DNA of 26,759 nucleotides, taken from the IMG/VR virus record IMGVR_UViG_2728369186_000003. One strand, 5' to 3'. Below, piece after piece: positions 1-26,759 of this stretch. Below the pieces are notes generated by a model. It was not told the DNA's origin and ran no database searches. It saw only the letters and a list, made by a program, of their open reading frames with translations. Positions within the stretch are counted from its first letter, which is position 1; every line of letters begins with the position of its first letter. This stretch comes from a virus. Taxonomy: Duplodnaviria > Heunggongvirae > Uroviricota > Caudoviricetes. Both the position numbers and the translations under genes were made by a program.

Positions 1-624
1 TTCTGACGTTTTCGCGGCACTGGCACTGGTAGCTGCCGCGCTTTTTGAGGACTCTGCAGCAGCAGCACTTTTCGATGCTTCAGTGGCCTTTGTTGATGCC
101 GTTCCTGCGCTGGAAGATGCTGACTGAGCCGACGACGCGGCCTGTCCGGCTGACGTGCTGGCTGCGCGTGCTGAGCCTGCAGCATCAGTCGCATGGGTTG
201 CCGCCTCACGTGCTGATGTGCCGGCATCGCTGGCTGACTTCTTCGCGGCTGCCGTGTTCTGTGCCACCGCGGACGCGTTACGCGCCACCTCTTCCACCAT
301 CAGTTCAAAACGGCGCAGTGCCTCAGGACGGGCATCATCCTCCGTCATGGCACCGAGAAAATCATTCAGCGTACCGGGTCGGGAATCTTCATACACGGTG
401 ATGGTCCCGGCATGTGACGGCGGGAATCCCTCCACCAACAGAATAACGCTGTACTGCCCGTACTCAACGTCCATGCTGTAACGCCCGGCTTCATCCGGAT
501 TTTCTGAGGCCAGCGTGTTCACCACCACCGTGGTGCTGTTACGTTTTGCTTTCAGCTGGATTGTGCAGTTCTGTACCGGTTTTCCTGTGCCGTCTTTCAG
601 TACACCTGAAATCTTTACTGCCAT
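1..624 (-). CDS. stf: Side tail fibre protein, N-terminal portion (gene runs off the window start)
   Basis: Minus-strand ATG at 622-624 opens a frame translating MAVKISGVLKDGTGKPVQNCTIQLKAKRNSTTVVVN..., followed by Ala/Ser/Thr-rich low-complexity repeats. Recognised from memory as a lambda Stf-type N terminus. Frame is still open at position 1. Track ORFs 45-401 and 155-481 (+) are antisense to it. Confidence 0.75.
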   Translation of the reverse strand, partial: MAVKISGVLKDGTGKPVQNCTIQLKAKRNSTTVVVNTLASENPDEAGRYSMDVEYGQYSVILLVEGFPPSHAGTITVYEDSRPGTLNDFLGAMTEDDARPEALRRFELMVEEVARNASAVAQNTAAAKKSASDAGTSAREAATHATDAAGSARAASTSAGQAASSAQSASSSAGTASTKATEASKSAAAAESSKSAAATSASAAKTSE

Positions 625-635
625 ATTCACCCCAC

Positions 636-662
636 AAAAAAGCCCGCCTGAACCGGCGGGCT
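636..662 (-). terminator. Putative rho-independent terminator downstream of lom
   Basis: Plus strand reads AAAAAA-GCCCGCC-tgaacc-GGCGGGC; on the minus strand this is a 7-bp GC stem followed by a T6 run, 27 nt after the lom stop. Confidence 0.5.
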
Positions 663-688
663 GTCATAACACTGTGTTACCTGGCTAA

Positions 689-1288
689 TCAGAATTTATA
701 ACCGACACCCACGATGAAACCGTCAGTGCGCCAGTCACCACTGCCGGAGCCTTCATAAGCAATATCAATGGCCACGGATTCGGTCGGGTTAAACTGCACG
801 CCAGCCCCCCACGCCAGAGACGTGTTGCTGTGGCGACCGTCATCACTTCCGGTCAGCACATCGTGCTTTTTCCCCTTGTTGTCAGTTACGCGGAGATAAT
901 CCCCGGAGAAAGTCGACACACGGCTGTAAGCCACACCCGCCATCGCATACGCGCTGAACCATTCATTCACGCGCACAGACGGCCCCGCCATTACGCTGAA
1001 CCAGCGGTTACGAACGGAATCTTCATGCCAGCGGGTATCGCTGTAACGGGTCAGCTGGCGATTCTTGTCTCCTGCATAGCTGAATGACGTCACCAGCCCC
1101 AGTGTGTCCGTAAACTCATAACGGTATTTCACGTTAATCCCGTTCAGATCATCACTGCCGGGAACGTTCGTCCGGGCATGAAGATACCCCGCGCTCAGCG
1201 TGGACTGATGTTCAGACGCCCATGCAGGCGCACCGGATACGGCCAGACAAATGGCTGCGGACAAAATTGCTGCACAAACTTTACGCAT
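689..1288 (-). CDS. lom: Lom-family outer membrane protein (Ail/Lom/PagC/OmpX beta-barrel)
   Basis: 199-aa ORF MRKVCAAILSAAICLAVSGAPAWA... with a signal peptide, alternating aromatic beta-strand pattern and C-terminal ...GVGYKF typical of 8-strand OM barrels. Sits immediately after J as in lambda. Confidence 0.85.
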   Translation of the reverse strand: MRKVCAAILSAAICLAVSGAPAWASEHQSTLSAGYLHARTNVPGSDDLNGINVKYRYEFTDTLGLVTSFSYAGDKNRQLTRYSDTRWHEDSVRNRWFSVMAGPSVRVNEWFSAYAMAGVAYSRVSTFSGDYLRVTDNKGKKHDVLTGSDDGRHSNTSLAWGAGVQFNPTESVAIDIAYEGSGSGDWRTDGFIVGVGYKF

Positions 1289-1310
1289 AATTACCTCTCG
1301 CTTTTCTGCA

Positions 1311-1340
1311 ATAAAAAAGGCGTCATTCCTGACGCCCTTT
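1311..1340 (-). terminator. Putative rho-independent terminator between J and lom
   Basis: AAAAAA-GGCGTCA-ttcc-TGACGCC-CTTTATT; hairpin with A-run on one side and T-rich run on the other (could act in both directions), directly after the J stop at 1359. Confidence 0.45.
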
Positions 1341-1358
1341 ATTGGGGTTATAAATATT

Positions 1359-4300
1359 TCAACGAATACTGATGCCGGAAGCGGCTTTTTTGGTCACAAT
1401 CACCGTACAGTCGGTGATATTGCCTGCCCCCTGATTGCCTTTCTGGAAAATCTTAAACTCCAGAGTGACGCTTCCCCTGCCACTCGGCATATCAATAACT
1501 GCACTGTAACTACCGGGAATGGCCCCTTTAGTTTCTCTGGATGCGATTAATACGCCGTTTTTGCGAACTTCAAAACCATAACCCGTGTATCGCGTGCCTC
1601 CTGGGTTATTTCCGCTCCCCGGATCGTCATACGCTATACCGTTAAAAATAATGGGCGGAATAATAATCTGGCGGTCAAAGTTATGATCATCGCTGATGGT
1701 GACTGTAACCGTACCGTTTGGTGTTTCCGTGTTACCCCACGTACCGACTTTTTTCGGGAAGGCTTTTGATACAGCTTTAACGAAATCTCCTCTGACCTGG
1801 GTCGCCTCCAGCATGCCCTTAATCGTACAGTTCTGGTTAATCGTGACATTGTTGAGCGTTCCTGAGTTCGCATTCACACTGCCACTGATATCCGCATTTT
1901 TCGCCGTCAGTCTCCCGTCTGATGTCAGGGAAAATGCCGGAGGATTACCGCCGCTGGTAATGGTGGGGGCCGTCAGGCGTTTCAGGAACACTTCATTCAT
2001 GAATATCTGATCGCCCTGACCAACAAACATCGGCTTTGTGTTGCCATTCGCAGGATTAATCATCGCAATCCTGTCTGCTGCCAGCAGCACCTGACTCTGC
2101 ATGCCGTCAGGGGTGTTCTCAATACCGGCACCGATACCCGCAATATAAAGGCGTCCGTCCTGCATCTGCTGCAGCTTCACTGCCCACATGCTGTTCAGGT
2201 TATTATTTGTATCAACCTGAACCTTCTGTATCTGCTGGATCGCTGCACTCTGGTCTTCCAGTTTCTTATTGACGGTCTGTGTTATTTCATTGCTGACATC
2301 CGTTATGGACGTCCTGATTTCAGTCAGGTCAGGCGCAAGCTGACCGTTATCAATCTGCGTCCACAGCTCCTGAGCCAGATGGGTTTTCCCTATCTCGCCT
2401 TTGAAAAAATCCAGATAGCCTGATGCATCATCACTCGGCTGACCGACAGCCTCCACGAATGCCGATTTGCCAACGGTGTTCACACTGCGAACGTAAAAAT
2501 AATAATCATGGCCCGGTTTGATATTGATACTGGCGGCTATCCAGTACAGCGCCGTACCAAGATAGCGCGCTGTGGTTTCAACCTGCCTGATATCCGCAAT
2601 CCGCTTTTCCGAGAACCAGAACTCAAACTGTACCGTCGGATCATAAACCGCAAGATGCGGCGTGGCGGTTATCTGAAAATACCCCGGTGTCAGCTCAATC
2701 TGCGACGGCGCTGCCGGTGCGGCAATCCGGAACGATACCGATGCCGGATCGCCCTGCTGCCCCCACGCATTTACTGCCCGGACTGTCAGCCTGTAGTTCC
2801 CCAGCGCCAGTTGTGTGAAGCGGTATGTGGTTTCCGCCGTCCGGGCTGTGCTGACCAGCCGCTCACTGCCGTCATCCGCTGCCACGGTCAGGCGAAGCAT
2901 GAAACTCACGCCCTTCACCACCTTCGGCGTATCCCAGCGGGCCAGTACCTGATACTCCCCGCTGTCTGCGGTGACTTCGGCAGTCAGGTGCTGCACTGCT
3001 GGCGGCGTGACACCATTCACCGTGCCGCTCTGGTCGCCGTCAAAGTGCGCCCCGTTATCCACGATGGCTTCTTTTTCCGGTACATGCTGCACGGCAGTGA
3101 TGGCATACGTACCGTCATCGTTCTCACGGATACTCACGCAGCGGAACAGGCGCTGGCGCAGCGTCGGCAGCTTCAGCCCCCACACGCTGTATCCGGCAAC
3201 GCCGTCAGGAACACGGCTCACTTTTACCTTCACGCCGTCGGTGACGGACTGGGCCTCCACGCTGACCGGATTGCCACTTCCGTCAACCAGGCTTATCAGC
3301 GTGGTACCGGAGGATGGCAGCGTGATTTCACGGTCGAGCGTCAGCGTCCGGGTCTGGCTGTTCACCGCCAGCACGCGCCCGCCGGTGCTGATCCCCGCAT
3401 AGTCATCATCACAGATTTCAATGACATCACCTGGTACATGGCGAAGCCCTTCGGCACCCACGCTGAAGTCCACGGTCTGCGTTTCCAGCAGTTCTGTTTT
3501 AATCAGCCACAGCCCGGCGCGGTGTGCCTGCCCCCGACTGGTACAGCCAAAGGCATCCATCTTCGTGACGTTACGACCGTAACGGGCAATGGCCTGCGTG
3601 TCCTCCACAAGCTCTGTCGCCGTCTCCCAGCCGTTATCCGGGTCAATCCAGTTCACCTCAACGGCATTATGGCGGTCCTTCAGGGCGCTGAAGCTGTAGC
3701 GGAACGGCGCACCATCATCCGGCATCACCACATTACTGCGGTTATAGGTCCACACCTTATCCGACGGTCGGTCCTGCACGAACGTCAGCGTCTGCCCGTT
3801 CCATACCGGCATACAGCGCATCGCCGAGCAGAAATCACTGAGAACATCCCACGCCTTACGCTGTGTGGTCAGCCAGGCATTACAGGTGATGCGCGGCTCC
3901 GTGCCGCCAAAACCGTCCGGCACCGACTGGTCGCAACACTGGCCGATGACATACAGCGCCCATTTATCCACATCTGCCGCACCAAGACGTTTACCCATGC
4001 CGTAGCGCGGGTGGGTCAGCATATCCCACAGACACCAGGCCATGTTGTTGCTGTATGCTGGCTTAAACGTTCCGTCCCAGATACCGCTGTATTGCCGCGT
4101 CTGCGGGTTATAGTTCGACGGCACCTGCAGAATGCGCCCGCGCAGATGATAATTACGGCTCACCTGCTGGCTGCCGAACTGCTCCGAATCCACCTGCACG
4201 CCGACCAGTGCCGTGTTCGGGTAGCACTGTTTCACATCGATGATTTCGNNNNNNNNNNACGCCCGCGAAGATGATAATTACGGCTCACCTGCTGGCTGCC

Positions 4301-4981
4301 GAACTGCTCCGAATCCACCTGTACGCCGACCAGTGCCGTGTTCGGGTAGCACTGTTTCACATCGATGATTTCGGTGTATGACGACCAGAGCGTTTTGTTC
4401 TGCAGCTGGTCTGTGGTGCTGTCCGGCGTCATCCTGCGCATCCGTATATTGAACGGGCGCGGCGGCAGGTTACCCACCACCACCGAGGCCAGATACTGTG
4501 AGGTGGTTTTGCCTTTAATGGTGATGTCTTTTTCCGTCACCCAGCCACCGTTACGCTGTATCTGAACCAGCAGGCGGACTTCCGACGGATTCCGGTCCCC
4601 CTTTGAGGTGGTTTCCACCAGTGCCTGCACGCCGAAGGTAAAGCGCAGACGGTCGATGTTTGCAGACGTAATGGTGCGGGTGATCGGCGTGTCATATTTC
4701 ACTTCCGTACCCAGCACCGTCTCGGAGCCGGAGGATTCAAACCCCTCCGGCGGTGTCTGCTCCTGCTCACCGGCACGGAACACCACCGTGACACCGGAGA
4801 TGTTGGTATTCCCCTCAGTGTCCAGCACCGGCGTACTGTTCAGCAGCACGCTTTTTAATCCATCCACCGGACCTTCAACCGGCCCTTCGCTGATGGCATC
4901 GATCACACTCAGCAACTGCGTGGACTTCAGGTTGTCCTTCGCTTCGCGCGGAGTATGCCCCTTACTGCTGCCTTTACCCAT
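1359..4981 (-). CDS. J: Tail tip / host specificity protein J (central tail fibre), interrupted by a 10-N gap at 4250-4259
   Basis: Track ORFs 4232..4981 (249 aa, [18 protein letters not shown]...) and 1359..4235 (958 aa) are the N and C parts of one J-like protein. Both carry the peptide [36 protein letters not shown] because about 110 bp is repeated on each side of the gap with 2-3 mismatches. Size (about 1170 aa after removing the overlap) and position after gene I match lambda J. Frame across the gap is not trustworthy. Confidence 0.8.
4250..4259. other. Run of 10 N (assembly/scaffold gap) inside gene J
   Basis: Literal nnnnnnnnnn; sequence 4140-4249 is almost identical to 4261-4380. Confidence 0.95.
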
Positions 4982-5003
4982 TCCTCACGCTCCATAAACG
5001 ACA

Positions 5004-5023
5004 AAACCGCCCGGAGGCGGTTT
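5004..5023 (-). promoter_or_regulatory. Hairpin in the I-J intergenic region, just upstream of the J ribosome-binding site
   Basis: AAACCGCC-cgga-GGCGGTTT is a perfect 8-bp stem. On the minus strand it is followed by TGTCGTTTATGGAGCGTGAGGA then the J ATG. Could be an attenuator/terminator or a translational control structure. Confidence 0.35.
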
Positions 5024-5041
5024 CACATAAAACGTTTTTCA

Positions 5042-5687
5042 TCAGCGACCAATCACCACAACCTGACCACCGTCCCCTTCGTCTGCCGTGCTGATCTCCT
5101 GAGANNNNNNNNNNCGCGCATTTCCCCGTACAGAACAGGCAGAACATTGCCCTGGGCAACCATGTTATCCAGTGAGGAGAAATAGGTGTTCTGCTTACCG
5201 TTATCCGTTGTCTGTGTACGGGGAGTTCTGGCTTTCGGTGCCAGCATCTGCGCCACACCACCGAGCACCATACTGGCACCGAGAGAAAACAGGATGCCGG
5301 TCATACCACCGGCCCCAATGGCTGCCCCCCATGCTGCAAGGGTGGCTCCGGCGGTAAAGAATGATCCGGCAATGGCGGCAGCCCCCAGGACAATCTGGAA
5401 TACGCCCCCTGACTTGGCCCCGGCGACTCTGGGAACAATATGAATCACAGCGCCATCAGGCAGAGTCTCATGTAACTGCGCCGTTAACCCGGACGTGCTG
5501 ACGTCCCGCCCGGCAATCCGTACCTGATACCAGCCGTCGCTCAGTTTCTGACGAAACGCCGGGAGCTGTGTGGCCAGTGCCCGGATGGCTTCAGCCCCCG
5601 TTTTCACACGAAGGTCGATGCGGCGACCAAATCGTTGTAAATCCCCGTAAAGGCAGATGCGCGCCATGCCCGGTGACGCCAGAGGGN
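5042..5687 (-). CDS. I: Tail assembly protein I, lambda-like allele (N terminus lost in gap at 5688-5697, internal gap at 5105-5114)
   Basis: Between the gaps the minus strand encodes PLASPGMARICLYGDLQRFGRRIDLRVKTGAEAIRALATQLPAFRQ...NVLPVLYGEMR. After the 5105-5114 gap it continues SQEISTADEGDGGQVVVIGR with a TGA at 5042-5044. This matches my recollection of lambda gpI closely. Confidence 0.7.
5105..5114. other. Run of 10 N (assembly/scaffold gap)
   Basis: Literal N run; the roughly 90 bp following it (5115-5205) nearly repeats the sequence following the 5688-5697 gap. Confidence 0.95.
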
Positions 5688-5697
5688 NNNNNNNNNC
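5688..5697. other. Run of 10 N (assembly/scaffold gap)
   Basis: Literal N run separating two diverged copies of the gene I coding sequence. Confidence 0.95.
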
Positions 5698-6264
5698 GCG
5701 CATTTCACCGTACAGAACGGGCAGAACATTGCCCTGGGCAACCATGTTATCCAGTGACGAGAAATACGTGTTCTGTTTGCCGTTATCTGTACTGGCTGCC
5801 GTGGGCGTCCTGGCTTTCGGTGCCAACATCTGCGCCACACCGCCCAGGATCATACTGGCCCCTGCCGCATACATACCCGATACAGCCGTGGCCCCCAGCC
5901 AGCCCACAGGGTTCCACCATGCAACCGCAATCAGCGCCGCCCCCAGCACTGCCTGAAAAATACCGCCACTTTTAGCACCCGCCGGACGCGGTACGATGTG
6001 GATCACGGCACCATTTTCCAGCGGCTCATTAAGACGGGCAGACAATTCAGTTTCACCTGCATCACGCCCGGCAATGCGTACCTGGTACCAGCCGTCGCTC
6101 AGTTTCTGACGAAATGCCGGGATCTGCATGGCCAGCGCCCGGATGGCTTCGGACCCCGTTTTCACTCGAAGGTCGATGCGGCGGCCAAATCGTTGTAAAT
6201 CCCCGTAAAGGCAGATGCGTGCCATGCCCGGTGACGCCAGAGGGAGTGTGTGCGTCGCTGCCAT
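5698..6264 (-). CDS. I: Tail assembly protein I, divergent allele (C terminus truncated by gap at 5688-5697)
   Basis: ATG at 6262-6264; MAATHTLPLASPGMARICLYGDLQRFGRRIDLRVKTGSEAIRALAMQIPAFRQ...YGEMR. Same family as the copy at 5042-5687 but with many substitutions in the central Gly/Ala-rich segment. Contiguous with gene K upstream. Confidence 0.7.
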
Positions 6265-6921
6265 TTGTCGGTGTACCTCTCTCGTTTGCTCAGTTGTTCA
6301 GGAATATGGTGCAGCAGCTCGCTGTCACCACAGTAAATGGCGGCATGATTCGGCACCGATGAACCAAAACAGCACAGCAGCACATCGCCCGGCTGCGCCG
6401 CTGACAACGGCACCTGATACAGCCCTGTGGCCTCCAGATTATCCAGATAGAGATTCTGACCGTGACGCCACCAGTCATCCTCGCGATGAAAATCCGGCAT
6501 CTCAATCCCCGCCAGATGGTAAGCATCCCGGAACAGCGTGTAACAGTCCGTCACCCCGTGCTCAAAGCGCCGCCCGGAAAGATGTGGCACACAGCGGAAC
6601 TTGTGAATCGCCCCCCGGCAAACCAGCCACCACGGCAAATCACTCTGCACCTGCAGCCGCCGGTCGGTCTCACTCAGCCAGGGCAGACCACCGGGGTGGC
6701 TGTGGACCAGCGCCACAATCTCACCCTGNNNNNNNNNNCTCTGCCCGCAGCCAGTCCTCCGGCGACATCCGGAAATACTCCTCCGGCTCACCGGAGATAT
6801 TCACGCAGGGAAAATATCTTTCCCCCTCCGGTGTTCTCACCACGAAGCCGCACGACTCCGCTGGCGCACATCGCCGGGCGTGCGCCAGAATCGCTGATTC
6901 TGTCTCTGTCATGGGATTCAC
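6162..6921 (-). CDS. K: Tail tip assembly protein K (JAB/MPN plus NlpC/P60-like), spanning the gap at 6729-6738
   Basis: Track ORFs 6721..6921 (MNPMTETESAILAHARRCAPAESCGFVV...) and 6162..6791 (...QGEIVALVHSHPGGLPWLSETDRRL...GVTDCYTLFRDAYH...). The HSHPGG...S..D JAMM-like motif and Cys/His NlpC-like motif are as in lambda K. ATG overlaps the L stop (ATGA). Confidence 0.8.
6729..6738. other. Run of 10 N (assembly/scaffold gap) inside gene K
   Basis: Literal N run; flanking codons (...WLRAE / QGEIVAL...) suggest only a few nucleotides are actually missing. Confidence 0.95.
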
Positions 6922-7616
6922 TGCGAAAGTTTGTTAATGGAAAGGAAGCCGCCAAAGTTGCCGACGTTATTGCGAAACTTACAGCCGCTCAGGCATTTGC
7001 TGCATTTATCCTTCGTGATATCGGACGTCGGCTGATCATATTCATCCGCGACCGCCGGACCGTGATAACCGCACTCATCACCGCGATAGGTCCAGGTGCA
7101 GGTGTTGGCCAGCATGATACGTCCCGGAAAAACGGCACCGTCCGTTTCCGTCGGCGTGGACAGTACAAAAGAGGCACTGACCGCGCTCAGTTCGCTGCAC
7201 TGCTCGATGCGCCAGCGGCTGATCACCTCCTGCTCCGGATCGGCTTCGCTGTTTCCGTTGACGAAGTTCACCGCATCCAGAAAGCGGGCGTAAACCTTAC
7301 GCCGGACCACCGTTCCGCCGACCAGACTCTGCAGATCTTCCGCCATCCCGGTGATCATGCCGTGCAGGTTAGAGACCGTCAGTGTCGGACGGGCAGCACT
7401 GCCCTTGCCGTTCATCTCAAATCCACTCCCCTGAATGGGATAGGCCTGATACTGCCGACTCTGCCAGGTGACAGACTCACCTTTTTCGTTCTGCTCATTA
7501 CAGAAAAAGTAGCGATCCCCGCCTACCTCGGTCAGGTCGATTTCCCAGAGCACCACGCTGGCCGACTGCTCCGCACGAATGCATTCATTCAGCGTTTCCT
7601 GTTGTATGTCCTGCAT
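6918..7616 (-). CDS. L: Minor tail protein L
   Basis: 232-aa [45 protein letters not shown]... with C-terminal Cys cluster (CTWTYRGDECGYHG...CSKCLSGCKF) like the Fe-S-binding region of lambda gpL. Position between M and K. Confidence 0.85.
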   Translation of the reverse strand: MQDIQQETLNECIRAEQSASVVLWEIDLTEVGGDRYFFCNEQNEKGESVTWQSRQYQAYPIQGSGFEMNGKGSAARPTLTVSNLHGMITGMAEDLQSLVGGTVVRRKVYARFLDAVNFVNGNSEADPEQEVISRWRIEQCSELSAVSASFVLSTPTETDGAVFPGRIMLANTCTWTYRGDECGYHGPAVADEYDQPTSDITKDKCSKCLSGCKFRNNVGNFGGFLSINKLSQ

Positions 7617-7954
7617 CAGATCACCACTTCGTCAAACTGACACGAAAAATCGGTATAGGTGATATGTTCTGTCGCTGACCACGTTCGACACACCACTCTG
7701 ATTTTTCTGTTAATACCCGGCGGGCGCCAAAAAAAAGATTTATAGCCTTCATGCCGGGCTAAAAATTTTTCAAATGAATCACGTTCATTCGCCTCAACTT
7801 TGAAATCACAGGTGAAAACGCGCAGAGAATGATTAAGTCCATTTGGACTTCGTTGCTCATAACCATCGCCAAATCTTACAGTTTTTATCGATGGTTTATT
7901 TTCTGTTTTCATTCCATCCTCTGGTAACCAGTGAAATTCTTCCGTATTAGCCAC
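7616..7954 (-). CDS. M: Minor tail protein M
   Basis: 112-aa ORF containing [16 protein letters not shown]...FFWRPPG...[10 protein letters not shown], recognised as lambda gpM-like. Overlaps the tape measure stop by 8 nt and the L start by 1 nt. Confidence 0.75.
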
Positions 7955-10900
7955 TTAATATTCCCCCATCACGTCGCATATTTAACAGATTGCCCTGCAC
8001 CCGCTGATCAACCATCCCCATAAGTGCTTTTATTGCCTGAGGGCCAATCTCTCCATTCTGGCCGTCATTTTGAATAGTGATTTGGTATACAGGGGCATAG
8101 GTAATATCTCCGCCTCCATTACCACTTTTACTATTAATAGCTCTGACACCAAGAGAACCATCGGAAGTTCGTGTTAATGGCATAATGGCTTCCGGTCCAG
8201 CCTCACCAAAAACACCAGCCCCTTTTGCAAAAGCAAAAAATTGCGGGGAATCATAAATACCGTTCGAATACGTGCTCAATGACGGAGACTCATAAACACC
8301 GCCCTTTGCATTCGGAATAAATTTACTAATAGCACTCCCGATAGTTCCTAAAATCCCCCCAGAAGAACTGTTACTAATGCTGTCGAAAATCCCAGTAATT
8401 GAAGCCTTTAATGCCATTCGACTAAGATCCGAAATCACGGAAGTAGCGAAAGAACGAAAATTTGCCTTGCCTGTCGTGACAAAATCACCCAGCGCATCGG
8501 TCATCCCATCAAACATCTGAGTCGTGGTTGATTTTATCTGCTCACTGATATCCTTAGTGTCATCCAGCCAGTTATTGAATCCCTGGGAGGCACCACTAAC
8601 CCAGTCTCCTGCCTGAATATCGAGCTGCTCGTTTTTCTGTCTGACAATTTCTTTTTCCCGTTCCAGAGCATCATTCAGAGCCTGCATTTTCTCTTGAAAA
8701 ACATGATCTGACATTCCACGGGATTTATCTGCATAGTCACGTTCAAGTTGCAGACGCTGATTGTTATATCCATGTTCAATCCGCAGTAATTCCTGCTGGC
8801 GTTGCTGATTTTTATCGCCAACCCCATAACCAGCAATCTGAATATCATACCCCTGCTGACGATTATCAATCGAAGCCTGCAATGAATCACGCCATGCTGT
8901 TATTTCGGCGGATTCCTTGATTAGCCTGTTATTCTTTTCAATCGCAACATTTTTCTCCATCAACGCGGTTATTTCTTCCCGGTGTAAGAGAAGCGATTTC
9001 TGATCCTGGGTTAATTTCGATGATGGTCGTGACTCTAGGTCGGCAATCCGCTGACGCCACTTAACCAGTTCCTGTTCAGAGGAACTTAATTTAACGGTCA
9101 ACTCAGCTTGTGAACTTAGTAACGCATTCTGTTGATTCAGATGATCAATCATTCGTTGGGCTGCATCATCAGAATAACCTTTCGCCTTTGGTTGCTTTGG
9201 ATCTTTATAACGCTCATTTATTTGAGCGATAAGATTATTATATTCTTCCTTTGAATACTGATTCTTTAGCTTTTCCAGTTTTGCAAGTTCACTAGCTCTC
9301 TGCTGCTCCCGGGTCTGATATTGTTTTGAAAAGGCATCTGCTCTCTGTCTGAGTTCAATTCCTTCCTGTTGTCGCTTGTTGTAATCGTTTATTGATGAAT
9401 TTAGTACGTCCTGAGCAATTTTTTCTGCTTGAAGTACGCCCAATTGCTGCTTTAATCGTGCCAGCCTTTTATTTTGAGCTCCGCCATCTCCAATGCCACC
9501 TAACCCGAAAACTCCGGGTCGGGTATTTTTTTCTATTTCATCAATTTGACGGAGAACATCTGAGATTTTTTGATCAAGGGAGGCCTCACGGCCAATATCC
9601 AGCATGGAATCCCATGCCCATTTTGCGGAGTCTGCGACAGCTTTCCATGCAGTCTCAAGATAACCAAGATTTTCTTTAATCTGGTTGGTGCGCTGGATCA
9701 TTGAGGATGAGTATTCTTCTGTCGCAATGCGGGCGGCCTCCTGCTGGTTCCCTTCATCCTGTAGCGCCTTAATCTGGTTATAAGTCGCAAGTGTCAGAAA
9801 ATGGTACTGATCATTAAGTTTTGATATGGCACTGACAGGATCCTTTGCAATTTCATTGAAGTCATTAACCAGTTGTTCGGTTGATATTCCTGTTACTTCG
9901 CTCGTTTTTACTATCGCTGTCGTCACTTGCTCCAGCGAACTGCTCGCTACCTTTCCCGAACGCACAAGCTGATTTAATACTGCCGCCGCAGCACCAGTTG
10001 TCGAATCAGCCGCATTCCCGGCACGTTGAGCTATATCGCCCAATTGCCCGCTGGTTGTCCCCAACTGATTTCCGGTAAGAATAAGAGATTTATTAAATTC
10101 GTCCTGCTCCTGAGAGCCTTTATAGTAAGCCAGTCCTAAGACCCCAACGGCTGCTGCGGCCAGGGTAAAAGGATTAATTAATCCCAGCACATAAGAACCT
10201 ACACCTTTGATCGCCGGGCCAATCCCACCGAACATATCTTTTAGCTGGCCGCCCTGCTGCATTAACACCATAAATGGCGACTGACCAGTGGACAACCCAA
10301 CAACAATATCCGTCATTTGTGCAGGCAACATGCGCATAGCAAAAGCCGTTTGTTTTGCCGACATTCCGGTTTTGCTTAATTGTGATTGAGTAACCTCAAG
10401 CTCACTCCGCATAGCACGAAGTTTTCCAGAAAGCTCCTCATACATTTCAGGAGAAAGCATCCCCTTAGCTTTTGCTTCATTGAGCTGTTTCTGTTGTTCT
10501 ACCAGACGATTAAAAGCAGTTCCGACAGGATCAAGTTGAGCAATCAGACGTTGCAAAGCAACAACCTGTTCATCATGCGCTTTTGCTGCTTCTCGCTCTG
10601 CCTGAGCCTCTCCGGTAAGCTCTCGCCGTGTTTCCTGTATTTTTCGGCTATAATTCTCAAACTGAGAACCATTTATTTTCCCGGATGCAAACGCAGCATT
10701 AAGTTCATCATGCTGTTGTTCAAGATTTCTTAGCGCCGCAGCCAGAGGGTCGATCTTGTCCAGCATTCTTTGAAAGGCCTGAGCCTGCGCTTCCTGCTGG
10801 GCGGCAGCAAGTTTTCCGGCCTTCTCGGCTTCTCTCTGCGCTTGCGCAACCCCGCTCAATTCCTCTGTGGTTTCATTAAGTTTACGGACAAGAAATTCAT

Positions 10901-11180
10901 ATTCTTCTTTATCAATAAGCCCTTTATCGAAAAATTTCTTTAATTCAGAATAGCGTCGACCGACAGTATCAATTGCGGCACCAACTGGATCAATAGCTGC
11001 TTTTAATTTTGCGAGCGCGTTCTTCTCATCTTCTGTTGCCTTAGTCACTTTCCCTGCGCTATTTGCAGCAGTTTCCCCAGCCTGCGTCATTTTGACTAAT
11101 GAGGAGGTCAGATTGTCAGCATTATTTTTCGCTCCAGTGCTATCAATAATTATTGCGAGACGCGAGGTTTGCTCTGCCAT
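7947..11180 (-). CDS. Tail tape measure protein
   Basis: 1077-aa ORF, highly alpha-helical/coiled-coil composition (Ala/Gln/Glu/Lys/Leu-rich) with a Gly-rich hydrophobic segment. Position between the G/GT chaperone and M. The gene is visibly more AT-rich than its neighbours. SD AGGAG precedes the ATG at 11178-11180. Confidence 0.85.
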
Positions 11181-11203
11181 TTATTAAAACTCCTGACAAC
11201 AAA

Positions 11204-11225
11204 AAACCCACCGCGAAGTGGGTTT
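11204..11225 (-). terminator. Hairpin (terminator/attenuator-like) immediately upstream of the tape measure RBS
   Basis: AAACCCAC-cgcgaa-GTGGGTTT is a perfect 8-bp stem. On the minus strand it is followed by TTTTTTGTTGTCAGGAG then the tape measure ATG. Lies in a 165-bp non-coding spacer between GT and the tape measure gene. Confidence 0.45.
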
Positions 11226-11345
11226 CAGGCGACATAATAGTAGATATAGCGATTACGAGGCCACGCAATGCTTTTCTCCAGGAGCATCATCGATTTAATT
11301 AAAGACACCATCACATCTCTGTAACAGAGTGTACGTAATTAACAA

Positions 11346-12115
11346 CTACACACACTGCTCCTGAAAATACTGGTCATCCAGTGCAAAGATCACTGCTTCA
11401 AATTCATCGCGCTCAATCAATACCGGATGAGTGGCTAAATATTCATTTATCTCTGTCAGAGATAAAGGCAAAGGCACCCCAGCCATTCCAGCATAACGTC
11501 GGGCACGGGATATTACCGAATAGGCGTACAACAACTCCTTAAGCACCGGGTCTATTTCTGGTTCCGGTATCGGTGGCAACCTGAGTTTTTCTCGCTTCCA
11601 TCTTGCCTTTTCCCCCCTTTCTCCCCCGAACTCCGATAACCACCGCTGGGCAGCTATGGCTTTTTTATCGTATCCTGCTTCTGCTGCTCTTTACCTTGGG
11701 CGATGCTGGCTGCTTCTGCAAGGATCTGCCAGTACAACTCTGGATTCTGCTTAAGCAGCGCGATCCCTCGTTCTGCCGTATATTCCAGTGCAACCTCAAC
11801 ACCATTAACCAGTTCACCAACCCCTTTCCAGTCTTTCAGCAGATAACGAGCGGCATTATCAATGAGTAAATCATCAACAGAATCCACCTCGGAAACCTTT
11901 GAAATATCAAACTCCTTCGTTCCGACGTGCAAACTGGCATCCATTTTCTCAATGTGGCGACGGATTAATGCATTACGGGAGCGATACTGATCGTTATCGC
12001 TGCTTGCCACCAACAGTTTTAACCCGTCTACAGGTTTTAAGTCCTTCATTGGCGTAAACCAGCGTTCTCCACCAATGATAATTTTCTGATTAAGAATAAA
12101 CATCCATAACCTCAT
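11346..12115 (-). CDS. Tail assembly chaperone frameshift product (GT-like), made by -1 ribosomal slippage at A_AAA_AAG (plus 11660-11666)
   Basis: Zero-frame codons ACG ATA AAA AAG CCA TAG. The -1 frame entered at the heptamer is open for 104 more codons (GCC ATA GCT GCC CAG ... continuing into track ORF 11346..11579, whose annotated M is actually a TTG codon) and stops at 11346-11348. Confidence 0.7.
11654..12115 (-). CDS. Tail assembly chaperone (lambda G-like)
   Basis: 153-aa ORF directly upstream of the tape measure gene, ending ...QKQDTIKKP. A second possible start is 12103 (MFILNQ...). RBS AGGGGGA lies 8 nt upstream of the ATG at 12115. Confidence 0.75.
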   Translation of the reverse strand: MRLWMFILNQKIIIGGERWFTPMKDLKPVDGLKLLVASSDNDQYRSRNALIRRHIEKMDASLHVGTKEFDISKVSEVDSVDDLLIDNAARYLLKDWKGVGELVNGVEVALEYTAERGIALLKQNPELYWQILAEAASIAQGKEQQKQDTIKKP

Positions 12116-12163
12116 TCAATGCGTCCCCCTGTAGGGCAGTACCACAGGAGGAATAACGGAAAA

Positions 12164-13126
12164 TCAACTAATCGCCTCAGCACTGGCTTTTGCGATCACG
12201 GCAGCCGGGGAATTTTTTTTTCTGGTTATCGTAGGTGCTTCATCTGCTGCGGTAATGCTCAATTGAACCTGGATAATGTCGCTATTACCCCCATCAGGCC
12301 ATTCACCTGACACCTGAACCTTCGGGAAACTGAAAGTGTATGCCCCCTCTCCATTCGAAAGCGTGAAGCTGAACGGAACTGTTTCTCCAGTCAGTGTTTT
12401 ACTCCAGATTTCCCACGCGGCTTTAGACCATGAAAGCGTCACCGTACCGGACGGTGTAAAAGTAGTCGGAATATTTGCTCCTGCATAAGGCGAGCCAGTC
12501 CCGATACAACGCTGTGTCTGGAGTTTGTTATCGAACTGAATATCAAAACTGTCGATACAAAAACCGTTACCTCCGGCAACACCATTCAGGCTTACTGCTG
12601 AAACCTCCTTAAACGAATAACGTAGCTTTCCTGCACTATCCACAGGTTCGCCTTTGATAAAATTCGTATCATCGGCCTTTGATTCCCAGTCCAGTCCGGC
12701 AAAGGTTACGGTCGCTGTAATATCGCCGTCGTTAGGGATCTGCATTTTCCATGAGCCAACCTGCGCTCCTCTGACGACAGAGGCAATTCCGACATCGGAC
12801 GCATAGGTCGCCAGAGAAAATGTTATTCGCTCATTCCCCATTGTCAGAGAATCGCCTGACCATTCCGCGCCGAAACAGGATGCAAGAAAATCATCATGTT
12901 GACCCCAGCGAAATTTGGTACCAACATCACCGCCGACATCCACAGTGCCAGGCGTCGCCCCCTGAGCCATCCGGGAGCCACCAATCTCATTATTTTCGCC
13001 TTTATTCTGGGTGGGTTTTACTCCCCAGCTTGTGCGTTTTAATAAACTCCAGTCACCACTTGCTGGCGTAGTGCCTGCAACCGTCTCCCGGATAAATGCC
13101 GAGATAACCTTTGCACCTGAACTCAC
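12164..13126 (-). CDS. Major tail (tube) protein, putative
   Basis: 320-aa ORF immediately upstream of the G/GT chaperone pair, the conserved position of the major tail protein in siphovirus tail modules. Gly/Thr/Ser-rich beta-type composition. Called from synteny only. Confidence 0.55.
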   Translation of the reverse strand: MSSGAKVISAFIRETVAGTTPASGDWSLLKRTSWGVKPTQNKGENNEIGGSRMAQGATPGTVDVGGDVGTKFRWGQHDDFLASCFGAEWSGDSLTMGNERITFSLATYASDVGIASVVRGAQVGSWKMQIPNDGDITATVTFAGLDWESKADDTNFIKGEPVDSAGKLRYSFKEVSAVSLNGVAGGNGFCIDSFDIQFDNKLQTQRCIGTGSPYAGANIPTTFTPSGTVTLSWSKAAWEIWSKTLTGETVPFSFTLSNGEGAYTFSFPKVQVSGEWPDGGNSDIIQVQLSITAADEAPTITRKKNSPAAVIAKASAEAIS

Positions 13127-13152
13127 AGGAGCCTCCTATGTCATTAATTGCG

Positions 13153-13545
13153 CTAGAGCGCGCGATATGGAATTTGAAGATTAAGCTGGAACCAGCCATT
13201 CTTTTCGCCAACGGCTATTGAGGAAACAGCCTGGTAACTGAGACGATCGTCATCCTGAAACTCAAACAGTTCCCGCAATTTATCGGCTGTCTCAGTAATG
13301 AGTTTTGAACCAGAACCTGCGGGGACAAATAACTGAATAATGATTATCCCCGTGCGATAAACAATCGGCCCCGCGCCAATTTCATTAACTCCAGCCTGCC
13401 CGGGAATATTACTTAACCGCGCCCAGATTAACTTACCGGAAGGATCGAACGTTGGCCCGTTCGGATACAATACGTCTTTTCCATCAATAATCGTCTGTGC
13501 CGTCATTCTGGAAATAACCGTATTTCTGATTTCAGTAAACTTCAT
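13153..13545 (-). CDS. Tail terminator / tail completion protein, putative
   Basis: 130-aa ORF directly upstream of the major tail gene; start overlaps the stop of the preceding gene (ATGA). Assigned by position. Confidence 0.4.
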   Translation of the reverse strand: MKFTEIRNTVISRMTAQTIIDGKDVLYPNGPTFDPSGKLIWARLSNIPGQAGVNEIGAGPIVYRTGIIIIQLFVPAGSGSKLITETADKLRELFEFQDDDRLSYQAVSSIAVGEKNGWFQLNLQIPYRAL

Positions 13546-13922
13546 TTGTAAGCCTGTAAAACACCATGAAAAGCGTTGGCATACACGCCAGTTGGCGCTT
13601 GTTGTGAATGACCGTTTTCAAGAGCCTCTGCATAAGGAAGGTTATTCTGGATATAAATAACCCCGTAATTTGCAGCTTTCGAAATAACCCCGATCCCACG
13701 CTGAACAGCAATCGTACCGTTCGGATCCACGTTATCAGATATACCAAAATCGGGATGCTGTAACGACACCAGGTTGTTATTTCTGAAACGTCCGGTATCA
13801 ACCGGAGCAGCAATATCAATAGCAGTAAGAATCTGAATAGCGATGTAGCGAATCTTCAGCCCTACATCTTCCTCAATCATCCCGGCAAATATTGACGGTT
13901 CTATATCCCATGCCTTTGCCAT
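13542..13922 (-). CDS. Head-tail joining / neck protein, putative (HK97 gp10-like)
   Basis: 126-aa ORF MAKAWDIEPSIFAGMIEEDVGLKIRYIAIQILTAIDIAAPVDTGRFRNN...; compact gene in the head-tail connector block. Family guess is from memory. Confidence 0.4.
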   Translation of the reverse strand: MAKAWDIEPSIFAGMIEEDVGLKIRYIAIQILTAIDIAAPVDTGRFRNNNLVSLQHPDFGISDNVDPNGTIAVQRGIGVISKAANYGVIYIQNNLPYAEALENGHSQQAPTGVYANAFHGVLQAYK

Positions 13923-14306
13923 TTACGCTCTCCTTAACTGGATAGAGTAAACTGATGCGGAAGGATCTACACTTGCTGTAATTACCTCGTATCGTTGTAA
14001 CTGCCTTGATACAGGATCATAAATCTCAATAATATGGTCGACAGCTGGTTTATCCGTAACCTCGCATACCAGAGCGGTTAATTTAAGGTCACCATGCAAA
14101 ATATTAATCCCATCAATTCTGCCCAGCTTATAACGTGTCAACACGCCTCGCCCGGTATAGATTGCGGTGGATTCGCCGCCAGTTTCCGTCACAGGATCCC
14201 AGTGCCGGTGCGTAACGTAAGAACCAGAAAAATCACTCACGGCGTCCGCTAAATCCTCATCAAAAGCAGCGGCAACCTCTGACTGAATCTCTTCACGAAG
14301 CCCCAT
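13923..14306 (-). CDS. Head closure / head-tail joining protein, putative
   Basis: 127-aa ORF tightly packed between neighbours; position in the connector block. Confidence 0.4.
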   Translation of the reverse strand: MGLREEIQSEVAAAFDEDLADAVSDFSGSYVTHRHWDPVTETGGESTAIYTGRGVLTRYKLGRIDGINILHGDLKLTALVCEVTDKPAVDHIIEIYDPVSRQLQRYEVITASVDPSASVYSIQLRRA

Positions 14307-14701
14307 TATCCCCCCCTCACAACCCTGACTTGTGAGCGACTAAGTCCGTACGGTTTCAGCAGTGCTATCGCAAGCTGTAAATCGGGTTCAAGCAATGCAG
14401 TGCTGTTTGCTGGCAACTCAGAAAATGATTTCGATACACTGACCCCGTCAGCCGACACGGCTTTACTGATAACAACGCCAGAATCATTTTTCTGCTGAAA
14501 CAACTTACCGAATGAGGCAATTCTGGCTGCATATGCTCCCGCAAGTTTTACCTCTTCAGGAATACGGGATGGGTTAATTTTCAGGTTGAAGCCATTAAGC
14601 CAGGCATTAGCCATTAAAACAGCTTTATTTTTAGCGTTCTCACTCGTCCAGGCGTTCCCAAACGCATTATCAACGTCATCACAGGTCACGTAAGTGATCA
14701 T
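14306..14701 (-). CDS. Head-tail adaptor / connector protein, putative
   Basis: 131-aa ORF MITYVTCDDVDNAFGNAWTSENAKNKAVLMANAWLNGF...; first gene of the connector block after the capsid gene. Stop overlaps the next start. Confidence 0.4.
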   Translation of the reverse strand: MITYVTCDDVDNAFGNAWTSENAKNKAVLMANAWLNGFNLKINPSRIPEEVKLAGAYAARIASFGKLFQQKNDSGVVISKAVSADGVSVSKSFSELPANSTALLEPDLQLAIALLKPYGLSRSQVRVVRGG

Positions 14702-14704
14702 GTG

Positions 14705-14881
14705 TTACTCCTGAGTTTTCCAGCCCATAGCCTTCCAGTTGTCAACTTCATCAGGATGAACATTAGCGATAGTTGGTGCGCCGGGAAACATCTGATAATC
14801 GGTCACCATAACCACTAACTCAATTTGCGTTTTTTGTGCGGCTTCACGCTGTGCTCTTTGCTCTTTAGTTAATCCGGCCAT
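14705..14881 (-). CDS. Small hypothetical protein (58 aa), absent from the ORF track
   Basis: Minus-strand ATG at 14879-14881 to TAA at 14705-14707 encodes MAGLTKEQRAQREAAQKTQIELVVMVTDYQMFPGAPTIANVHPDEVDNWKAMGWKTQE. It fills the gap between the capsid terminator and the connector gene. G-rich stretch upstream but no strong SD. Confidence 0.35.
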   Translation of the reverse strand: MAGLTKEQRAQREAAQKTQIELVVMVTDYQMFPGAPTIANVHPDEVDNWKAMGWKTQE

Positions 14882-14890
14882 ATGCCCCCC

Positions 14891-14913
14891 ATTAAAAATG
14901 GGGCCGAAGCCCC
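14891..14913 (-). terminator. Putative rho-independent terminator/attenuator downstream of the major capsid gene
   Basis: Minus strand reads GGGGC-TTCG-GCCCC followed by ATTTTTAAT (GNRA-like tetraloop, 5-bp GC stem, T-rich tail), 11 nt after the capsid stop. Confidence 0.55.
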
Positions 14914-14923
14914 GTTTGAATGT

Positions 14924-16063
14924 TTAACCAAGAATCAGACAACCATGTGCCGGCTTCACTGATGAAACACCCCATGCCAGTCCAACTTCATAGCGCACCT
15001 GGCGATACTGACGATACAGTGCAATCTGGAACGTAATCCCTGAAATCGGGTCCGTAACATTCATTACATCATCAGCATTATCGCCACCTTCCGGCATTGC
15101 CGGAGTACGGGATGCCAGCAGAAACGCGTTGCGATCAAACGCCATATTTGCAGTAAAGGCCCCAACAACTGTGATGGCAGTATCATCGGCCAGATCCTGA
15201 CGCAGTCCGGGCGCTGCAAGAGTAATCAGATTGCTGGTCGCTGCTGCCACAACATACTGATTCGGATCACCAGCGAACGTAACAATCTGACCTGCAGAAA
15301 TACTCCCCGAACCAGTATCAATGGAAATAAGAACATCGCCTTCTTTTTTCTCTCCATTCACGAGATAACCAGTTGCAGCAACCTTTGGCGCTCGTTTCAC
15401 ACCTGCCGAACTGTGAATATTGAATCCCTCCAGACGCCCCAACACGCCCTCACGCAGTAGCTGTTCAGTGCCGGATTCATTCACTTTAAACAATACAGAC
15501 TGTTTTCCGCGCAAATTAGCAATGGCAGTGGAGCCAAGCACCATCTGCAGATCGGTTGTCGGTGCGCCGTTATCCTCCAGAACCTGACGAGCCAGAGCAG
15601 CATCAGAAAGATCATCTTTAACACCAAACGGCGTTGTCCCTGCGGTTCCCACGGCGCGGGAAGCACCGAAATACAACGCACCAAGATCAGCCTCAACCTC
15701 GTTTGCAAGGGCGCGAAAAGCCTGCTTGAACTGATCAGCCAGAATGGTGTTGTAAGTCCCTGAAGGGCCAAGAGCCAGTTGTTCTTCACCATTCCATTTA
15801 ACCGGTGCCATTTTGGATTTAGTAATTTTTACATCAACAGTGCCAATATTTTGATCACCGGTATTCGGAGCTGACGGCCCCGGTACGATATCTTCGGTTT
15901 TCGCCTCAGGCGCAACTGGCGCGGTTACCGTCTGATCTTTTGCTGCGGCGTCAGCTTTTGCGTTTTTTGCTACCGCAGGGATAAAACCTACCTGCTCACG
16001 GGATACAACATCCAGGGCGGTATAAATAGTCGGGATCAACCCGGTCAGGGTATTTCCAGCCAT
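14924..16063 (-). CDS. Major capsid protein
   Basis: ORF 14924..16156; preferred start is the ATG at 16061-16063 (MAGNTLTGLIPTIYTALDVVSREQ...) preceded by AAGGAA. About 379 aa. Lies after the scaffold gene and before a strong hairpin, the usual capsid position. Confidence 0.7.
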   Translation of the reverse strand: MAGNTLTGLIPTIYTALDVVSREQVGFIPAVAKNAKADAAAKDQTVTAPVAPEAKTEDIVPGPSAPNTGDQNIGTVDVKITKSKMAPVKWNGEEQLALGPSGTYNTILADQFKQAFRALANEVEADLGALYFGASRAVGTAGTTPFGVKDDLSDAALARQVLEDNGAPTTDLQMVLGSTAIANLRGKQSVLFKVNESGTEQLLREGVLGRLEGFNIHSSAGVKRAPKVAATGYLVNGEKKEGDVLISIDTGSGSISAGQIVTFAGDPNQYVVAAATSNLITLAAPGLRQDLADDTAITVVGAFTANMAFDRNAFLLASRTPAMPEGGDNADDVMNVTDPISGITFQIALYRQYRQVRYEVGLAWGVSSVKPAHGCLILG

Positions 16064-16161
16064 AATTAAATATTCCTTAAAAATTTGCGTAATTGTGAAT
16101 AGATGGAGTAATGAGCTATCCAGCCCTGACACCAGCTCCCATCCGGAAGCTGACAAATGTG

Positions 16162-16926
16162 TTAATCAACAATTGTGATACCGTCTTTCAATGCGTTTTG
16201 CTTACCTGCAACATCCAGTGCATCAAAAGCAGAGCGTTTCATCGTTTTCTGACCAACATCATGCTGTGTCGGACGGGAGCCGCCGCCATTGTTGCCACTG
16301 GCTTTCAGGATGTAGTCTTTCTGAGGGTAATTTTCGACGAGGAACTCCAGCGCCTCATCAAACTGCGCCAGTTCGCCAGGCTTCGCGCGGGAATAAATTT
16401 TGTTGCCGGAAGCGTCATAAGCAACGATCTTCCCTTCTTCCACTTTGAATGCCTGCCCGAAGCGGGCTTGTAATAAATCTGCCGGGATCGCAATTTTATC
16501 GGCAATATATTTTGAACCCGCAAAACTACCGCCAATCATAGAATCGTAAAGCTGCGTCTCCAGCATCTGAGAGCGTTGCTTTTCTTCATCTAATTGCTGC
16601 TGAAAATTTTTCGTAATTTCTGCCTTAACCTGGTCAACCTGTCCCGCATCGATCAGCTTTTTCTGGTCGATTTTTGACAGCATTTCCAGTGCCTCGATCG
16701 CCTTCTTCGGGTCTTCGATAGCGGCAAACTTAGCCAGTTTTTCCTCTGCAGCTTCTTTAGCCAGGCGATGATTTTTTGCCTCGCCATTAAGCTCTGTAAT
16801 TTTTTTTATCGCCAGCGGTGCATCGAAGCCGATTTCTTTACCATCGTCGTGCACATAAACTGGCAGGCCAGCAGTATCAATTTCTGCGTATTGTTTTCCG
16901 TTAATCTCGACCGTTTTCAGTTTCAT
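16162..16926 (-). CDS. Scaffolding protein, putative
   Basis: ORF 16162..16998 begins at a GTG; the first ATG with an upstream AGGT is at 16924-16926 (MKLKTVEINGKQYAEIDTAG...). Central charged helical/coiled-coil region (EEKLAKFAAIEDPKKAIEALEMLSKIDQKK...QQQLDEEKQRSQMLETQLYD). Position directly upstream of the capsid gene. Confidence 0.55.
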   Translation of the reverse strand: MKLKTVEINGKQYAEIDTAGLPVYVHDDGKEIGFDAPLAIKKITELNGEAKNHRLAKEAAEEKLAKFAAIEDPKKAIEALEMLSKIDQKKLIDAGQVDQVKAEITKNFQQQLDEEKQRSQMLETQLYDSMIGGSFAGSKYIADKIAIPADLLQARFGQAFKVEEGKIVAYDASGNKIYSRAKPGELAQFDEALEFLVENYPQKDYILKASGNNGGGSRPTQHDVGQKTMKRSAFDALDVAGKQNALKDGITIVD

Positions 16927-16986
16927 ATTAGTACCTGGTTTAAGTCTTCCGACAGTTACGCTGCTCACCATCCGGATCGCAGCAAT

Positions 16987-17010
16987 AAAAAAGGCCACCC
17001 GAAGGTAGCC
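16987..17010 (-). terminator. Putative terminator/attenuator between head morphogenesis and scaffold genes
   Basis: Minus strand reads GGCTACC-TTCG-GGTGGCC followed by TTTTTTATT (7-bp stem with one G-U pair), 20 nt after the stop at 17031-17033. Confidence 0.45.
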
Positions 17011-17030
17011 TGTTGTAATAAATGATTTAT

Positions 17031-18146
17031 TTAAATCCCTGCTTTTCTGAATACCTGTGCATCACGCTCACGGAGTTGCTTCAGCGTCAGCCATTCGCCT
17101 TTATCGGTGTAAAATTCATCTGGCGACATACCGCCATCCCGAATCAGCTTTGCCCGGGTTTCCCCCACAATCTGTTTTTGTCTGGTGTAAGGCTGACGCA
17201 AAAACCATTCCCTGTAGGTTGTATCTCCGGCCACCACGCCATCCATGCTGGCCCGCTCAGCCGGGGAAATATCACGAACATCAATACCCAGTTCCTTCGC
17301 TGATTTCAGAATGAACGTTTCCGTTGAGCGGCAGCAGAAATGAATTTTTCCCGGCCCATGCAAATAAGGCACACTGTGACCTACAGGTTTATTATCCAGC
17401 GTATATTTGAGGCGATCCCTGATTCGACATTGTGGCGTAGTACGATTATCAAGCGTTGATAACCATTGCTTACCCTTAATCAAATCATTATTCGCGCTGG
17501 CAAAACTCTCACGGGCAGTAGCAGCAAGATGTCCAACCGCTGTTTTTGCAATGCTGGCCGCATTAGCCCGGCTCATCTGCAATGCACCATCCTGAAATCC
17601 CTTGCTGACATGTCCCCGAATTTTTCTTGCGATCTGCTCATTGGTATCCCCCAGCAAAAAACCCTGACGCACCGTATTTGTTATGCGTCTGAGCCGATCC
17701 GCCTCAAGATCCAAGGCCCACTCACTGAGCAGTCGTCCCTGGAATGGTCGCGCCATTGCAGCGGCGTAAAGTGCATCAGAAGATATACCAACCAGAGGGT
17801 GAACATCAGCAACAAAATCAGGTAGCAGAGAATCAAACAGACTTAACTGATAACCAGCCTCATAAATTGCCAGCTCGTTCAGCTCTCCGGAGAGACTGGT
17901 AAACATGCTGTTAATAGCAGCGCGGTTAACCTCTCTGACACTCGCCAGAAGTGACTCTAGGCGCGTAACGGTAAAACTACCAGGATCGAGGCTGTCCAGT
18001 GCTACCAGCAGGCGAGCTGTAAGCTCCGCATCGCTGTCATTCAGTATTTTCACCATTCTGGCAGCCACACCAGTGCTATAGCGGGATATCCAGACTGCAT
18101 GAGCAATTGATTCATCACGCAGCCGTTCATTCACGGTTTGCATCAT
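17031..18146 (-). CDS. Head morphogenesis / minor head protein (Mu gpF / SPP1 gp7-like), putative
   Basis: 371-aa ORF directly downstream of the portal gene, overlapping its end by 20 nt. Assigned by synteny (terminase, portal, MuF-like, scaffold, capsid). Confidence 0.55.
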   Translation of the reverse strand: MMQTVNERLRDESIAHAVWISRYSTGVAARMVKILNDSDAELTARLLVALDSLDPGSFTVTRLESLLASVREVNRAAINSMFTSLSGELNELAIYEAGYQLSLFDSLLPDFVADVHPLVGISSDALYAAAMARPFQGRLLSEWALDLEADRLRRITNTVRQGFLLGDTNEQIARKIRGHVSKGFQDGALQMSRANAASIAKTAVGHLAATARESFASANNDLIKGKQWLSTLDNRTTPQCRIRDRLKYTLDNKPVGHSVPYLHGPGKIHFCCRSTETFILKSAKELGIDVRDISPAERASMDGVVAGDTTYREWFLRQPYTRQKQIVGETRAKLIRDGGMSPDEFYTDKGEWLTLKQLRERDAQVFRKAGI

Positions 18147-19533
18147 TGATTTCCATCAACATTACACTCTGATTTTTTAATTCATCGATCACATCCTCTG
18201 GACGGGAATCCTGATCGATAAATTTCAACGCCTGCAACACCCGAACCGCATCAATCTGACGTATATCACCGCCCTGACGCAATGACTGAACAGCCAGCGC
18301 GGAGGATGAGTCAAACACCTGGGCAGATACATCCAGTTCAGTGCGCACATCCACATTGCCACCGCAACTCTCTCCGCTCCATTCCGCCATTATCTGGAGA
18401 ATATTATCGAGGGCATCTTCGAGGGAGTTCGCCATTGTATAAAGCGGCGAGTGTTCCTGCATCCGCTCTTCATTAGTCTGATCAACAGATTTGGTGGATG
18501 TATTTTCAGCCCGCAGAAGTTTAGCGCCGGCATGACGCATCTGATTTTCCAGCTTCTCAAGTGATGTTTCGCCAGATTCTATCGCTGCGCCACTATGTTC
18601 AACATATTCGAGGCCATTTTTTGTTCTGTCCTCAAAAATCGTAGCCGTGGATGCACCAACCGTCAGTTCTTCATTCCTGTCCAGCCCGTAGGCCACCAGC
18701 AATGGAACGCGGGCAACATGAAGAATATTGTCCTGCTCGCTCTGGCTTTGCCAGTGCTTGATATTCAGCAAGCCAAGATTAAGCAATGGCGGTGTACCAC
18801 GCATAAACCCTGTTTTCTTCGTATACAGTGTTACCAGAGGAATATCATCACGGCTGGTATTCCATGACTCATGAAGCATCCAGACAGATTCGCCATTAGT
18901 ACCTTCGCTGCGTCGATAAATTTCTACTCGACGGGGCATAATATGGCGGATCTGCTCCACCTTCTTCTGCCCGAAATCATCACCATCAATAATGATGACC
19001 TCTTTTATACGCAAATCAGTGAGAACAACTTTCCCTTTTTCAACTTTCGATTTCCATCCAATAACCTGGCGTGGATTCAGCATCGTAACGTACGGGCGAC
19101 CACCGGCCGCGTTTTCATCGGCTTTTGTCCGAATCTCGTTCATATCCGTTCGTGGATAGTCCACCAGCGCATGTGCCACACCATACTGAAATGCGAGACT
19201 GAAAAATTGCTGCGCCCACACATCCAGTCGGCTCCCCTCCATGTCGATATTTTCTGCATATTCCCTGATTTTTTCCGGCGTTTCCTCACTCAATACTGTC
19301 GGCTCTGCAAATATGCGCCCAATATTTTGTTTGATGCTTTCTTCATACACAGGAAGTAACGTAGCCACAGACAGGCGTTTTTTATAAGCGTCTTCATCTT
19401 CATTAGGCCATTTGGGGAGATAATTTTCCCCCTGCCTGCGCATTTCAAGCGTACCGCCCATCAATGCGTCGTTAATATCCCACGCCTCCAGCATATCGTT
19501 ATAGTCGAGGTTGGGTGTTGATATATCAGCCAT
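18127..19533 (-). CDS. Portal protein
   Basis: 468-aa ORF starting 2 nt after the terminase large subunit stop. Size and position typical of portal proteins; acidic C-terminal tail. Confidence 0.7.
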   Translation of the reverse strand: MADISTPNLDYNDMLEAWDINDALMGGTLEMRRQGENYLPKWPNEDEDAYKKRLSVATLLPVYEESIKQNIGRIFAEPTVLSEETPEKIREYAENIDMEGSRLDVWAQQFFSLAFQYGVAHALVDYPRTDMNEIRTKADENAAGGRPYVTMLNPRQVIGWKSKVEKGKVVLTDLRIKEVIIIDGDDFGQKKVEQIRHIMPRRVEIYRRSEGTNGESVWMLHESWNTSRDDIPLVTLYTKKTGFMRGTPPLLNLGLLNIKHWQSQSEQDNILHVARVPLLVAYGLDRNEELTVGASTATIFEDRTKNGLEYVEHSGAAIESGETSLEKLENQMRHAGAKLLRAENTSTKSVDQTNEERMQEHSPLYTMANSLEDALDNILQIMAEWSGESCGGNVDVRTELDVSAQVFDSSSALAVQSLRQGGDIRQIDAVRVLQALKFIDQDSRPEDVIDELKNQSVMLMEINDANRE

Positions 19534-19535
19534 AA

Positions 19536-20846
19536 TTAAATCCGAAGTGATGTGACTCTTCCGGTCGGTTTGACAATAGGGAATTGCTTAACGATGAAAT
19601 AACCTCCGGCATCATTCGGGTGATCATTGCCAGATTTTTTATCAGGCTCCCCCTTATCATCCCAGACCTGTTGCTCCAGAGATTCGGCATATACCGGACA
19701 ACGCTTCACATTAACTTTATAGCGACGCTCACCATTGGCATTGCAGAACATTGCATTCATTGAGTTAACGCGATCTTTTACTGGCGGGTTCGAGCTGTTC
19801 ACCACAACGTTAAAACCTGCCTGCTTAAGCTGGGCTATATCCGTCGTACTTGCGTTACTTGATTTTCTGGAATCTCCGGAAGCATCTGGATAAATATAAA
19901 TCTCCCTCACTTTCCGGTAATCATGCCCGTCATACAGCCAGAAGCGTTCTTTAATGAGGCGGATCATATCCGGCGTATCGTAGGCATTGATGATTTCAGT
20001 TACCGCACATGGAAGCCCCAAACGCAGCACATGGACGATTCCCGCCATCTTTCCAACGTTAAAATCCATCCCAATATAAATCGGCTCCCCTGGCTGCTCC
20101 ACTTCTTCGCAATTATTCAGTTTCCGGTCAAACTGATGGTAAACAGTACCACTTGTCAGGTTAGTAAACCGTCCTAGAAGATAGGCTTTAATCAGCTCTG
20201 GAGGGTATGATTCAAGAAGTGAAGGAATGTAATCTGCTGGCAGGTTCTTTTCATTATCGAAAGTAGATGCCTGCACCAGACCATACAGTGAGGCCAGCTC
20301 TGTTTTTTCACGCACGGCTTTAACAAACTGCTCGTAGACAAATTTGAATCCTTCCGGCGTGGTTGTAACGTCAATACCGTTGCGAAGTCCATCAATCTTA
20401 TAACGCATACGCGCAATTATCTTGCGCCACGCCGTTCTGGCTTTTTCCTTCGGCAAAATGTCCAGTTCATCCACCAGCGCATTACCAATTTTGAAACCGA
20501 CGATCGTTTGTGGCTTCTCCATCGATCTGCAGATAGTGGTTCCCCGATACTGGCGTCCGTAATAAAAGTGAACCTCTTTATTTCCCTCATTAATTTTTAC
20601 GTTCAATCCCCAGTCAGCAGCAACTTCTTCCACTGTAGGGTAAAAAATATCGCGAATTTGGGGATACGTTGGCGCAAAATATCCCTGATTTATACCTGGA
20701 TGCTCCCAAATCCCCTTGCATATGCCGCCACACCCAACCCATGTTTTGCCCGAGCCAAAACCAGCAATATAGGCTTTAAATTTATGGGGCATTGAAAGAA
20801 ATCGCGCCTGAGGCACATTAAGCGTCGGAGAGATCATCTTCATCAC
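19536..20846 (-). CDS. Terminase large subunit
   Basis: 436-aa ORF with N-terminal Walker A-like P-loop (YIAGFGSGKTW) and a C-terminal nuclease-type region with conserved acidic residues (IYIGMDFN...YPDASGD). Follows the small subunit gene with overlap. Confidence 0.85.
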   Translation of the reverse strand: MMKMISPTLNVPQARFLSMPHKFKAYIAGFGSGKTWVGCGGICKGIWEHPGINQGYFAPTYPQIRDIFYPTVEEVAADWGLNVKINEGNKEVHFYYGRQYRGTTICRSMEKPQTIVGFKIGNALVDELDILPKEKARTAWRKIIARMRYKIDGLRNGIDVTTTPEGFKFVYEQFVKAVREKTELASLYGLVQASTFDNEKNLPADYIPSLLESYPPELIKAYLLGRFTNLTSGTVYHQFDRKLNNCEEVEQPGEPIYIGMDFNVGKMAGIVHVLRLGLPCAVTEIINAYDTPDMIRLIKERFWLYDGHDYRKVREIYIYPDASGDSRKSSNASTTDIAQLKQAGFNVVVNSSNPPVKDRVNSMNAMFCNANGERRYKVNVKRCPVYAESLEQQVWDDKGEPDKKSGNDHPNDAGGYFIVKQFPIVKPTGRVTSLRI

Positions 20847-21912
20847 TCCTTAATCTGGCATCAACCACATTAATATTGATCGCCACAGGCTGGGGATGTT
20901 CATTATCCTCCACCGTTTCGATCTCTTTGCGCAGCTTCTGGTTCTCTATTCTGCGCCGTTCAATTTCCAGTTCCTGTAGCCGCTTATCTGCACATAATGC
21001 CCCGCCAGCAGAAAGCAAACGCAACAATTCACGCCGGGCGGCAGCCTTATCCTCCAGCAGGATCTCAACACCGTATTTTCCGAGCTTTGACCCTGCATAT
21101 AATTGCCGCGCATCCCCATCAAGCAGTGTGGTATCAGCCATATAAAGCTGTCCTGTTCCCTCACCGCAGCACTTCGGGCAATCAGGATTGGGTATGGCGT
21201 TATCAACAAAGCCGAGGCCTCCATATTCCGGCTCGGGTTTACCATCTCTGGAGGCCTGTGCCGCAGCCTTATCGAATTCTGCAATATCACGCCACTGGTA
21301 GAGATGATTCTCGCCCCAGCAATAACGGCAGTTAACACGGCGAAATTGTGCCAACTGATTGGGGTCGGCCTGGACAATGGCCATCAACTGGCTCACCAGT
21401 AAATCCAGGTCTGCGGTATAGCGTTTCTGGTACTGATTGCGGAAGTAGCTGATAGCACGATAAACCCTGGCATTTCTAAGCATACGGCTGGCGTTGCTGT
21501 TAGCTGTCGCACCTTGCCCCTCATAACCAGCCAGTCGGTATGCCTCTGTCGGCTTTTTCCCCTGAGCAACCAACATGGCGAATTTTGCCTGCTGGTCAGA
21601 AATACCGAATTCATCGGGGCAGAACGAAATTTCTTCCGTGTCCCCCTCAATCAGGAGTGCATCGGATACAGCCTTTTTTTTCTGAGATTTTCCGTTCTGC
21701 CTTTGCGCAGTCTGCGCAGTTTTTTTTCGCGCACTTTTTTGCGCAGTTTTGCGCATTTCTTTCTGCGCATTTTTCGGAGTTTTTTTGATGTAACGACGGG
21801 CTGTTGCGTAGTTCAGTCCCCTTGCTTCACACCATGCCACCGGAGATATACCGGAGCGGGTGTATTCAGCAATATACTCCTGCTGCAACGCCCCCCAGTC
21901 CGGTCTGCTCAT
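20818..21912 (-). CDS. Terminase small subunit, putative (unusually long, with Lys-rich linker and Cys-pair motifs)
   Basis: 364-aa ORF directly upstream of the large subunit. N-terminal HTH-like segment (SGISPVAWCEARGLNYATARRYIKK), a Lys/Ala/Gln-rich low-complexity linker (KNAQKEMRKTAQKSARKKTAQTAQRQNGKSQKKK), and CxxC...CxxCC pairs (CRYCWGENH...CPKCCGEG). Confidence 0.55.
   Translation of the reverse strand: MSRPDWGALQQEYIAEYTRSGISPVAWCEARGLNYATARRYIKKTPKNAQKEMRKTAQKSARKKTAQTAQRQNGKSQKKKAVSDALLIEGDTEEISFCPDEFGISDQQAKFAMLVAQGKKPTEAYRLAGYEGQGATANSNASRMLRNARVYRAISYFRNQYQKRYTADLDLLVSQLMAIVQADPNQLAQFRRVNCRYCWGENHLYQWRDIAEFDKAAAQASRDGKPEPEYGGLGFVDNAIPNPDCPKCCGEGTGQLYMADTTLLDGDARQLYAGSKLGKYGVEILLEDKAAARRELLRLLSAGGALCADKRLQELEIERRRIENQKLRKEIETVEDNEHPQPVAININVVDARLRSDEDDLSDA
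21700..21775. repeat. Cluster of short direct repeats (TGCGCA core separated by T/A runs) inside the terminase small subunit gene
   Basis: Plus strand: ctttgcgcagtctgcgcagttttttttcgcgcacttttttgcgcagttttgcgcatttctttctgcgcattttt. At least six TGCGCA-type units with T7-T8 homopolymers; encodes the KTAQK-type peptide repeats. Confidence 0.6.
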
Positions 21913-21915
21913 CAG

Positions 21916-22167
21916 TTAGTCCTGATTTTTATCCACCCTGAGTAGTTCGCGCAGAGCAAAGGCATCCCCTTTTCTGGCAAGCTTAAACAATGCCGCTCGT
22001 AACTCGGCTTCACCTTTCGCTCTGCCCTTACGGATGGCCGCATAAAAATCTGTCATTGCTTCCCGATTTTCTTTCAGTCGGTTCAGATCAACATCCAGAA
22101 CGTCAGCGATTTGTTGTGCAGTCATCCGGCACGCTGCCAGAGACTCGACTTTCGAATACGGAATCAT
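21916..22167 (-). CDS. Small HTH-like protein (83 aa), function unknown
   Basis: MIPYSKVESLAACRMTAQQIADVLDVDLNRLKENREAMTDFYAAIRKGRAKGEAELRAALFKLARKGD... The ATG at 22165-22167 is preceded by GGGGGTGA. Stop is 4 nt before the terminase small subunit start; its 5' end overlaps the upstream gene by 65 nt. Confidence 0.5.
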   Translation of the reverse strand: MIPYSKVESLAACRMTAQQIADVLDVDLNRLKENREAMTDFYAAIRKGRAKGEAELRAALFKLARKGDAFALRELLRVDKNQD

Positions 22168-23059
22168 TTGTCACCCCCATTGATATGCAGGGTGTCTTCT
22201 TCCTGTATTTTTCGTGAAGGATTTTTACTGCAGCGTTGTTCCAGGTGACCTGATGGTGAATGCGTTTATGGCTGGCACCCATCAGTGAGATTTTTACGCA
22301 CGACGGCGAATACATGACGGAGTAAAAACTTTTAACGTAGGTTCCGGAATCCAGATACAGCTCGGTCATTCCGCCGCTGTTTTTCTGCGTCTGTTTCTGC
22401 CCTAACTGGACAGCACCGATCGTCATAAACAATTCACCACAGCGACCGAGATTCGTGTACGTATTCACATCCTCGTTAATGCGCCCCATGAATGAGAACG
22501 GTCGATCAACCGAACAGATAAAGCTGTTCATTGCCTTGCGTTTCACCCACGAAGCATGGCCGCCATTGTCACCAAGAAAATCCCCGCCCTGCGACATAGC
22601 GATGGAAAGCGCGGGTATTGATTCGTAATACGCCAGCATTTCAGAAAGGATCGCATCCAGTTTCCTTATCGGGAAATAGGCCTGGTCATAGTTGCGATCC
22701 ACCCGAAACTGGAACTCGTGATAATCATCATCGAGCTGAATGAAGTATTTACACCCGACCAGTTTTGCCAGGTCGAAACAGGCATTACGGGCGTAAAAAA
22801 TTGAGCGGCGATCACCAAAATTATCGGCTTCGTCAAAACGACTGGCAATATCGGCTTTGGAAAATACCAGCACCTGTTCACCAAATTCAGCCATGTACTG
22901 ATGCCGTGTCTTATCTTCATCATCAACAACGATAAAAATTTTCCCGGTATAGCCAGCACGACGCAACGTCCGGTAAGTCAGAACTTTGTCCGGTCGCCCG
23001 TGAGTCAGAATAAAGGCGCAAAAATCATCACGCATATTCCTCCTCCTCCTCCCCGCCAT
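22103..23059 (-). CDS. Uncharacterised protein with two DxD-like acidic motifs (possible GT-A-like glycosyl/nucleotidyl transferase)
   Basis: 318-aa ORF. The N terminus has a strand-helix-strand pattern ending in an acidic cluster (FILTHGRPDKVLTYRTLRRAGYTGKIFIVVDDEDK), and a second motif lies about 60 residues later (FIQLDDDYHEF), reminiscent of GT-A fold enzymes. Family assignment is a guess from motifs only. Overlaps the ParB-like gene by 32 nt; alternative start 23035. Confidence 0.5.
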   Translation of the reverse strand: MAGRRRRNMRDDFCAFILTHGRPDKVLTYRTLRRAGYTGKIFIVVDDEDKTRHQYMAEFGEQVLVFSKADIASRFDEADNFGDRRSIFYARNACFDLAKLVGCKYFIQLDDDYHEFQFRVDRNYDQAYFPIRKLDAILSEMLAYYESIPALSIAMSQGGDFLGDNGGHASWVKRKAMNSFICSVDRPFSFMGRINEDVNTYTNLGRCGELFMTIGAVQLGQKQTQKNSGGMTELYLDSGTYVKSFYSVMYSPSCVKISLMGASHKRIHHQVTWNNAAVKILHEKYRKKTPCISMGVTNDSVFESRVSGSVPDDCTTNR

Positions 23060-23822
23060 GCATGATCTCCACCATGCGCTGCGTCATTCGGACAAATCCA
23101 TTTTCAATAGCCTGCTGATAATCAATGATCACCAGCGCCGACTCCTCGAAAAGGCACTGAATTTCAGCGGGGGCATGAGCGTAATAGTCCGCAATTCTGC
23201 TGAAATTAAACACTGTGTGACGTTCTGCCGCACACAGGAGGAATTTCTCAATATCAGGATCAAGGGACGCCGAACGTATCCGGCTGATCAGCTCCTGAGT
23301 TTTCGTATCGTCGTACAGTTCACTGATATCCGGTTTACCGCCCGACGGCTCATAAACAGGCGTATCAATTTTCGTCGTATACGGCTCCTCCTCATTTCCT
23401 GTACCGGGCAAAACATCCGTCAACAGTTCATCAATTTCTGTCGGGATGAAGCCTGTCAGGGAGACATCAAAATCAGCATTGATTAGGTCCGACAGCTCCA
23501 TCCGCAACAGATCTTCATCCCAGCCAGCATTCATCGGCAGGCGATTATCTGCCAGGCGGTACGCCTTTTTCTGCTCATCCGTCAGGCCAGACAGAACAAT
23601 GACCGGAACAGAATCCATTTTGAGCATTTCAGCCGCCATAACACGACCGTGACCCGCAATAATTTCGCCCTTTTCGTCAATCAGCACCGGATTAGTCCAG
23701 CCGAATTGCTTAATACTTTCTACCAGTTGTGCCACCTGCTCAGTACTGTGCGTCCTGGCGTTGTGCGCATACGGTGACAATTCTTGTAATGGGCGATAGA
23801 CTATCTTTAATTTCTCGCTCAT
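23028..23822 (-). CDS. ParB N-terminal (ParB/sulfiredoxin-like nuclease) domain protein
   Basis: 264-aa ORF. The N-terminal 100 aa carry the signature I.YRPLQELSPYAHNARTHS..Q...L..SI..FGW..PVLID..GEIIAGHGRVMAA..L....VPVIVL....D.Q..AYRLADNRL. The C-terminal half is acidic and ends in EEEEEYA. RBS AAGG is 5 nt upstream of the ATG at 23820-23822. Confidence 0.8.
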   Translation of the reverse strand: MSEKLKIVYRPLQELSPYAHNARTHSTEQVAQLVESIKQFGWTNPVLIDEKGEIIAGHGRVMAAEMLKMDSVPVIVLSGLTDEQKKAYRLADNRLPMNAGWDEDLLRMELSDLINADFDVSLTGFIPTEIDELLTDVLPGTGNEEEPYTTKIDTPVYEPSGGKPDISELYDDTKTQELISRIRSASLDPDIEKFLLCAAERHTVFNFSRIADYYAHAPAEIQCLFEESALVIIDYQQAIENGFVRMTQRMVEIMHGGEEEEEYA

Positions 23823-23850
23823 ACAGCCTTGCTTTATGAATAAAACGCAC

Positions 23851-23874
23851 CCCAGCAGCCAGTGCTACTGGGGG
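23851..23874 (-). terminator. Weak hairpin downstream of trkG (possible moron terminator)
   Basis: CCCCAG-(12-nt loop)-CTGGGG; on the minus strand followed by GCGTTTTATTCAT. Loop is long, so support is weak. Confidence 0.3.
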
Positions 23875-23959
23875 CGGAGGTGTTGCTGGTAAAGTTAGGT
23901 ATTGGATCAATGAGTGAGTCAACATAATATTAAACTCACAATTATAAATCAGCCATATA

Positions 23960-25417
23960 TTAGGAGCGCCAAAAAAAACCTGAAAACAATATAATAACAG
24001 GATAAATTTCAAGGCGACCAAGAATCATAGCTATGCACATTAAATATTTTGCAATGTCATTAAGCACTCCGAATGACGATGCAGTAGCCCCAAAACCTAA
24101 TCCCATATTATTAATACATGCAGCCACTGTTGCAAATGATGTAAGAAAATCATATCCCATACCATTTAACACCAGTATAAAAAACACCGTGAAGAGAGTA
24201 TAAAGAAAAAAGAAACTCCATACAGACCTCATTACACGATCTGTAACTATCTTCCCTCCTACATTTACACTCAACAACGCTCTGGGATGAGAAAGCTGAT
24301 TTATCTCGTGTTTGCTTTGTTTGAAAAGTATAAGAAATCGAAGTGACTTAATTCCACCACAGGTTGAACCTATACATCCCCCAAAGAAACTTGACAACAG
24401 CAAAAACACTATCGTGTGCGTGGGCCAGTTTGCATAATCCTGCGTAGCTAAACCATTATCAGTGAGCATGGAGCTGGCAAGAAAAAACGAATGAATAAAA
24501 CTTCCATGCAAGTCATACATACCTATATGCCAGACCTGGAAAGAGGTAACAATGATCACCCCTAAGGCTATTAACAGAAAGAAACGAAGTTCAATATCTC
24601 TGATTAAAGGTTTTATCGTTTTTCTGCTAATAACAATATACCAAAGAGTGAAGTTGAAAGCCGATAGCAGGGAAAAAGAACCAGCCACCAGCTCAACCAA
24701 ATAGTTATTAAAATATCCGATACTCTCGCTATGAGTTGAGAAACCACCAAGCGAAACTGTGGAAATCCCGTGACAAATAGCATCAAACAAAGGCATTCCT
24801 GCAAGTCTATAACAGACAATACAAGCAATACCTAATAAAGAATAAGTTATCCACAGTGTCCGTGACGTATCGGCCAGGCGGGGAGTGAGTTTGTCATCCT
24901 TAAATGGCCCCGGCATTTCTGACTGATAAAGCTTTGCACCACCAATACCCAATAATGGCAATACTGCAACCGCCAGAACAATAACTCCTAAACCACCTAT
25001 AAAATTTAACTGTGACCGATAGTACAAATATGCCCGAGGTAATGAACTAACATCATCAATTACAGTTGCTCCTGTTGTTGTTATTCCAGAAACCCCTTCA
25101 AACAGAGCATCAATGAACGTTAAATTAAGTTCTGAGTCAAACCATAAAGGGAATGCACTAATAACAGAAAACAAAATCCAAAACATTACAATTATAATAA
25201 ACCCATCACGGGTACGTAATTGAATGCCAGATTTCTTAGTTGTATACCACGCTCCGCCACCAATGCAAAAAAATATAACGAAAGTTATAAAGAAAACGAA
25301 CAGGCTTTTTTCTTTATAAAACAATGCTACAACCATTGGTGGCAACATTGAAAGACTATAGAGCCAAACCAGGAACCCACACATATGAGTAACAACTCTT
25401 ACATGAGATGTATTCAT
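23960..25417 (-). CDS. trkG: TrkG/TrkH-family potassium uptake membrane protein
   Basis: The track ORF (23960..25435) begins at a TTG; the first ATG is at 25415-25417 (MNTSHVRVVTHMCGFLVWLYS...), giving 485 aa. Many hydrophobic helices and repeated GxG-type selectivity-filter-like motifs (TTTGAT, LGGFS, GSTCGG, NMGLGFG). Recognised as E. coli Rac-prophage TrkG from memory. The gene is strikingly AT-rich compared with flanking phage genes. Confidence 0.85.
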   Translation of the reverse strand: MNTSHVRVVTHMCGFLVWLYSLSMLPPMVVALFYKEKSLFVFFITFVIFFCIGGGAWYTTKKSGIQLRTRDGFIIIVMFWILFSVISAFPLWFDSELNLTFIDALFEGVSGITTTGATVIDDVSSLPRAYLYYRSQLNFIGGLGVIVLAVAVLPLLGIGGAKLYQSEMPGPFKDDKLTPRLADTSRTLWITYSLLGIACIVCYRLAGMPLFDAICHGISTVSLGGFSTHSESIGYFNNYLVELVAGSFSLLSAFNFTLWYIVISRKTIKPLIRDIELRFFLLIALGVIIVTSFQVWHIGMYDLHGSFIHSFFLASSMLTDNGLATQDYANWPTHTIVFLLLSSFFGGCIGSTCGGIKSLRFLILFKQSKHEINQLSHPRALLSVNVGGKIVTDRVMRSVWSFFFLYTLFTVFFILVLNGMGYDFLTSFATVAACINNMGLGFGATASSFGVLNDIAKYLMCIAMILGRLEIYPVIILFSGFFWRS

Positions 25418-25554
25418 ACCTAAATATTCTTTCAATTATAACCACCTTGCTGCAATATTATGATTATACTGTATAAAATTTAACTCCTCTTAGATCTTAC
25501 TTCACTGTTCCTTATGAAACAATCATCAAAATGAATCATATTGTAGTTAAGATT

Positions 25555-26019
25555 TTACTTTAAACACTGTTCGGTTATGTATTGCTGAGCACCTTCAAGT
25601 TGGGCCTGCATCATTACCAGTCGTTCCCGGAGGGTGAAATAATCCCGTTCAGCGGTGTCTGCCAGTCTGGGGGAGACTGCATTATCCACGCTGGAGGTGG
25701 CGGTGGCTTCACGCACTGACTGACAGACTGCTTTGATGCGCAACCGACGACGACCAGCGGCAACATCATCACGCAGAGCATCATTTTCAGCTTTCGCATC
25801 AGCTAACTCCTTCGTGTATTTTGCATCGAGCGCAGCAACATCACGCTGACGCATCTGCATGTCAGTAATTGCCGCGTTCGCCAGCTTCAGTTCTCTGGCA
25901 TTTTTGTCGCGCTGTTCTTTGTAGGCGATGGCGTTATCACGGTAATGATTAACACCCCATGACAGGCAGACGACGATGCAGATAACCAGAGCGGAGATAA
26001 TCGCGGTTACTCTGTTCAT
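25555..26019 (-). CDS. Rz: Spanin, inner-membrane subunit (Rz, i-spanin)
   Basis: ATG at 26017-26019 ([60 protein letters not shown]...). N-terminal TM helix then coiled-coil periplasmic domain, close to lambda Rz. Start overlaps the endolysin stop by 4 nt. Track start at 26031 is a GTG. Confidence 0.9.
25614..25799 (-). CDS. Rz1: Spanin, outer-membrane lipoprotein subunit (Rz1, o-spanin), embedded in Rz in another frame
   Basis: 61-aa [55 protein letters not shown]... with lipobox VVGC, proline-rich periplasmic segment, entirely inside the Rz coding region. Nearly identical to lambda Rz1 as I remember it. Confidence 0.85.
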
Positions 26020-26513
26020 TGCTGACCCCACAAACAGATTTCACGCTCAATCTCACGACGAGTCATGAGACCTTTCCATTGCTTACCGCCAGCATATGTC
26101 CAGCGACGTAGCTGATCACATGCGCCTTTGATATCGCCCTGGTTTATTTTGCGAAGAAGCGTCGATGTTCTGAAATTGCCAGCACCCACGTTGTAAACGA
26201 ATGAGTAAAGAGCGCCGCGCGTTGTTTCCGGTATATCGACTTTGATGTACGGGTTAATTTGTCTGGCGACCGTGGCAAGGTCTTTATTCAAGAGTGTTTT
26301 GCATTCTGCTTTGGTATACGTTTTACCGAGCATGATGTCTTTTCCTGTATGCCCGTGACATACAGTCCATACACCAACAATATCTTTGTATGGTATGTAG
26401 CTGACACCTTCCAGACCATCGTTACCACTTGGGCCAGTGATTAACACTGATGCTATAGCAATTGCTCCGCCACCAATAGCAGCAGCAACGACTTTTCGTA
26501 ATGATGGAGGCAT
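26016..26513 (-). CDS. R: SAR endolysin (phage 21 R-type lysozyme with signal-arrest-release N terminus)
   Basis: 165 aa: [57 protein letters not shown]... The Gly/Ala-rich weakly hydrophobic N-terminal helix is typical of SAR domains, followed by an E-8aa-D-5aa-T catalytic triad spacing ([16 protein letters not shown]) of T4-lysozyme-like muramidases. ATG overlaps the holin stop by 1 nt. Confidence 0.9.
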
Positions 26514-26728
26514 TATTCACCTCTCGCAGCCTTGCGCTTATCTTCTTTAATCTTGAAATAAAGGTTTGTCAGGTACGTCAGTAGGCCAAATACCAGACTA
26601 CCCAGCACACCGATTGCAGCCCACTGTGACGGAGTTACTCTATCGAGCAACTGTAAAAACCAGTAGCCAGCACTGCCTGCGGAGGTGCCGTAGGCAATAC
26701 CTGTTGAAATTTTGTCCATGGATTTCAT
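26513..26728 (-). CDS. S: Pinholin (phage 21 S-type class II holin) with dual-start motif
   Basis: ATG at 26726-26728 preceded by GGAGGTGA, encoding [71 protein letters not shown] (71 aa). A second in-frame ATG three codons later (MDK...) gives the 68-aa form. Two TM helices, the first Gly/Ala-rich. Track ORF extends upstream only because no stop intervenes. Confidence 0.9.
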
Positions 26729-26759
26729 AGCCTCACCTCCGCACGGAACGGATGGCATA

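Follow-up and report, generated by a model that had tools for sequence, protein, structure and literature searches.

Comparison of a 26,759-nucleotide Caudoviricetes record (IMG/VR IMGVR_UViG_2728369186_000003; the whole stretch is referred to here as the window) with Escherichia coli prophages indicates that positions 4134–6738 are very probably a scaffolding artefact, and that the apparent duplications of the tail-tip genes J, I and K within them reflect a problem of assembly rather than biology. The window contains exactly four runs of N, each of 10 N, at 4249–4258, 5105–5114, 5687–5696 and 6729–6738; the first-pass annotation had found all four at this length, although two of the positions that it gave (4250–4259 and 5688) were each off by one. 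These gaps split the window into contigs A–E and lie within lambda-type tail-tip genes J, I and K, all on the minus strand. Every duplication boundary abuts an N run, the adjoining repeats being 4134–4248/4259–4373 and 5115–5686/5697–6244. With lengths of 114–183 nt and identities of 86–98%, such repeats cannot have arisen by chance. Rfam and tRNA scans of the window returned no matches.

Contig A (1–4248, minus strand) carries the N-terminal part of a side tail fibre gene (~1–624), lom (689–1288) and the C-terminal 963 codons of J (1359–4247), with the Pfam domains Phage-tail_3, Ig_J, Phage_Tail_Tip and Ig_GpJ_C. Across gap 1, contig B (4259–5104, minus strand) holds the start and first 241 codons of J (4981 down to 4259; domain FNIII-A_GpJ), the J–I spacer and the 3′-terminal 63 nt of I (5042–5104), with gene coordinates transferred from annotated homologues. 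Contig C (5115–5686, minus strand), enclosed by gaps 2 and 3, comprises most of a lambda-type I allele, including the 3′-terminal 80 nt of a K gene. Contig D (5697–6728, minus strand) opens on codons 1–189 of a second I allele (6264 down to 5697) and continues through K, from its stop at 6162 to 6728 (domains Lambda_tail_I, NLPC_P60 and Prok-JAB). Contig E (6739–26759, minus strand), annotated from strain 1585m1, adds the 5′ end of K (to 6912), L, M, a 1077-aa tape measure gene and tail genes, together with P22-like head genes, terminase, trkG and lysis genes. As scaffolded, the two I alleles appear as an artefactual fusion ORF of 403 aa (5053–6264, minus strand) that passes through gaps 2 and 3.

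At gap 1, the final 115 nt of contig A (4134–4248, minus strand; J codons ~204–241) recur at the start of contig B (4259–4373) with 3 mismatches, in keeping with an earlier report of near-identical flanks, except that the duplicated part of J amounts to 38 aa and not 36. Mapped on homologues, A likewise overlaps B by 115 nt. The differences, at positions 4134, 4143 and 4197, are all three synonymous. Because the variant at the end of A matches 1585m1 prophages exactly, while that at the start of B is exactly of the EC11 type, the two ends represent different natural J alleles, and hence two copies of J exist.

Homologues also supply the true distances at the joins: −115 nt from A to B, +17 nt from B to C or D, and +3 nt from D to E, in place of which the window has uniform 10-N spacers. 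Since these distances are unlike 10, the N runs are placeholders. On every homologue, contigs C and D begin at one and the same coordinate, and gap 3 joins contigs that cover the same interval. At gap 2, homologues have 17 nt, GACCACCCGCGACCCCA or AACCACGCGAGACCCCA, and substituting 10 N for them shifts the frame, so that the I C-terminus SQEISTADEGDGGQVVVIGR falls in another frame across the gap; gap 4, inside K, corresponds to 3 nt (CAT). The equal length of all four runs might suggest that they simply mask, in place, 10 real bases of correct sequence, a reading that is scarcely credible and that we regard as refuted, given that flanks separated by −115, 17 and 3 nt on homologues, or covering a single interval at gap 3, are not collinear with them. 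Deleting the overlap and contig C, and inserting the 17 nt and CAT, restores J, I, K and L as intact genes of 1165, 215, 247 and 232 aa, the sizes annotated in homologues. The earlier caution that the frames of K, I and J are unreliable was thus well founded: the breaks are there, and undoing the joins mends them.

The block between gaps 2 and 3 had been described as 573 bp encoding I residues 8–197; in lambda gpI numbering the residues stand, and the length is 572 nt. A diverged second copy of I beyond gap 3 had been proposed too, and it is present at 5697–6264 (codons 1–189 of its own allele, aligned to lambda gpI residues 1–197), with 74.5% protein identity to the first. The quoted contrast of SEAIRALAMQIPAF with AEAIRALATQLPAF can be found between the copies, their hydrophobic cores also differ, and both blocks do open with the shared bounding sequence CGCGCATTTC[C/A]CCGTACAGAAC. 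Both score above the 23.8-bit cut-off of the Lambda_tail_I profile (PF06805), at 100.2 bits for C (E 8.8e-29) and 88.6 bits for D, and comparison with lambda confirmed the K–I–J order of these Lambda_tail_I genes. Contig C is 99.48% identical in nucleotides to the I gene of phage lambda (189 of 190 aa), with three mismatches to the lambda reference, and 100% identical to six complete natural E. coli genomes. Contig D has 98–99.1% identity to Rac-locus prophages, its I being 100% identical to APEC O2-211 and its K to 1585m1.

Strain 1585m1 contains counterparts of both: a lambda-like prophage at 2.855 Mb has a K/I junction 100% identical to C, and a Rac-locus prophage at 2.178 Mb, 677 kb away, is 99.97% identical to E over 20 kb and has a D-type I. 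Over its 20,021 nt, contig E is 99.97–100% identical to many complete genomes and, judged by this match, is a Rac-locus prophage. A single I lies between K and J at all 16 finished-genome loci fetched and, of the eight draft or metagenome loci spanning K to J, at seven. Among 4,195 covering records, the 15 best-matching ones align to a 4,001-nt query over 3,318 nt, the length expected of a single copy. The J–I–K module itself occurs in a median of 2–3 copies per E. coli genome (maximum 14). The first-pass proposal, that a scaffolder had set a contig from a different prophage (C) in tandem here, is supported by the 100% match of C in the lambda-like 1585m1 prophage and by the single I elsewhere; contig C is an extra, misplaced copy of I.

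These comparisons also bear on whether the window might depict a real structure, with two tandem diverged I genes, a J containing an internal 115-nt duplication, and N runs that hide short stretches. As all the junctions are N, the letters of the window alone are compatible with it. Yet every duplication boundary falls exactly at an N run, with continuous sequence over none of the duplication junctions; the second copy would have to begin within a K 3′ fragment, at I codon 8, and stop at codon 197, with J and K frameshifted; and the copies in the overlap carry different natural alleles, as would be expected of two separate genes more than of one recently duplicated. The 15 best complete-genome matches show the single-copy span, and a tandem I or duplicated-J arrangement was absent from all 24 loci inspected. 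We therefore consider a real structure highly improbable, and doubt to the same degree the specific form in which a lambda-type and a Rac-type I stood in tandem beside a duplicated J in the sequenced culture, perhaps as a recombination intermediate of two resident prophages.

Contig C could instead have come from outside the genome, either as DNA of a second strain or as laboratory lambda present in the library; its 99.48% identity to phage lambda and the restriction of the lambda-type allele to 572 nt of the window speak for this. We judge it improbable: a second J allele is revealed independently by the A/B overlap, and most E. coli genomes already carry 2–3 copies of the module. Laboratory lambda in particular is an unlikely source, since C has three mismatches to lambda and matches natural E. 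coli chromosomes perfectly.

The scaffolding explanation leaves the question of which alleles belong together. The first-pass annotation had called the I allele of this prophage unknown, and here a partial answer can be given: D is contiguous with K and its type of I occurs in the seven Rac-locus prophages examined, whereas C is lambda-type, so that D is most likely the I allele belonging with contig E. The left end of the window may, however, derive from a prophage other than that of the right end. Contig A has its best complete-genome matches (99.2%) in three att-lambda (bio–ybhB) prophages with a lambda-type 190-aa I, against only 91–95% identity to Rac-locus prophages; these attachment-site relatives, together with the differing natural J alleles at the end of A and the start of B, suggest that the left end is possibly foreign. 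Full-length matches to B and D among 5,426 complete genomes reach at most 98.8% and 99.1%, respectively, and none is exact; the local sequence would therefore be a new mosaic of natural origin or else a partial chimera, a point that tells against the artefact explanation. In genome_contigs, neither an exact pattern spanning gap 1 nor an allele-specific pattern from contig D had a match.

If the scaffolding explanation is accepted, one version of it would make the window a chimera, with gap 3 as the seam between two prophages: A, B and C (stf–lom–J–I, lambda-type) would form one lambda-like prophage, and only D and E would come from the Rac locus. C would then stand where it belongs beside A and B, and the 5.7 kb at the left of the window would be foreign to the 21 kb at its right. 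Besides the three att-lambda matches of A, eight of nine intact loci combine the exact Lom of A with a lambda-type I and an 853–859-aa tape measure, and in none of the nine does this Lom stand beside the 1077-aa tape measure of E; five genomes with E at 99.97–100% have A at only 91–95% and B at 96.2–96.7%. On the other hand, the three differences in 115 positions between the end of A and the start of B mean that A to B is no simple continuation either, and A and C never occur together at high identity in one reference: where A is at 99.2%, C is at 96.5%, and where C is at 100%, A is at 95–96%. The A-type J, found with a lambda-type I at 99.2% identity, also adjoins a 215-aa I, at 98.4%, in prophages at ssrA and prfC. 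An A-type J thus neighbours both types of I: the module moves freely between prophages, and what it is linked to in other strains says little about its linkage here. We regard this chimera as possible but doubtful.

The preferred reading, of contigs wrongly set side by side, can be given a plausible course. The source would be an E. coli draft genome with at least two lambdoid prophages whose J–I–K–L tail-tip modules are 85–100% alike, a multi-copy stretch that the assembler would have broken into short contigs where the copies diverge. These contigs may then have been strung together by software for scaffolding or contig ordering that put 10 N at each join, leaving overlaps unmerged and alternatives unrecognised. 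Joining A to B in this way would repeat 115 nt of J drawn from two different J alleles, and contig C, an I allele from a lambda-like prophage elsewhere, would come to lie beside D, its counterpart over that interval. The locus itself would most likely read J, I (D-type, 215 aa), K and L, free of duplication. That the second prophage shares this genome, and what type of software made the joins, are inferred.

Paralogous prophage sequence in E. coli is reported to be beyond the resolution of short reads (PMC5359411). Mis-scaffolding of such prophages from short reads resembles what is seen here in that breaks fall at or near allele-discriminating sites of a module present 2–14 times per genome, and in that an alternative allele stands in tandem behind an N spacer of fixed length; we find no difference in kind. 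Contigs B and E start exactly at a polymorphic base; C extends 24 nt beyond the last site at which it differs from D, and A extends 51 nt beyond the last at which it differs from B. The starts of C and D, 10 nt before the first C/D difference, are not on a clean k-mer boundary, which we count against the artefact explanation. No single assembler k-mer size fits these contig-end distances.

Set beside phage lambda (NC_001416: K 14276–14875, I 14773–15444, J 15505–18903), the window has the same gene order L–K–I–J, the same 103-nt K/I overlap (here between the I start at 6264 and the K stop at 6162) and matching Pfam families (Lambda_tail_I, NLPC_P60/Prok-JAB and GpJ domains). It differs in that the K-linked I of D is only 74.6% identical to gpI and 8 residues shorter in the Gly/Ala-rich hydrophobic core, and homology ends at the L/M boundary. 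Rac-locus E. coli lambdoid prophages (order ompN-uspF-ydfK-pinR-tfaR-stfR ... trkG), for example those of 1585m1, ZF8-1, ij001, fEC.1 and HB-Coli0, show 99.97–100% identity to E over 20 kb, a K identical to that part of D, and I, K and J in single copy. Their I nevertheless differs from that of D at 20–21 sites, and their J, lom and stf are only 91–97% identical to A and B, differences which suggest that the tail-tip module of the source is another natural mosaic or comes from another prophage.

As scaffolded, the window would lead a gene caller to annotate pseudogenes, to list I twice and to divide the host-range protein J. J is the determinant of receptor specificity, so host-range prediction or prophage typing based on positions 1–6740 could mix the alleles of two prophages. 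The matter is one of data quality and not of new biology: finished E. coli genomes commonly show both I alleles as well as mosaic exchange of tail-tip modules.

The window contains exactly four N runs of 10 N each (4249–4258, 5105–5114, 5687–5696 and 6729–6738; gaps 1–4), in agreement with the first-pass annotation as to number and length, although two of its positions were off by one. These runs separate contigs A (1–4248), B (4259–5104), C (5115–5686), D (5697–6728) and E (6739–26759). Comparing each contig with homologous loci in finished chromosomes and phages, we found the same picture every time: contigs A and B share a 115-nt overlap, the end of B lies 17 nt from the start of C and D, which share an identical homologous start coordinate, and the end of D lies 3 nt (CAT) from the start of E. 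The runs are therefore placeholders, neither measured gaps nor in-place masks, and all four sit where contigs overlap, compete for one interval or nearly abut. Masking in place by N is refuted by the non-collinear flanks. Contig ends lie at or near allele-discriminating sites: B and E each begin exactly on a polymorphic site, and C ends 24 nt beyond its last difference from D, just within a ~100-nt stretch identical across all alleles examined. The 17 nt absent at gap 2 (5105–5114) form a small hypervariable patch in I with both flanks invariant; Rac-locus prophages have GACCACCCGCGACCCCA there, lambda-type prophages AACCACGCGAGACCCCA or AACCACACGTGATCCCA.

A repeat finder reported three pairs in the window: 4135–4248 with 4260–4373 (98% identity), 5105–5280 with 5687–5862 (86%) and 5504–5686 with 6062–6244 (93%). 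Examined base by base, the 115 nt common to the end of A and the start of B, which duplicate 38 residues of J, carry three differences (4134, 4143 and 4197), all of them synonymous. Both prophages of Escherichia coli 1585m1 (one at the Rac locus, the other lambda-like) match the final 237 nt of A exactly, and the EC11 prophage does so for the first 240 nt of B; the overlap differences are therefore no random errors, and two natural J alleles are present. Contig C translates to residues 8–197 in the numbering of lambda gpI, while the second I copy, on D, comprises codons 1–189 of the D allele, aligning to gpI residues 1–197. The duplications and diverged I copies noticed earlier from the bare sequence are thus borne out overall, with small corrections: the two I proteins are 74.5% identical, differ as had been quoted (SEAIRALAMQIPAF / AEAIRALATQLPAF), and have different Gly/Ala-rich cores.

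All genes of the region lie on the minus strand and, by Pfam matches and annotated homologues including those of phage lambda, make up a lambda-type tail-tip module: a side tail fibre N-terminus (~1–624), lom (689–1288), J (start 4981, stop 1359), I (start 6264, stop 5042), K (start 6912, stop 6162) and L (6918–7616), then M and a 1077-aa tape measure. K and I overlap by 103 nt, as in phage lambda. Lambda nucleotide homology stops at the L/M boundary (~7640), and GC content falls from ~57% over 1–7000 to ~44% over 8000–10000; in the interval ~7616–8000 the lambda-like tail-tip module thus gives way to a module of different tail and P22-like head genes. The whole window yielded no tRNA or tmRNA gene, nor any Rfam match at the gathering threshold.

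As scaffolded, J falls into two frames (249 and 958 aa), K carries a frameshift, and a 403-aa I–I fusion frame crosses two gaps. When the A/B overlap and contig C are cut, and gaps 2 and 4 are filled with the Rac-locus 17 nt and 3 nt, the reading frames of J, I, K and L run without a break for 1165, 215, 247 and 232 aa, respectively, matching the lengths given in finished-genome annotations. A true tandem duplication of I with an internally duplicated J is compatible with the sequence inasmuch as the junctions are N, but it would require each of the junctions to coincide with an unsequenced position and frameshifts in both J and K, and the arrangement occurs in none of the comparator loci; we regard it as extremely improbable. 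Of 4,195 complete-genome records that cover a 4,001-nt query (3600–7600), the best 15 all span 3,318 nt, which is the single-copy length. A single I lies between K and J in all 16 finished-genome loci fetched; of the eight loci from drafts or metagenomes that span K to J, seven show it too. E. coli genomes carry a median of 2–3 copies of the J–I–K module (maximum 14), and short reads are reported to be unable to resolve multi-copy repeats of this kind in E. coli prophages (PMC5359411).

Many complete genomes contain a Rac-locus prophage, set beside ompN-uspF-ydfK-pinR-tfaR-stfR at one side and with trkG within, that contig E matches at 99.97–100% identity over 20,021 nt. Here the potassium transporter gene trkG (23960–25417) lies between the terminase-side genes and the lysis genes (25555–26728), a position that typifies the Rac prophage locus. 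In fEC.1, EC_J_9, GF75, HB-Coli0 and others, an IS3-family transposase insertion breaks these 20 kb; it is absent here. Contig D, running physically unbroken from I into K, is 98–99.1% identical to the I–K region of the Rac-locus prophages matching E. Contig C matches phage lambda at 99.48% identity and six complete E. coli chromosomes at 100%. In one of these, 1585m1, the match sits within the lambda-like prophage at 2.855 Mb, whereas the Rac-locus prophage at 2.178 Mb equals E and carries D-type I; this arrangement gives direct comparative support to the earlier suggestion that C derives from another prophage, and indicates that D probably carries the I allele belonging with E. Laboratory lambda contamination is an unlikely source of C, which differs from lambda at three positions and matches natural chromosomes exactly.

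The window's left end may also come from a different prophage than its right end. Contig A is only 91–95% identical to Rac-locus prophages where E is 100% identical, and its top three hits (99.2%) are att-lambda prophages carrying lambda-type I, that is, lambda-like prophages at the bio/ybhB site and not at the Rac locus. In eight of nine intact loci elsewhere, the exact Lom protein of A is found in linkage with lambda-type I and an 853–859-aa tape measure. The scaffold may therefore have fused two prophages at gap 3, with A, B and C all on the same side of the join; we nevertheless hold this reading doubtful, since prophages located at ssrA and prfC also carry A-type J at 98.4% beside I genes of 215 aa, A and C occur together at high identity in none of the references compared, and A and B are different alleles within their own overlap.

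Neither B nor D has an exact full-length match among 5,426 complete genomes (best 98.8% and 99.1%, respectively). Contig B equals EC11 exactly over 4259–4498 and 4560–4914, its differences being grouped at 4499–4559 and 4915–5039, and may represent an uncommon mosaic, or else two copies collapsed into one consensus. Contig D is itself a mosaic, matching at 100% the APEC O2-211 and C2 type in its I part (5697–6463, to the APEC O2-211 Rac-locus prophage) and the 1585m1 type in its K part (6116–6728, to the 1585m1 Rac-locus prophage), the switch falling inside a 348-nt stretch identical in the APEC O2-211 and 1585m1 types. Either natural recombination or chimerism of the contig could account for this pattern.

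The region thus holds no novel biological feature, and the original flag is a correct and useful quality warning on an ordinary assembly artefact: J, I and K coordinates, frames and allele assignments in 4134–6912 are not to be trusted, and the linkage of 1–5686 to 5697–26759 should be treated as unproven.

Follow-up and report, generated by a model that had tools for sequence, protein, structure and literature searches.

A TGCGCA hexamer array within the small terminase gene of a Rac-type lambdoid Escherichia coli prophage as the probable recognition part of a P1-type pac

To our knowledge, very few pac sites are known. The pac of SPP1 (pacL/pacR) overlaps the start of terS and has short repeated boxes along with A-tract bending. 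In lambda, which has cohesive ends and a GpA-type large terminase (TerL), cosB contains several R sites, a short element bound by the N-terminal HTH of gpNu1 beside the cut site; these 16-bp elements lie outside the terminase gene and are accompanied by an IHF site. For small terminases that target pac, DNA recognition by their ring of HTH motifs is the subject of one paper (PMC4737164). The pac of P22, a headful-packaging enterobacterial temperate phage, is within the terS coding sequence, and that of ES18, a well-studied transducing phage, is still undefined (PMC11260489). In P1, pac was experimentally proven to be a hexamer array within pacA, and synonymous mutation of the hexamers lowered packaging about 9-fold (PMC10028697). 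According to the features of AF234172, the TGATCA/G hexamers of P1 pac lie at nt 194-233 and 324-380 in two reading frames, with the mapped cleavage at nt 278/284. The PacA of Cronobacter phage JK004 retains most TGATCA positions while encoding a different peptide.

The locus described here belongs to a 26.8-kb stretch of viral DNA (hereafter the window; Table 1). Its TGCGCA array is probably the recognition part of a P1-type pac with a new specificity, carried by a Rac-type lambdoid E. coli prophage. Over 20818-22170, E. coli 13KWH46, HB-Coli0 and EC93 match the window with 100% identity. The array is inside an open reading frame whose product matches Terminase_2 (PF03592; E 1.2e-8, 36.1 bits, with the gathering score at 26.1) and phrog_51 (E 6e-75) and is annotated in RefSeq as 'terminase small subunit', so the placement of the repeats in terS by the preliminary description was correct. 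TerS comprises an N-terminal HTH, a disordered Lys-rich linker, the Terminase_2 core and a 4-Cys insertion. The AlphaFold2 (AF2) model of the full-length protein (mean pLDDT 49.6) was too poor for a fold search and aa 44-93 have a pLDDT below 50, while aa 1-50 modelled alone reached 82.8, with helices at 6-20, 24-31 and 35-38; the predicted recognition helix is Y35-K43 (YATARRYIK). With this N-terminal model, the top Foldseek matches were mostly HTH DNA-binding proteins at E values all above 0.8, which is not statistically significant; the outcome is consistent with an HTH and is not counted as evidence. Searches with the N-terminal domain matched no Pfam family and found nothing by sequence in the PDB. 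TerL is of the Terminase_6 type, as in T4, P22 and SPP1, and therefore fits headful packaging. A lambda-type cos, not evident to the earlier description upstream of the terminase genes, is not indicated here either: TerL matches Terminase_6N and Terminase_6C rather than GpA and no Nu1-type family match was found for TerS in Pfam, the N-terminal domain search included.

Table 1. Positions of the terminase genes, TerS segments, hexamers and T runs in the window
Feature	Position	Strand	Details
terS, small terminase subunit	20818..21912	-	364 aa; ORF, Pfam, PHROG, RefSeq
PacA-like three-helix HTH	21781..21912	-	codons 1-44; AF2, hhalign, PHROG
Linker-coding segment, hexamer/A-tract array	21628..21780	-	codons 45-95; proposed TerS-recognition part of pac
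Terminase_2 core of TerS	20965..21549	-	aa 122-316; own HTH-like helices, invariant CxxC...CxxC insertion
terL, large terminase	19536..20846	-	Terminase_6N E 3.5e-32, Terminase_6C E 7.8e-11
TGCGCA array	21704..21769		hexamers 1-6, within terS
Hexamer 1, TGCGCA	21764..21769		AAT GCG CAG, N-A-Q
Hexamer 2, TGCGCA	21750..21755		different reading frame, ATG CGC AAA, M-R-K
Hexamer 3, TGCGCA	21740..21745		ACT GCG CAA, T-A-Q
Hexamer 4, one mismatch	21728..21733	-	coding TGCGCG, + strand CGCGCA; AGT GCG CGA, S-A-R
Hexamer 5, TGCGCA	21713..21718		ACT GCG CAG
Hexamer 6, TGCGCA	21704..21709		ACT GCG CAA
Long T runs	21674..21786	+	T8 21674-81, T8 21720-27, T6 21735-40, T7 21780-86

The preliminary description had counted at least six copies of TGCGCA in about 80 bp, separated by T7-T8 runs. 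The dense cluster stands, with the count revised to five exact copies (of 13 in the window) and one variant in 66 bp. Runs of that length are present too, but only one of at least T7 is inside the array and the other two flank it; T4-T5 runs also occur between hexamers. These T runs of the plus strand are A runs of Lys codons on the coding strand, and the cluster encodes a Lys-rich linker as had been stated (stretch KNAQKEMRKTAQKSARKKTAQTAQ). When the window was simulated 1000 times with a first-order Markov model, five TGCGCA in 66 bp never occurred and the maximum was three (in 4 simulations); the array is the densest cluster among the non-trivial hexamers of the window. Four A/T runs of at least 6 within 131 bp were obtained in 2 of 1000 simulations. 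The array segment has an AT skew of -0.53 to -0.60, and a segment with its centre near 21780 is among the highest 0.1-0.4% for predicted curvature at 60-100 bp, a figure from a wedge model that is indicative only. No repeat cluster was found upstream of terS (21913-22200).

The probable pac of the window resembles that of P1 in several respects. The N-terminal family aligned with aa 1-64 of PacA over 38 columns (hhalign probability 93.4%, E 2.6e-7), and weak reciprocal PHROG matches link the window TerS to phrog_1711, the PacA family (E 2.4e-4), and PacA to phrog_370 (E 1.9e-4). By these profile comparisons, the N-terminal HTH of TerS is homologous to the PacA N-terminus. In both phages, short palindromic hexamers of the TG..CA type (TGATCA/G in P1, TGCGCA here) follow the HTH codons within the small terminase gene and use more than one reading frame, and the hexamers mostly keep their positions despite drift of the encoded peptide. 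The two loci differ in layout, as the window has six hexamers in one cluster of 66 bp that starts 14 nt after the HTH (codon 43), whereas P1 has 4 and 3-4 hexamers about 90 bp apart, starting about 70 nt after the HTH, in two clusters around a central cleavage region. The P1 hexamers contain the Dam site GATC, through which cleavage is gated; neither TGCGCA nor TGCGAA, the hexamer of a second class of relatives, does, as read directly from the sequence, and Dam control of the TGCGCA array is therefore impossible. P1 pac also includes an IHF site, while the IHF consensus WATCAANNNNTTR, with up to one mismatch allowed, has no match between 19333 and 22738. The TerS core is Terminase_2 (phrog_51) here and PacA type (phrog_1711) in P1, and the window phage is a lambdoid siphovirus prophage, P1 a plasmid prophage.

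Three other systems were compared. The core of the window TerS is in the same Pfam family, Terminase_2, as G1P of SPP1 and SF6, both of which lack the extra N-terminal HTH and tether; the specificity of the window TerS appears to come from this added domain. Lambda likewise has repeated short elements as targets of the small terminase N-terminal HTH, the role proposed for those of the window, but the window TerL is of the Terminase_6 type and its sites are coding hexamers. P22 resembles the window phage in having pac embedded in terS, which is a candidate only in the latter; the P22 site is a single asymmetric, non-repeated element of about 22 bp in gene 3 without a hexamer array, and its unrelated TerS is without a PacA-like HTH.

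In the literature, we found no description of the TGCGCA array or of a pac for this phage type, and no virion-end, coverage or binding results for the window phage or any non-P1 member. Three sources of packaging ends were set aside. The 'phage' records named vB_EcoS-xxx represent prophage predictions and not virion assemblies, so their ends are uninformative; those given for phage phi315 (PV189403) were just placed at the terL start; and phage Gally of E. coli LF82, with a coverage-mapped pac in terS, has an unrelated 140-aa TerS.

The association of HTH and array extends well beyond the window. The comparison drew on 112 unique sequences from phages of E. coli, Klebsiella, Yersinia, Providencia, Pasteurella and Vibrio, from Stx-type phages and from metagenomic viral contigs, which gave 30 non-redundant terS genes that share the N-terminal HTH. 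All 30 contain a single hexamer type in 5-9 copies within 250 nt after the HTH, the first copy 0-50 nt from the last HTH codon. The density there is 23.8 hexamers per kb, 48-fold above the 0.50 per kb of the flanks (113 kb). Reciprocally, when IMG/VR was searched for stretches with three close TGCGCA, 76 of the first 120 had them next to such an HTH, -2 to +44 nt after it. Judging from these comparisons, this kind of array is common to many other phages, including Shiga-toxin phages. In Klebsiella-type genes and some other relatives, a second hexamer cluster lies 150-220 nt beyond the first, against only one in the window and its clade; in the Klebsiella type, as in P1, the two clusters flank a gap. 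A 10.5-bp phasing of the hexamers gave no clear signal, the common spacings being 7, 9, 10, 12 and 14.

The hexamer also covaries with the HTH. The 95 unique genes with A-R-R-Y all have TGCGCA and the 16 genes with A-K-R-Y all have TGCGAA/TTCGCA, an association that could stem from a small number of independent events in evolution. Of 38 HTH columns, this R/K position alone has no residue common to both classes, and each class is found on at least three core lineages. In one pair, L010 (K) and L087 (R), the cores are 88% identical even though the classes differ, which indicates that HTH and array were swapped as a unit. Different TerS cores have thus acquired the HTH and the array jointly. As PacA of P1 is also A-R-R-Y yet reads TGATCA, residue 39 cannot be the sole determinant of specificity.

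The array could instead be a TerS-binding site with a regulatory role, such as terminase autoregulation or TerS retention, the pac cut signal being elsewhere. The comparative evidence ties the DNA site to the HTH and says nothing of its function. In addition, two HTH-bearing genes, L154 and L155, have the A-R-R-Y motif and, as far as their available DNA extends, lack a TGCGCA array, and the HTH-like region of the Terminase_2 core could itself recognise pac as in SPP1/SF6. However, the equivalent hexamers are pac in P1, the sole homologue studied experimentally, no promoter-like site was found in or near the array, and HTH plus array occur on three different terminase cores, as would be expected of a packaging-specificity module. 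We consider a regulatory site unlikely, though the most credible alternative to a pac.

Still less probable is that the DNA repeat is functionless, a by-product of selection for a basic K/T/A/Q linker together with replication slippage. Some features of the linker would suit such an origin. It is disordered and the most variable, indel-prone part of TerS, and its indels take out whole repeat units, which lends support to the earlier remark that the A runs are prone to slippage; in one relative an A5 to A6 change, which may be a sequencing error, truncates TerS. Tandem Repeats Finder reports periods of 10, 12, 24 and 36, and 80% of the TGCGCA copies use the Ala-Gln frame. Yet TGCGCA is used in all three reading frames (xAQ/xAH 110, [MLV]R 21, CA 6) and the TGCGAA class has xAN/xAK 28, CE 8 and inverted NSQ 11, so that peptides as unrelated as CA, [MLV]R, CE and NSQ are encoded. 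Even in frame, TGCGCA encodes 14 tripeptides with 12 different residues before Ala. With occurrences of these dipeptides in other parts of the loci as controls, the codon before Ala ends in T in 95% of hexamers versus 18% of controls and the Ala codon is GCG in 92% versus 43% (p 7.5e-40 and 2e-17, for copies that are not independent observations, as repeats within a gene arise by duplication).

The first codon of hexamer 2 is ATG, GTG, TTG or CTG in relatives, with xTG retained, and at the position of hexamer 4 most close relatives have a perfect TGCGCA. Within the window's own clade, hexamer columns are about 3-fold less variable than the remaining linker, and exact hexamers are kept between terS genes only 34-44% identical. 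Given the three reading frames, the varied peptides and the synonymous-site bias, the hexamer repeat is, on this comparison, conserved as DNA and not as peptide, which answers a question posed in the preliminary description. Frame usage and synonymous-site bias thus largely refute an origin as a by-product, and the covariation of hexamer and HTH residue likewise argues against it. Least likely of all is that the palindromic hexamers and T runs are intrinsic terminators or RNA/DNA hairpins, for example against antisense transcription into the late operon, since despite three terminator-like hairpins on the plus (antisense) strand at 21703-21769 versus 1.3 expected and a sense RNA that folds slightly better than shuffles (z -2.2, 4/200), the TGCGAA class is mostly direct and non-palindromic (36 direct, 12 inverted) and cannot form such hairpins while showing the same placement and conservation as TGCGCA, and hexamer spacing and T-run lengths vary among relatives.

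A pac remains the favoured reading of the array because the hexamers are conserved as DNA, they covary with an HTH residue and the HTH is homologous to that of PacA; with a Terminase_6 TerL as well, the earlier designation of a candidate pac site gains support. We infer the following for binding, stoichiometry, bending, cut position and packaging direction. TerS carries an additional PacA-like HTH (aa 1-44) on a flexible Lys-rich tether of about 50 residues. Each HTH would read one hexamer, with Arg39 of the recognition helix helping to read the fifth base pair, and in oligomeric TerS several HTHs would bind the 5-6 closely spaced hexamers cooperatively on DNA rendered curved or bendable by the A-tracts between them. 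The complex would then recruit TerL, the proposed nuclease/ATPase partner, to cut near the array and start headful packaging in one direction, probably leftwards in window coordinates, towards terL. As the array DNA also encodes the tether, binding domain and sites would form a contiguous cassette, movable between terminase genes.

Going a step further, we lean slightly towards the view that the HTH and the tether-encoding DNA are a self-contained, horizontally mobile pac-specificity cassette that has been placed on at least three unrelated cores with at least three specificities. The cores would be PacA (phrog_1711), the phrog_370 type of Shiga-toxin phages and the Terminase_2/phrog_51 type of the window, and the specificities TGATCA, TGCGCA and TGCGAA, with R39 or K tracking the switch between the last two. 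The tether-coding DNA would itself be the array of binding sites.

If a PacA-like HTH followed by a hexamer array marks pac, packaging starts could be located from sequence alone. Such a rule would cover Stx-converting phages and many phages of Klebsiella, Yersinia, Pasteurella and Vibrio, as well as the Rac-type prophages that about 900 of 5426 complete E. coli genomes contain. If the cassette is real, pac would be predictable for hundreds of temperate phages of the enterobacterial, Pasteurella and Vibrio groups, including the Stx phages with their medical importance, as would the origin and direction of lateral transduction from such prophages. It would also offer small, portable pac cassettes for the engineering of phagemids and transducing particles, a use to which P1 pac has already been put, and a simple protein-DNA recognition code, in which R39K is predicted to switch TGCGCA to TGCGAA. 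Finally, the locus would be a clear case of dual coding, with a DNA-binding array dictating the sequence of a protein linker.

The TGCGCA array inside terS, the small terminase gene, is probably the part of a pac site that TerS recognizes. The preliminary description had reported a direct-repeat cluster with long homopolymer runs in this gene, and both the positions (Table) and simulations show it to be right in substance. When the window was simulated 1000 times with a Markov model, no simulation placed five TGCGCA copies within 66 bp and two gave four long A/T runs within 131 bp; the cluster is also the densest of all non-trivial hexamers in the window. The array holds five of the 13 TGCGCA copies in 26.8 kb, with 12 expected overall. 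The claimed "at least six" copies amount to five exact ones, the sixth being present only as a one-mismatch variant, and the T7-T8 runs said to separate the copies reduce to a single run of at least seven T inside the array. A wedge-model estimate, which is indicative only, places the segment centred near 21780 among the top 0.1-0.4% of window segments for curvature.

Table. Coordinates of the terS locus, the hexamer array and neighbouring features
Feature	Position (nt)	Strand	Remarks
Four 10-N runs	4249-4258, 5105-5114, 5687-5696, 6729-6738		masked stretches or assembly gaps
Portal gene	18127-19533	minus	downstream of terS
terL	19536-20846	minus	directly downstream of terS; Terminase_6N and 6C
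terS	20818-21912	minus	small terminase, 364 aa; Pfam Terminase_2 E 1.2e-8 (aa 122-316); phrog_51 E 6e-75
Insertion in Terminase_2 core	21166-21330	minus	TerS aa 195-249
T runs of 8, 8, 6, 7	21674, 21720, 21735, 21780
Three terminator-like hairpins	21703-21769	plus	antisense to terS
Exact TGCGCA, five copies	starts 21704, 21713, 21740, 21750, 21764		within terS
Sixth copy, one mismatch	21728-21733		perfect TGCGCA in most close relatives
83-aa ORF	21916-22167	minus	immediately upstream of terS
TET-associated-glycosyltransferase family protein	22103-23059	minus	upstream of terS; PF20691 E 6e-35
ParB_N-domain protein	23028-23822	minus	upstream of terS; overlaps the preceding gene

The array codes for TerS aa 48-70 (KNAQKEMRKTAQKSARKKTAQTAQ). 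Five of the six copies, the variant included, read xxT-GCG-CAx/CGx, giving Ala-Gln or Ala-Arg, and the copy at 21750 lies in another frame (ATG-CGC-AAA, Met-Arg-Lys). A low-confidence AF2 model of the whole TerS has three short helices (aa 6-42), an unstructured segment (aa 44-93, pLDDT < 50 across it) and then the Terminase_2 part, while aa 1-50, modelled from a diverse alignment, form a confident three-helix bundle (pLDDT 82.8). The Foldseek neighbours of this bundle are mostly helix-turn-helix (HTH) DNA-binding proteins, including Rex, the IstA transposase, a DeoR-operator complex, Aca1 and Fis; with E > 0.8 throughout, they are consistent with an HTH but no proof of one. Pfam and PDB sequence searches with this N-terminal domain gave no match. 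Further on, an insertion in the Terminase_2 core carries four invariant cysteines, CRYC...CPKC (C195, C198, C245, C248), and looks like a zinc ribbon; we know of no such zinc ribbon in other small terminases.

The window belongs to a Rac-type lambdoid prophage of Escherichia coli. Many E. coli chromosomes match its terS region at 100% identity, and the region is found in about 900 of 5426 complete genomes. RefSeq annotation around terS lists lambda-like tail genes, a P22-type major capsid protein, portal, terL and terS, together with a ParB-like gene (split by an IS3 element in strain 13KWH46), trkG and lysis genes. The four 10-N runs appear, by analogy with the compared locus L001, to fall in the tail-fibre/tail-tip J region. 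The 83-aa ORF matches the middle (positions 145-218 of 319) of phrog_309, "terminase small subunit" (E 8e-23), had no match in a Pfam search, and may represent either a fragment resembling TerS or a small DNA-binding protein with an accessory role. The glycosyltransferase also matches phrog_842, "beta-glucosyl-HMC-alpha-glucosyltransferase", and may form a DNA-modification module with the ParB_N gene; no TET/JBP dioxygenase or methyltransferase was noticed among the ORFs of 19500-24500 and the RefSeq annotation of L001.

The N-terminus of PacA, the pacase recognition subunit of phage P1, matches the family profile (hhalign probability 93.4%, E 2.6e-7), and PHROG matches run in both directions, from the window TerS to phrog_1711 (PacA family) and from PacA to phrog_370 (Stx/RothD-type TerS). 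P1 pac occupies 161 bp inside pacA with seven TGATCA/G repeats carrying Dam sites, and synonymous mutation of the repeats lowers packaging about 9-fold (PMC10028697). In the annotated P1 genome (AF234172), TGATCA/G occurs four times at pacA nt 194-233 and four times at nt 324-380, in two reading frames, with an IHF site (nt 256-268) and the mapped pac cleavage (nt 278/284) between the clusters. PacA of Cronobacter phage JK004 (57% identical) retains most TGATCA positions while its peptide differs. Given this position and architecture and the homologous domain, the window array is therefore the counterpart of an experimentally established pac site, and in light of the P1 precedent a purely regulatory TerS-binding site is the less likely reading. 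The two systems do differ: the window has one cluster whereas P1 has two (roughly half of the other lineages have a bipartite array), a consensus scan finds no IHF site near the window array, GATC is absent from its hexamers, and the TerS core is Terminase_2, not PacA. For members other than P1, virion-end or binding data were not found in the literature searched.

Even where distant terS genes have only the N-terminal domain in common, the position of a hexamer cluster is kept. In a Klebsiella prophage whose TerS is 39% identical, the linker contains six TGCGCA, distributed over all three frames and coding for TAQ, PAQ, LR and CA; the count is three in phage PHB10 and five to seven in the Stx-type phages GER2 and PhiR12_3. 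In a Yersinia phage, Klebsiella phage RothD, Providencia phage PSTCR3 and Pasteurella phage Pmp11 the repeated hexamer is TGCGAA/TTCGCA instead, at five to nine copies, and the Pmp11 linker peptide (..NCETNCESNCET..) is explicable solely as the translation of a DNA motif. Three IMG/VR scans and phage records yielded 145 loci (112 unique, 30 non-redundant). Each of the 30 representatives has 5-9 hexamer copies within 250 nt past the HTH, starting 0-50 nt from its final codon, at a density of 23.8 per kb versus 0.50 per kb in 113 kb of flanks, a 48-fold enrichment. Reciprocally, 76 of the first 120 IMG/VR stretches with three TGCGCA spaced 3-9 nt have the HTH within 700 nt, with the array starting at -2 to +44 nt past it; of the remainder, at least two represent this array truncated at a contig end, and the others are unrelated tandem repeats or arrays found in different settings. 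Six viral contigs (L162, L186, L209, L244, L258, L269) carry non-coding-looking arrays of 5-7 TGCGCA copies with no PacA-like HTH detectable within 700 nt; some of these arrays lie just upstream of a gene start, and they may bind other proteins or divergent HTHs.

The third helix of the HTH covaries with the hexamer. A-R-R-Y accompanies TGCGCA in all 95 unique genes (R class) and A-K-R-Y accompanies TGCGAA in all 16 (K class), and the R/K position (Arg39 in the window) is the sole one of 38 aligned HTH columns without a residue common to both classes. Other residues also contribute, since the P1 helix, likewise A-R-R-Y, reads TGATCA. Two A-R-R-Y terS genes, L154 and L155, have no TGCGCA array (about 230 nt upstream covered); the L155 linker has repeated TAAAGC(T) motifs instead, which may mark an additional specificity class. 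The R and K classes are each found on several terminase cores, with identities between K and R cores of 49% (Yersinia and window types) and 88% (PSTCR3 and locus L087), and RothD-type K cores at the 34-37% similarity level to R-class cores; HTH and array have therefore been exchanged together between terminase genes. In K-class loci such as L006, L009 and L010, the codons of the recognition-helix residues T/S-A-K (ACT GCG AAA), at -19 nt from the HTH end, spell TGCGAA, and the K-class HTH DNA therefore holds one copy of its own presumed site. Six proteins of 198-565 aa (P0142, P0196, P0226, P0228, P0253, P0268) contain 4-7 tandem domains related to the TerS/PacA N-terminal HTH, with the motif W..L....SG.S...WC...I; at first sight not terminase-like, they may be transposon- or regulator-associated.

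That the palindromic hexamers and T runs instead act as terminator-like or RNA hairpins is very unlikely. Adjacent hexamers followed by T runs form three intrinsic-terminator-like hairpins, a 1-kb scan found four where 1.3 are expected, and the sense RNA is slightly more stably folded than its shuffled versions (z -2.2). However, the non-palindromic TGCGAA class cannot form such hairpins, yet its placement and conservation are the same.

Comparison of the DNA repeat with the protein repeat in homologues, proposed in the preliminary description, indicates at the sequence level that the hexamer and not the peptide is conserved, and the direction of this evidence is unambiguous. The 137 array copies of TGCGCA encode x-Ala-Gln/His (110), [Met/Leu/Val]-Arg (21) or Cys-Ala (6), and the in-frame copies specify fourteen tripeptides, with twelve residues preceding Ala. 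TGCGAA copies encode x-Ala-Asn/Lys (28) or Cys-Glu (8), or are inverted (11 Asn-Ser-Gln; one Ile-Arg-Lys in another frame). The codon before the hexamer Ala ends in T in 95% of cases versus 18% where these dipeptides occur elsewhere in the loci, and the Ala codon is GCG in 92% versus 43% (Fisher p 7.5e-40 and 2e-17, values that overstate independence because the sequences share ancestry and repeats multiply by duplication); synonymous sites of the TGCGAA class behave the same. Within the window clade, hexamer columns are about threefold less variable than the remaining linker, indels delete whole repeat units (9 or 27 nt), and at hexamer 2 Met, Val or Leu precedes Arg, yet xTG is retained. An origin by protein-level selection or slippage alone is contradicted by these reading-frame and synonymous-site data.

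The suggestion that the A runs are slippage-prone finds some support, the linker being the indel hot spot of TerS. An A5-to-A6 change in locus L052 (IMGVR_UViG_2529292883_000002, about 2620-2650) truncates TerS at 88 aa, and two database proteins (P0008, P0016) have linkers that are frameshifted and then restored; all three may reflect genuine slippage or, alternatively, sequencing error in homopolymers. That hexamers occur naturally in every frame suggests that compensated linker frameshifts have been tolerated in evolution. Phage Rac-SA53 (L005, KU052037, 1450-2478) has a "gpO-terS fusion by deletion" whose junction lies inside the array, lacking the N-terminal HTH and keeping part of the array, which suggests that the repeats are especially prone to recombination or deletion.

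For the array as a TerS-recognition site, we infer binding, stoichiometry, cut position and direction as follows. Each TerS subunit would bind one hexamer through its additional N-terminal HTH, carried on a flexible Lys-rich tether, and a TerS oligomer would occupy five to six sites cooperatively. A-tracts between and beside the hexamers would leave the DNA curved or readily bent, TerL would cut nearby, and headful packaging would probably run towards terL.

Pac sites of the P1 kind, in which PacA binds hexamer repeats within the small-terminase gene, are known already. Within the literature searched, specificity for TGCGCA or TGCGAA appears to be new, as do the single-cluster form independent of Dam and IHF, the occurrence of such arrays in Rac-type lambdoid prophages, Stx-converting phages and many other temperate phages, and the behaviour of the HTH and its tether-encoded sites as a mobile cassette.

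Follow-up and report, generated by a model that had tools for sequence, protein, structure and literature searches.

Introduction

Among the described systems closest to the gene pair analyzed here is 5mYOX176/ParB176, in which a thymine dioxygenase strictly requires a phage ParB-like protein for its activity on dsDNA (O'Toole et al., PNAS 2026, PMC13229309). ParB176 is composed of a nucleotide-binding N-domain, helices, a disordered linker of ~50 aa, and a C-terminal domain (CTD), and has no DNA-binding domain; clusters of ParB-dependent dioxygenases often occur near terminase genes (PMC13229309). The locus compared here lies in a 26,759-nucleotide stretch of viral DNA (IMG/VR record IMGVR_UViG_2728369186_000003, hereafter the window), in which a Rac-type E. 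coli prophage carries two overlapping minus-strand genes, with trkG on one side of them and the terminase genes on the other. Judged by its AF2 layout against the published description of ParB176, the partner protein encoded by the first gene has the same arrangement of a nucleotide-binding domain, a short helical segment, a disordered linker, and a CTD, and it lies beside the gene for its client. The client differs, being a TAGT GT-A sugar transferase and not a 5-methylpyrimidine dioxygenase. The CTD of the partner is also distinct, highly conserved, and preceded by an invariant linker motif, although it is set apart from ParB176 by the description of that protein and not by its sequence. And while the dependence of 5mYOX176 on ParB was measured, dependence is suggested here by co-occurrence in 76/76 loci.

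The glycosyltransferase (GT) resembles the T2/T6 beta-glucosyl-HMC-alpha-glucosyltransferase, the TET-associated phage GTs, and the trypanosome JGT in its Pfam family, GT-A fold, and R...DDD...ED(Y/F) motifs, and tandem TAGT paralogues occur in this group as they do in sequential-sugar clusters. Unlike these enzymes, the subfamily here has an obligate CTD partner, and a source of hydroxymethyl-pyrimidine was not found in the same genomes. Its members are 43-60% identical across phyla, compared to about 24% identity to T4-like members. A related GT domain is present in GREB1, an animal TAGT-family O-GlcNAc transferase from which the name 'GREB1-related protein' derives; GREB1 differs as a large eukaryotic protein that acts on ER-alpha without a ParB partner.

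Phage ParB-DNA methyltransferase fusions (PHROG 498) share with the partner a homologous N-domain (residues 1-140, E 9e-51, 30-60% identity) and a position just upstream of terminase. In the fusions the methyltransferase effector is part of the same polypeptide, whereas here a separate GT would be recruited via a dedicated CTD. A ParB-like NTPase (DpdB) also works with the DNA base-modifying DpdA in the 7-deazaguanine system, which differs in its chemistry, a transglycosylase base exchange, and in its setting, a bacterial defense island rather than a phage late operon.

Locus organization and gene starts

The two overlapping minus-strand genes reported in an initial annotation, made from the sequence alone, were recovered at the same positions (Table 1). 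The start of the GT is more likely the ATG at 23035 (MRDDF..., 310 aa) than the upstream ATG of the 318-aa form, because all homologues begin there, RefSeq annotates the gene in this manner, and a GGAGG run precedes this codon. With this start, the overlap with the ParB gene is 8 nt, ATGCGTGA. The partner is homologous along its full length to the partners of 9 diverse phages, but its EEEEE tail is missing from homologues. The acidic tail that had been listed as a feature of the first protein was therefore rejected as a functional protein feature: it is not conserved, its codons form the Shine-Dalgarno run, and, as read from the nucleotides, they are a translational-coupling signal.

Terminator-like hairpins are enriched around the pair (10 found vs 3.5 expected), one of them after trkG and just upstream of the partner gene, where it would be read through by antiterminated late transcription. 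Apart from these hairpins, promoter and repeat scans around the pair returned nothing exceeding chance.

Table 1. Positions of the two genes and their parts in the window
Feature	Position	Strand	Basis or remark
Partner gene, full-length form of ynaK	23028..23822	-	264 aa ORF; Pfam ParB_N and PHROG 620
ParB/Srx (CTPase-fold) N-domain and short helical segment, residues 1-136	23415..23822	-	AF2 pLDDT 72-92
Linker motif Y148-T-x-K-I-x-x-P155-x-Y157-E-P (YTxKIxxPxYEP)	23346..23381	-	Segment predicted disordered
TAGT-specific CTD, residues ~165-255	23058..23330	-	Invariant L195, R201, A211, Y214, E226, D234
TAGT-family GT-A glycosyltransferase gene	22103..23035	-	310 aa from likely start
Longest ORF of the GT	22103..23059	-	318 aa, upstream ATG at 23059
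DDD metal and nucleotide-sugar motif, D102-D104 (310-aa protein)	22724..22732	-	98-100% conserved, 80 loci
E188-D189 of GRINEDVNTY, putative catalytic base region	22469..22474	-	E188 94%, D189 100% conserved
Non-conserved C-terminal extension of Rac GT, residues 286-310	22106..22180	-	Missing in all other homologues
GGAGG-repeat Shine-Dalgarno run for GT start	23037..23054	-	Sequence reading; same bases encode partner EEEEE tail
Terminator-like hairpin after trkG, just upstream of partner gene	23850..23873	-	10-bp stem, 7 GC pairs, T-rich tail

A TAGT-family glycosyltransferase

The product of the 318-aa ORF, previously described as uncharacterized, can be assigned to a known family, Pfam TAGT (PF20691), of which it is clearly a member (121.5 bits vs cutoff 27.5, E 6.1e-35, profile positions 4-205 of 205). 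It has a GT-A fold, its R…DDD…ED active site is intact, it matches PHROG 842 at 1.5e-103, and it carries the RefSeq name 'GREB1-related protein'. The resemblance to GT-A transferases noted in the initial annotation was correct, as was its observation of an acidic cluster and a second DDD motif, both of which are conserved across 80 species-level loci (D38 96% and D41 100% in the 310-aa numbering; D102-D104 in Table 1). The GT has the R...DDD...ED(Y/F) active-site motifs, with R14, D102-D104, and E188-D189 at 94-100% and Y193 at 99% conservation (80 loci), and D102-D104 match the R...DDD...EDY/F motif that has been published for GT-A enzymes acting on DNA in phages. Structure searches with AF2 models and Foldseek, which had been suggested for both proteins, returned a GT-A fold for the GT and a ParB/Srx fold for the partner. 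Domain searches agreed with the earlier statement that methyltransferase and PAPS-reductase signatures are absent. A PDB sequence search with the GT returned no homologue, and the PADLOC defense-system models had no match to it. The C-terminal extension of the Rac GT is of low confidence in the AF2 model (residues 286-310, pLDDT <50) and overlaps the next small ORF. The predicted charge of the GT varies widely among homologues (pI 4.7 to 9.4) and does not discriminate a DNA-binding GT.

The ParB-like partner and its C-terminal domain

The partner matches Pfam ParB_N (PF02195; E 8.9e-7, 29.3 bits vs cutoff 26.3) and PHROG 620 (1.7e-90), and Foldseek matches of its AF2 model include ParB-CDP (E 3e-7), MxParB-CTPgS, Noc, PadC, KorB, sulfiredoxin (Srx), and SerK, in agreement with the ParB N-terminal/sulfiredoxin-like domain first recognized from the sequence alone. 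The phosphate-binding residues R23 (box I), G57 and R60 (box II GxxR), and N93 (box III) are all present in the window protein, and conservation among 65 homologues stands at 97% for N21, 77% for R23, 100% for G57, 85% for R60, and 95% for N93. The position of the canonical catalytic Glu is occupied by His (68%) or Asn (31%) in these homologues. The box-II arginine is missing from ~15% of the N-domains, and some partners lack the whole N-domain. No DNA-binding domain is recognizable in the partner, a strongly acidic protein (pI 4.1-4.8).

The initial annotation had placed phage ParB-N domains in the company of DNA-modifying enzymes, and this is well supported by the N-domain, which is 30-60% identical to its counterparts in ParB-methyltransferase fusions from 531 phage records. 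Relatives of the N-domain are mostly fused to DNA methylases and are likewise located just upstream of terminase. In PADLOC, the one match of the N-domain is confined to the N-terminal portion of MTase_II, and neither gene belongs to a known PADLOC anti-phage defense system.

Between the N-domain and the CTD, a segment of low AF2 confidence (residues 137-164, pLDDT <50) holds the linker motif. Three of its residues, Y148, P155, and Y157, do not vary among 70 diverse sequences, and in a set of 78 they are 97% conserved. Partners that consist of the CTD only, found in Vibrio 191-kb phages and several metagenome-assembled genomes (MAGs), keep this motif. The CTD is a domain described by no library: it has no Pfam match above threshold, and its profile returned only spurious designed-armadillo matches among PDB sequences, with no credible homologue. 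The family comprises 1,191 clusters at 50% identity and is C-terminal in every one of them. Constraint, judged by mean identity, is about equal for the CTD (0.48-0.49) and the GT (0.50-0.51) and weaker for the N-domain (0.36), and CTD and GT show correlated pairwise identities (r = 0.56). Strong purifying selection is indicated by conservation at ≥85% across phyla of about 75 positions in the GT and 30 in the CTD.

In an alternative reading the transferase glycosylates protein and not DNA, either the invariant Tyr/Thr in the disordered linker of its own partner in the manner of glycogenin self-priming or another phage or host protein. GREB1, a member of the TAGT family, glycosylates protein, and this counts against DNA as the acceptor. 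A protein acceptor is nevertheless unlikely, as it leaves unexplained both the ParB N-domain that is common to most partners and DNA methylases and the occurrence of the pair with unrelated virion and terminase types in hosts from bacteria to archaea. The invariant Tyr and Pro are equally typical of a docking motif. Should the acceptor be a protein, the pair would represent a new phage glycosylation system.

Pairing and distribution

The distribution of the pair was determined from protein-database neighborhoods, tblastn against phages, and a profile scan in which each species was represented by a single genome. The CTD lies just upstream of a member of the TAGT subfamily in all 76 of the 76 determinable species-level loci, from bacteria and archaea; it is immediately upstream in 73, and in the other three only a second TAGT paralogue lies between. 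Deposited phage records with the CTD number exactly 28, and these are the records with a full-length TAGT at ≥39% identity. The genes of the pair overlap by 4-26 nt in 9/9 diverse pairs. Many bacterial phyla and the archaea carry the pair at 43-60% identity, and it is present at full length in about one in six complete E. coli genomes. A scan of viral contigs with a single GT recovered only Rac-type loci that are 97-100% identical. The searchable literature yielded no experimental work on the two genes. Because co-occurrence is strict, the genes overlap, and the two proteins co-vary, the activity of the GT may well require its ParB-like partner. For a large and very conserved share of the 'solitary' TAGTs, the gene is invariably accompanied by a dedicated partner domain, which in most cases is carried on a ParB scaffold and lies at the head of the packaging operon.

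The pair is usually found directly ahead of terminase genes, which belong to at least four unrelated TerL families. This location immediately upstream of TerS/TerL in most loci, together with the stand-alone ~200-aa relatives of the N-domain that are the first gene before the packaging genes in Yersinia vB_YpM_41 and Vibrio PVP-XSN, would be consistent with a ParB-like packaging accessory that works with terminase at pac/cos, as HNH proteins do in HK97-like phages, with the GT as an add-on that acts on the packaging complex or has a secondary role. We regard this as improbable. The constrained and always-paired parts are the CTD and the GT, while the N-domain is dispensable in some lineages, and the copies in Vibrio jumbo phages, which sit among primase, exonuclease, and helicase genes, and in HHTV-2 are not next to terminase. 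The variety of terminase families also makes a specific protein-protein fit unlikely; combined with 43-60% identity across phyla, it points to an acceptor that is universal and not to a protein specific to one phage.

Proposed function

The reading with the most backing is a DNA-modification module at the packaging genes. In its full form, a late-expressed glycosyltransferase that modifies DNA ahead of packaging and relies on a ParB-like partner, we give it a rough probability of 0.45. The two genes would form one translationally coupled, late-expressed unit of a TAGT-family GT-A transferase and its dedicated partner, in which the linker motif and CTD bind the transferase and activate or complete it. 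The ParB/Srx N-domain, which phages also fuse to DNA methyltransferases, would be an adaptor that engages replicated phage DNA at the packaging stage, probably in a nucleotide-bound state. Glycosylation of the phage DNA just before or during packaging would then protect the injected genome from host nucleases, the same protective logic as that of Mu Mom and the late ParB-methylases. Activation by the partner, DNA as the acceptor, and an anti-restriction benefit are each plausible steps of this model. By analogy, the principle of a ParB-activated DNA-modifying enzyme is proposed to extend from dioxygenases to sugar transferases. The fusion of N-domain relatives to DNA methylases and the primase, exonuclease, and helicase neighbors of the Vibrio copies speak for a DNA context. 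Several properties of the partner point against modification of DNA, specifically its acidity, the lack of a DNA-binding domain, and the occasional loss of the box-II arginine or of the N-domain.

The acceptor

Characterized TAGT relatives act on DNA-borne acceptors, and the usual acceptor of the family is a hydroxymethyl-pyrimidine, which would call for a genomic association with TET/JBP or with a hydroxymethylase that supplies 5hmC/5hmU. This association is not seen for the pair. Neither a TET/JBP dioxygenase nor a thymidylate-synthase-type hydroxymethylase is annotated in the intact Rac prophage, no dioxygenase or hydroxymethylase is annotated in the complete phi jlb1 and c5 genomes, and neither enzyme recurs in a set of 202 upstream ORFs taken from 53 loci (the 25 commonest families of each Pfam scan), where absence is read from annotations and Pfam scans that divergent dioxygenases could escape. 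Similarly, no alpha-GT, beta-GT, or dCMP/dUMP hydroxymethylase is annotated in complete genomes with the pair. It is unlikely that the acceptor is phage-made 5hmC or 5hmU.

The PHROG 842 label and the Pfam name, TET-associated, would suit an enzyme of the T2/T6 beta-glucosyl-HMC-alpha-glucosyltransferase type, or a TET-associated one, acting on 5hmC, 5hmU, or glucosyl-5hmC in DNA. We consider this very improbable given that the complete pair-carrying genomes have no annotated alpha-GT/beta-GT, hydroxymethylase, or TET/JBP and that T4-like homologues are only 23-25% identical to the GT; a second glucosylation of the T-even type was rejected on these grounds, the missing hmC-pathway annotations and the low identity. 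Published surveys report that most phage GT-A/TAGT genes have no dioxygenase or hydroxymethylase neighbor and flag 'solitary' TAGTs as unexplained.

If DNA is the acceptor, as in the reading we prefer, the pair may put a sugar straight onto a canonical base (e.g., an exocyclic amine) or the backbone without prior hydroxymethylation, with the partner opening or presenting the dsDNA. This is possible but doubtful. Unmodified DNA offers no hydroxyl acceptor except at its ends, and no glycosyltransferase that acts on canonical DNA is known to us. Direct glycosylation of ordinary DNA, if true, would be a new class of DNA hypermodification, and such new DNA chemistry would have uses in anti-restriction biology and DNA labeling. 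The acceptor is a sharp chemical question that is easily testable in a classical E. coli prophage, for which K-12 provides a natural deletion background.

Comparison with E. coli K-12

GenBank records refer to the partner as a 'chromosome (plasmid) partitioning protein', and its gene is truncated in K-12 and, in some E. coli strains, interrupted by an IS or reduced to a pseudogene. These observations would be expected of a plasmid or chromosome partition protein or of a decaying, functionless remnant, either of which is hardly credible for this pair. Partition ParB identity was rejected: the window partner has the motif GHGR vs the GERR of canonical partition ParB, Pfam detects no HTH domain, TIGR00180 scores 38.1 vs a cutoff of 58.45, and no parA is called in the window or in the gene-called neighborhoods examined, the neighbors being trkG and the GT. 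A search around the pair for a parS-like inverted repeat found none. Conservation of about 75 GT and 30 CTD positions at ≥85% across phyla is difficult to reconcile with a remnant.

The initial annotation had likened the locus to the degraded K-12 Rac genes ynaK and ydaY, and this comparison was half correct. The K-12 ynaK is the truncated ParB gene and corresponds to the first ~85 codons of the window gene, the K-12 deletion spanning 11.6 kb (window 12006-23568) with loss of the GT. The K-12 ydaY is not the counterpart of the GT gene; its equivalent lies in the tail module, at window 11654-12115.

Gene pair in the Rac late region

The window corresponds to the late region of a lambdoid, Rac-type E. 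coli prophage in minus-strand orientation, and both open reading frames (ORFs) of the initial annotation are present between trkG and the terminase genes. The upstream 264-aa protein (hereafter the partner) has a Pfam ParB_N match barely over threshold and a PHROG 620 match at 1.7e-90, and the 318-aa ORF matches the Pfam 'TET-associated glycosyltransferase' (TAGT) family (PF20691; 6.1e-35) and PHROG 842 (1.5e-103). The second protein, for which a GT-A transferase had been guessed from raw sequence, is thus a glycosyltransferase (GT) of a named family, and the label 'uncharacterised' no longer applies. RefSeq names the two 'ynaK: ParB/Srx family N-terminal domain-containing protein' and 'GREB1-related protein'.

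All GT homologues start at MRDDF, encoded from the ATG at 23035, and a GGAGG-repeat run precedes this codon, so the GT product is likely 310 aa in length and its gene would overlap the partner gene by the 8-nt ATGCGTGA. The 'acidic tail' (EEEEE) previously ascribed to the partner is missing in homologues and its codons are the Shine-Dalgarno run itself, which makes it a coupling signal rather than a conserved protein feature. The Rac GT likewise ends in ~25 residues that lack conservation.

Coordinates of features in the window
Feature	Position	Strand	Remark
Holin, lysozyme, Rz	25555-26758	-	First in late gene order
trkG (low GC, putative moron)	23960-25435	-	Between Rz and partner gene
Terminator-like hairpin of trkG	23850-23873		28 nt 5' of partner start codon
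Partner gene	23028-23822	-	After trkG
GT ORF	22103-23059	-	Before small ORF
GGAGG-repeat run	23037-23054		5' of GT ATG
Small ORF	21916-22167	-	Separates GT and TerS
TerS	20818-21912	-	After small ORF
TerL	19536-20846	-	After TerS; head and tail genes then follow
Segments aligned to K-12 Rac locus	23569-25999; 10246-12005
Segment deleted in K-12	12006-23568		11.6 kb
ydaY (C-terminal part of tail-module ORF)	11654-12115

The trkG insert, which separates the lysis cassette from the partner gene, has a GC content of 0.37-0.42 compared to ~0.48 in its flanks and, with a hairpin of its own, is consistent with insertion of a moron within the late operon. The small ORF (83 aa; 69 aa in RefSeq) matches part of one TerS PHROG only (phrog_309, positions 145-218) and may be a split-off DNA-binding piece of TerS; a similar 85-aa gene occupies the equivalent position in Pantoea (L088 10862-11119).

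Strict pairing of the C-terminal domain and the glycosyltransferase

With at least 7,983 clusters matched at the 90% identity level, the GT family is very large, and a profile search over a single genome from each species yielded 80 GT loci of 43-100% identity from Proteobacteria, Bacteroidota, Firmicutes, the Chlorobi group, CPR, Planctomycetota, Verrucomicrobiota, Acidobacteriota, and archaea, including Methanosphaera. Of 285 core positions, ~75 reach 85% conservation or more across these loci. Copies of 39-47% identity are carried by deposited phages, among them Nocardia NTR1, Lactobacillus phi jlb1, c5, and phiLdb, the 191-kb Vibrio phages, and the haloarchaeal virus HHTV-2.

The strict pairing of this GT with the partner's C-terminal domain (CTD) is the real finding of the analysis. 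The upstream gene could be determined in 76 of the 80 species-level loci, and in 73 a CTD gene lies directly upstream of the GT (61 ParB N-domain plus CTD, 8 CTD-only or with the N-domain undetected, 4 cut by a contig edge); in the other three a second TAGT paralogue is the sole intervener. The 28 deposited phage records that bear the CTD are the same 28 with a full-length TAGT of at least 39% identity. Across nine diverse pairs, homology between the upstream proteins extends from end to end, with gene overlaps of 4-26 nt.

The partner consists of a ParB/Srx N-domain with short helices (residues 1-136), a linker predicted to be disordered that carries the motif Y148-T-x-K-I-x-x-P155-x-Y157-E-P, and the CTD (residues ~165-255; invariant L195, R201, A211, Y214, E226, and D234), for which no Pfam family and, by sequence, no credible PDB relative was found. 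The CTD family is compact (1,191 clusters at 50% identity), C-terminal in all of its members, and carried by proteins mostly of 250-300 aa. The N-domain alone matches 531 phage records, mostly ParB-methyltransferase fusions with some DUF4417 fusions or stand-alone proteins, and also the N-terminus of the MTase_II model (PADLOC). The upstream protein of the Vibrio jumbo phages consists solely of linker and CTD. Pairwise identities of CTD and GT are correlated (r = 0.56), and on the same set the two are equally constrained (mean identity ~0.49 and ~0.51), with the N-domain looser at 0.36. Based on co-occurrence, the spread of the N-domain, and these identities, the linker and CTD would be the GT-specific partner and the ParB N-domain a swappable adaptor. 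The linker and the best-conserved CTD segment (SALVIID...AIxxGF) have low confidence in the monomer model, which is compatible with, though no proof of, folding upon binding.

Partners of ~130-160 aa with the linker motif and CTD but lacking the N-domain occur in Vibrio phage pv27 (L094 5489-5908) and at L118, L154, L159, L173, and L175, a set that includes 191-kb Vibrio phages and one Methanosphaera MAG. The divergent second paralogues (L147 9160-10011, L150 3581-5275, and L163 641-1489) lie downstream of the partner gene and ahead of the main TAGT, with an extra C-terminal ~280 aa of unassigned nature at L150, and suggest the building of di- or oligosaccharides by sequential sugar addition.

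Position ahead of the packaging genes

At 41 or more of 55 loci, the first large downstream ORF encodes a recognised large terminase (Terminase_6 in 23, Terminase_3 in 14, lambda GpA in 3-4, and TerL_ATPase in one), and at five more it encodes a portal. The same order recurs in individual neighbourhoods. In phage c5, cos is followed by the pair as genes one and two, and N-domain relatives with other attachments are found in this pre-terminase slot too. Exceptions are HHTV-2, with 3 kb between the pair and TerL, and the Vibrio phages, in which the pair lies amid primase, exonuclease, and helicase genes. N-domain relatives are closest (57-61% identity) in Yersinia vB_YpM_41 (L178 415-1005) and Vibrio PVP-XSN (L179 153-755), where they are stand-alone proteins of ~200 aa encoded by gene 1, followed by a ~180-210-aa gene and a ~620-aa ORF that is annotated as TerL in PVP-XSN and carries no annotation in vB_YpM_41. 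As gene 1 ahead of packaging genes, these relatives hint at a packaging-linked role of the N-domain itself; that the ParB-like protein is mainly a packaging accessory is unlikely, and its CTD is the part that tracks the GT.

Substrate and proposed mechanism

Characterised TAGT-family members transfer a sugar onto 5hmC, glucosyl-5hmC, or 5hmU in DNA. Annotations of the intact Rac prophage of strain MB15 (lom to intR) and of two complete phage genomes, phi jlb1 (38 kb) and c5 (32 kb), contain no dioxygenase, hydroxymethylase, or DNA methylase. In a set of 202 upstream ORFs (53 loci), the families that recur serve ordinary replication and recombination, with no source of hydroxymethyl-pyrimidines among them, though these Pfam scans each listed the 25 commonest families and a lone hit could escape. 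On these annotations and family listings, it is very unlikely that the pair acts on 5hmC or 5hmU as the database label implies. Published surveys report ~65% of phage GT contigs without dioxygenase or hydroxymethylase neighbours and 'solitary' TAGTs in 288 of 753 GT-encoding phage genomes, with ParB and terminase neighbours mentioned only in passing.

The closest functional precedent is a ParB-activated thymine dioxygenase. This 2026 study (O'Toole et al., PNAS; PMC13229309) presents a phage ParB-like protein as the obligate activator of the dioxygenase on dsDNA, describes it as a nucleotide-binding domain, short helical segment, ~50-aa disordered linker, and CTD without a DNA-binding domain, and reports that NTP-site mutants retain activity. 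The Rac partner is alike in layout, and by this analogy the pair may be a late-expressed glycosyltransferase that depends on its partner and modifies DNA at about the packaging stage, a reading to which we assign a probability of roughly 0.45. In this scheme the GT would be bound or activated by the CTD and linker and coupled to DNA through the ParB N-domain, and the phage would benefit because its genome is protected once injected. The tandem paralogues of three loci fit stepwise sugar addition under such a model. Counting against it, the partner is acidic (pI 4.1-4.8), no chemistry is known for the glycosylation of canonical DNA, and GREB1 demonstrates that the TAGT family is capable of acting on proteins. 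Protein glycosylation, including self-glycosylation at the invariant linker Tyr/Thr, is a distinctly less probable alternative, as the pair spans many hosts and virion types, which disfavours a phage-specific protein target and points to a universal acceptor. Besides the pair, one metagenomic phage carries two Glycos_transf_2 genes located after those for its capsid (L086 15837-16894), possibly a virion glycosylation system separate from the TAGT.

Both domains come from known superfamilies, and ParB-directed DNA modification is an old idea (Iyer et al. 2013, as cited in PMC13229309). The searchable literature yielded no report of the strict TAGT-CTD pairing, the CTD-only variants, or the systematic lack of a hydroxymethyl-pyrimidine source, and no description of the CTD and linker motif.

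Prevalence and decay in lysogens

The 1.9-kb region is present in 1,600 of 5,426 complete E. coli genomes, full-length in 889, and the pair is directly testable in this host. The N-domain model matches ParB-CDP, MxParB-CTPgS, Noc, PadC, and KorB, followed by sulfiredoxin and SerK. Its phosphate-binding positions are mostly retained (N21, R23, G57, R60, and N93; R60 is lost in ~15% of homologues) and no homologue keeps the catalytic Glu of the GERR box (replaced by His in 68% and Asn in 31%). A partition protein or a decaying remnant is highly improbable.

The K-12 Rac locus aligns to two segments of the window, and the deletion between them removed the GT, terminase, and head genes. The suggested match to K-12 ynaK/ydaY holds for ynaK, which corresponds to codons 1 to ~85 of the partner gene, and fails for ydaY, which belongs to the tail module and is joined to codon ~85 at the junction 12005/23569 (L002). 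Database proteins with ParB or TAGT fragments fused to Lom, tail-fibre, or terminase domains (e.g., P0029, P0194, and P0229) suggest that similar deletions recur among E. coli Rac remnants. When the truncated K-12 ynaK (87 aa, a fragment of the ParB N-domain) was overexpressed in a screen, MICs rose 3-6-fold for six antibiotics (PMC12924614).

Some lysogens are losing the module; the partner gene is an annotated pseudogene beside an intact GT in strain MB15 (L001 21566-21823), and an IS3 element splits the region in strain 13KWH46 (H1, NZ_CP019250.1). At the genome start of some L. delbrueckii phages (Ld17, LL-Ku, and Ld25A; matches H64-H69 and H79-H80), the TAGT and partner genes are split or partial, and their relatives c5 and phiLdb are nearer to an intact pair, making the split copies natural knock-outs and possible comparison material.

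Follow-up and report, generated by a model that had tools for sequence, protein, structure and literature searches.

The DNA analysed here, referred to as the window, is a stretch of 26.8 kb (26,759 nucleotides (nt)) from a Caudoviricetes virus record (IMGVR_UViG_2728369186_000003). ORF analysis places all of its genes on the minus strand, and they are described below in the direction of transcription. The most upstream gene of the window encodes the holin (26513-26758) and is followed by the genes for the lysozyme (26016-26513) and the i-spanin Rz (25555-26031; Pfam Phage_lysis, E = 1e-51), the last of which contains the embedded gene for the o-spanin Rz1 (25614-25799), annotated by PGAP as 'rzoR: Rz1 family lipoprotein' in identical genomes. 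DNA homology with the lysis cassettes of other lambdoid phages stops near 25630. Downstream of Rz come an AT-rich spacer carrying the putative trkG promoter region (25436-25554), the trkG coding sequence (23960-25435) and a second spacer (23823-23959; 137 nt, GC 0.416), which runs from the trkG stop codon to the start of a gene for a ParB_N/Srx-like protein of 264 amino acids (aa) (23028-23822; Pfam ParB_N; phrog_620, E = 2e-90). The interval studied, 23823-25554, is thus the exact gap between the Rz stop codon (25555) and the start codon of the ParB-like gene (23822), and two spacers of 137 nt flank the trkG ORF if the upstream one is counted from the annotated ATG (25418-25554). The ParB-like gene is followed by genes for a TAGT glycosyltransferase of 318 aa (22103-23059), an 83-aa protein (orf83; 21916-22167), the small terminase (terS; 20818-21912) and the large terminase (terL; 19536-20846), and then by portal, head and tail genes. 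An earlier note on this DNA had placed trkG between Rz/Rz1 and the packaging genes; the Rz/Rz1 side is correct, but the ParB-like gene, the TAGT gene and orf83 separate trkG from terS. The same note took the surrounding lysis and head genes to be intact, and Rz, the lysozyme, the holin, the ParB-like gene, TAGT, orf83, both terminases and the head and tail genes are indeed all complete in the window.

The central gene is one long minus-strand ORF in the late operon that ends at a stop codon at 23960-23962 and begins at either an ATG at 25417 (485 aa) or a TTG at 25435 (491 aa). Its product matches the Pfam TrkH family (PF02386) over the full length (E = 1.1e-144, 483 bits, profile positions 3-500 of 502), which agrees with the earlier description of a complete TrkG/TrkH-type transporter gene. 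Protein comparison with TrkG of Escherichia coli K-12 MG1655 (b1363) identifies the gene as trkG: 482 of 485 residues are identical, and the three differences are I93F, S330N and C458Y. The four pore-loop segments, EGVSGITTTGAT, STVSLGGFST, SSMLTDNGLATQD(327) and AACINNMGLGFG, are the same as in the K-12 protein and are invariant or almost so in an alignment of 12 members of the TrkG clade. Residue D327, five residues past the third-loop glycine and described as a TrkG-specific Na+ determinant (PMC9898762), is likewise unchanged relative to K-12 TrkG. K+ uptake by K-12 TrkG requires Na+ and the host protein TrkA, and Na+ itself is also taken up (PMC9898762); given 99% identity to this assayed protein, the window TrkG would be expected to mediate TrkA- and Na+-dependent K+ uptake. 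trkA is absent from the window.

TrkG shares its fold family, domain architecture and cytoplasmic partner TrkA with TrkH, the native E. coli protein (Pfam; PMC9898762). By contrast, trkH belongs to the core genome, has a GC content of 53% and is not regulated by H-NS, and TrkH is independent of Na+ and does not take it up (PMC9898762). TrkG forms a separate clade from TrkH in the Enterobacterales, with members from Escherichia fergusonii, Citrobacter, Pectobacterium, Pantoea, Enterobacter, Serratia and Xenorhabdus at 61-79% identity. The window protein also matches phrog_1916 end to end (1,041 bits), so TrkG is already on record as a protein that recurs in phages or prophages, although PHROGs labels this family 'unknown function' despite the established function of K-12 TrkG.

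The two possible start codons differ in their surroundings. TTG 25435 sits 6 nt downstream of AAGGTGG (25442-25448; a Shine–Dalgarno sequence found by direct reading of the sequence), and the annotated ATG 25417 has a marginal AGG at 2 nt as its sole Shine–Dalgarno-like sequence. Homologs in the TrkG clade are mostly 491 aa long and carry I, L, H or A at the position of the annotated E. coli Met1; their own starts align at the −18 position, with TTG in Pectobacterium and GTG in Enterobacter, and the E. fergusonii homolog has GGAGG, a 6-nt gap and an in-frame TTG at the same place. The phrog_1916 family, too, comprises 491 positions, and the 485-aa form of TrkG aligns from position 7. The true start is therefore probably TTG 25435, which would give a protein of 491 aa with the N terminus MKEYLGMNTSH, and annotation pipelines probably place it six codons too late. 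The earlier note had paired a 485-aa product with non-coding DNA at 25436-25554; the gene itself stands, but the two figures disagree, because the range implies TTG and 491 aa whereas 485 aa implies ATG 25417.

A sequence identical to the trkG region of the window is found in the genome of E. coli strain 1585m1 (NZ_CP086391), within a complete lambdoid prophage that adjoins ttcA and has the order intR-xisR-recET-kilR-sieB-repressor-replication-Q-like-holin-lysozyme-Rz-trkG-ParB-...-terminases-head-tail. Integration at ttcA together with this gene order is the site and order of Rac. The resemblance to the rzpR-rzoR-trkG arrangement that the earlier note pointed out was borne out in K-12 MG1655, in which the local order is the same (rzpR'-rzoR-trkG-ynaK). 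The two loci differ in what surrounds this core. K-12 Rac has no late regulator Q, holin or lysozyme upstream, whereas in the window holin and lysozyme are present and Rz is full length. Downstream, K-12 ynaK keeps only residues 1-89 and is fused at codon ~89 to ydaY, as against 264 aa in the window form, and the K-12 deletion removes the 3′ half of the ParB-like gene, TAGT, the terminases, and the head and proximal tail genes, all of which the window retains. The complete ParB-like gene is given the wrong label of a truncated ynaK pseudogene by annotation pipelines.

Several candidate expression signals lie on either side of trkG. The upstream spacer (25418-25554) has a GC content of 0.263 and holds two perfect TATAAT hexamers, at 25468-25463 and 25440-25435, in keeping with the AT-rich non-coding DNA and TATAAT-like hexamers described earlier; the −35 elements of both are weak. 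These hexamers come from a permissive manual scan. A generic promoter scan scored neither over threshold and returned fewer sites than in its shuffled controls, so the promoter assignment rests on published K-12 experiments and not on motif statistics. The hexamer at 25468-25463 appears to be the relevant −10 element, because the leader would then hold the Shine–Dalgarno sequence and the TTG, whereas the other hexamer overlaps the TTG; the exact transcription start would lie within the spacer. The E. fergusonii homolog, a chromosomal, non-phage gene with 79% identity, shows the same TATAAT...GGAGG-6 nt-TTG layout upstream, which suggests that trkG brought its expression signals with it. In the downstream spacer, the terminator scan and folding predict an intrinsic terminator (23839-23876), which consists of the hairpin CGCCCCCAGUAGC-ACUG-GCUGCUGGGGUGCG followed by UUUUAUU. 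The stem spans 23873-23850 and can be extended to 23876-23846 (10-13 bp); the terminator scan reports a 10-pair stem with 7 G-C pairs, and the hairpin is present in both the minimum-free-energy and centroid folds of the region (−38.5 kcal/mol, z = −2.4). What the earlier note had called a downstream hairpin is thus a strong G+C-rich stem with a U-tract. A second small hairpin (GUGAGU...ACUCAC) lies in the same spacer. No family in Rfam scored over threshold anywhere in the window.

Published data on trkG expression come from K-12, whose spacers are nearly those of this locus: the upstream one matches at 100% over 135 of 137 nt, and the downstream one shows 99.3% identity. In Genomic SELEX, RpoD holoenzyme revealed a constitutive promoter at K-12 trkG, one of very few in the K-12 prophages (PMC5811629). 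A lux fusion to the K-12 trkG promoter is active, and the mRNAs of trkG and trkH are of about equal abundance (PMC9898762). Expression is higher in hns and hns stpA mutants, which points to partial repression by H-NS and StpA (PMC9898762); trkG also belongs to the H-NS regulon and is 3.8-fold up on SlyA overexpression (PMC5797941). No benefit to the host was seen under the stress conditions assayed (PMC9898762). All of these expression data come from the deleted Rac of K-12, which is without Q and the late promoter region.

This last circumstance bears on the alternative that trkG is an ordinary late gene used for K+ homeostasis in lytic growth, transcribed by Q read-through, with the TATAAT hexamers incidental to AT-richness. 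Such a gene would be co-oriented with the late operon, as trkG is, and late transcripts should include trkG, given that the scan predicted no terminator between Rz and trkG; the −35 elements are, moreover, weak, and in DNA of 26% GC chance should yield TATAAT-like strings. However, the K-12 Rac prophage, without Q, holin or lysozyme, still expresses trkG at about the level of trkH from a promoter that is active in the lux fusion (PMC9898762) and bound by RNA polymerase holoenzyme in vitro (PMC5811629), and its spacer matches that of the window over 135 of 137 nt. We therefore consider a purely late role very unlikely; the autonomous expression that the earlier note had proposed is seen in K-12.

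The composition of the interval is equally distinctive. Its GC content is 0.374, compared with 0.501 in the rest of the window, and all 442 windows of the same size elsewhere lie above it (mean 0.50, s.d. 0.045, minimum 0.424). Computed in this way, the interval is far more AT-rich than the flanking genes, as the earlier note had judged by eye, and its concern that GC might turn out to be like that of the neighbours did not materialize. trkG itself has a GC content of 0.380 and a GC3 of 0.325, the lowest among 27 ORFs; two tail genes come next (0.345 and 0.385), so trkG is the extreme of the range and not an isolated outlier. These tail genes, and the high share of F, I and L residues in TrkG, with its lowering effect on GC at the first two codon positions, could be taken to mean that low GC is a by-product of a hydrophobic membrane protein and that trkG is an old native phage gene. 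Yet it is GC3, the measure least dependent on amino-acid content, that is lowest in trkG, and the non-coding upstream spacer is lower still; together, GC3 and spacer GC rule out a hydrophobic-protein artefact. An Enterobacter homolog 70% identical to TrkG has a host-like GC of 0.567 and a GC3 of 0.72, which indicates that the protein sequence does not force low GC, and other genes occupy the position of trkG in related phages. The explanation from hydrophobicity, largely refuted by GC3 and the Enterobacter homolog, is in our judgement highly improbable. For K-12, low GC (38% versus 53%) and prophage location had already been used to argue for a foreign origin of trkG (PMC9898762).

The trkG region is common in E. 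coli. Positions 23700-25700 are 100% identical to many E. coli chromosomes, and at least 1,541 of 5,426 complete E. coli genomes hold at least 80% of this 2-kb stretch. The segment with the ParB 3′ end and TAGT that K-12 lacks is present in 887 genomes, and 681 hold at least 80% of the 25-kb late region; full-size Rac-like prophages are already recorded in the literature. An intact-prophage context of trkG is thus common, not rare. Among 86 loci with a detected trkG cassette, 77 have the same flanks as the window, and in the other 9 the 5′ end of the ParB-like gene is incomplete or absent, in most cases where a contig ends or a deletion lies. GenBank 'phage' records ON4705xx that carry trkG were not accepted as induced phages, as they include the host genes dbpA and ttcA and originate from a study that predicted prophages. 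That trkG is a host gene beside the prophage, or was acquired through imprecise excision, as happens in specialised transduction, might be read into the loose published wording of acquisition 'through bacteriophage transduction' (PMC9898762) and the chromosomal location of its homologs in other genera, but it is already refuted by the position of trkG within the prophage and has next to no probability: the gene lies ~20 kb away from attL, the attachment site at the integrase end beside ttcA, is flanked on either side by phage genes in the middle of the late operon, travels with those flanks in 77 of the 86 loci and, together with them, is not detected in ~72% of complete E. coli genomes.

Relatives outside Escherichia show that other genes can stand where trkG does. 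A search with the ParB-like protein led to a prophage of Yersinia thracica and to 26 contigs from IMG/VR, arranged as lysozyme-Rz/Rz1-[slot]-ParB-Mom-orf88-terS, in which the ParB protein is 61% identical to that of the window and homologs of orf83 and terS are recognisable. All 26 contigs keep ParB-Mom-orf88-terS and have spanin or lysozyme genes upstream. In 25 of them the slot measures 649-2,695 bp and has a GC content of 0.34-0.46, always below that of its own locus, and its contents are unrelated between loci: a Ser/Thr kinase and PP2C phosphatase pair, YfbU-domain and P63C-domain proteins, and proteins without a Pfam match. trkG occurs in none of the slots of these contigs. The remaining contig, with a 15-bp gap, was rejected as an empty site, because a lysozyme fragment is fused there to the ParB upstream region in a rearrangement. 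Among these phages, the spanin–ParB junction is therefore a slot for variable cargo, bounded upstream by Rz and downstream by the ParB-like gene, and its occupant in Escherichia is trkG. Two further phages with ParB homologs, Yersinia phage vB_YpM_39 and vB_EcoM-613R2, do not show synteny and added no information.

Neither group of genomes offers an unoccupied version of the slot. With a synthetic query of Rz and ParB from which trkG had been removed, none of the 5,426 complete E. coli genomes had the two genes within ~1.1 kb, and directly adjacent flanking genes were not found in the Yersinia-type relatives either, in which the smallest slot is 649 bp. Insertion is therefore inferred from composition and slot variability and not from a before-and-after pair that would fix its boundaries. 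The cassette borders showed no transposon or insertion-sequence signatures, the direct or inverted repeats there being only short AT-rich chance matches. A donor search across 5.8 billion proteins returned nothing between 99% identity (E. coli and Shigella) and 79% (E. fergusonii). TrkG homologs are chromosomal in E. fergusonii, Pectobacterium, Enterobacter, Serratia and Xenorhabdus, in a neighbourhood that differs per genus, and their GC content in these five genera is 0.42-0.57, none as low as the 0.38 of Rac trkG. The drop from 99% to 79% and the differing chromosomal sites of homologs that never reach a GC of 0.38 suggest that trkG was captured long before Rac spread through E. coli, which is consistent with its near-invariant context there.

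The composition anomaly, the K-12 expression data and the variable slot in relatives support the reading of trkG as a horizontally acquired moron that the earlier note had put forward. A moron is an extra gene between conserved phage genes that has an atypical composition and its own promoter and terminator and is expressed from a repressed prophage; the classical lambdoid examples, in the concept of Hendrix and Juhala, are bor and lom of lambda and gene 15 of HK97. We regard it as very probable that 23823-25554 is such an element: a single-gene, low-GC cassette of a Rac-family prophage that has its own signals, is expressed in the lysogen and derives from a captured chromosomal gene. The trkG cassette is like the classical morons in being a single extra gene, in base composition and in its candidate promoter and terminator motifs. 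At 1.7 kb it is larger than most of them, and TrkG is a housekeeping-type ion transporter as against their surface or virulence factors. The adjacency of the flanking genes in insert-less relatives, by which morons are also recognized, was not seen for trkG, for which the variable slot supports a cargo site.

The working of such a cassette can be outlined as follows. In a phage that integrates at ttcA, the cassette sits between Rz/Rz1 and the ParB-like gene, co-oriented with the late operon, and would bring a sigma-70 promoter region (the 26%-GC spacer), a ribosome-binding site with a probable TTG start and an intrinsic terminator. In the lysogen, the cassette promoter would drive transcription of trkG irrespective of late transcription mediated by Q, with H-NS and StpA damping its expression, and the terminator would presumably keep this transcription out of the downstream ParB, TAGT and terminase genes. 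After induction, Q-modified RNA polymerase may read through both cassette and terminator, in which case trkG would be expressed in both states. The product would serve as the membrane subunit of the Trk K+ uptake system, with host TrkA as its partner and with Na+ both needed and carried. The gene, with its promoter and start region, was probably captured from the chromosome of a low-GC enterobacterium, and this capture would have preceded the spread of the phage lineage through E. coli.

Much of this has been established for K-12. trkG in Rac has been a textbook low-GC foreign gene since the 1990s, and its low GC, foreign origin, promoter, control by H-NS and transport activity are already known from published work on that strain. 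As a discovery the locus matters little, as hundreds of sequenced E. coli carry trkG in an intact prophage. The cross-genus comparison of the slot is new here, and the TTG start and the three genes between trkG and terS are modest refinements. A wider proposal, in which the Rz/Rz1–ParB junction is an accessory hotspot throughout the lineage and trkG, expressed in two modes, benefits the phage as well through K+ or defence, strikes us as rather unlikely. Benefits of this kind could include K+ supply during late expression, or countering defences that act through collapse of the membrane potential or K+ leakage. The spanin–ParB slot is, in any event, a good place to seek cargo genes in related phages.

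The trkG gene probably starts at a TTG codon at position 25435, giving a 491-aa protein, rather than at the annotated ATG at 25417 (485 aa; minus strand, window 25417–25448). We favour this reading of the sequence because a strong Shine–Dalgarno sequence lies 6 nt upstream of the TTG, homologues from other genera keep a TTG or GTG start at the matching alignment position, and the PHROG profile for TrkG has a length of 491. The encoded allele, which is identical in 28 of 80 IMG/VR loci, differs from TrkG of Escherichia coli K-12 by I93F, S330N and C458Y. In the K-12 protein, S330 contacts D327, a residue tied to Na+ dependence (PMC9898762). Given that N330 and Y458 are also present in several TrkG homologues from other genera, it may be K-12 TrkG that is derived at both of these positions.

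Phage records carrying trkG are also found in GenBank under names of the form ‘Escherichia phage vB_EcoS-...’ (ON470595.1 and its ON4705xx siblings). The host genes dbpA and ttcA are part of these entries, some of which are labelled partial genomes. The ON4705xx records derive from prophage prediction in clinical isolates rather than from the sequencing of virions. Finding them in a phage database does not show that Rac phages with trkG are viable.

In the Yersinia-type relatives (26 IMG/VR contigs, L115–L140, and L007), the slot equivalent to that of trkG, between Rz1 and the ParB-like gene, is hypervariable, ranging from 649 to 2,695 bp with a GC content of 0.34–0.46. Its cargo includes a Ser/Thr protein kinase and PP2C phosphatase pair (L124, 4160–5697), a YfbU-domain protein (L134), a P63C-domain protein (L139) and several proteins without a Pfam match, such as those encoded by three open reading frames (ORFs) in L131. 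One contig, L130, is rearranged over positions 1–2305: a piece of the usual lysozyme has been joined in frame to the region upstream of ParB, and a different lysis cassette (a peptidase-type endolysin, Rz and Rz1) lies, inverted, immediately upstream.

In some intact prophages, RefSeq labels the ParB-like gene as a 258-nt ‘ynaK’ pseudogene (‘incomplete, missing C-terminus’). This label appears to be an annotation artefact, with the name borrowed from the truncated K-12 gene; in the prophage locus L001 of the E. coli genome NZ_CP086391 the ORF is intact at L001 positions 21879–22670, encoding the full 264 aa with 100% identity to window 23028–23822. This ParB_N/Srx-like gene is overlapped by a 318-aa gene (the two together spanning window 22103–23822, minus strand) with profile matches to the Pfam family TAGT, ‘TET-associated glycosyltransferase’ (E = 6e-35), and to phrog_842, ‘beta-glucosyl-HMC-alpha-glucosyltransferase’ (E = 1e-103). 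We saw neither a TET/JBP nor a hydroxymethylase gene in the window, and none is listed in the annotation of the NZ_CP086391 prophage. In the Yersinia-type relatives (corresponding interval in L007, 5914–7097), the position of the TAGT gene after ParB is taken by a Mom-family DNA-modification gene. Just ahead of the terminase, the ParB-like gene appears to be partnered with an exchangeable DNA-modifying enzyme.

Immediately upstream of the gene for the 364-aa small terminase lies an 83-aa ORF (window 21916–22167, minus strand); it matches positions 145–218 of phrog_309, ‘terminase small subunit’ (E = 8e-23), and has a homologue at the equivalent position in the Yersinia relatives. Two ORFs may share the small terminase function, or the 83-aa product may be an accessory DNA-binding subunit.

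Within the tail module, the distal tail genes (window 1–7500) have a GC content of 0.55–0.60 and a GC3 of 0.60–0.70, and the tape measure gene and its neighbour (7600–11200) have values of 0.42–0.47 and 0.35–0.39, respectively. The sharp GC shift at about 7500–7650 suggests a mosaic junction inside the module.
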